Below are positions 1 through 30,327 of a stretch of DNA of 30,327 nucleotides, piece after piece (the first letter of the stretch is position 1; each line of letters starts with the position of its first letter). The notes below the pieces were generated by a model that worked only from the letters and a program-made list of their open reading frames with translations, was not told the DNA's origin and did not search any database. The stretch comes from an uncultured Bacteroidota bacterium (GTDB lineage Bacteria > Bacteroidota > Bacteroidia > NS11-12g > UBA955), in assembly GCA_903959115.1 (NCBI GenBank), contig CAJBVU010000206.1, positions 1-30,327 of the forward strand, written 5' to 3'. The position numbers and the translations under genes were made by a program.

Positions 1-879
1 AACACCGTCAACCTCATAACATGGCTCAGCATGCGTTGTAGGTTTAGATGTTTCGAAGCAACCTCCTTGGTCGATGGCTACATCCACAATCACAGCACCT
101 TTTTTCATCGAAGGCAACATGTCGCGCGTGATCAATTTTGGCGCTTTTGCACCGGGGATCAACACACCACCAATTACCAAATCAGCGGTTTTAATGGCGT
201 TACGAACGTTGTATTCGTTTGAAATCATGGTTTCTACGTTGGCAGGCATGATATCGTCGAGCTGACGTAAACGAGGTAGGCTGATATCCATCATGGTAAC
301 ACGAGCGCCCAATCCAGCGGCCATTTTTGCAGCTTGGGTACCTACGATACCACCACCCAAAACTAGCACTTCTGCAGGCTTAACACCAGGTACGCCGCCC
401 AATAAAACACCTCTTCCGCCCATGGGCTTCTCAAGATATTTGGCACCTTCTTGAATACTCATTCTGCCGGCAACTTCGCTCATTGGAATTAACAATGGCA
501 AACTGCGATCGGCTTTCTCTACTGTCTCATACGCCAAACAAACTGCGCCGCGCTCAATCATAGCGTGGGTTAATGGCTCATAAGAAGCAAAGTGGAAATA
601 TGTAAACAACAACTGATCTTTTTTGATCAAGCTGTATTCGCTTTCGATAGGTTCTTTTACTTTGATGATCATCTCGGCGATGGCATACACTTCCTCGATG
701 GTATTGAGGATGGTAGCGCCAGCGGCTTGATATTCAGAGTCTGAAAAACCACTGCCTTCACCTGCTGTTTTTTGGACATACAATGTGTGACCGTGTTTGA
801 TCAATTCACTTGCACCTGCGGGCGTCAATGCCACGCGGTTTTCGTTGTTTTTGATTTCTTTTGGAACGCCTATGATCAT
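1..879 (-). CDS. ald: Alanine dehydrogenase (C-terminal part lies outside the window)
   Basis: Not in the ORF track because it has no stop in the window. Manual translation from ATG at 879 gives MIIGVPKEIKNNENRVALTPAG..., KVKEP, LFTYFHFA, PMSEVAGRM, Rossmann GGGIVG and DVAIDQGGCFETSKPTTH, all classic AlaDH motifs. The frame stays open to base 1. Confidence 0.97.
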   Translation of the reverse strand, partial: MIIGVPKEIKNNENRVALTPAGASELIKHGHTLYVQKTAGEGSGFSDSEYQAAGATILNTIEEVYAIAEMIIKVKEPIESEYSLIKKDQLLFTYFHFASYEPLTHAMIERGAVCLAYETVEKADRSLPLLIPMSEVAGRMSIQEGAKYLEKPMGGRGVLLGGVPGVKPAEVLVLGGGIVGTQAAKMAAGLGARVTMMDISLPRLRQLDDIMPANVETMISNEYNVRNAIKTADLVIGGVLIPGAKAPKLITRDMLPSMKKGAVIVDVAIDQGGCFETSKPTTHAEPCYEVDGV

Positions 880-894
880 GATTTTAAAGTGGCG

Positions 895-902
895 CAAAGA
901 TA
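895..902 (-). promoter_or_regulatory. Bacteroidota housekeeping promoter -7 box (TATCTTTG) for ald
   Basis: Exact TAnnTTTG match on the minus strand, 15 nt before the ald ATG. Confidence 0.7.
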
Positions 903-922
903 AGCGATAAGTTTAATATTCC

Positions 923-2143
923 TTAAAGTCCAAGCTTCTTGATTGTTCCTTTGTCGATGGCGTCCTTGTGCAACATCACCGATGTGGTCTTGTATTTAAA
1001 GTAGGCCTCGCTGAGATAGAAGTACCCACCGAGCGCATTTCCTGTGCCCCAAGAGTTTTTTACCAAGAAATAGGTGCTTCCGTTTTTCTCTGTCGACATA
1101 CCTACGATGTGCATTCCATGGTCGTCCGTTGTGGTCTGCTTATCAAACGCGGCCTGTCTTAACTCAGGTGTAATGTTTAATTCAGCCACGGGTTGTGAGA
1201 AAGCATTGCCTTCTTTTTTTGCCCCTGCATCGTTAAATCCTGCGTTATCGTTTCCAATCTTTTTTATCGTAGATTCATCGGCCGGAACAATTGCCAAACC
1301 ATCGCGGAAGGAGAAGCCTTTTTCGCTAACATCCGCTGCCCAAGCCACCGTGTATCCTTTGTTCAAGGCAGATTTTACCGCGTTGGTGAATTCTTCCAAG
1401 GGTAAGTTATATACTCTGTCCATCGACCAGTTGTCGGGGATTTCAATCACAAAATTGCTGTAATCGGGGTGGTGGGTGAAGCTTGTAAGGGCTACATAAT
1501 CATTCATGTTTAAACCTAGCGTGGCTGAAAAAGATTGAGGGGTGTAGGTTTTGCCTTCATAGCTAAATTCTTTAGGGATGGGTCCGAGGTATGCATCCAA
1601 AATGCCTTCAAATCCGGGTAACCAATTTTCGGTGTAGGAGCCGGGTTCTCTTTTTACCAGAGCCGACATGTATCCTTTTAATACGGCGATCATTTCGCTG
1701 TGATCATGACGGGTAGCGCCATTTTTTAAACCGGTATAAACGGATTCTGGTACGATGCCATATTTGGCTACGATATTAGGGATGTCCCAGCCTTCACCGC
1801 CTTGGTCAAAACTATGGTTGCCATTCATACGCAAATAGATTTTGGCTTTTTCGGTGTAGGCGCATCGGGCCACATACATCTGACTAAGATTGTATTGTCC
1901 TTTCCCCAAACGAATCAACTCGCTTTCCAGTAATGATAGGGTGCTATAACTCCAACAGGTGCTTGTTTTGCACTGGTCTTCCACTGGAGCAGCTTGTAGA
2001 ATTTTGCTTGGGGTGAAAAAATAACTACTACCGGTTTTGTTGATAGAGTAGTCGATGGTTTTGATATCGAGCTTGGCGGCATCTTGTGCCAACAAATGGG
2101 TTGTGCCAAAAGTGATAATTAATGCGAGAAGATTTGATTTCAT
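923..2143 (-). CDS. Exported cysteine aminopeptidase, peptidase family C1B (bleomycin hydrolase / aminopeptidase C-like)
   Basis: Catalytic motifs Q..TSTCWSYS (Cys), DDHGMHIVG (His) and VKNSWG (Asn). N-terminal signal peptide MKSNLLALIITFGTTHLLA-Q. Start placed at ATG 2143 rather than 2149 because a -7-like box ends 1 nt before 2149. Confidence 0.92.
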   Translation of the reverse strand: MKSNLLALIITFGTTHLLAQDAAKLDIKTIDYSINKTGSSYFFTPSKILQAAPVEDQCKTSTCWSYSTLSLLESELIRLGKGQYNLSQMYVARCAYTEKAKIYLRMNGNHSFDQGGEGWDIPNIVAKYGIVPESVYTGLKNGATRHDHSEMIAVLKGYMSALVKREPGSYTENWLPGFEGILDAYLGPIPKEFSYEGKTYTPQSFSATLGLNMNDYVALTSFTHHPDYSNFVIEIPDNWSMDRVYNLPLEEFTNAVKSALNKGYTVAWAADVSEKGFSFRDGLAIVPADESTIKKIGNDNAGFNDAGAKKEGNAFSQPVAELNITPELRQAAFDKQTTTDDHGMHIVGMSTEKNGSTYFLVKNSWGTGNALGGYFYLSEAYFKYKTTSVMLHKDAIDKGTIKKLGL

Positions 2144-2150
2144 AGCCATG

Positions 2151-2158
2151 CGAAAATA
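2151..2158 (-). promoter_or_regulatory. Variant -7 box (TATTTTCG) for the C1B peptidase
   Basis: One mismatch to TAnnTTTG, immediately upstream of the gene. The same TAnnTTCG variant recurs before ccmB and the sigma factor. Confidence 0.4.
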
Positions 2159-2205
2159 CAGATTTTAGGCAAGGCTTTTAATGTTGCACTAAATGGCGGT
2201 AGAAA

Positions 2206-3276
2206 TTACTCTTTAAAGGGGCTTCTAATCTGATAACTCTTGGTTCGATGGAAGTACTTCTTGTAGCCTTTTATTAACCACATGAGCATTTTGCCTTTGG
2301 TAAAAAACAGGTAACTATTTTCTACAGGTACGGCGCCCATCGTACTTTTTATTTCGGTGGCTGTTCTGCCTAGACAAACAAATTGAGATTGATTTTCGAT
2401 GCCATGGCGAATCACATCGTACATCATTCTTTGGTATAGAGAGTCTTCGGCAGCTTGGTTGGTGAGTCCCAAATGCATCGCATAGGTCCCATGATTACTG
2501 TCTATTGCCGTAATAAATCCGCACAATGTTCCTTCGTTGTAATAGCCCCAAATTTTAAATTCCTCTTTCAATGTCCTAACAAACGTGTGTAACATGGCCG
2601 AAATGTTGGGGGAAATGGCCAAGGTTTTGTCTTTCAGGGTATGTCCAAGCAGTTGCGCACATTGCGGAATCCATTCGTTGGCTTGTTGGATGGATAAGGG
2701 CTGGACGATATAATTTTCGGTGGTTTTGAGTACTTTATTGGTTCGAACACGGTATTTCGAACTCATGTTTGAAATGTAATCTTCAAAGGTTTTCCATGAT
2801 TCCTTTATTGCTAAATTCATGAAGGGCTCGGCCGGGATCGTTACTGCATTGGAGATTGTTGGCATGCCTTGTACGTTGATGATTTGTACGCCACAATTGT
2901 TTGCATCATCAATTGCGACATGACCTGAATGAGCGATTTCTGGAAATTGTAATCCCGGGCTACAGGCATTGCCTGCATAGTGAATAAATCCTTTGGTACT
3001 TAATAAGTTGATGGCTTTTAAAATGGTTCGATCTACGTATTTTCCTGTGGGTTTGGATAGTTCTAAATAACTGTATGGAAAGGGTTTTCCATTCAAATAG
3101 AGGCTCCCGCCAAAATTGCCAAAAGCAGATTGTAATTGATAAAATTTGGAAAAATCTATGGGCTTCAAAGTGCGATTGTATGTGGGGTTAACAAAACCCG
3201 AAGGGTGATTGTTTTTGGGTTGGCAAAATTGGTACAAAAGAGCCCTGAAACCAAGTGATTGGTGAGAATCAATCAA
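2206..3276 (-). CDS. GNAT-fold (Acetyltransf_6 / FemAB-like) protein of unknown substrate
   Basis: C-terminal half has WKTFEDYISNMSSKYRVR, a GFIT strand, LYQRMMYDVIRHGIE and LGRTATEIKSTMGAVP, a pattern I recognise from Bacteroidota GNAT-family proteins. TTG start is uncertain; an in-frame stop lies shortly upstream. Confidence 0.65.
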   Translation of the reverse strand: MIDSHQSLGFRALLYQFCQPKNNHPSGFVNPTYNRTLKPIDFSKFYQLQSAFGNFGGSLYLNGKPFPYSYLELSKPTGKYVDRTILKAINLLSTKGFIHYAGNACSPGLQFPEIAHSGHVAIDDANNCGVQIINVQGMPTISNAVTIPAEPFMNLAIKESWKTFEDYISNMSSKYRVRTNKVLKTTENYIVQPLSIQQANEWIPQCAQLLGHTLKDKTLAISPNISAMLHTFVRTLKEEFKIWGYYNEGTLCGFITAIDSNHGTYAMHLGLTNQAAEDSLYQRMMYDVIRHGIENQSQFVCLGRTATEIKSTMGAVPVENSYLFFTKGKMLMWLIKGYKKYFHRTKSYQIRSPFKE

Positions 3277-3349
3277 AAATTGCCGACGAAAGATGGTTCT
3301 AAATCGTTAATTGCAACAATTGGGTATTTCGCTTGTGGCAAAATTCTTG

Positions 3350-3357
3350 TAGGTTTG
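3350..3357 (+). promoter_or_regulatory. -7 box (TAGGTTTG) for the M49 peptidase
   Basis: Exact TAnnTTTG in the divergent intergenic region. The 11-mer TAGGTTTGTAA is also found before lgt. Confidence 0.65.
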
Positions 3358-3394
3358 TAATTCCAGCATAAAATTTCAATTGAAGTATTCTACG

Positions 3395-5500
3395 ATGAAA
3401 CAAAAATTCTCAATCTTACTTACTGTGGCATTGTCTGCCGTAGTTGCACCTACCTACGCACAATCGTCGGGCAAAGCCAAAAAGAAAACCCCAACTCCCA
3501 CACAAGTTGCGCCTACCAAGAATATCGCAGCACAACGATTGGGGATGTATAAAAAATTCGCACTAAAAACCGATACAGCTTTATTGTCGGTTGCTGAACG
3601 CGAATGTATTACCCACTTGATTAAAGCCGCCCAGATTGCAGATCGCATTTTCTGGAAGCAGACCTACGGCGATAAGGATCAATTTCTTAAAAGTATCAAG
3701 GATTCTTCAGAGCGCAAATTTGCTGAAATCAATTACGGTCCTTGGGATCGATTGAACAACAATGAACCATTCATGAAGGGTTACGGTCCAAAGCCTGATG
3801 GTGTAAACTTTTATCCTCGCGATTTTTCCACGGAAGGGATAGATGCAAACATGATGGAGTTTGTGAAAAGTCCGTATTCGATTGTGCGCGACTTTAAACT
3901 GCCTGGTCCGATAGACCCAAGTAAGCATAAAGATGGTCCAATTTTTCCAGAACCGATGGGAATGCCAATTACAACTGCTTCGGGCAAGCAATATGAGACA
4001 TTGAAATATGGCGAATTTTATCGTGAGGATGTAATGAAGTTGGGTGATGAAATGCATGCAGCCTCAGAAGCAATCATGAAAGAAGACAAGGAATTTGCGA
4101 TGTATTTGAGGGAGAGAATGGGTGCTTTGATGATGGACGACTATATTGGAAGTGATATCAAGTGGTTGGGTTTGAAAGGCCACTTGGATTTTGTAATCGG
4201 ACCGATTGAGAATTATGAAGACAAATTATTGGGTCAGAAAACTTCATACGAAGCCTATGTTTTGGTGAGAGACAAAGAATGGGGAGCCAAGTTGGATAAG
4301 TTTATCGCTTACTTGCCGAGTTTACAAGCAGGTTTGCCCGTTTCTGCAGAATACAAGCCAGATTTGAATTCCGCACCGGAAGACGCTGGTAATGGTGAGG
4401 TAGAAATGCAGATGAATGAGCCGGGATTTCCGCCAATGGACGGCACGCATAAACCCTTGAGTCAACTAGCCGTATTTGATGTAGTTTATTATGGTGGAGA
4501 TTGCAATTCAGGCAGCAAAACGATTGCTGTTAACTTGCCAAACGACGAGCGGATTCAGAAGAATTTTGGAACACGTCGTTCACAGTTGAAAAATACCATG
4601 CAAGCAAAATTTGAGAATATGGTTGTCCCCATTTCTCAGCGTGTGATTTTGCCATCGCAGCAAAAACATATCACTTTTAATGCGTTTTTCTCAAATGTCA
4701 TGTTTCATGAAGTAGCGCACGGTTTAGGTATCAAAAACGTAGTGAATAATCCTAAACTCACCGTGAGAGAAGCTTTGGGTGCCGATTACTCTGCCATCGA
4801 AGAATGCAAAGCCGACGTGTTAGGCTTGTATATGGTGACTCAATTGTTTGATAAAAAGGAGTTGGAAGGGTCATTGGATGATTACTATGTCACTTTCGTT
4901 GCTAGCGTTTTCCGTTCCGTTAGATTTGGTGCGGCCTCAGCCCATGGCAAAGCCAATATGATCACATTTAATACATTGTTGCAGCGCGGCGCTATCGTAG
5001 TTGAAGAAAAGGGTAAAACCCAAGAAGATGGTGGCGCAGAAAAAAGATGGTATAAAGTTGACGTTGAGAAAATGCGTCAGGTGATTTCTGATTTGGCCGC
5101 CGAATTGTTGATTTTACAAGGTAATGGTGATATGTCTGCCGTTAAAGCCATGTTAGACGGTAGAGGGGTAATTGGTGCGCCTTTGCAGATGGATATCAAA
5201 CGGTTAGAAACGGCTGGTATTCCTGTTGATTTAGTATTTGATCAAGGGATTGAAACGTTGGGTCTTACTAAATTTTATAAGCCCCTACCTGAAATGAAAA
5301 TGCAGAATATGGGCGGAAAAGGTAAACCTGGCATGGGTGGTCCTGGTCAAGGCGGCCCCGGTGGAATGGGTGGTCCCGGCGGAATGCGTGGTCCTGGTCA
5401 AGGTGGTCCTGGAATGGGCGCTCCAGGTCAGCCAAATATCCCCGGTCAAGGTGGTCCTGGCGGACAAATGCCTCCACCTCCTCCATTGCCAAAAAAATAA
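3395..5500 (+). CDS. Exported zinc peptidase, family M49 (dipeptidyl-peptidase III-like, HEXXH type) with a Gly/Pro/Met-rich C-terminal tail
   Basis: INYGPWDRL, GPIENYED, KTIAVNLPND, MFHEVAHGLG (Zn ligands), IEECKADVLG, FRSVRFG and AHGKANMI. Signal peptide from MKQKFSILL (ATG 3395 preferred over TTG 3380). Confidence 0.88.
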   Translation: MKQKFSILLTVALSAVVAPTYAQSSGKAKKKTPTPTQVAPTKNIAAQRLGMYKKFALKTDTALLSVAERECITHLIKAAQIADRIFWKQTYGDKDQFLKSIKDSSERKFAEINYGPWDRLNNNEPFMKGYGPKPDGVNFYPRDFSTEGIDANMMEFVKSPYSIVRDFKLPGPIDPSKHKDGPIFPEPMGMPITTASGKQYETLKYGEFYREDVMKLGDEMHAASEAIMKEDKEFAMYLRERMGALMMDDYIGSDIKWLGLKGHLDFVIGPIENYEDKLLGQKTSYEAYVLVRDKEWGAKLDKFIAYLPSLQAGLPVSAEYKPDLNSAPEDAGNGEVEMQMNEPGFPPMDGTHKPLSQLAVFDVVYYGGDCNSGSKTIAVNLPNDERIQKNFGTRRSQLKNTMQAKFENMVVPISQRVILPSQQKHITFNAFFSNVMFHEVAHGLGIKNVVNNPKLTVREALGADYSAIEECKADVLGLYMVTQLFDKKELEGSLDDYYVTFVASVFRSVRFGAASAHGKANMITFNTLLQRGAIVVEEKGKTQEDGGAEKRWYKVDVEKMRQVISDLAAELLILQGNGDMSAVKAMLDGRGVIGAPLQMDIKRLETAGIPVDLVFDQGIETLGLTKFYKPLPEMKMQNMGGKGKPGMGGPGQGGPGGMGGPGGMRGPGQGGPGMGAPGQPNIPGQGGPGGQMPPPPPLPKK
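5288..5497 (+). repeat. Low-complexity coding repeat (GGPGQ / GGPGGM units plus terminal polyproline)
   Basis: 70-codon tail with nine PG dipeptides. Imperfect DNA repeats such as ggtcctggtcaagg and ggtcaaggtggtcctgg each occur twice. Confidence 0.9.
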
Positions 5501-5572
5501 GAGCAGCGATTTTCGCTTGTTTAATAAGAAATTGAAGAGTTTTTGTAATCGAAATTTGAAGAGAAATAACGT

Positions 5573-7666
5573 ATGAGATTTAATAAATGGGTGGTTCTAA
5601 CCTCCACGTCGATGATGCTGGCCTTGTTTGTTTTTTGTAGCAACAAGAAGTTTGGTGATAATGATGGATTCTTAGGTTCCCTGATGCGCATGCTTTCCGA
5701 AGCACACTATCAGCCCAAGGCCATTGACGATCAGTTGTCTGGTGAGATTTTTACCAACGTTATCAATAACTTGGATCGCGACAAGCACTTTTTTACCCAA
5801 GGCGATATCGATAAACTGTCGGTATTTAAAACTTCAATCGACGATCAGATTCAGGCAGGAAAATTTGATTTTTTTGATTCTACTTGGACTGTATTGATGA
5901 AGCGATTGGACCAACTTGATCCGATGATTCAGTCATCTCTTGCTCAACCATTTAATTATCAAACAGACGATTCCTATACGGTTTATGACGATGTTGTTGC
6001 CTTTCAACCCGATTGGAAAACGCTTGAGGCTGATTGGCAGAAATGGTTGCAGTTTCAATCCATGGAAAGACTGTCGCGCAAAGTAGAGGCCCAGAAAAAA
6101 ATGAAAGACTCTGCTGGTATCGCGAAGCAAAAACCTTACGATACCTTGGAATTGCAAGCGCGTAACGAAACCAAAAAGTTCTATATCGACTGGTTTAAGC
6201 GTTTAAGAAAAATGGATCGCAGAGATCAACTTTCTATGTATGCCAATGCAATTGCTGAAATTTACGATCCCCACACCAACTATTTCCCACCAGAAGACAA
6301 GGAGAATTTTGATATCAGCATGACGGGTAAATTGGAGGGTATTGGTGCTACGCTTACAGAGCGAGATGGCTATGTGAAGGTAGAGCGCATCGTGCCTGGT
6401 AGCGCCAGTTACCGTCAGGGAGAACTGAAAGCGGGTGATTTGATTTTAAAAGTAGCCCAAGGTTCGGCCGAAGCAGTGGATATCGTAGATATGAAATTGG
6501 ACGACGCCATTCAGCTGATTCGCGGTAAAAAGGGTACGGAGGTGCGTTTGACAGTGAAAAAGCCAGACGGCAGCGTTGTGGTAATTCCGATTATCAGAGA
6601 AGTGGTTGTGATTGAAGAGAGTTTCGCGCGCAGTGCACTGTTGAAATACTCAGGAAAGACCTTTGGTTTGATTCATTTGCCGAGTTTTTATGCCGATTTT
6701 TCTCAGCGTGGCAGGGGTAGGAATTGCACCGGCGACATGAAGATTGAGATGGATAAATTGGTAAAGGCAGGTGCCAACGGAATCATTATCGACCTAAGAA
6801 ATAACGGGGGTGGAAGTTTGGCGGATGCCATTGAAATGGGCGGATTGTTTATTCCTCGGGGTCCAATTGTGCAAGTGAAGGATATGAGAGGGATTGAGGT
6901 GTATGCGGATCAGGACGACGATGTGAATTATAAGGGTCCGATCGTGATTTTGACGAATACGTATAGTGCTTCGGCATCGGAGATTTTGGCGGCTGCATTA
7001 CAAGACTATGGCAGGGCTGTGATTGTGGGAAGTAAGAGCACTTTCGGAAAAGGAACAGTACAAACGTTTGTCCCTTTGGAAGGTGGCATGTCGGAAGTTT
7101 TCCCAAGGGGTTACGGTCAGTTGAAGGTAACGATTCAGAAGTTTTATCGTATCAATGGCGGGACAACTCAGTTAAAGGGTGTGGAGCCTGATGTGGTTTT
7201 GCCTGACGTGTATGATGGCATCGAACAGGGAGAAAAAGAGATGGATTTCCATTTGGCATACGATAAAATTCCTGCAGCGGATTACAAGCCTTTTAATCCT
7301 TATAAGGAGGCGCAGCGAAAGAAAGCGATTGAGCAATCGGCCAAGCGTTTGCAAAAGAATCCATACTATTCTATGGTTCAACAGCGTGCAAAGCAACTGG
7401 CGGCGGTCCGATCATCGTATACGTATTCATTGAATATGTCGAAGTTTGAGGAGCAAGAGGCCGCGCTTCGAGCACAAGACAAGCCTTTGCGTGATTATAA
7501 GTATCGCAGCATTTGTGATACGGTGATGGCTTTGGATGTTGATATGCAAGGGGTGAAAGGCGATGCGATCAAAGAGGCCCAGAAGTTGGACTGGTTGAAG
7601 CGCTATCGCGAGGATGCCGGTATGGACGAGGCGGTAAGAATTCTATTTGATTGGGCGGGCAAGTAA
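5573..7666 (+). CDS. prc: Carboxy-terminal processing (tail-specific) protease, family S41A, with PDZ domain
   Basis: YDPHTNYF, LEGIGATL (PDZ), IDLRNNGGGSL, SASASEILAAALQDYGRA (catalytic Ser), TFGKGTVQ (catalytic Lys) and QKFYRINGGTTQLKGVEPD. Confidence 0.93.
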   Translation: MRFNKWVVLTSTSMMLALFVFCSNKKFGDNDGFLGSLMRMLSEAHYQPKAIDDQLSGEIFTNVINNLDRDKHFFTQGDIDKLSVFKTSIDDQIQAGKFDFFDSTWTVLMKRLDQLDPMIQSSLAQPFNYQTDDSYTVYDDVVAFQPDWKTLEADWQKWLQFQSMERLSRKVEAQKKMKDSAGIAKQKPYDTLELQARNETKKFYIDWFKRLRKMDRRDQLSMYANAIAEIYDPHTNYFPPEDKENFDISMTGKLEGIGATLTERDGYVKVERIVPGSASYRQGELKAGDLILKVAQGSAEAVDIVDMKLDDAIQLIRGKKGTEVRLTVKKPDGSVVVIPIIREVVVIEESFARSALLKYSGKTFGLIHLPSFYADFSQRGRGRNCTGDMKIEMDKLVKAGANGIIIDLRNNGGGSLADAIEMGGLFIPRGPIVQVKDMRGIEVYADQDDDVNYKGPIVILTNTYSASASEILAAALQDYGRAVIVGSKSTFGKGTVQTFVPLEGGMSEVFPRGYGQLKVTIQKFYRINGGTTQLKGVEPDVVLPDVYDGIEQGEKEMDFHLAYDKIPAADYKPFNPYKEAQRKKAIEQSAKRLQKNPYYSMVQQRAKQLAAVRSSYTYSLNMSKFEEQEAALRAQDKPLRDYKYRSICDTVMALDVDMQGVKGDAIKEAQKLDWLKRYREDAGMDEAVRILFDWAGK

Positions 7667-7670
7667 AATT

Positions 7671-8330
7671 TTAATCCTTCCAAAGGGGTTGGAAAAGTAT
7701 TACTGCGAGCACAATGATTAAGCCGTCTAGCGCGCCTACGAGTGCTATGTCGTTCCAAACGGAAGAAACCAAAACAGGGTTCAATGTTTTATTGGATGCT
7801 TGCATTCCCACCAGGATTAGGGGGAGGATAACGGGTAGGCTGAGGACTGGGGCCAAGAATCCGGCTTGATTGGCTTTGGTTGCGATGGCACCGATGAGGG
7901 TAAATATGCTGCCGATTCCGGCCACAACGAGGGTGAGGTTGCAGAAATAGGCGGCGGGATGTTGAATGGGGAAGCCCATAAAAAATGCAAAAAGTAGTAG
8001 GTTGGCGAGGGTGAGGAGGGTCATTGTGAACCATCCATAAATCATCTTAGACCACAGAATATTTTGCGGTGGGGAGAGCTGGTTGAAATAGATCCATCGG
8101 GCGCGGTTCACGCTCAGAAAATTCTTTGATATGGCTTGTAAGGTGCAGAATATTAGGATGATCCAAAAGAGGCTACTCCAGACCTTTGCGTTAATATTGT
8201 GTTGTGATAGAAACGCGAGTAGGGTCATTGTGGCCATCTGCAAAAGGGCGGCGGCCAGCACAGCGGGTTTTTTGAGATCGAGCTGAAATTCAGCCCTCAC
8301 GAGTTTGACCAAATTAGAGAAATTTTGCAT
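7671..8330 (-). CDS. ccmB: Heme exporter protein B-like ABC permease (cytochrome c maturation)
   Basis: About six hydrophobic helices. N-terminal AEFQLDLK, LFWIILIF and LAPVLSLPVILPLIL match the CcmB pattern (L.P.L..P...P). Confidence 0.8.
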   Translation of the reverse strand: MQNFSNLVKLVRAEFQLDLKKPAVLAAALLQMATMTLLAFLSQHNINAKVWSSLFWIILIFCTLQAISKNFLSVNRARWIYFNQLSPPQNILWSKMIYGWFTMTLLTLANLLLFAFFMGFPIQHPAAYFCNLTLVVAGIGSIFTLIGAIATKANQAGFLAPVLSLPVILPLILVGMQASNKTLNPVLVSSVWNDIALVGALDGLIIVLAVILFQPLWKD

Positions 8331-8343
8331 CGCGATGAGGCTG

Positions 8344-8351
8344 CGAAGTTA
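8344..8351 (-). promoter_or_regulatory. Variant -7 box (TAACTTCG) for ccmB
   Basis: One mismatch to consensus, 13 nt before the ATG. Confidence 0.4.
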
Positions 8352-8414
8352 AATCAAAAGGCGGGTGGATAGTAATTCTTGCATAAAGGGGGTGTAAATC
8401 ACAAATCAGACTGC

Positions 8415-8422
8415 GATATTTG
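8415..8422 (+). promoter_or_regulatory. Variant -7 box (GATATTTG) for the biotin carboxylase
   Basis: One mismatch to consensus, 9 nt before ATG 8432. Confidence 0.35.
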
Positions 8423-8431
8423 CACTTACTC

Positions 8432-9937
8432 ATGTTTAAGAAAATATTAATTGCCAATCGCGGAGAGATTGCCATTCGGGTGATGCGTACTTGCAAGGAG
8501 ATGGGCATTAAAACTGTTGCTATTTATAGTGAAGCCGATGTTCAGGCGTTGCATGTTCGTTATGCGGATGAGGCTTATTGCGTGGGCGGTGCGGCGAGTT
8601 CTGATAGTTATTTGAGGATGGATCGCATCATCGAATTGTGTAAGCAAACGGGCGCTGAGGCAGTGCATCCAGGGTATGGTTTTTTGAGTGAAAATGCGGG
8701 TTTTGCGCGGGCTTTGAAAGCCGAGGGGTTGGTGTTGATTGGCCCTAGTGCTGAATCTATGGAGGTGATGGGTAGCAAAATTGCTTCTAAACAGGCGGTT
8801 AAAGCGTTTGGGGTTCCGTTGGTTCCTGGCATTGATGAGGCAATTAAGAATGCGGAAGATGCTTTGCAGGTGGCCATTGAGGTGGGTTTTCCAGTGTTGG
8901 TTAAGGCGAGTGCAGGTGGCGGAGGAAAAGGGATGCGTGTGGTGGAAAGGAAAGAAGATTTTATATCGGCGTTGCAAATGGCTCAGAACGAGGCAAGAAA
9001 TGCGTTTGGCGATGATAGTGTTTTTATTGAGAAATACGTTGGTAGTCCTCGACATATAGAGATTCAGTTGATGGCTGATAATTTTGGCAATGCTTGTTAT
9101 TTGTTTGAGAGGGAATGTAGTATTCAGCGCAGGCATCAGAAATTGGTTGAGGAAGCGCCGAGTGCGGTGCTGACTCCTGAACTTCGCCGAGCCATGGGCG
9201 AGGCGGCAGTGAATGTTGCCAAAGCCTGTAACTACTCTGGCGCAGGTACGGTTGAGTTTCTATTGAGCGAGTCGATGGAATTCTATTTCCTTGAAATGAA
9301 TACGCGTTTGCAAGTGGAGCATCCCGTTACAGAGTTGATTACTGGGGTTGATTTGGTGAAAGAGCAAATTTTGGTCGCGGCCGGACAAAAACTGAGTTTT
9401 ACCCAAGACGAATTGAAAATTAACGGCCACGCCATCGAATTAAGAATTTGCGCAGAAGATCCCGCCAATCAGTTTTTACCCAACGTAGGAACGGTTGAAA
9501 CCTACAAAGTGCCTCAGGGTCCTGGGATCAGAGTGGATGATTGTATGGAAAGCGGTATGGAGATTCCTATTTACTACGATAATATGTTGGCGAAGCTCAT
9601 CGTTTGGGCACCTACGCGATTGGAGGCGATTGCAAAAATGCGAAGAGCGATCAGTGAATATGTGATTACTGGAATCGAGACGACATTGATGTTTGGAGAT
9701 TTTGTGATGCAGCACCCGGCTTTTATTGAGGGTAAATTCGATACCCACTTTATACAGCATTATTTCACCGGAACGGAATTGGATGCGGCAGAATTGGCAG
9801 TTGCGGAACAAGAGTTGTTGGCGATGGCGGCAGTGCAGTTTTTTCAGCAGGGTGGTAAATCCGATGCCATAGTTTCAGAGGCTGTTGGATCGAATCACGG
9901 ACATACAGATTGGTATTTGCAGCGTAAGGGTTATTAA
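8432..9937 (+). CDS. accC: Biotin carboxylase subunit of an acyl-CoA carboxylase
   Basis: MFKKILIANRGEIA, HPGYGFLSEN, KASAGGGGKGMR, ERECSIQRRHQK, EMNTRLQVEHPVTE and YYDNMLAKLI. No biotin-carrier (MKM) domain. Acetyl- versus propionyl-CoA specificity cannot be determined from sequence here. Confidence 0.93.
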   Translation: MFKKILIANRGEIAIRVMRTCKEMGIKTVAIYSEADVQALHVRYADEAYCVGGAASSDSYLRMDRIIELCKQTGAEAVHPGYGFLSENAGFARALKAEGLVLIGPSAESMEVMGSKIASKQAVKAFGVPLVPGIDEAIKNAEDALQVAIEVGFPVLVKASAGGGGKGMRVVERKEDFISALQMAQNEARNAFGDDSVFIEKYVGSPRHIEIQLMADNFGNACYLFERECSIQRRHQKLVEEAPSAVLTPELRRAMGEAAVNVAKACNYSGAGTVEFLLSESMEFYFLEMNTRLQVEHPVTELITGVDLVKEQILVAAGQKLSFTQDELKINGHAIELRICAEDPANQFLPNVGTVETYKVPQGPGIRVDDCMESGMEIPIYYDNMLAKLIVWAPTRLEAIAKMRRAISEYVITGIETTLMFGDFVMQHPAFIEGKFDTHFIQHYFTGTELDAAELAVAEQELLAMAAVQFFQQGGKSDAIVSEAVGSNHGHTDWYLQRKGY

Positions 9938-9944
9938 ATTGACG

Positions 9945-10901
9945 ATGCCAAAAATCTTGTTGATTGATGATTTTCACGAGTATTTGCATCAGTCGATGCA
10001 GGGAAAATTTGAGGTCATCGATTGTAGGGATTGTACCCCAACTGAGGTGGGTGGTCTGCTAAATTTGCATCAACCGGAAGGCCTATTTGTGAGGAGTAAG
10101 GTGTTTATAGACAAAGAATTAATGGTTGCCAGTAGTGGACTGAAGTGGATTGGTAGAGGCGGTGCTGGCATGGATAATATTGATGAGGTTTCGGCGCAAG
10201 AAATGGGCATCATATGTTTTAATGCGGGTGAGGCTAATTCGGATGCCGTTGGGGAGCATACATTGGCGATGTTGCTGGGTTTGTTGACCCGATTACCAAA
10301 AGCAAATTCGGAGGTCAAAGCTGGCGTTTGGGACCGTGAAGGCAACCGCGGGATGGAGTTAAAAGGCAAAACGGTTGGGATTGTTGGATATGGTAATACT
10401 GGTTCGGCGGTGGCGGAAAAACTCCGGGGTTTTGGTGTGGAAATTTTGGCCTATGATAAGTACAAAACGGGATTTGGTAACCCATGGGTTTCGGAGGTTT
10501 CAGAGTCAGAGTTGCTTTCAAAATCTGATGTAATATCACTTCATATTCCCCTGACTGTGGAAACCCAAAATTGGATCAATAAAAGTAGATTAGAGCGATG
10601 TAAAATGGGCATTTATTTGCTCAATTTATCGAGAGGAATGACGGTGGATTTGTTGGCGGTAGAAGAGGCTATCGAAAGCTTTAGAATTTTAGGTTTTGCG
10701 GCGGATGTTTTACCGATTGAGCCGCCTTGGAAGGATTTGGATGAAAATCGGAAGAGGGCATTTGAGCGGTTGATGGATTTAAACCATACAATTTTTTCGC
10801 CGCATGTGGGAGGATGGACGGTGGAGAGCTATCGTAAAATTTCTGTAATTTTATTCGATAAAATGTTGAAATTGTACGACATAGATAGTAACTTTTCATA
10901 A
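9945..10901 (+). CDS. D-isomer-specific 2-hydroxyacid dehydrogenase (SerA-like, no ACT domain)
   Basis: RGGAGMDNID, AVGEH, ELKGKTVGIVGYGNTG (NAD binding), SLHIPLT, LNLSRG (Arg), DVLPIEP (Glu) and SPHVGG (His). Start at ATG 9945, 7 nt after the accC stop. Confidence 0.9.
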   Translation: MPKILLIDDFHEYLHQSMQGKFEVIDCRDCTPTEVGGLLNLHQPEGLFVRSKVFIDKELMVASSGLKWIGRGGAGMDNIDEVSAQEMGIICFNAGEANSDAVGEHTLAMLLGLLTRLPKANSEVKAGVWDREGNRGMELKGKTVGIVGYGNTGSAVAEKLRGFGVEILAYDKYKTGFGNPWVSEVSESELLSKSDVISLHIPLTVETQNWINKSRLERCKMGIYLLNLSRGMTVDLLAVEEAIESFRILGFAADVLPIEPPWKDLDENRKRAFERLMDLNHTIFSPHVGGWTVESYRKISVILFDKMLKLYDIDSNFS

Positions 10902-10961
10902 ACCATACTAAGGCGATGAAAAATAAATCGCAAGGAACATGAAATATTCGGGTGCAGAAAC

Positions 10962-10992
10962 TTGATAAATCCTTGCTTTTTGGGTAAACTTG
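10962..10992 (+). promoter_or_regulatory. Putative promoter of the TBDR / T9SS cargo / PorV operon (TTG-N20-TAAACTTG)
   Basis: TTG at 10962-10964, 20-nt spacer, then a one-mismatch -7 box at 10985-10992, in the intergenic gap before the operon. Confidence 0.45.
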
Positions 10993-11042
10993 CCATGTTA
11001 TAGTTAATCGTATAACGACCTAATAAATATAGAAAACGACCT

Positions 11043-14000
11043 ATGAAGAATATGATACGCAAGATTTTCACGCTGTGTATGGGCTTATTGGCCACTGGCT
11101 TGGTGACGGCGCAAACAAACTTTGCCGATTTTAAGATTACGGCGAAGGATGGCGAGAGTAAAAAGTTGAGTGGTGTGACCATTCGGATGATTTTGAACGA
11201 CATCGAAGTAGCATCGGACACAACGGATTCGGATGGTAATGCCGAATTTACCACATTGAATCCAGGAACCTACGATGTTTCGGCAACCAAAGAAGGGTTT
11301 CCTGATCAGCGATTGAATGGTATTTCATTGGGTCCAGGCTATAACAACACAGAGGAGGTCGTATTTGTGAAATCTGATGGAAAAATGACCGACGTAGTTA
11401 TCCGCGTGAAGGGCAAAAGAACCCCGGTGGATATGATGAAGAACGATGCGGTAATTGATCAAAAACAGATTTTGAATTCAGGTCGTCGTGGTACAAGCTT
11501 GTTGGTTGGTACCAACTCAGCCATAATGAGTACTCCACAGGGTATTTCTGTGCGTGGAACAAGGGCGGATGGTAACGGAACATTTATCGATGGTCAGCGT
11601 GTTATCGGTGGTGGTAGTTTGCCTACTTTAGGTACAGAACAGATCTCTGCCAATGTGGGTGGTATTCAAGCGATGTATGGTGACTTAACGGGTGGTGTAT
11701 TTAGCAGTACTTCTAAGAGTGCAACAGATAAAATTGTTACAGCGGTTGAAGCTCAGACCTCAACGGGTTTGGATGCATTTGGTCATAATTCGGTGGAAGG
11801 ATTTATTTCTGGCCCATTGATTGTGAAAGATGTGAAGGATGCTGAAACTGGAAAGAAGCGCCGAATGGTTAAGTTGGGTTATGTGTTAAATGGTAACGTG
11901 GGTTATTACAAAGATCCCAATCCAACCCGTACAGGTGTTTATGTAGTAAATGATCAAAAATTACAACAGCTAGAAAATAATCCTTTGGTATTTACCCCGA
12001 ATGGATTTGTTAGTACTGCATCCTATTTGCGCGAGTCGGACTTTGACCAATTGAAGGCAAGGCCGAATAGCCCATTATCAAATGGCAACTTTATAGGAAA
12101 ATTAGAGTGGCGACCTTCTCAGGGCGTAAGTCTTGTGGGTTATGCGAGTTATTTTTACCAGCAAAGTTTGGCTGCGAGTAACTCTGTAATGAACTTCAAG
12201 AATAATGGTAGAAGTGATAACCAGACGTTCCGTGGATATTTGTTGTTTACACAGAACTTCAAGACAAACAAAGAGAGCTCAATCAAGAACGCATATTACT
12301 CAATTCGTGCAGAATATCAGAATTCGTATTCTGAAAGTAGAGATGCGGTTCACATGGACAATATTTTCAACTATGGGTATATTGGTAAATTTAAATCCTA
12401 CCCTACAGCGGTTTTTGCATACTCAAACAATGATCCGCAGCAGAATCCTAATAGGGAGCCTAAGATTATGCGCGACCAGTTTGGGAATTATGTACAGTTG
12501 AGAAATTACTGGGAGCAAGTTGGAAATACGGATACATTGATGACCTATACTGCAGGGGATTTGAATCCGGTGAGAGCTAAATACACTCAGAGTATTTACG
12601 ACTATTACAATGAAAGAGGTTTTAACATCAACGGAATCAATACATTATTGGCAAGTCAAGGATTGGTGAACGGCATGAACCCCAATGCAGTGTATTCTCT
12701 GCACAATACACCAGGTGGTAACACTTCCGGTTGGAGTAAGTCTAGCGCAGAGCGTTATGGTTTGTTCGCGGTAGGCCAGATGAGTGTGAAAGGTAAAACT
12801 GTTGGAGGACGTGAAAGGACCCAGCATGATTTACAGGCAGGTTTTTATTATGAGCAACAAATTAACCGTGGTTACGGATTGGGTGCCAATGGTTTGTGGA
12901 TATTGATGCGTCAGTTGATGAACAAACACATCTCAGAATTGGATTTGTCTAATCCTATTTTGAGTTACGATGCTAATGGCCAGTTTACGGATACCGTTCG
13001 TTACAATCGTTTGATTAACTACGGCGATCAATCGCAGTTCGACCGTAACTTCAGGGATAAATTAATTCAAGACGGTGCTACAGATGTTTATGGTAACAAG
13101 ATTGATGAGCGCACATTTGTTGATGTTAACTCTTTTGCGCCTTCAGATTTCAAGTTAGAAATGTTCAATGCTGATGAATTGTTGAACAATGGTAATAGTT
13201 ATGTGAGTTACTTTGGATACGATTATTTAGGAAATCGTGTTGCGGGGAAGCCAAGTATCGAACAATTCTTAAACAACAAAACACAGCGCACGATTGGTGC
13301 TTTTCAGCCGGTCTATATTGCAGCTTGGTTGCAGGATCAATTTCAATTCAAAGATCTTGTTTTCCGTTTGGGCTTGCGTATGGAAAGATATGATGCCAAC
13401 CAATTGGTGTTGAAAGATCCTTACAGCTTGTATCCAATCAAAACCAAAGGTGAAGTGAAGCAAATCAATGGGTTGGATATTTTGCATCCCAATAACATCG
13501 GTGACGACTTCAAAGTATATGTAAACGATATAGACGCTCCAACGAAGATTATTGGTTACCGAAATGGCGATAAATGGTTTAATGCTGATGGTTCTGAATT
13601 ACGCAGTGCGGAATTCTTGGCCAACCAAACTAGCAACGGTCGTATCGCGCCTTATTTGGTAAACCCCAACAAACAGGAGTTAACCAAAGACGCCTTAGAA
13701 GACTTTTTACCTGCTGTGAATTTGTTGCCACGTATTTGGTTCTCTTTCCCATTGGAGCCAGGAAGGAAGTCGTTTTATGTTAGCTATGATGTGTTGGCAC
13801 AACGTCCAAACTCAGGTGCATCGTTCTTGTCGATCGATGAATTATATTTCTTAAAAAACCGTCAAGGTTCTACTATTTCTAACGGTAGCTTGAAGCCACG
13901 TATCAAAACAGATTACGAAGTGGGATACAAGCAAATCATGGGTAAGAAAAAGGATCGAGGTTTGGAAATTGCGGCATCATACAGTGAAAACAGAAAAGAT

Positions 14001-14828
14001 TTTGGTTTGTATCAGATCAGCCAAGGATATCCTGTAACCTATACTACTTACCGTAACATTGATTTCTCTACTGTCACTGGATTCCGTGGAACATACGTGA
14101 TGAATGACATTGGTGGTAAGGGTAACATGCCAGGGCCTTTCTCTTTGGTTGCAAGTTACATGATGCAGTTTGCGGATGGAACGGGATCAAACATCAACTC
14201 TCAGGCGGCTTTGATTGCCAGTAACCAACCTAACCTTAGAAACGTAATTCCATTGGGTGAATTGGATATTCGTCATAACGTAAAGTTCAGTGCAACTTGG
14301 GCTTGGGGCGGTGGTATCAACCCAATTACCAAGAAGAACATGTACACCGGACCTCGTTGGAAAGGCAAAGAGATCTTCAAATATGCAAGTTTTAACATCA
14401 TCTCTAACTCGTACAGTGGTACTCCGTACACGCCAACGATTTTCCCAGTTCAGATTGGTGCGGTAGATCGTTCTAGGATCAAGGGTGTTCCATTTGGTGC
14501 GAGATTGCCATGGAATCAAACGTTTGATATCAACATTACCAAGGGATTGCGCTTCAATAGAGAGGATAAAGTTCAACCTTTGCTTATGAATGTATTCTTT
14601 ATCATTACGAACGTGTTAAATGCATACAACGTTGTTTCGGTTTATCCTTACACTGGTCAGCCGTTGGATGATGGATTTATCAATTCACCTCAAGGTCAAT
14701 TGTTGGCCAAAAACCAGATTGATGCACAGAGTTATGTTGATCTATATAAAATTTTGTTAAACTCCCAGACGGGTAACTTGGGTGCACCAAGAACTATCAA
14801 AGTGGGTTTGCGTATTAATTTCAATTAA
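11043..14828 (+). CDS. TonB-dependent-receptor-like outer-membrane protein with N-terminal carboxypeptidase-regulatory-like domain and very large loops
   Basis: Signal peptide; Ig/transthyretin-like N-domain (TTDSDGNAEFTTLNPGTYDV); TonB-box-like MTDVVIRV; plug motifs ISVRGTRADG.TFIDG and GGIQAMYGDLTGGV; barrel strands (AWLQDQFQFKDLVFRLGLRMERYD, YEVGYKQ); C-terminal PRTIKVGLRINFN outer-membrane signature. Confidence 0.85.
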   Translation: MKNMIRKIFTLCMGLLATGLVTAQTNFADFKITAKDGESKKLSGVTIRMILNDIEVASDTTDSDGNAEFTTLNPGTYDVSATKEGFPDQRLNGISLGPGYNNTEEVVFVKSDGKMTDVVIRVKGKRTPVDMMKNDAVIDQKQILNSGRRGTSLLVGTNSAIMSTPQGISVRGTRADGNGTFIDGQRVIGGGSLPTLGTEQISANVGGIQAMYGDLTGGVFSSTSKSATDKIVTAVEAQTSTGLDAFGHNSVEGFISGPLIVKDVKDAETGKKRRMVKLGYVLNGNVGYYKDPNPTRTGVYVVNDQKLQQLENNPLVFTPNGFVSTASYLRESDFDQLKARPNSPLSNGNFIGKLEWRPSQGVSLVGYASYFYQQSLAASNSVMNFKNNGRSDNQTFRGYLLFTQNFKTNKESSIKNAYYSIRAEYQNSYSESRDAVHMDNIFNYGYIGKFKSYPTAVFAYSNNDPQQNPNREPKIMRDQFGNYVQLRNYWEQVGNTDTLMTYTAGDLNPVRAKYTQSIYDYYNERGFNINGINTLLASQGLVNGMNPNAVYSLHNTPGGNTSGWSKSSAERYGLFAVGQMSVKGKTVGGRERTQHDLQAGFYYEQQINRGYGLGANGLWILMRQLMNKHISELDLSNPILSYDANGQFTDTVRYNRLINYGDQSQFDRNFRDKLIQDGATDVYGNKIDERTFVDVNSFAPSDFKLEMFNADELLNNGNSYVSYFGYDYLGNRVAGKPSIEQFLNNKTQRTIGAFQPVYIAAWLQDQFQFKDLVFRLGLRMERYDANQLVLKDPYSLYPIKTKGEVKQINGLDILHPNNIGDDFKVYVNDIDAPTKIIGYRNGDKWFNADGSELRSAEFLANQTSNGRIAPYLVNPNKQELTKDALEDFLPAVNLLPRIWFSFPLEPGRKSFYVSYDVLAQRPNSGASFLSIDELYFLKNRQGSTISNGSLKPRIKTDYEVGYKQIMGKKKDRGLEIAASYSENRKDFGLYQISQGYPVTYTTYRNIDFSTVTGFRGTYVMNDIGGKGNMPGPFSLVASYMMQFADGTGSNINSQAALIASNQPNLRNVIPLGELDIRHNVKFSATWAWGGGINPITKKNMYTGPRWKGKEIFKYASFNIISNSYSGTPYTPTIFPVQIGAVDRSRIKGVPFGARLPWNQTFDINITKGLRFNREDKVQPLLMNVFFIITNVLNAYNVVSVYPYTGQPLDDGFINSPQGQLLAKNQIDAQSYVDLYKILLNSQTGNLGAPRTIKVGLRINFN

Positions 14829-14847
14829 TCTTTAAAGAATTTACAGT

Positions 14848-17800
14848 ATGAAACGATTAGGTTTAATTTTGTTCAGTGCGATGTTGGCTCAAATGTCGAT
14901 CGCACGTCCCATTCTTAACTTGAATGGCAGGTCCAATAGCCCAAGGGTTGATCGCAGGGCGGGTCAGTTTGCCAATACTTGCGAACCCGCTTCTCAAAGT
15001 GTGGATTTGGATGTAAACAACGTACGTACCAAATTGTTAAATGGTGGCGATATGTGGTGGGATTTGAACAACGCAAAATATGAAATTCCGAAGGTAACAG
15101 ATCCAAACTCAGTGCGTAAACATTCATTGTTCGCGGGTGCCATTTGGATTGGCGGTCGTGATAATGGTGGAAGTTTGAAATTGGCCGCGATGACTTATCG
15201 TCAGAAAGGTTCAGATTTCTGGCCAGGTCCATTGGATACTACCACTGCTGCCACTGATCCAGTGCGTTGTAAGACTTACGATAAAATGTGGAAGGTGACT
15301 CGCGATGAGTTGGAAGAGTTTGAAAATAGCAAATATTTGACCCAAAGTGCGGGTATTCGTGATTGGCCAGCTGGAAGACAACGTGCGGTATTGTATGGTA
15401 ACGAGGCGAATTATTTGGCGCCTTACAAGGAAATTACCCCAGACGGAGTTTACGATCCTTTTGTTGGAGAGCACCCCGTGTTAGATGATCGCAGACCTTC
15501 TATTGAAAATGGAGTTGACAAGCAGCCTGATATGTTTATTTGGTGGGTTTACAATGATAAGGGTAACATTCACTCTGAAACACAGGGTCAAGCAATTGGT
15601 GTAGAAGTTCAGACAACCGCGTTTGCATTTAGTACGAACGACGAGGTGAATAATATGACATTTTACGGTTCTAAGATTATTAACCGTGGATTTACAACAT
15701 TGAACAATTGTTACATGGGTCAGTGGGTAGATGCCGATTTGGGTAACTACGCAGATGACTATGTTGGTTGTGATGTGGGACGCGGATTGGGATTCTGTTA
15801 CAATGGTGACGATGATGATGAAGGTGTATTGGGATATGGTTTGAATCCTCCTACCATTGGTGTTGATTACTTTGAAGGTCCAACAGATTCTGCAGGTAAC
15901 CAAATGGGGTTGAGTCACTATATGTATTACAACAACGACTCAGATCCGGTACGTGGAAATCCAGGTGAAGCGATTGAGTATTATAATTTGTTGCAAGGAA
16001 AATGGTTGGGCGGTCAGAATGTAACGTATGGCGGAACAGGATTTGGTGGTTCAAAGCCAGCCAAGTATATGTTCCCTGGTGATACTGATCCTGCCTATCC
16101 AACAGATCCATGGACTGAGAAAATTTCAGGAAATAAGCCTGGTGATAGACGTTTTATTCAATCAACGGGTCCATTTACTTTGCGTCCTGGTCAAACCCAA
16201 CGTATTACAGTGGGTGTTGTTTGGGCTCGTACTACTAGCGGTGGTGCAAGTGGTTCTTTGAATTTGTTGAAATTGGCATCAGACAAAGCACAAACGTTGT
16301 TTAACAACAACTTTAAGATTTTGGATGGACCAAATGCTCCAGATATTGAAATTCAAGAGCTTGAGCAGGAATTGGTAATGAAGTTTTTGAATACCAATTC
16401 TGGTAAAATCGAAAACTACGTTGAGAAATATAGAGATGCTAGCAACAAGCTTCGCACTTATAAGTTTGAAGGATATTTGGTTTATCAGTTAAAAGACGGA
16501 ACTGTTAGTACCAGCGATTTGGATAACGTTGATAAGGCTCGTTTGTTGTTTCAGTGTGATTTGAAAAACAACCGCGGTATGATTGTAAACAAAGTATACG
16601 ATCCAAAATTGGCCGCTTTGTTACCTGTGATTAAGGTTGAAGGTGCGGATGCAGGTGTTCAACATACTTGGAGTATCAAAAACGATCTTTTTGCGACAAG
16701 TGCAAATACCCAATTGGTTGATTTTAAGCCAGTGTATTATTTAGTGATGTCCTATGCCATCTTGGCTGATGATTCTTTGCAGATTGATCCAAATCAATTC
16801 CTAGCGGGTCGTCGTAATATCAAAACATATAAAGTGGTTCCTCACAAAACGGAGCCTGAGAATTTTGGTACTGAATTGACTTCAGGTTACGGTAGTGGTC
16901 CAGTATTAACTCGTTTGGCGGGTCGTGGAAACGGCGGTAACGTTTTGGAATTCACTCCAGAGACAATGAACGATATCTTGGCAAATAATATTTCTAGCAA
17001 GCCTACCTATGTTGGTGGATTTGGTCCTGTTAAGATTAAAGTGGTTGATCCGTTGAAGGTGCCGAATGCCAAATTCGAATTTGTATTAAAGGAGAATAAA
17101 GCAAGTTTGGCTTCTGGATTGAAAGATTCAATGACCAAGAATACTGGCTGGTTCATGGTGAAAAAGGGAGCTGATGGCGTTTCCAATGATACGATATTCT
17201 CCGATACAACAATTAGATCGAAGTTTGAATCAGTGCAAGGTAAGCGTAGTGTAAACAATGCCACCAAAGAGACTTTGGCTGATTGGGGATTGAGTGTAGA
17301 AGTTGAACAGGTTTATAATCCAGGCGAAAATGCTCAGGCTGATCCATCCAATGGTGTATTGAGTTGGAGTGTGGAGTGGGAAGACAATGGAAAGCAATGG
17401 TTAACTGCAGTTGCCGACAATGATGGTACTGCTGCGGGAAATTTCCCTTGGCAGAACTGGATTCGTGCGGGTCAGGCAGGTCGTGGTGCTACGTTTGATC
17501 CAATTGCACATGACTTCTTTAACCAAGACGGCACCCCTTGCGATCCAGGTCAGGCTTTTGAGAGAATTTGGAACGGTAGAATTGCGCCTTATGGGTTAAC
17601 AGGTCGTGAAAAGTTGACTGCAGCTGGTAAAAATACTTATGGTTTTGCGTGGTGGGGTAATACAGTTGGTTTGCAAAATCCAATGGCGGAATTGGCAAGT
17701 ATAGAATTGGTAATCACTAAGGATAAGAGTTTGTGGACGCGTTGCCCGGTATTTGAGATGGCGGACGACGAGATGAAGGCTTCTACCGAAGGTCAGATGT

Positions 17801-18732
17801 CCAAGTTTAACATGCGTTGGGGTACTTCAAAAGATAAAGACGGAAACGATATTTCTGGTTCTCAAGGTTTGGGTTGGTTCCCTGGCTATGCGGTGAATAT
17901 GGAAACGGGCGAACGATTGGTTATTGCATTCTCTGAGGATAGTTATTTGGCTGGTGAAAACGGCCGTGATATGATGTGGAATCCTACAGATAAGGTTATC
18001 AACGACAATGGCAGTTATCCTGCAATGGGTGGTAAACACTTCATTTATATCTTCGGTACGGGTATGTCGGCTATTTCGCGTAACGTAAAAGGTGAGAGAT
18101 ATTTAGGTGATGCTGAAGCCAATTTCCAACGTTTCAAAACAGCAATGTTGCCCACGGCTGTGGGAGGTTCTGTTTCGAGCACGGAGAAAATGAGATTGTT
18201 ATCTCAGGCAATGTGGGTGATTCCAACATATATGGCCGCTGGTTTCAAGATGGAAAATGGCAATGTTCCTCCAACAAATGTGAAGATCAAGATTAACATT
18301 CGCAAGGCATATACTACATACAATGGTGGTAATGCAATCAACAACGATCGTCCGATGTATGAATTTGATGCTGCAAGTATCGCACCTAAGGTGAGCAATG
18401 AAATCGGGAAGAAGAATTTGGACTTGGTTAATGTTGTTCCGAATCCTTATCGCGGATATAGTTCCTATGAAAACTCTCCAATTGATTCTCGTGTTAAAAT
18501 TACCAATTTGCCTCCAGATTGTACAATTACAATTTATGATATGGCGGGTAATTTGGTTCGCAGAGTTAACAAAGCGGATGTGAATACTTACTATGAGTGG
18601 GATTTGAAAAACGGAAGTAATGTGCCTATTGCCAGTGGTTTATACTTGATCCATGTTAAGACTAAGGATTTGGGTGAAAAGATAATTCGTTGGTACGGTA
18701 TTATGCATGCCATTGATTTGGACAGTTATTAA
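14848..18732 (+). CDS. 1294-aa secreted protein of unknown function with a T9SS type-A-like C-terminal domain
   Basis: SPI-type signal peptide with no lipobox. N-domain LDVNNVRTKLLNGGDMWWD..HSLFAGAIWIGG..DFWPGP; GDRRFIQSTGPFTL.PG; Fn3-like YKFEGYLVY; CTD VVPNPY..ITNLPPDCTITIYDMAGNLV..WDLKN..IASGLYLIHV. Confidence 0.8.
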   Translation: MKRLGLILFSAMLAQMSIARPILNLNGRSNSPRVDRRAGQFANTCEPASQSVDLDVNNVRTKLLNGGDMWWDLNNAKYEIPKVTDPNSVRKHSLFAGAIWIGGRDNGGSLKLAAMTYRQKGSDFWPGPLDTTTAATDPVRCKTYDKMWKVTRDELEEFENSKYLTQSAGIRDWPAGRQRAVLYGNEANYLAPYKEITPDGVYDPFVGEHPVLDDRRPSIENGVDKQPDMFIWWVYNDKGNIHSETQGQAIGVEVQTTAFAFSTNDEVNNMTFYGSKIINRGFTTLNNCYMGQWVDADLGNYADDYVGCDVGRGLGFCYNGDDDDEGVLGYGLNPPTIGVDYFEGPTDSAGNQMGLSHYMYYNNDSDPVRGNPGEAIEYYNLLQGKWLGGQNVTYGGTGFGGSKPAKYMFPGDTDPAYPTDPWTEKISGNKPGDRRFIQSTGPFTLRPGQTQRITVGVVWARTTSGGASGSLNLLKLASDKAQTLFNNNFKILDGPNAPDIEIQELEQELVMKFLNTNSGKIENYVEKYRDASNKLRTYKFEGYLVYQLKDGTVSTSDLDNVDKARLLFQCDLKNNRGMIVNKVYDPKLAALLPVIKVEGADAGVQHTWSIKNDLFATSANTQLVDFKPVYYLVMSYAILADDSLQIDPNQFLAGRRNIKTYKVVPHKTEPENFGTELTSGYGSGPVLTRLAGRGNGGNVLEFTPETMNDILANNISSKPTYVGGFGPVKIKVVDPLKVPNAKFEFVLKENKASLASGLKDSMTKNTGWFMVKKGADGVSNDTIFSDTTIRSKFESVQGKRSVNNATKETLADWGLSVEVEQVYNPGENAQADPSNGVLSWSVEWEDNGKQWLTAVADNDGTAAGNFPWQNWIRAGQAGRGATFDPIAHDFFNQDGTPCDPGQAFERIWNGRIAPYGLTGREKLTAAGKNTYGFAWWGNTVGLQNPMAELASIELVITKDKSLWTRCPVFEMADDEMKASTEGQMSKFNMRWGTSKDKDGNDISGSQGLGWFPGYAVNMETGERLVIAFSEDSYLAGENGRDMMWNPTDKVINDNGSYPAMGGKHFIYIFGTGMSAISRNVKGERYLGDAEANFQRFKTAMLPTAVGGSVSSTEKMRLLSQAMWVIPTYMAAGFKMENGNVPPTNVKIKINIRKAYTTYNGGNAINNDRPMYEFDAASIAPKVSNEIGKKNLDLVNVVPNPYRGYSSYENSPIDSRVKITNLPPDCTITIYDMAGNLVRRVNKADVNTYYEWDLKNGSNVPIASGLYLIHVKTKDLGEKIIRWYGIMHAIDLDSY

Positions 18733-18740
18733 AAAATAGA

Positions 18741-19856
18741 ATGATGAATCGCAAACAAAAGAATATACTTTGGGCCAGTTTGATGGCTGTTGGATTTGTA
18801 GGAACTGCTTTTGGTGGTAATCCTGAACGTCAGGGACAGGCAGGTGCTGCTCAGTTGACCATCAATGGTTGGGCGAGATCCAGTGGTATGGGTTGGGCGA
18901 ATGGCGGTAAGGTATCGGGTGCAGAAGCCATGTACATGAACGTAGGTGGTTTGGACCGTTTTAAGAATAACACCGAATTGGTATTTGCTCGTACAGAATG
19001 GTTGATGGGTTCAGGGATTGCCATTAATAGTGTTGCTTTGGCTCAGAAAATGGGTGAAGATGGCGAAGGAGGTACTTTTGGTATATCTGTAATGCAGTAT
19101 AGCATTAAACCCATTGATATCACTACAGAGGATAACCCTTATGGCGGTATTGGTACTTTTAGAGTTAATATGTCGAATATTGGCTTAGCATATTCTAAGA
19201 GCTTCAGTAACAACATCTCTGCAGGTGTTATGGCAAAGATCGTTTCGGAGGGGATTCCTGATGCAAGCGCTTCTGGTGTTGCTTTGGATGCAGGTGTTCA
19301 ATACGTAACCACATTCCGTCCTACCAAGGGTGGTATGAAGAAGGATGATTTCAAGTTTGGTATTTCGATGAAGAACATCGGACCCGACATGAATCATACG
19401 GGTGATGGATTGAGTTACAAGGCGATTTTGGATAATGGTACGTTTACCAAAACTGTTCAGGTGAAGGTGGATCAGATCAAATTGCCAGCCTTGTTGAACA
19501 TTGCTGCTTCTTATGATATCCGTTTGGATAAGAACGCAAATCAATACGATAATAAGTTAACTGTAGGGTTCGGATTTACGAATTATGCGTATACTGCGAA
19601 CCAGTTGACGTTGGCTTGTGAGTATTCATATAAGGAATTCTTGACATTGCGCGGTGGATTTGTTTATCAGCAGGGGATTTTTGACAGCGAAGTACGTCCT
19701 TCCGCCTTTACGGGTCCACAAGCAGGTATTAGTTATGATTTTGCGGTAGGTGAAGACGGCAATCAAGTTAGTTTAGATTACTCATACAGGGCAACAAATC
19801 CTTTTAATGGTGTGCATTCATTTGGTTTGCGCATTGGCTTAGGAACTGCCGAATAA
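18741..19856 (+). CDS. PorV/PorQ-family (FadL-like) outer-membrane beta-barrel, probable PorV paralog
   Basis: Signal peptide. N-terminal hatch-like segment AGAAQLTINGWARSSGMG..AEAMYMNVGGL resembles PorV (FL.I.P.AR..GMG....NPA). Amphipathic strands follow (GLAYSK, LDAGVQY, LTLRGGF, LDYSY, HSFGLRI). Confidence 0.8.
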   Translation: MMNRKQKNILWASLMAVGFVGTAFGGNPERQGQAGAAQLTINGWARSSGMGWANGGKVSGAEAMYMNVGGLDRFKNNTELVFARTEWLMGSGIAINSVALAQKMGEDGEGGTFGISVMQYSIKPIDITTEDNPYGGIGTFRVNMSNIGLAYSKSFSNNISAGVMAKIVSEGIPDASASGVALDAGVQYVTTFRPTKGGMKKDDFKFGISMKNIGPDMNHTGDGLSYKAILDNGTFTKTVQVKVDQIKLPALLNIAASYDIRLDKNANQYDNKLTVGFGFTNYAYTANQLTLACEYSYKEFLTLRGGFVYQQGIFDSEVRPSAFTGPQAGISYDFAVGEDGNQVSLDYSYRATNPFNGVHSFGLRIGLGTAE

Positions 19857-19870
19857 TACAAGCATTTTTA

Positions 19871-19878
19871 TATATTTG
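19871..19878 (+). promoter_or_regulatory. -7 box (TATATTTG) for greA
   Basis: Exact TAnnTTTG, located upstream of the hairpin described next. Confidence 0.6.
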
Positions 19879-19883
19879 TAAAG

Positions 19884-19918
19884 TGTGCATCAGTGGCTAA
19901 CGCTGGTGCACATTTTTT
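19884..19918 (+). terminator. Intrinsic terminator (end of the TBDR operon and/or greA leader attenuator)
   Basis: 12-bp stem TGTGCATCAGTG / CGCTGGTGCACA (two G-U pairs), 5-nt loop GCTAA, then TTTTTT. Confidence 0.8.
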
Positions 19919-19935
19919 CTTAAAAACTACCAACG

Positions 19936-20409
19936 ATGAGCGATATACAATATGTATCAAAGGAAGGCTTAGAGAGAATGAAGCAAGAGCTTTATTTGAT
20001 GAAGCATGAGGAACGTCCTCGTATCACCACTGCCATTGCGGAAGCGCGTGACAAAGGGGATTTGAGTGAGAATGCAGAGTATGATGCGGCGAAAGAGGCG
20101 CAGGGTATTCTGGAATATAAAATCAGTCAGATGGAACATATGGTTGCTAATGCTAGGGTTTTGGATACTTCAAATCTTGATACGAGCAAAGTGAGTATCA
20201 TGTTAAATGTTCGTGTGAAGAATCACAATGTTGGTAAGGAAGCGGTCTACCGTTTGGTATCGGAAAGCGAAGCCAACTTAAAGGAGAATAAAATTTCTAT
20301 CAAAAGTGCAATTGCGCAAGGTTTGATGGGGAAAGTGGTTGGGGAAACTGTGAATATCACTGTTCCTGCCGGTACCGTGAAATTGGAGATTCTAGAGATT
20401 TTCGCGTAA
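19936..20409 (+). CDS. greA: Transcription elongation factor GreA
   Basis: ERPRI..AIAEARDKGDLSENAEYDAAKE with the acidic tip intact; C-domain KISIKSAIAQGLMGK.VGE. Confidence 0.97.
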   Translation: MSDIQYVSKEGLERMKQELYLMKHEERPRITTAIAEARDKGDLSENAEYDAAKEAQGILEYKISQMEHMVANARVLDTSNLDTSKVSIMLNVRVKNHNVGKEAVYRLVSESEANLKENKISIKSAIAQGLMGKVVGETVNITVPAGTVKLEILEIFA

Positions 20410-20415
20410 TCTGAT

Positions 20416-20814
20416 ATGGCAACGTTGTTCTCGCGTATTGTGGCTGGTGAAATCCCTTGTCATCGTATTTGCGAAGACGAACATCATTTGGCATTTTTGG
20501 ATATCATGCCCTTGGTGATGGGACATGTTTTGGTAATCCCTAAGCGCGAGGTAGATTATATCTTTGATTTGTCTGGTTCCGAGTTAGGTGCTCTGTGGCA
20601 GTTTGCCCAGGGTGTTGCAAAGGCGGTAGAAAAGGCGGTTCCGTGTAAACGGGTTGGTGTTGCGGTGATTGGATTAGAAGTGCCCCACGCACATATTCAT
20701 TTGGTCCCTCTTCAAACCGTGGGCGATATCAATTTTACCAAAGAAAAGTTGCATCCCAGTGAGTCGTCGTTGGCTGAAATTGCCGCATTGATTCGTGCCA
20801 ATTTGCAAGGGTAA
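20416..20814 (+). CDS. HIT-family nucleotide hydrolase
   Basis: TLFSRIVAGEIP, AFLDIMP..GHVLVIPK and histidine triad VPHAHIHLVP. Confidence 0.95.
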   Translation: MATLFSRIVAGEIPCHRICEDEHHLAFLDIMPLVMGHVLVIPKREVDYIFDLSGSELGALWQFAQGVAKAVEKAVPCKRVGVAVIGLEVPHAHIHLVPLQTVGDINFTKEKLHPSESSLAEIAALIRANLQG

Positions 20815-20831
20815 AATCGGATTGATTTACT

Positions 20832-20839
20832 TAGGTTTG
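20832..20839 (+). promoter_or_regulatory. -7 box (TAGGTTTG) for lgt-holB
   Basis: Exact consensus, only 6 nt before the lgt ATG. Confidence 0.65.
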
Positions 20840-20845
20840 TAAAGA

Positions 20846-21628
20846 ATGAAACCTGAATTATTTCATATTGCTGGATTAACGATTTATGGATACGGTTTCT
20901 GTATTTTGGTAGGCGTTGTTGCTGCATTTTTTCATTTGTATTTGAATCGGGTAAGATTGGGGATGGATGTAGATAGCATTAGCAATGTGATATTGATTTG
21001 TTTTGTGGGTGTGTTTGTGGGAGGGAAGGTTTTTTACTTTTTGGAAGACCCTGCGGGACATTGGTCGCGGATGGATCAGTTCTTTGGGGATCTAGGCAAT
21101 GGATTTGTATTTTATGGTTCTTTTCTGGTCACCCTGGCGATGCTTTGGGCTTGGATGCGCAAGATTGGCTGGAATTTTTGGGATAAGATGGATGATATTG
21201 GCATCGCTGGTGCGTTTGTACATGGCTTTGGTAAGTTGGGCTGCTTCTTGGCGGGTTGCTGTCATGGCGTGGTTTGTGTGAATCCCAAATATGGCATAAT
21301 TTTTAATGATGTGAATTCGCACGCCGAGCCCTTGGGCGAGGCGCTATACCCCGTACAATTATGGGATTCGGGAATCGTGTTTTTTAGCATCGCAATGATG
21401 TTGTGGATGCAAAAGCGAGGGAAGACATTTGGTGGACAGTTATTTTTCTTTTATGCCTTAATTTATGGTGTAGGCAGGTTCTTTACGGAAGGGTATCGCG
21501 GGGATATCTCCAGAGGTTTTGTTTTCAACGGACTGTTATCGCATAGCCAATTTATTGCCATTTTAGTGGTGACCTTCTCGGGCATTGGATATTGGTTTTT
21601 GCGAAGGAGGCAGTTGCGTAAAGTATGA
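20846..21628 (+). CDS. lgt: Prolipoprotein diacylglyceryl transferase (Lgt family)
   Basis: Multi-TM protein with IYGYG, GFVFYG, G(K)LGCFLAGCCHG, YPVQLWD and RFFTEGYRGD motifs. Confidence 0.88.
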   Translation: MKPELFHIAGLTIYGYGFCILVGVVAAFFHLYLNRVRLGMDVDSISNVILICFVGVFVGGKVFYFLEDPAGHWSRMDQFFGDLGNGFVFYGSFLVTLAMLWAWMRKIGWNFWDKMDDIGIAGAFVHGFGKLGCFLAGCCHGVVCVNPKYGIIFNDVNSHAEPLGEALYPVQLWDSGIVFFSIAMMLWMQKRGKTFGGQLFFFYALIYGVGRFFTEGYRGDISRGFVFNGLLSHSQFIAILVVTFSGIGYWFLRRRQLRKV

Positions 21629-22743
21629 GATTTGAAGATGTAATTGGGCAGGATCAGGTGAAAGCTAGGCTCCGTCATGGCGTTGCCGTGGGCAGGATCC
21701 CTCATGCGCAGTTGATGTTGGGGCCAGAAGGGAGTGGAGGTTTGCCGCTGGCATTGGCCTATATTCAATTTGTGATGTGTCCAAATCGTACAGAATTGGA
21801 TAGCTGTGGGGAATGTCCAACCTGCAGAAAGCTATCATCTTTTACCCATCCAGACGTTCATTATACTTTCCCTTTTCCCAGGAAACAGGGAGAAATGGAA
21901 GCTTGCTCTGATGTTTATCCTCAGTGGCGTGAGGCGTTGAAAGACGATGTTTACATGAGTTACAGCGATTGGATGCAGCAACTCAATGCCGAAAATAAGC
22001 AAGGCAATATTCCAACCAAAGAACTTCGCAACATCATCAAAAATTTGTCGTTGAAGGCTTATGAGGGCAATATGAAGGTGAGTTTGGTGTGGTTGCCCGA
22101 GTATTTGGGACAGGAAGGCAATATTTTACTTAAAATTTTAGAAGAACCGCCGGCGGGGACTTTGTTTTTGTTGGTGGGGTCGGATGTGGACGATATATTA
22201 TCGACGATTGTATCCAGGACACAGCTAGTGAGAATGGCGCCTATCGAAGATGCAGCCTTAAGTGAAGCGCTGGTTGTGAGAGATGAGATAACGGAGGCCG
22301 ATGCGCAGCGGTTGGCTAAAGTTGCCCAGGGCAATTATCATTTGGCCAGGGAATTGGGTAAGGAGGCAACGAATCCGCATTTGGATGCTTGGCGAGGGTG
22401 GATGACGATTGTGTTTAAACGGAAAATGGGCGATGCGTTTGCTTGGAGCGATGATATGTCATCGCTAGGTAGGGAAGGCGTTAAATCGTTCTTACTATAT
22501 GGGATACAAGTGCTGAGGACTTGCGCTGTGGTACCCTATTCAGGGTCTGAAGGATTGTGGGAAGGGCCAGAATTGGATTTCGTGAACAAATTCAATACGC
22601 TACAATTGGGACATGAGGTCATTGGGAAGATGGTAAAGGTTTTAGAGGACGCGATGTATAGCATTGAGAGAAACGGCAACCCTAAAATCATATTGATGGA
22701 TGCGAGTTATGGACTGGTGAAATCAATTATGAAAAAAAACTAG
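21625..22743 (+). CDS. holB: DNA polymerase III subunit delta-prime
   Basis: VIGQD.VK, RIPHAQL..GPEG.G (degenerate P-loop), Zn motif CGECPTC, HPDVHY, NILLKILEEPP and TIVSRTQ. ATGA overlap with lgt. Confidence 0.9.
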   Translation: MRFEDVIGQDQVKARLRHGVAVGRIPHAQLMLGPEGSGGLPLALAYIQFVMCPNRTELDSCGECPTCRKLSSFTHPDVHYTFPFPRKQGEMEACSDVYPQWREALKDDVYMSYSDWMQQLNAENKQGNIPTKELRNIIKNLSLKAYEGNMKVSLVWLPEYLGQEGNILLKILEEPPAGTLFLLVGSDVDDILSTIVSRTQLVRMAPIEDAALSEALVVRDEITEADAQRLAKVAQGNYHLARELGKEATNPHLDAWRGWMTIVFKRKMGDAFAWSDDMSSLGREGVKSFLLYGIQVLRTCAVVPYSGSEGLWEGPELDFVNKFNTLQLGHEVIGKMVKVLEDAMYSIERNGNPKIILMDASYGLVKSIMKKN

Positions 22744-22800
22744 ACGGTCAGACAACCAATGGGGGGTTATAATCTTCTTTAGGTGAAATCTGGATCATGT

Positions 22801-22808
22801 TAACTTCG
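22801..22808 (+). promoter_or_regulatory. Variant -7-like box (TAACTTCG) abutting the sigma factor start
   Basis: Same octamer as before ccmB, but only 1 nt before the ATG, so its function is doubtful. Confidence 0.25.
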
Positions 22809-22809
22809 A

Positions 22810-23346
22810 ATGACACATCAACAGGAGCCAAAAGAACATCAATTGTTGCGACAGTGTATCGCGGGAGACCGCAAGGCACAGCAAGGGTTGTACGATCTTT
22901 TTGCCCCCACTGTGTATGCCATTTGCTTGCGATACATGGGTAATTCAGACGATGCCAAAGATATGTTACAAGACACCATGGTAAAGTTTTATCAAAAAGC
23001 GGGAGAGTTCAGATTCCAAGGATCCTTGGAGGGCTGGGTGAAACGCATCGGTGTAAATGCATGTTTGGATCAGTTGAAGAGAAATAAAGCCAAATTTACT
23101 ACGGATATTGAAAATGCTTTTGGATTAAGCGGCGATGTAAATGCTTCTCAACCACTAGAAACTAAGGATTTGATGCGATTGCTCGGCACACTCCCTGATG
23201 GGTATCGCACTGTTTTTAACTTATACGCCATTGAGGGATTCTCTCATGGTGAGATTGCCACACTGTTGAATATTTCTGAGAATACAAGTAAGTCACAACT
23301 ATTTAAAGCCCGCAAATGGTTGCAAGCAAAACTCGATAGGAATTGA
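22810..23346 (+). CDS. ECF (sigma-70 group 4) RNA polymerase sigma factor
   Basis: 178 aa with regions 2 and 4 only: DRKAQQGLY..YAICLRY..AKDMLQD, GWVKRIGVN..LD and LPDGYRTVFNLYAIEGFSHGEIA.LL.ISENTSKSQLFKAR. Confidence 0.95.
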   Translation: MTHQQEPKEHQLLRQCIAGDRKAQQGLYDLFAPTVYAICLRYMGNSDDAKDMLQDTMVKFYQKAGEFRFQGSLEGWVKRIGVNACLDQLKRNKAKFTTDIENAFGLSGDVNASQPLETKDLMRLLGTLPDGYRTVFNLYAIEGFSHGEIATLLNISENTSKSQLFKARKWLQAKLDRN

Positions 23347-24653
23347 TGGATGATTCATTGAAACATATCGATGAGCTATTTCGTTCCCATTTGGGTTCGG
23401 CGGGTGTGACGCCTCCTACAGGGGTGTTTGAGCAGTGTGTTGAGCAATTGCATGCTTCAGGAACGGAAGGACAAGGATTGAATCAGGGTGCTATTCAGCA
23501 AAGTGTTGAATCAGGACTGGAAAATGCCACGGCAAGTGCAGGAAAAACAATATTTGGTATTTCGATGAAGGCCAGCGTTGCAATACTTGGCTCAGTGGTT
23601 GCTGCCGTCTTTGTGGTATCGGCTATCTTGAACAGCAACGGATCTGTCAACCATTTGAAAGATGTGAATGCTGGGATACGGTCAGAGGTCGACAAGAATT
23701 TGGATCAGACAGCCGCGGGAATTGATAATAATTCGGATAAGGGTGCTGGTTTGTCGGCGAAGACCAACGCTGAAATTGGTAATAGTTCTTCTGATGTAAA
23801 TGCAAGGACGACTTCTCTGGATAAAATAGATTACGTGGCCACTTATGGGGGGTCGATTCCAGTGCTTCGTAAGAATTATGTTGGAGGGAAAAATAATGTT
23901 GGAGTGGAAAATTCCGGGGGCGGGAATGGTGGATCGGGCATAGAAAATTCATCGAATGTGCCCCGGGAAAAATCATCGAGTGAAATGTTAGTTAAAGTGC
24001 CGACAGACAATTCAAATCAATTGAGCCGACCTACAAAAGTGGTAGCTGGGAATATAAACCCATGTCAAAAGTATGCAAATCAGTGGAAGCCTGTTATCGC
24101 CGATATTGTTGGTGGGATTGTTTCATTGGGTATTGAGGGTAAATATGAAAAAATGCGGGTTGATTGGGCTGATGGTGAGCGTTCAGAAGTGTTAACTGAC
24201 CAAGTGGGTGTTGAGCGAGTTTCGCATCAATATTGGGTAGCAAATAACAGAACGTTTAATGTAAAGATGTTGAACGAGCGCAGGGTTTTCGATGAGAAAG
24301 GTATGTGGATTGTTTGCAGGGACAGTCAGAGAGTTGCGGTTAGTATCGCGCCCGTGGGTGATGCTACAGATATTTTTGTCCCTGATATTTTTACACCCAA
24401 TGGGGATGGATTTAATGAAGAATTTTACATTAGGATGGCCCAGCCTCAAATGTTCGATATTTGTGTCTTTGATGTGAACAATCGTTTGATATTCAGATCA
24501 GAGAACTACGATGCAAGATGGAAGGGTATTTGTGGCGCAAGTGTTTGTCCAGAAGGTGTTTATAGGTTGGTTGTTTCGTATAAGTATAGTGGTGATAAAT
24601 CGTTAAAGTATGCAAGAAAATCCGTGAAGTTAATTTATAAAGCAAACCAATAA
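23346..24653 (+). CDS. Putative anti-sigma factor: cytoplasmic N-domain, single TM, Ser/Asn/Gly-rich linker, PKD-like domain and T9SS type-B CTD
   Basis: TGATG overlap with the sigma gene. N-terminus IDELFRSHL....TPPTGVFE resembles Bacteroidota anti-sigma N-domains. Hydrophobic helix at 23577-23630; no cleavable N-terminal signal peptide. C-terminus FVPDIFTPNGDGFNEEF..FD.NNRLIF..RWKG..PEGVY is CHU_C-like. Confidence 0.72.
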   Translation: MDDSLKHIDELFRSHLGSAGVTPPTGVFEQCVEQLHASGTEGQGLNQGAIQQSVESGLENATASAGKTIFGISMKASVAILGSVVAAVFVVSAILNSNGSVNHLKDVNAGIRSEVDKNLDQTAAGIDNNSDKGAGLSAKTNAEIGNSSSDVNARTTSLDKIDYVATYGGSIPVLRKNYVGGKNNVGVENSGGGNGGSGIENSSNVPREKSSSEMLVKVPTDNSNQLSRPTKVVAGNINPCQKYANQWKPVIADIVGGIVSLGIEGKYEKMRVDWADGERSEVLTDQVGVERVSHQYWVANNRTFNVKMLNERRVFDEKGMWIVCRDSQRVAVSIAPVGDATDIFVPDIFTPNGDGFNEEFYIRMAQPQMFDICVFDVNNRLIFRSENYDARWKGICGASVCPEGVYRLVVSYKYSGDKSLKYARKSVKLIYKANQ

Positions 24654-24719
24654 TTTTAAAAATCGAATATGAATTTTACTCATAATAGTACACGGCGCCC
24701 AAATAATTCGGGCAACTCC

Positions 24720-24750
24720 TTGGGAAATTGGACCAAATTTTCTATTTTTG
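24720..24750 (+). promoter_or_regulatory. Housekeeping promoter of the giant PKD gene (TTG-N20-TATTTTTG)
   Basis: Exact -7 box at 24743-24750, with TTG at 24720-24722 and a 20-nt spacer. It lies inside the ORF track's N-terminal extension, which implies a later start. Confidence 0.6.
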
Positions 24751-24779
24751 AGCGATTACACAAAGCAAACTCACCTAAA

Positions 24780-27700
24780 ATGAAAGGTTTTATTACAATA
24801 ATGAAAAGTGCACTGCTAACTTTAGTAGCTGCATTTGCAATGATTGGCGACACTGCGGCGCAGTGTACCATCCAGTACAGCGGATCACCTTGCGTAGGAA
24901 CTCCTGTAAGTTTCTATGGAGCGTCTTCAGGTACAACCCACGACTGGGATTTCAACGGAGAAGGATCGCAAACAGGATTGAAAAACTTGAATTTTTCCTT
25001 CAAAACTGCGGGAAATAAGACGGTAACTTACATCACTACAATCAACGGTACCAAGTGTACGTCTACGTTGAATTTGGTCGTAAGGACAGCGCCAACAATT
25101 AAGTTGAAATTGCAAAACTTGTACGAACAGTGTTTTGAAAAGAACTTGTTCTGTTTCACGGATAGTTCATTCAACAAGAATGGTTCTAAAATAGATAAGA
25201 TTCGTTACTTGGTTAGTGATGGTCAATTGTTTGAATACACCAAGCCAACTATGCCTCAGACTTTTTGTTTTTCTGTGAAGGACGAGCGTGGTGGAAGTTT
25301 CGACATTTTTGTGGAGGTAACCGATGAGTGGGGTTGTGTAGATACCATGAAATTGGTAGGTGCCGTTAAAGTCCGTGAAAAGATTGGAGCTCGTTTTACA
25401 AGTAATAAGCCAGTAGCTTGTGATAGTGTAACGGCAACCATTCAAAATATTTCACGTATCGATAAGAGTCAAGTGAAGAAAATCATTTGGTATTGGGGTG
25501 ATGGATCTACCACTACGGATTGGGGACCAACGATTAAAAAGACATTTTACGGACAAGGAACATATAATTCCAAAGTTGTGATTGAAACGCTAGATGGCTG
25601 TAAAGACTCTTTCACGGTTACCGCAGCCGCCTCAGTATTTAAGTCGAGGGCTAAAATTTGGGCTAGTAGGGATTCAGTCTGTGTTTCTGATCCAAAAATT
25701 GATTTTGGTGTAGACCAAATTCCTTCGGGAGCTACCGGTTTGTTGTGGAACTTTGGTGACCCAAATACTGGGCCTCAGAATTTTGACAACAAGAGCTGGA
25801 CTACAAGTCACTCTTTCTCTGGCCTTGGACCTTTCTTGATCAATTTGACTTATTCTCACCCCATTTGTGGTAATAAATCGGCATATGATACCATTATTGT
25901 ATTGGGTCCGGCTTCAACCATTGAAGTATCGGGAAATCGTTTGGCAGAATTTGAGGTATTCCAATGTCCAAAGGATGTAATGGATACGGTTCACTTTAAG
26001 AACTTCTCAACTTTCTATCATAATGATCGCGATTTTACAGACGATGATAGTACATTCTACAAATGGAATGGAACTTTAGGTCACACATTTCAAAAGAATG
26101 CCAACGGTACTCCAAGACAAGTTTGGCAAAAACCTCTGCGAAATGATACAAACTCAAATGGTACTAAGAGTGTTTATGCAGGTGGAACAATTGCACCGGC
26201 CGGTGGAAATGATTATTTAAAGCGTGAGCGTGTTTGTGCTGTTAGACTTTGGGATTTCAGTGATACATATGCACCAAAGTGTACTACGGATGTAACCAGG
26301 AATAAAAACGTTTTTGTAAACTGTCAGTACTCTCGCGATACATTGCCAACGCACTATTACAAATCATGGGATTTGATTTTGTTGGAAAGGTTTAAGACAT
26401 CGCCAATGGAAGATGCGATTTTCATTACAAAAACCGGTGTATGTAAAAAGATTCAGGTTTGGGCATCGGATACTTTGTGGGTTGTGTTGGATACTATTGT
26501 GTTTGTTCCTAAGACCAGCGCAGATTCGGCGACAGCGGCATCAACCAAATACAAGAATTCTATCAAGAAGTATGCACCTTACTATAAAATGAAGGGAATT
26601 GGTGAGCGATTGGTAGAGGATTCCGTTACGATTACTTTGGGTTCAAAAGATTCCGTATATATTAATAAGACATTACATGTTGGTCCAAAGACAGTGTTGG
26701 CAAAGGATAAGGACATTATCCGATTGACAAGCAAGACGGATTCAATTGTTTATAATTTCTATACATATACTCGTAGGGATACGTTGCCTTTGCCCCTGCT
26801 TAAGATTCGATTAGCGAAGGGCGAAAAGCCTACACAATTAAAGATGTTGTTGATGTCGAAGATGGGCCGTTTCAATGGCTTGAATTATGGCACTGATTAC
26901 ATCATTGATTACAAGCGATACCGTGAATTATATTATGCTAGGATTCCTCAGTGTAATAACGTGAAGTTAAACCATAAGGATACTTGTCACCCAATGAAGT
27001 GTGAAAGCGAAGCAACCAAGACTTTGGCGATGCTTCATGCCAATGCGGGTGGTGTTGGATCTGGTTTGTTGAAAGATGCGATTGAATGTTTGGGTGCTAA
27101 GAACCCACAATATGGTATCACCTTTATCTTGAGTGATTTAAAGCCAGGATGTACTTTCTCGATGGTTGAAATCAACTTTGATTCAACTTGTAATCCAAAT
27201 GGTTGGGTTGCTTTGAGTGGTTTGAGTGGTGGTAACCGACCTCCAGGGCCTCCATTCCCAGGATATCAACCTGCGGGTAACCCACCAAACAGATATTCTA
27301 AGCAATATTCTGCGTCTCAAGTGTGCGATCCGAGTGGCTGTATTACGGTTGGTATTATTGTAGGTAATGGTGTTCGCAAGCCGGGTACTTTTTCTCCCCC
27401 AACCAAGGATCGTCCAATCTGTACTGATACTCAGTGGTATAGGCAGTTTGCATGTTTCCCGATGATTGATCCTGCATTTGAGGTGATTATTCCAAAGCCA
27501 AATTCCGTAGGTATTCGTAAGATTTGTAAGGGAGATCCAGTGATCGTTCGTCCGATACCTGGCAACAAGACCAAAACAGATGATCTTAAATCACTTCGTT
27601 GGTCTTTTGAAACCGGTAATGCGAGTCCATCATACTCAAAAGGATGGCGCCGTTATGTCCAAGAAGATTATTTCAGATATCAAAAGGTACCTGGAAAAAA

Positions 27701-30161
27701 CCCAGCTCGTTTGTATAACTATGTGGTTCAAACACGTGGTGGTGAAGATCCCGTGCAGGTTCCATGTACAGATATTTGGAATGATGGAAATACTAAAATC
27801 ACAAAGAGAGATACCATCTTCACTGCTGAAATTCGTGCTTGGTCAGTAGGTGCAGACGTATCAGCTGTTTGGGACAGAATGAAAGAGCGTTTGGACGCCC
27901 GTGGATTTGATCCATTCTCTTTGTCACCCGCACAAATTGCCCAAATGATTTGGAATAACAAAGGCGTTATTGGTCAGCCAGCGACGGGTGCTTATGGTTG
28001 TATTGATACCACTGGTTTTGGTAGATTCATTCGCTACTATTTCATTCCGAATAAAGACAGTACGACGATTTTGCATTATCGCGATACAACAATTCGTCCT
28101 ACTGACATTAATAAAGTAAGTGGTGTAGATTATCCATCATATCGTTTCATTCCTAAATGGGTTGGATATCATTTGGTGAGTGTATCGATGACTTCATCCA
28201 ACGGAAAGTGTGATGACATTGCTGCATTCCCAGTATTGGTTGGTTTTGCAATGGAGTTGGAATTGCCAGATAGTATTATCTGTCAAGATCAGGCAACGAG
28301 CTTGAAGGCTTTGCCTAAGTATAAAATGTTCCACCCAGACCCAATTAACTTTGGAACATGGGATTTCACAGACTATTGGAGAGATCCAACACGTCAGGCT
28401 GAAACAGCACAGGGTAAGCCAAACCGCGAGCCTTTCACCAAGTGGGATTGGAACAAAGCAGATGACGATGCAACTAAGCCAATTACAATCTTTGGCGGAC
28501 AGCCTTGGGGTGGTACTGGTGTAGGTTCAACTGTGTCTCCTTGGGTTGATTTAGGAGGCGGTGGATCCGTTGCTAAGTATTACAAAGATGATTCAGGGGT
28601 ATATGTCTTTAGAAACATCGCAGGTGATAGCACTGGTTGTATGGATACAATTACTCGTAAATTATTCATTACTCGTTTGGATGTTAGGTTTAATCTGAAT
28701 GTAACTGTTCCTTCTTGTAACTCTACAATTGAATTCTTTGATAGTTCAATTATGCATGACCCATGTAGTTGGGCGATGAAGAATTGTAATGGTCCAACAC
28801 CAATGCAGTGTGACTATATCAAAGAGTGGTTTATTGATTGGGGTGATTCATCGAATAACTTGTTCAAGAGAGCTGCTTCTAATCAATCAGGTTTGCCTGA
28901 CCGTATTGGACACAAATACACCCGTAACGGATGGTTTAAAATTCAATATCGTTTGAAGACTGACCAAGGTTGTGAGGATACGTTTAGTCGTTGGATTTTG
29001 ATTCCTGGTCCACGTCCTAAATTTGAATTCACAACAAAAGCTGGAAATGAAATTACTATTTGTGAAGGTGATAGTTTGCAGTTTACCAATTTGACAGATA
29101 CGGCGTCTAGCAAATCTGATTGGACATGGTTCTGGGGTGATGGTAAGATAGATAACAAGAAAGATCAGTTCTTGTGGCATACATATAAGAAACCTGGTAA
29201 ATATTGGGTATTCTTGGAGCAGTATGACTCTTTGATATTGCCTCCTAACATCCGCAAGTTCTGTCCAGCTACATTCCCTGATACCCCATCGCAAAAGGCA
29301 TTTATCGTAACGGTATTGCCGCGTGATTCTGTCCGAGGTTTGGTGCTCAAAATGGCTATTTGTGCGGGTGATAGTAACTATTTTACCGATAATTCAGATA
29401 CAATTTTGAAATCGTATAAGTGGAGATTCGAGAATTTGAGTACAGGTCAGGTTGATACGATTACAACAGATAAGAAAAAGATGGCATGGAGATTTACCAC
29501 GCCAGGTCAGATTAGGGTATCGCACTTCGCAGACTACAATCCTAGTCATCCAAGGCCATGGTGTCCTACTGTAATGGGTGATATTATTTTCCTTGTAGAT
29601 TCTGTTGTTTCGAACTTCACAATTGACTCGTCTAAGACGCCGGATTATACCTATACACGAACAGATGTCAATGGAACACAATGGCGTTGGGGTTACAATC
29701 ACCAGAGCAACATCAAATTGACCAAAGAGCCATTGATTGTTGATTATGCTGGAAGTGATAAAATTGTAAGTGCATCTTACAGTGGTACTGATACTTTCTG
29801 GATTTGTTTAGAAGTAACCAATTCAACTGGATGTAAGGATACCATTTGTAAGCCAGTCTATGTGAACCAATTCATTTTGTTGGCCAACGTATTCACACCA
29901 GGAAATGGTGATGGAAAGAACGATGAATTCCGTGTTCCAATTGCAGGTCAGTCGTTATTTGAATTGCGCATCTACAACCGATATGGTGAGCGCGTATTTG
30001 AATCTTCAGATCCAGGATTTAAGTGGAATGGTAAGGTGAACAATGACGGTGCTGAAGTTCCATCTGGAACTTACTTCTACCAGTTGACATATCAATTCAA
30101 AGGAAAAGATAAGATTAACAAGGTGAATGGTTCGGTGAACGTAATTCGCAAAGCCCCTTAA
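24780..30161 (+). CDS. Giant (~1790 aa) Cys-rich PKD-repeat surface protein with T9SS type-B (gliding-motility-associated) CTD
   Basis: Signal peptide (MKGFITI)MKSALLTLVAAFAMIGDTAA-Q, with start at 24780 or 24801. PKD-type motifs WYWGDG, LWNFGD, IDWGDS, WFWGDG and GC.DT. CTD ANVFTPGNGDGKNDEF..IYNRYGERVF..WNG..VPSGTYFY. Confidence 0.88.
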   Translation: MKGFITIMKSALLTLVAAFAMIGDTAAQCTIQYSGSPCVGTPVSFYGASSGTTHDWDFNGEGSQTGLKNLNFSFKTAGNKTVTYITTINGTKCTSTLNLVVRTAPTIKLKLQNLYEQCFEKNLFCFTDSSFNKNGSKIDKIRYLVSDGQLFEYTKPTMPQTFCFSVKDERGGSFDIFVEVTDEWGCVDTMKLVGAVKVREKIGARFTSNKPVACDSVTATIQNISRIDKSQVKKIIWYWGDGSTTTDWGPTIKKTFYGQGTYNSKVVIETLDGCKDSFTVTAAASVFKSRAKIWASRDSVCVSDPKIDFGVDQIPSGATGLLWNFGDPNTGPQNFDNKSWTTSHSFSGLGPFLINLTYSHPICGNKSAYDTIIVLGPASTIEVSGNRLAEFEVFQCPKDVMDTVHFKNFSTFYHNDRDFTDDDSTFYKWNGTLGHTFQKNANGTPRQVWQKPLRNDTNSNGTKSVYAGGTIAPAGGNDYLKRERVCAVRLWDFSDTYAPKCTTDVTRNKNVFVNCQYSRDTLPTHYYKSWDLILLERFKTSPMEDAIFITKTGVCKKIQVWASDTLWVVLDTIVFVPKTSADSATAASTKYKNSIKKYAPYYKMKGIGERLVEDSVTITLGSKDSVYINKTLHVGPKTVLAKDKDIIRLTSKTDSIVYNFYTYTRRDTLPLPLLKIRLAKGEKPTQLKMLLMSKMGRFNGLNYGTDYIIDYKRYRELYYARIPQCNNVKLNHKDTCHPMKCESEATKTLAMLHANAGGVGSGLLKDAIECLGAKNPQYGITFILSDLKPGCTFSMVEINFDSTCNPNGWVALSGLSGGNRPPGPPFPGYQPAGNPPNRYSKQYSASQVCDPSGCITVGIIVGNGVRKPGTFSPPTKDRPICTDTQWYRQFACFPMIDPAFEVIIPKPNSVGIRKICKGDPVIVRPIPGNKTKTDDLKSLRWSFETGNASPSYSKGWRRYVQEDYFRYQKVPGKNPARLYNYVVQTRGGEDPVQVPCTDIWNDGNTKITKRDTIFTAEIRAWSVGADVSAVWDRMKERLDARGFDPFSLSPAQIAQMIWNNKGVIGQPATGAYGCIDTTGFGRFIRYYFIPNKDSTTILHYRDTTIRPTDINKVSGVDYPSYRFIPKWVGYHLVSVSMTSSNGKCDDIAAFPVLVGFAMELELPDSIICQDQATSLKALPKYKMFHPDPINFGTWDFTDYWRDPTRQAETAQGKPNREPFTKWDWNKADDDATKPITIFGGQPWGGTGVGSTVSPWVDLGGGGSVAKYYKDDSGVYVFRNIAGDSTGCMDTITRKLFITRLDVRFNLNVTVPSCNSTIEFFDSSIMHDPCSWAMKNCNGPTPMQCDYIKEWFIDWGDSSNNLFKRAASNQSGLPDRIGHKYTRNGWFKIQYRLKTDQGCEDTFSRWILIPGPRPKFEFTTKAGNEITICEGDSLQFTNLTDTASSKSDWTWFWGDGKIDNKKDQFLWHTYKKPGKYWVFLEQYDSLILPPNIRKFCPATFPDTPSQKAFIVTVLPRDSVRGLVLKMAICAGDSNYFTDNSDTILKSYKWRFENLSTGQVDTITTDKKKMAWRFTTPGQIRVSHFADYNPSHPRPWCPTVMGDIIFLVDSVVSNFTIDSSKTPDYTYTRTDVNGTQWRWGYNHQSNIKLTKEPLIVDYAGSDKIVSASYSGTDTFWICLEVTNSTGCKDTICKPVYVNQFILLANVFTPGNGDGKNDEFRVPIAGQSLFELRIYNRYGERVFESSDPGFKWNGKVNNDGAEVPSGTYFYQLTYQFKGKDKINKVNGSVNVIRKAP

Positions 30162-30184
30162 TTTTTAAATCTAGAATAAAGCTG

Positions 30185-30223
30185 AGAAAGCCCCGCAGGT
30201 TCTGCGGGGCTTTCTTTATTTTT
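30185..30223 (+). terminator. Intrinsic terminator after the giant PKD gene
   Basis: Perfect 14-bp inverted repeat AGAAAGCCCCGCAG-gtt-CTGCGGGGCTTTCT followed by TTATTTTT. Confidence 0.9.
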
Positions 30224-30327
30224 GTAGGAAACAAATATGATGTCGTTTTGGTAATTCAACCAAGGCCATACAATGAGCATTCATAATTGATGCAATAGGA
30301 TGGATGTTATTTAGTACGCAAAACGAA

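Follow-up and report, generated by a model that had tools for sequence, protein, structure and literature searches.

[quoted passage not shown] The locus that raises this question lies in the window, by which we mean the whole stretch of 30,327 nucleotides that was analyzed, and its three genes are here called A, B and C. We consider in turn the layout of the locus, what each product is likely to be and how far the arrangement is conserved, before asking what the three proteins might do together.

Organization of the locus

The unit and its candidate transcription signals are as follows:

10962-10990, + strand: promoter candidate upstream of gene A, weak, scoring 9/12 against the sigma-70 consensus
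11043-14828, + strand: gene A, an ORF of 1261 aa, by profile a divergent TonB-dependent transporter that lacks a SusD partner
14848-18732, + strand: gene B, an ORF of 1294 aa, predicted to be secreted; the tail is of the type-A T9SS class and the body belongs to no curated family
18741-19856, + strand: gene C, an ORF of 371 aa, by profile a PorV/PorQ-family barrel and third paralog, distinct from both PorV and PorQ
19880-19918, + strand: intrinsic-terminator-like hairpin and U tract 3' of gene C, from folding energy

The ORF coordinates bear out the original prediction of three co-directional genes with intergenic gaps of 19 nt (A-B) and 8 nt (B-C). Judged by eye, the N-termini of all three products pass from basic through hydrophobic to small residues, in keeping with the signal peptides proposed for each, and the same reading found no lipobox cysteine in any of them. 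The unit also lacks a SusD-like gene, as had been claimed, the sole SusD_RagB match in the genome being on contig C90. Of the two transcription signals put forward, the terminator stands: the hairpin 3' of gene C is real and strong (-23.5 kcal/mol, z = -6.9), none of 200 shuffled sequences folding equally well, and it went undetected by a consensus terminator scanner. The assignment of 10962-10990 as the promoter of gene A is unproven, with 20 sigma-70 consensus matches found in the region against 24 expected from shuffled sequence; moreover, this consensus differs from Bacteroidota promoters.

Four runs of freshwater metatranscriptomes, themselves selected using the A-B-C region as the query, contain contigs that cover all three genes, none of which bridges the A-B or the B-C junction. 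In three of these four runs there was little or no coverage of the flanks at 9417-10667 and 20676-21500. In the window's class, A-B-C lies between a gene for a SerA-like dehydrogenase, upstream, and those for GreA and HIT, downstream. The vicinity contains no gene for a regulator, a hydrolase or an inner-membrane transporter; these surroundings, with the unit present as a single copy among housekeeping genes, are unlike those of a typical utilization locus.

The transporter-like protein A

The following parts can be distinguished in gene A:

11130-11357 (aa 30-105), + strand: CarboxypepD_reg domain (PF13620; 33.6 bits, cut-off 32.3)
11388-11408 (aa 116-122), + strand: TonB-box-like motif, recognized by eye, where the family consensus reads L-x-E-V-V-I
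11415-11762 (aa 125-240), + strand: putative plug domain, approximate, from alignment to the ortholog profile
11763-14825, + strand: putative oversized beta-barrel region, approximate, from a profile match and PF00593 in relatives

The CarboxypepD_reg domain, present in all 23 aligned family-A sequences, is the sole Pfam match of gene A itself. The Pfam Plug model gave no match in the window's gene A at E <= 0.1 and the plug is assigned at the family level only: 20 of the 23 family-A sequences in the alignment (A included) match that model. A profile of the orthologs matches solved TonB-dependent transporters, namely XusA (9gbc, 2e-24), CirA, PirA and PfeA, with E-values for the plug alignments to these four ranging from 2e-24 to 3e-12. 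Profile positions ~110-300 align with the plugs of CirA, PirA and PfeA, and positions 758-875 match a part of the barrel of PhuR; TonB_dep_Rec_b-barrel (PF00593) is recognized in 7, and OMP_b-brl_4 in 4, of the same 23 sequences. By these family-level comparisons A is a divergent TonB-dependent transporter, and we would expect it to depend on TonB.

The secreted protein B

Gene B can be divided as follows:

14980-16320 (aa ~45-491), + strand: galactose-mutarotase-like beta-supersandwich in the AF2 model, the most conserved part
16330-16851 (aa ~495-668), + strand: FN3-like domain with an insertion, in a second model
16852-18420, + strand: stretch of ~520 aa, variable between classes, with no solved-structure match
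18421-18729 (aa ~1192-1294), + strand: predicted type-A T9SS C-terminal domain (TIGR04183), closest to the tail of PorZ

At a threshold of E <= 0.001, searches with B recover 7535 clusters (50% identity), of which 2463 remain when it is tightened to E <= 1e-30, and the names that these relatives carry at source are all either 'hypothetical' or 'T9SS type A sorting'. Its tail marginally passes TIGR04183 (23.5 bits against 23), lies below the cut-off of Pfam PF18962 (18.8 against 27) and matches, at 1.6e-8, the part of the PorZ model that represents the PorZ tail; the PorZ tail (5m11) is likewise the sole PDB profile match of B. The tail is kept in all orthologs, those from other classes aligning with B chiefly there and at aa 40-640. 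As judged by this tail, B is a putative type-A cargo of the T9SS.

No SusD_RagB (PF07980) match and no lipobox were found in B, nor a sequence match to a known catalytic family. The claim that the unit holds no recognizable catalytic motif is upheld at the sequence level, yet the structural model of B reveals an N-terminal domain of a type seen in carbohydrate enzymes. The AF2 model of this domain (pLDDT 89.4) identifies it as a galactose-mutarotase-like supersandwich: the VIA-align Z is 19.1 to 9ju0 and 18.4 to the N-domain of the glucoamylase 1lf6, the N-domains of GH94, GH65 and GH116 enzymes rank next, and the matches, from Z 19.1 to 15, align 230-270 residues spread over model residues 10-456. 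In the family alignment, a cluster of Asp residues at aa 295-324 is invariant. Since the supersandwich fold is common to non-sugar proteins too, such as the periplasmic domain of YidC, glycan binding by B is a lead only. In the second model (pLDDT 90.3), residues 1-174 match FN3 domains at Z 8-10, no solved structure matches at Z >= 8 outside this part, and in the ESM Atlas the ~520-aa stretch is matched only by B-family members.

The identity of B as a PorU sortase was tried and rejected. B has no match to NF033707, the C25-type peptidase core expected of such a sortase, its NCBIfam matches being confined to the tail. The models show the supersandwich and FN3 domains and match no protease, although aa ~670-1190 are without a solved match.

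The PorV-like protein C

Gene C scores 108.6 bits against NF033709 (PorV/PorQ family; cut-off 90), and its profile matches the solved PorV of F. johnsoniae (6h3i_F) at 1e-22. It falls far below the cut-offs of the PorV (NF033710, 46.6 bits against 250), PorQ (NF033711, 33.7 against 220) and PorV2 (NF052325, 36.1 against 325) equivalogs, whereas the true PorV and PorQ of the genome score 427 and 252 bits against their respective models. As had been supposed, C is a private paralog rather than the only porV of its genome, which has a canonical porU-porV pair on contig C188, with PorU upstream of PorV, PorQ on contig C4, and also a fragment of PorZ. The orthologs of C form a single clade with 100/100 support, separate from the PorV and PorQ clades, and this clade splits by class, suggesting that the paralog is old. 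Profiles and tree together make C a separate, old third paralog of the PorV/PorQ family.

The original prediction had also placed the C-terminal domain of B on the PorV paralog, and modeling of C with the B tail does so with a score of 0.90 against 0.00 for the best control, a mark that 51 of the 78 solved complexes reached, as did 2 of the 108 mismatched pairs; the modeling may echo memory of solved PorV-tail complexes and is blind to which PorV paralog binds. This supports binding of the tail of B by C; the tail would presumably be retained on the exported protein. The idea of a barrel dedicated to one cargo survives as regards the paralog, but it is less novel than was proposed, since PorQ-PorZ and PorV-PorU are precedents in which a PorV-family barrel permanently holds a single tailed protein (PMC5562754).

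Conservation and spread of the unit

The expectation that the genes are conserved together is confirmed by the 22 loci examined across classes of the phylum, all of which keep the order and orientation A-B-C, the genes lying only a few bases apart. Homology to B was the sole criterion for choosing 20 of these loci, which come from families both within the window's class and in other classes. With B as the query, a match was obtained in 132 of 301 sampled genomes of the phylum, whole families being without one. Conservation extends on the upstream side to the SerA-like gene, even in other classes, and on the downstream side to the GreA-HIT genes, within the class. Two related contigs have BamA, two Skp homologs and MurI a few genes upstream of the unit. 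BamA and Skp are absent from the window itself.

Beyond the orthologs, the complete genomes G036 and G128, both from other classes, have 20 further PorV-family paralogs. Of these, 14 occur in triplets comprising a TonB-dependent transporter, a tailed protein and a PorV-like protein, and 2 more sit beside such a transporter, the nearest tailed protein lying a few kb off. The transporters of these paralogous triplets are a related sub-family, similar to A at the N- and C-termini. LacI or IclR regulators adjoin three of the triplets, and extra tailed proteins lie near some of them. Certain genomes hold more than 12 such triplets against 0-6 SusD matches. The suggestion that similar triplets recur in FCB-group genomes was right, and in some genomes they are multi-copy. 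On these gene-neighborhood grounds, A-B-C is an old, widespread unit.

Comparable sets of genes can be seen in print. The alginate locus of Rhodothermus marinus has a TonB-dependent receptor, a T9SS type-A protein and a PorV/PorQ protein beside PL6, PL17 and PL39 lyases (PMC9530828, Figure 2), and T9SS and porV/Q genes are listed for the hmu-type heme loci of Porphyromonas (PMC12106395). Both figure legends name these gene types without remark (PMC9530828; PMC12106395), and our literature search found no paper that describes the three-gene unit.

Discussion

We lean, with some reserve, towards the interpretation that A-B-C builds one outer-membrane nutrient-capture unit, in which B and C together would fill the role that the SusD-type lipoprotein has in SusCD pairs. 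Here, B would cross the inner membrane via Sec and then the outer membrane via the T9SS of the genome, using its type-A tail. C would capture this tail and keep B surface-attached, in the way that PorQ retains PorZ and PorV retains PorU, with B being anchored by neither a lipid nor an A-LPS link. The supersandwich and FN3 core of B would bind a substrate, most likely a glycan, and pass it, through putative physical contact with A, to the latter for import. A more sweeping proposal, which we put forward tentatively and consider somewhat less than an even prospect, is that the triplet represents a second, ancient architecture of TonB-dependent uptake in the FCB group, in which the place of the SusD-type lipoprotein is taken by a surface-exposed, substrate-binding partner that the T9SS delivers and whose retained tail is seated in a PorV-family barrel of its own. 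The PorV-family barrels would then mainly be anchors for the partners of transporters, with PorV and PorQ as special cases, and the triplet, not SusCD, might be the main glycan-uptake module in genomes of the Ignavibacteria or Rhodothermia type.

The alternative to which we give most thought, while regarding it as unlikely, is that B and C are a surface-display pair that does not touch A: B would be an enzyme or adhesin acting on a polymer, and A, which would only be co-regulated with it, would import the products. It draws strength from B-C being the only interaction with model support, from the occurrence of the fold of the B N-domain as or beside catalytic domains in GH174 fucanases, polysaccharide lyases and mutarotases, from the invariant acidic cluster, which could be catalytic or metal-binding, and from the extra tailed proteins close to some paralogous triplets. 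However, the strict A-B-C adjacency, with few-base gaps across classes, is tighter than is usual for mere co-regulation, the paralogous triplets use a related sub-family of transporters and not any TonB-dependent transporter, and B resembles no known catalytic family in sequence. A housekeeping envelope or T9SS accessory machine, for instance one assembling the outer membrane or surface layer, strikes us as improbable. The unit is near BamA, Skp and MurI in the two related contigs, retains its SerA-like and GreA-HIT neighbors, is single-copy in the window's genome and has in B a tail resembling that of a T9SS component, PorZ; but the window has neither BamA nor Skp, the genome has its own PorU, PorV, PorQ and PorZ, and the patchy distribution of B, with entire families lacking it, argues against an essential role. 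Moreover, the paralogous triplets are multi-copy, and their neighbors include sugar-type regulators and, in a published locus, alginate lyases (PMC9530828).

It is very improbable that A is an export or assembly partner through whose large barrel B surfaces or folds, with C as a chaperone. With its 1261 aa, A exceeds the usual size of TonB-dependent transporters, and it has diverged enough to be missed by the Pfam Plug and barrel models; nevertheless, its importer plug and TonB-box-like motif disfavor this notion. The orthologs keep the plug, barrel and TonB-box-like motif typical of importers, and B has a T9SS tail in a genome that encodes T9SS sorting parts. We know of no TonB-dependent transporter that exports proteins. 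Hardly any probability attaches to B and C being a second porU-porV-like sorting pair, that is, a sortase with its shuttle. Their sizes and order (~1300 aa followed, a few bases on, by ~370 aa) do mimic porU-porV; yet contig C188 carries the true PorU, ahead of the canonical PorV, and such an identity for B-C is refuted at the level of both sequence profile and modeled fold.

If the nutrient-capture interpretation is right, TonB-dependent nutrient capture and type IX secretion, two well-studied specialities of the Bacteroidota, would be united in one unanalyzed machine. It would supply a function for many unexplained PorV/PorQ paralogs. The B family by itself amounts to ~7500 clusters at 50% identity, for which there is no curated model. 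As annotation pipelines label the parts 'hypothetical', predictors of utilization loci keyed to SusC/SusD would miss such loci. Cultured bacteria offer testable systems, such as the alginate locus of Rhodothermus marinus.

Comparison with known systems

Genes for PorP/SprF-like barrels neighbor those for cargoes with type-B tails, such as SprB, which these barrels probably anchor. A-B-C shares with these the placement of a dedicated small barrel next to its T9SS cargo; it differs in that C belongs to the PorV/PorQ family and the B tail is of type A, and in that the PorP/SprF unit has no transporter. In the BAM complex of Bacteroides, BamG is a 14-stranded FadL/PorV-like barrel whose extracellular loops stably bind a surface-exposed protein (PMC12578637). 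However, BamG sits on BamA and serves in barrel assembly, and BamG-BamH has neither a T9SS tail nor a transporter; no sequence relation between C and BamG was detected, the PDB profile matches of C being to PorV and, weakly, TodX only.

Closer parallels are found in PorQ-PorZ and PorV-PorU of Porphyromonas gingivalis, in each of which a PorV-family barrel holds one T9SS-exported protein, apparently via its retained C-terminal domain (PMC5562754). Our interpretation extends this anchoring principle: C falls in the PorV/PorQ family, the tail of B is closest to that of PorZ and a complex of C with this tail is predicted. In contrast to those pairs, C is neither PorV nor PorQ by equivalogs and tree, B is unrelated to PorZ and PorU outside the tail, the B-C pair shares an operon with a TonB-dependent transporter and is present as numerous paralogs within single genomes of some classes, and A-B-C is not a part of the secretion machinery itself. 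With SusC/SusD (and RagA/RagB), the unit has in common a transporter composed of CarboxypepD_reg, plug and barrel, encoded directly upstream of a probably surface-exposed partner; it is likewise multi-copy and modular in some genomes, occurs beside sugar-type regulators and appears in a published alginate utilization locus (PMC9530828). Unlike SusD, the partner B is a 1294-aa, apparently T9SS-delivered protein with a supersandwich and FN3 core and has no SusD fold, lipobox or PF07980 match. Its lid-like contact with A is putative, and a third gene, C, would supply the barrel that anchors it.

Organization of the locus and its flanks

The three adjacent genes, encoding a TonB-dependent transporter (A), a protein with a type-A T9SS C-terminal domain or 'tail' (B) and a PorV/PorQ-family barrel (C), are co-directional as first noted, with gaps of 19 nt between A and B and 8 nt between B and C:

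11043-14828, + strand: gene A, ORF of 1261 aa
14848-18732, + strand: gene B, ORF of 1294 aa
18741-19856, + strand: gene C, ORF of 371 aa

Inspection by eye bears out the proposed signal-peptidase-I-type leaders, which all three proteins carry without a lipobox cysteine, and the terminator expected after C is found as a 16-pair hairpin with a U tract (-23.5 kcal/mol, z = -6.9). Of the candidate promoter upstream, a consensus match is present, but it is weak. Housekeeping genes flank the triplet, namely AccC and a SerA-like 2-hydroxyacid dehydrogenase upstream, and GreA, a HIT protein, Lgt and the DNA polymerase III delta' subunit downstream. The short SerA-like gene (window 9885-10901; best NCBIfam match phosphoglycerate dehydrogenase, below cut-off) lies directly upstream of A and is retained there even in other classes of the phylum (loci L018, L019, L020 and L022); this synteny is either unusually old or the mark of a functional link as yet unexplained.

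Elsewhere in the window, the stop of an ECF sigma factor gene (Sigma70_r2/r4) overlaps the start of the gene for a 436-aa protein (together 22810-24653), the C-terminus of which matches the type-B T9SS signal CHU_C (PF13585, 45 bits). Directly 3' of this pair, 24669-30161 encodes an 1830-aa protein that has PKD domains and ends in a CHU_C tail of type B (64 bits); no PorP/SprF-like gene is seen in the last 166 bases of the window after it. A 706-aa protein at 3380-5500 shows a weak match to M49 peptidases (40 bits) and falls in no NCBIfam family.

The assembly is that of a Bacteroidota genome of 2.2 Mb in 357 contigs (91.6% complete), and contigs near-identical to the window are labeled as freshwater Flavobacteriales or Bacteroidota MAGs. 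Four freshwater metatranscriptome runs, which were retrieved with the triplet region itself as the query, hold short contigs of 95-100% identity covering A, B and C, none of them spanning a gene junction, and in three of the four the flanking stretches 9417-10667 and 20676-21500 are covered little or not at all. These contigs suggest that the triplet is transcribed in situ.

Conservation and spread of the triplet

We compared 20 loci picked by homology to B alone, which belong to families both within and outside the window's class, together with two metagenome contigs. Order and orientation of the A-like, B-like and C-like genes are unchanged in all 22, although in two of these divergence puts the A-like gene beyond the reach of tblastn and a 950-1000-aa ORF occupies its position. 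The family of B is large: it has more than 6000 matches in a 90%-identity collection, every one annotated as either 'hypothetical' or 'T9SS type A sorting', and 7535 clusters at 50% identity (E <= 0.001), including 2463 at E <= 1e-30. Among 301 sampled genomes of the phylum, 132 have a match (E <= 1e-10), some of the weakest being probably tail-only, and whole families have none to the B query. The best 80 matches of a genome-collection scan are confined to uncultured MAGs; one ortholog cluster bears Ignavibacteriota names and a neighbor cluster in the ESM Atlas is labeled Fidelibacterota. A 4.8-kb contig with 96% identity to gene B (L029, CAZZKP010000144.1) is filed as 'uncultured Bifidobacterium sp.', almost certainly a binning or labeling error in a public MAG.

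C is a third, ancient PorV-family paralog

C scores 108.6 bits with the curated PorV/PorQ family model, above its cut-off of 90, and its profile matches the solved F. johnsoniae PorV (1e-22). It lies far under the equivalog cut-offs for PorV (46.6 against 250), PorQ (33.7 against 220) and 'PorV2' (36.1 against 325), and on these scores we reject PorQ and PorV2 as its identity. The same genome encodes a canonical PorV (427 bits) directly 3' of PorU on contig C188. Contig C4 carries PorQ (252 bits against 220) together with part of PorZ; the PorZ gene (C4:51-1127), 13 kb from PorQ, is truncated by the contig end and retains model positions 1-353. Thus, C is a third paralog and, as had been surmised, a private one rather than the genome's sole porV; by the same token, B is not PorU. 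A maximum-likelihood phylogeny of 58 PorV-family proteins groups the 23 C orthologs into a single clade (100/100), with the window's class as one sub-clade within it (100/100). Canonical PorV (100/96) lies apart from this clade, as does the PorQ group (100/99). Hence, the paralog is older than the split of these classes.

PorV anchors PorU and PorQ anchors PorZ, the tails of PorU and PorZ being retained (PMC5562754). The original prediction placed the tail of B on C, and complex prediction with C (aa 26-371) and the B tail (aa 1185-1294) returned this arrangement, with 0.90 in three of three runs against 0.00 for the best control; 51 of 78 solved complexes attain the mark used, as do 2 of 108 mismatched pairs. 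The score may partly reflect known structures, since PorV-tail complexes have already been solved. The prediction supports binding of the B tail by C, without discriminating among the PorV paralogs as partners.

The tailed protein and its predicted folds

The tail of B is marginal for TIGR04183 (23.5 bits against a cut-off of 23) and under the Pfam cut-off; it matches PorZ best, both the tail part of that protein's model and its crystal structure. The remaining ~1150 residues have no sequence match in Pfam, NCBIfam or PDB. In a confident AlphaFold2 model of aa 36-1200 (55-sequence alignment; pLDDT 89.4, pTM 0.76), aa ~45-491 adopt a galactose-mutarotase-like beta-supersandwich. Its top fold matches are 9ju0 (Z 19.1) and the glucoamylase 1lf6 N-domain (Z 18.4), and the N-domains of GH94, GH65 and GH116 enzymes come next. 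In distant orthologs, conservation is concentrated in this region and the tail, and an invariant acidic cluster (aa 295-324) lies inside the supersandwich. The modeled fold suggests glycan binding by B; it is also shared by the periplasmic domain of YidC. A second model (pLDDT 90.3) shows aa ~495-668 as an FN3 domain with an insertion. For aa ~670-1190 there is no solved fold at Z >= 8, and the ESM Atlas matches are relatives only; this need not mean a new fold, because long models often hide single domains from detection. Foldseek with the whole model against PDB gave weak partial matches only (TM 0.15-0.22), and searches of the AFDB clusters and ESM Atlas returned uncharacterized relatives only.

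A is a divergent TonB-dependent transporter

Alone, A matches only CarboxypepD_reg in Pfam, and PDB searches with the single A, B and C sequences yielded nothing useful. A profile of A with 22 homologs from related triplets matches the solved TonB-dependent transporters XusA (9gbc, 2e-24), CirA, PirA and PfeA, and part of the PhuR barrel; within this alignment, Pfam detects the Plug in 20 of 23 sequences and the TBDR barrel in seven, and A has a TonB-box-like motif after its N-terminal domain. On these sequence grounds, A is a divergent, oversized TonB-dependent transporter. We reject a signaling transporter: A has no STN domain, and the ECF sigma/anti-sigma pair lies 3 kb downstream, beyond four housekeeping genes. 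G128, a complete genome from another class, has a second full-length A ortholog (C1:4531448-4534768; 1233 bits to the A profile) with no PorV-family match nearby and no B match there among the best 150 listed; it may be a transporter whose partners were lost or never present.

Related triplets and nutrient loci

PorV-family genes number 14 in G128 and 16 in G036, likewise a complete genome from outside the window's class. The suggestion that similar triplets recur is upheld in a sample of 20 of these, from which C orthologs were excluded: 14 lie directly 3' of a tailed protein (615-1319 aa), itself 3' of a transporter that resembles A at both ends, and two more directly follow such a transporter, with a tailed protein a few kb upstream. 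The body of B is present in about half of these tailed proteins. Frequent neighbors are SurA-like PPIases and further tailed proteins, and regulators occur upstream (LacI-family at two loci, IclR at one). In the alginate utilization locus of Rhodothermus marinus, a TBDR, 'hypA' (a T9SS type-A sorting protein) and 'hypB' (PorV/PorQ family) stand beside PL6, PL17 and PL39 lyases (PMC9530828), and some Porphyromonas hmu-type heme loci include 'T9SS' and 'porV/Q' genes (PMC12106395); in both papers these gene types appear, uncommented, in figure legends. These contexts link this type of module to nutrient uptake, without pointing to a substrate for the window's own single-copy ortholog group, which sits in a conserved housekeeping neighborhood. 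SusD_RagB matches number six in G036, none in G128, 0-3 in three other carriers and one in the window's genome; as SusD and triplets co-exist in G036, any 'replacement' of SusD is not strict.

A fourth co-directional ORF of ~400-500 aa often lies 3' of the PorV-like gene in the triplets of G036 and G128 (at ~11000-12500 in each of L138, L139, L143, L148, L151, L152, L153, L155 and L156). Of the five that were scanned, two carry a TIG domain; NHL repeats and an amidase domain occur in one each, and the fifth matches no family. In the Rhodothermus locus, too, 'hypC' (1398 nt) is listed after hypB (PMC9530828); no such fourth gene accompanies the triplet of the window.

Proposed function and its alternatives

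On balance, we lean towards A-B-C being a nutrient-capture unit. B would be exported by the T9SS and kept by its private barrel C through the tail; the conserved core of B would bind a substrate, probably a glycan, which A would import, presumably in contact with B and in dependence on TonB. Alternatively, B and C might be a display pair coupled to A by function only, which we regard as unlikely; the predicted complex of B and C speaks for it, the strict A-B-C adjacency against it. To a housekeeping envelope role for the triplet we give little credence.

Export of B through A, in line with the suggestion that the barrel serves as an assembly or export partner, appears highly improbable for a tailed protein next to a relative of importers such as XusA. 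That B and C are a second porU-porV pair, as their sizes and order might evoke, is refuted at both the sequence and the fold level and has a negligible chance of being correct: nothing in B matches PorU, and contig C188 carries the genuine porU-porV pair.

In the open-access papers and preprints searched, there is no description of the single-operon combination, its abundance or the modular spread of the module, though other literature may contain one. Both underlying principles are already known singly. The pairing proposed here for A and B is that of SusCD, in which a transporter works with a surface partner, and the pairing proposed for C and B is that of PorQ-PorZ, in which a PorV-family barrel anchors a tailed protein.

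Follow-up and report, generated by a model that had tools for sequence, protein, structure and literature searches.

The window analysed here, a stretch of 30,327 nucleotides from an uncultured Bacteroidota bacterium, raises the question of why a protein encoded directly behind a sigma factor gene should end in a secretion signal of the T9SS. An earlier note, made from the sequence, had read this protein as an anti-sigma factor that stays in the inner membrane and acts as a decoy substrate of the secretion machine. We regard it as a true anti-sigma factor that is linked through a functional CTD to the T9SS or to the outer membrane, and assign this reading a probability of about 0.75. All features of the window located below lie on the plus strand.

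The sigma factor gene (22810–23346) encodes a protein of 178 aa. The ORF matches the Pfam models Sigma70_r2 (E 2e-15) and Sigma70_r4_2 (E 1e-16) as well as TIGR02937 (78.5 bits, cut-off 42.9). ECF factors of group 4 contain only the regions 2 and 4 within about 170–200 aa, and the product of the gene has exactly this composition. The solved structures nearest to it are those of SigW, RpoE and CnrH. The overlap TGATG between the sigma gene and its partner gene, pointed out in the earlier note, was confirmed: the stop codon TGA at 23344–23346 shares its A with the start codon ATG at 23346. An alternative start codon of the partner gene, TTG, is found at 23343. The gap between the two ORFs ranges from −45 to +18 nt across 28 loci. 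Metatranscriptome contigs cross the sigma/anti-sigma junction and the junction between the anti-sigma gene and the cargo gene downstream. Such contigs make transcription and bridged junctions visible, but single transcripts or start sites are not provable from them.

The partner gene (23346–24653) encodes an anti-sigma-type single-pass membrane protein of 435 aa with a T9SS type-B CTD. The putative cytoplasmic sigma-binding motif (HIDELF..PP.GVFE.C..QL) occupies aa 1–37 (23346–23456) and consists of two helices. It is followed by a signal-anchor TM helix at aa 76–95 (23571–23630), a disordered S/N/G-rich tether, presumably periplasmic, at aa 96–236 (23631–24053), an Ig-like (PKD-like) beta-sandwich at aa 247–334 (24084–24347) and the CTD (24375–24650). 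The AF2 model of the partner contains helices at residues 2–16, 27–37 and 83–94, disorder at residues 95–236, the beta-sandwich at residues 247–334, whose strands have a pLDDT of 70–84, and strands in the CTD region; the pLDDT is below 50 over aa 35–236. The tether is the poorly conserved stretch in the alignment of relatives. With about 140 disordered residues in the AF2 model it agrees with the long S/N/G-rich linker described before, and 65% of the residues between the TM helix and the start of the CTD (aa 96–343) are polar or small. The span from helix to CTD comprises 126–318 mostly polar residues in 21 diverse members of the family. The length of the tether is sufficient to cross the periplasm.

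The only Pfam match of the partner is CHU_C (PF13585; aa 344–415, E 1.1e-11, 45.1 bits, cut-off 27), which bears out the type-B CTD that had been proposed for this part of the gene. The NCBIfam model TIGR04131 yields 27.8 bits (E 2e-6), under its cut-off of 35. The CTD carries the motif PN.FTPNGDG.ND, and CHU_C was matched in every family member compared, 16 close and 21 distant ones. The C-terminus of the partner is a genuine type-B CTD, which is under strong purifying selection. The PKD-like domain of the earlier note stood in part. Its WADG..SHQY stretch aligns with the canonical PKD motifs of distant members, of which 6/21 match Pfam PKD or PKD_4. Neither the partner nor any of 16 close relatives was matched by the Pfam PKD models when E values up to 1 were admitted, and Foldseek returned only a generic tandem Ig/FnIII fold for the beta-sandwich.

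The presence of a single TM helix was also predicted correctly, except for its boundaries: one internal hydrophobic helix was found, at aa 76–95 instead of aa 78–95 (hydropathy peak 77–95). An internal membrane helix is present in all 21 diverse members, 49–108 residues from the start. Aspartate and glutamate are absent from the 15 aa preceding the helix in 20 of the 21 members, and one to four such residues follow it; this charge bias fits an orientation with the N-terminus inside. Translation from the internal Met74 would turn the partner into a normal secreted type-B cargo with a cleaved signal peptide, as residues 74–93 in this genome (MKASVAIL...VSA/IL) resemble a Sec signal peptide of the classical type and include a VSA motif. 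We consider this scarcely credible. Met74 occurs in only 2/16 relatives and is replaced by A, S, L, T, W and other residues elsewhere, the VSA motif is not conserved, and the 40 codons upstream show many synonymous changes and encode a strongly conserved protein sequence. The hydrophobic segment is internal and lies behind a conserved, translated motif, in accordance with the earlier claim that a cleavable signal peptide is missing.

The function of the N-terminal motif was assessed by structure prediction of the complex between sigma and the N-domain. In the obtained model, residues 5–35 of the partner sit between the sigma regions 2 and 4 (ipSAE 0.81, three runs), and the interface on sigma comprises residues 21–62 and 117–175. 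The best control reached 0.01. The score is the model's own confidence and not a measurement; 51 of 78 solved complexes attained the mark used, against 2 of 108 mismatched pairs, and in blind tests the same criterion was passed by 7 of 44 pairs of neighbouring genes. The N-domain shows no similarity to any of the solved chains with which it was compared, and it is therefore unlikely that the high score stems from a memorised homologous anti-sigma factor. The predicted interface coincides with the conserved N-motif. This motif contains residues that are invariant across relatives at 31–99% identity, and 6–14 of its 31 codons differ only synonymously in each comparison, which indicates that the motif is translated and under purifying selection. 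The anti-sigma-like N-domain of the earlier note is in this way supported by the prediction. Coupled translation, the predicted binding of the N-motif and the internal signal-anchor together give the two genes the appearance of a genuine sigma/anti-sigma pair.

The pairing of the two genes is widespread. The same CTD-tagged partner was identified at 20 of the 28 nearest sigma homologue loci in other Bacteroidia genomes, across 11 families. A profile search of 1.84 billion representatives showed the full architecture in at least 51 clusters (50% identity) among the best 150 matches. In the scans of genome collections the matches were mostly MAGs, and the sole cultured match with the full pair was the type strain Crocinitomix catalasitica ATCC 23190, in which the pair lies on NZ_JHXV01000015.1 (locus L216). 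The arrangement was found in every orthologue recovered, down to 31% identity, and in unrelated genomic contexts; it is not a product of chance. The conservation of the cassette suggests, but does not prove, a connection between gene control and the secretion machine. Literature searches on anti-sigma factors with T9SS, type-B CTD, SprB or ECF21 turned up no description of an anti-sigma factor that bears a CTD.

The partner could also be an ordinary membrane-anchored or secreted surface protein that is encoded 3′ of a sigma gene and does not bind sigma. A Pfam anti-sigma domain (ASD or ZAS) was not detected in the partner, its binding to sigma is a prediction, and the blind passes among neighbouring gene pairs mentioned above point in the same direction. 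We nevertheless regard the absence of a regulatory link as very unlikely. The pairing at most of the nearest sigma loci, in many families and varied contexts, argues against it, and so do the start and stop codons, which overlap or nearly overlap. Furthermore, the N-motif, which forms the predicted interface, is the most conserved feature common to CTD-type partners and to partners of related sigma factors in which the partner ends in a barrel.

The next gene encodes a giant type-B T9SS cargo, as the earlier note had recognised. Its ORF is open from 24669 (24669–30161, 1830 aa). If translation starts at the conserved ATG at 24780 (24780–30161, about 1790 aa), the product begins with a signal peptide whose end reads ..TAA/QC. 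The cargo contains PKD domains and a CHU_C domain (Pfam matches CHU_C with 64 bits, PKD_4 and PKD). The linkage is conserved well beyond this lineage: a large CTD cargo gene coding for 614–2111 aa lies directly 3′ of the anti-sigma gene in 15 of 20 extended distant loci, and the remaining 5 are without an adjacent cargo gene. Several of the gaps between anti-sigma and cargo ORFs measure merely 4–30 nt, and the flanking genes differ between the loci. The cargo had been named as the obvious competitor or target of the partner. This idea is weakened by the CTD phylogeny and by a promoter of the cargo gene described below. The anti-sigma CTDs form three clades of their own in the CTD tree and are never sister to the CTD of the neighbouring cargo. 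Mimicry of the neighbour's CTD was rejected on these grounds, and since the anti-sigma CTDs do not closely copy that of the neighbour, competition for one specific partner is not indicated. A conserved Cys residue before the G.Y motif was rejected as a mark of anti-sigma CTDs; it is present in 10/21 anti-sigma CTDs, in 6/16 CTDs of neighbouring cargo and in 5/16 other CTDs, the latter being CTDs of this genome.

A candidate ECF-type promoter of the sigma operon (ACAACC, 16 nt, CTTCTT) is located at 22752–22779 and ends about 30 nt 5′ of the sigma ATG. The block tCAGACAACC-N16-C(T/A/G)TCTT is kept in 18/18 orthologous loci, while its spacer varies. In 17 of 19 distant loci the sequence GCAAC(C/T)-N16-C(A/G)TC occurs at the equivalent position. 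Among the 15 cargo-bearing 15-kb loci, 13 contain this GCAAC-type site, and in 8 of the 15 it is the sole match on the plus strand. Autoregulatory promoters of ECF factors have an AAC-containing −35 and a CGT-like −10 element. The conservation of the putative sigma-gene promoter in most lineages suggests autoregulation. A regulon search with ACAACC-N15-17-CDTCTT gave 6, 7 and 0 matches in the genomes G000, G186 and G219, which did not exceed the reversed-pattern control, and the only promoter match shared by these three genomes of the family was the sigma promoter itself. Looser scans of genome G000 gave nothing convincing near T9SS genes.

The cargo gene has a candidate promoter of its own. 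The housekeeping-type Bacteroidota −33/−7 element (TTGG, 19 nt, TATTTTTG) lies at 24720–24750 and was recognised with the consensus TAnnTTTG (PMC9723704). This block is conserved in 18 orthologous loci, and its flanks are variable. The conserved promoter implies that the cargo gene in this lineage is not simply a sigma-dependent target. In 15 distant loci, the stretch that separates the anti-sigma gene from the cargo gene contained no ECF-type site. An intrinsic terminator with a 15-bp stem and a T run is located 3′ of the cargo gene (30184–30216), and no comparable terminator was found between the sigma, anti-sigma and cargo genes. The 3′ part of the cargo gene is covered 5–10 times deeper than the sigma region in metatranscriptomes. 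Together with the cargo's own promoter, this deeper coverage implies that the control of the cargo by sigma may be minor.

The genome encodes SprA (2193 bits), GldN (131.6 bits), four PorP/SprF proteins on the contigs C316, C188, C319 and C29, about 20 CHU_C ORFs and an M50 site-2 protease. Computation established the domain architecture, its conservation, the synteny, the predicted sigma binding and the presence of these T9SS and M50 protease genes. The following proposal goes further and infers how the protein lies in the membrane, how its CTD docks, that it is cleaved, which way the signal runs and which genes sigma controls. The first 35–40 residues of the anti-sigma factor would clamp the sigma regions 2 and 4 in the cytoplasm, the uncleaved signal-anchor (aa 76–95) would keep the protein in the inner membrane, and the disordered tether of about 140 aa would allow the Ig-like domain and the type-B CTD to traverse the periplasm. 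When the T9SS is working and has capacity to spare, the SprA translocon with a PorP-type partner would bind the CTD like that of any cargo. The export of the anti-sigma factor would then stall, as a chain anchored in the inner membrane could not be exported completely. In the next step the stretched tether would be cut and the membrane stub removed by the site-2 protease, and sigma would be freed. From the GCAAC-type promoter, sigma would drive the operon that encodes it, and transcription would continue into the giant adhesin gene. Once real cargo occupies the machine, less of the anti-sigma factor would be consumed and sigma would be held again.

That the two genes form an autoregulated ECF pair in which the anti-sigma factor is a consumable pseudo-substrate of the T9SS is a reading to which we give somewhat less than even odds. 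We are more tentative about the complete checkpoint drawn in analogy to FlgM, in which the motor pulls on the anchored pseudo-substrate, the tether is cut and the released sigma matches adhesin transcription to free secretion capacity. The pair is small and widespread and has a recognisable promoter that can be used as a reporter, which makes these proposals testable.

The CTD might instead serve as a ligand within the periplasm, similar to PorA. It would then bind a periplasmic or inner-membrane partner, or compete there with the CTDs of unexported cargo, and the pair would sense cargo that has not been exported. The CTD of PorA binds PorY and activates PorXY-SigP, and it does so even if PorA is retained in the inner membrane instead of being exported (PMC12152298, PMC7712824). 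The lack of export of the inner-membrane-tethered PorA (PMC12152298) means that a CTD on a tether does not necessarily arrive at the surface, and this counts against the pseudo-substrate mechanism. Several features make the ligand reading improbable for the present pair. Genes of the PorX/PorY type are absent from the cassette neighbourhoods, and even the shortest tethers, of about 126 residues, exceed the length that a contact at the inner membrane requires. In addition, PorA is bound to A-LPS and shows type-A behaviour, whereas the CTD here is of type B.

A static tether across the envelope is a further alternative, which we consider doubtful but of some weight. According to it, the CTD moors an anti-sigma factor of the Dma type to an outer-membrane protein of the PorP/SprF type, the barrel being provided in trans. 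The pair would report damage of the outer membrane or the surface, or vesiculation, and not secretion flux; the loss of the mooring or a perturbation of the envelope would free sigma. The layout described for Dma1, which is processed and spans both membranes, is exactly of this kind (PMC10927553), and type-B CTDs bind to PorP-like barrels and remain bound to them (PMC9143113). Sigma factors with CTD-type partners share a clade with sigma factors whose partners end in a barrel similar to OMP_b-brl_2. These barrel-type partners agree with the CTD-type ones in N-motif, membrane helix and linker, their C-termini end in F, and barrel matches of 25.8 and 25.5 bits were obtained for them at the loci L106 and L119, respectively. 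The matches are slightly below the Pfam cut-off, and the sigma tree is too poorly resolved to tell whether CTD-type pairs arose once. The same genome encodes on contig C109 a sigma factor with 39% identity, which is accompanied by a 486-aa partner ending in ..RKF. This partner is a weak candidate for a Dma-like paralogue: it has no Pfam match, its homologues are unannotated and its AF2 model failed with a pLDDT of 28.7.

The threading of the chain also speaks against a static tether. A type-B CTD normally passes through SprA to the cell surface, and an anchored chain would have to stay threaded through the channel, a problem that a barrel fused to the tether would not face. The pseudo-substrate mechanism, for its part, is weakened by the gene neighbourhood, which offers no dedicated docking partner. 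A PorP/SprF gene adjoins the cassette at 0/39 cassette loci; at one locus (L140) such a gene lies 8 kb from the cassette, beside another cargo gene. In the same search a PorP/SprF gene was found directly downstream at no fewer than 11 of 64 ordinary type-B cargo loci.

Among known systems, the type-B cargo proteins of the SprB-SprF and PG1035-PorP-PorE kind (PMC9143113) share with the partner a domain of the CHU_C/TIGR04131 type, and the genome contains the SprA, GldN and PorP/SprF proteins. The partner differs from them in having neither a cleavable N-terminal signal peptide nor an adjacent PorP/SprF gene.

The pairs RseA-RpoE and RsiW-SigW, which are controlled by regulated intramembrane proteolysis, resemble the present pair in several respects. 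The genes appear to be co-transcribed, with coupled translation, the anti-sigma factor appears to be a single-pass protein with the N-terminus inside, and the promoter is probably autoregulated. A site-2 protease of the M50 family is encoded in the genome, and sigma itself resembles SigW and RpoE. Unlike in these systems, the putative sigma-binding region is much shorter here (about 35 aa, two helices), contains no recognisable ASD or ZAS domain and resembles none of the solved chains. In place of a sensor domain, the periplasmic part carries a secretion signal.

In the FlgM-sigma28 system, the anti-sigma factor carries the export signal of a secretion machine, and the working machine relieves the inhibition. 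FlgM is a soluble protein and is exported whole by the flagellar type III apparatus, whereas the partner described here is anchored in the membrane and carries a signal of the T9SS. The likeness is one of analogy only and does not involve homology. If the proposal is true, a FlgM-like checkpoint would operate in many Bacteroidia families.

Of the known cases in which a CTD acts in signalling, that of PorA and PorY comes closest. In the PorA-PorXY-SigP pathway of Porphyromonas gingivalis (PMC7712824, PMC12152298), as is proposed for the pair studied here, a T9SS CTD is a signalling element that feeds an ECF sigma factor. PorA is a free cargo with a signal peptide and type-A behaviour, and its signal passes through the two-component proteins PorY and PorX before it reaches SigP, whereas the CTD considered here is of type B and is part of the anti-sigma factor itself. 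With the secretion signal placed on the inhibitor of transcription, a secretion machine would be tied to a sigma factor more directly than in any case yet seen in the phylum.

The closest known relatives of the partner are the Dma dual-membrane anti-sigma factors (PMC10927553, PMC13088901), with the CTD replacing the outer-membrane barrel. In both cases a Bacteroidota-specific ECF sigma gene stands beside the anti-sigma gene, and the anti-sigma factor has a short N-terminal sigma-binding region (here a predicted one), one helix and a long disordered tether. As to ECF21, the cognate sigma group of Dma, the sigma factor clusters with the sigma factors of barrel-type partners, albeit in the poorly resolved tree, and the N-motifs of the barrel-type and CTD-type partners are of the same kind. 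Dma proteins end in an eight-stranded barrel (OMP_b-brl_2), whereas the partner has no barrel match and ends in the Ig-like domain and CHU_C. The Dma regulon concerns vesiculation, and the conserved neighbour here is a giant T9SS cargo gene. The pair would extend the recently described Dma idea, in which a single polypeptide connects cytoplasm and outer membrane, to a case where a docking tag takes the place of the fused barrel.

The window is the entire contig C206 of a Bacteroidota metagenome-assembled genome (MAG) of 2.23 Mb in 357 contigs, which is 91.6% complete. The gene at 22810–23346 (+) encodes a 178-aa ECF sigma factor with Sigma70_r2 and Sigma70_r4_2 domains and a TIGR02937 match above the cut-off. 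Its TGA stop codon shares one base with the ATG at 23346, which opens the 435-aa reading frame of the partner protein (+). The only Pfam match of the partner is the type-B T9SS sorting domain CHU_C (aa 344–415, 45.1 bits against a cut-off of 27); the NCBIfam model TIGR04131 scores 27.8 bits, under its cut-off of 35. The AF2 model of the partner, built with 16 relatives, contains two N-terminal helices (aa 2–16 and 27–37), a helix at aa 83–94 within the hydrophobic stretch 76–95, a segment without confident structure (aa 95–236), a beta-sandwich at aa 247–334 (pLDDT 70–84) and beta strands in the region of the C-terminal sorting domain (CTD). Foldseek retrieved only generic tandem Ig/FnIII folds for this model. 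The open reading frames and the Pfam and TIGR02937 matches confirm the earlier note's description of an ECF sigma gene overlapping that of a type-B CTD partner, except for the label of a PKD-like domain. Pfam PKD models gave no match to the partner or to its 16 close relatives at E-values up to 1. In a wider alignment, the WADGE...SHQY stretch shares columns with the canonical W.FGDG...H.Y of PKD-matching members. The region at aa 247–334 is best called an Ig-like domain and is probably a degenerate PKD domain.

The hydrophobic helix begins 49–90 residues from the N-terminus in all 21 diverse members compared. Asp and Glu are absent from the 15 residues ahead of the helix in 20 of the 21 members, and one to four are found in the 15 residues past it. 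The distance from helix to CTD is 126–318 residues, 65–80% of them polar or small. The sequences fit an N-in signal-anchor protein with a flexible tether, whose contour length should exceed the width of the periplasm by standard polymer dimensions. If translation began at Met74, the hydrophobic stretch could in principle serve as a cleaved signal peptide. This start was rejected because Met74 occurs in only 2 of 16 relatives; the partner is thus read, as the earlier note had it, as a protein without a cleavable signal peptide, and a cleaved signal is most improbable.

Thirty full-length relatives (31–99% identity) share an N-terminal motif and a highly conserved stretch of 190 C-terminal residues, with a variable linker between the two. 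The invariant residues of the N-motif are H7, I8, D9, L11, F12, P24, G26, F28, C31 and Q34. Between orthologues, 6–14 of its 31 codons change, synonymously only, and the motif is therefore translated. The complex of the sigma factor with partner residues 1–77, a prediction that the earlier note had proposed, scored 0.81 in three of three runs, and the best control reached 0.01. In calibration, the 0.81 mark was reached for 51 out of 78 solved complexes and for 2 out of 108 mismatched pairs. The confident interface places partner residues 5–35 against residues 21–62 (region 2) and 117–175 (region 4) of the sigma factor. Solved relatives of the sigma factor are SigW, RpoE and CnrH; a sequence search with the partner N-domain against solved chains gave no match up to E ≤ 10. 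The prediction supports, rather than demonstrates, binding of the N-domain to the sigma factor. That the two genes have no regulatory link appears very improbable.

The 13 species-level genomes with strict orthologues are all MAGs of freshwater Flavobacteriales, and the order of sigma, partner and 1830-aa cargo gene is the same in all. The greA-HIT-lgt-holB synteny is likewise kept, so these genomes are not independent evidence. Three co-directional genes at 11043–19856 (+) also form a block kept beside greA in the related loci L004–L007; their products have 1261 aa (CarboxypepD_reg), 1294 aa (a weak FlgD_ig-like C-terminus) and 371 aa (no Pfam match). When 300 other Bacteroidia genomes were searched, a sigma homologue at E ≤ 1e-20 was found in 266 of 301 genomes, a tally that counts the source genome and includes the unpublished G180 and G094, on which no locus-level claim draws. 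Among the best sigma loci from other genomes, 28 had a downstream gene, and at 20 of these, from 11 families, it encodes a 281–492-aa protein that has an N-motif of the same kind and an internal membrane helix and that ends in a CTD. The wider form of the motif in the 20 distant partners is ..[DE]LF[KR]..L.....P..VW..I. Pfam finds CHU_C in 21 of 21 family members and PKD in 6. After 20 of the distant loci were lengthened to 15 kb, 15 were seen to carry a CTD cargo gene of 614–2111 aa directly 3′ of the partner gene. The remaining flanking genes vary, so conservation of the cassette does not depend on the synteny around it. When 1.84 billion representative proteins were searched with a profile of these 21 members, the best 150 hits included 51 proteins of 281–492 aa aligned end to end. 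Each of the 51 carries the internal helix and ends in the CTD; a strict N-motif pattern fits 47 of them. Since the representatives are clustered at 50% identity, the CTD-tagged partners form a large family. The cultured type strain Crocinitomix catalasitica ATCC 23190 has the pair (L216, NZ_JHXV01000015.1:5057-11178), in which the gene of a 379-aa partner with N-motif and CTD comes directly after that of a 187-aa sigma factor, and is a possible experimental host.

About 30 nt 5′ of the sigma start, the block tCAGACAACC-N16-C(T/A/G)TCTT is present in 18 of 18 orthologous loci, and GCAAC(C/T)-N16-C(A/G)TC occupies the equivalent position in 17 of 19 distant loci. Of the 15 cargo-bearing loci, 13 have the latter pattern, which in 8 is the sole plus-strand match within 15 kb. 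We infer a typical ECF promoter and autoregulation of the sigma gene. In Flavobacterium psychrophilum, the ECF-type motif SM6 (CGT box) precedes gldN, porU, a PG0189 homologue and one ECF sigma/anti-sigma pair, THC0290_1774/1773 (PMC9723704). The pattern of the sigma promoter shows no enrichment at other sites in three genomes of the source family. Two near-perfect GGCAACT-N16-CGTCT promoters lie about 50 nt 5′ of paralogous secreted-protein genes on other contigs of the source genome, C101:433-1572 (−, 380 aa) and C106:8-574 (−, 189 aa, truncated where the contig ends), which could be targets of one of its four related ECF sigma factors.

The 1830-aa cargo ORF contains PKD domains and a stronger CHU_C match than the partner. 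It is open from the ATG at 24669, and its first 37 codons (24669–24779) overlap a conserved promoter-like block; the start is most likely the conserved ATG at 24780, which yields a normal signal peptide. Public gene calls of cargo orthologues are likewise split over the start (L004 versus L005). The block, TTGG-N19-TATTTTTG, lies in the 126-nt gap ahead of the cargo gene, is conserved in the source lineage and agrees with TAnnTTTG, the housekeeping consensus of Bacteroidota (PMC9723704). An ECF-type site between anti-sigma and cargo genes was found in none of the 15 cargo-bearing distant loci, and sigma-driven cargo expression would therefore need read-through, which is plausible where the ORF gaps span only 4–30 nt. 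No terminator was found between the sigma, anti-sigma and cargo genes; a strong one lies 3′ of the cargo gene (30184–30216, +). Freshwater metatranscriptome contigs span the holB/sigma, sigma/anti-sigma and anti-sigma/cargo junctions. In four freshwater metatranscriptomes the 3′ two-thirds of the cargo gene (26220–30054) are 5–10 times deeper than the sigma and anti-sigma genes, with depths summed over strains and DNA carry-over possible, and its first 1.2 kb are poorly covered. The uneven coverage could stem from strain divergence, internal starts or RNA processing; the depths would also fit, if weakly, a stronger promoter of the cargo gene's own.

The T9SS set of the source genome includes SprA, GldN adjoining a PorP gene, three more PorP/SprF matches and about 20 CHU_C ORFs. 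Of its 11 ECF pairs, this pair alone carries a CTD. Type-B CTDs bind PorP-like barrels (PMC9143113). No PorP/SprF gene was found beside the cassette at 39 loci; the same search at ordinary type-B cargo loci found one directly downstream in at least 11 of 64. It follows that the PorP-type protein used by the anti-sigma factor and by the cargo is encoded elsewhere; it may be the core PorP. In the CTD tree, the anti-sigma CTDs form three separate clades and are never sister to the CTD of the adjoining cargo, so they are an old, specialised set and not recent copies. The genome encodes one M50 site-2 protease. A tail-specific protease gene (Peptidase_S41 with TSP_NTD, PDZ and DUF3340) lies 15 kb upstream at 5573–7666 (+). 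In Pseudomonas, some of the anti-sigma factors in cell-surface signalling are cleaved by Prc-type proteases.

We favour, with a probability of roughly 0.4, a model in which the anti-sigma factor is a pseudo-substrate of the T9SS. The T9SS would engage the tethered CTD, export of the chain would stall, the tether would be cut and the M50 protease would take away the membrane stub. The freed sigma factor would transcribe the operon that encodes it and, by read-through, the adhesin gene. The real cargo would then compete for the T9SS and restore repression, so that the loop would be homeostatic. If the wiring were reversed and a jam turned the sigma factor on, the result would be positive feedback upon a blocked system.

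No paper describing a T9SS CTD on an anti-sigma factor was found in the literature searched; such proteins are widespread, uncharacterised and experimentally tractable. Three of the nearest sigma homologues are paired with proteins that share the N-motif and tether and whose C-terminus resembles an outer-membrane barrel (OMP_b-brl_2, 25.8 and 25.5 bits; the chains end in F). This is the layout of the dual-membrane anti-sigma factors (Dma) known from Bacteroides (PMC10927553, PMC13088901). A second sigma factor of the source genome (C109:5278-5814), 39% identical to that of the window, has a 486-aa partner (C109:3812-5272; L010:816-2273, −) with an N-motif of the same kind, followed by a membrane helix, a long linker of low complexity and a barrel-like ..VVRKF end. 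Pfam gave no match to this partner and its AF2 model has a pLDDT of 28.7; the pair may be a Dma-type paralogue. In the sigma tree, CTD-type and barrel-type pairs fall into one clade without internal resolution. Given this and the Dma layout of the barrel-type partners, the CTD version is best seen as a Dma variant in which a T9SS docking tag replaces the barrel. The main rival to the pseudo-substrate model is a static mooring of the Dma kind, through which the condition of the envelope would be reported; we consider it possible though rather unlikely, as a chain that is still anchored in the inner membrane while its type-B CTD is exposed at the surface must remain threaded through a channel. 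A PorA-like role of the CTD as a periplasmic ligand is improbable and, like a cleaved signal peptide or the lack of a regulatory link, ranks below both the pseudo-substrate and the mooring. It draws on the finding that the PorA CTD binds PorY and drives PorXY-SigP, also with PorA retained in the inner membrane instead of being exported (PMC12152298, PMC7712824). The PorA-PorXY-SigP system is thus a precedent for a T9SS CTD as a signalling element.
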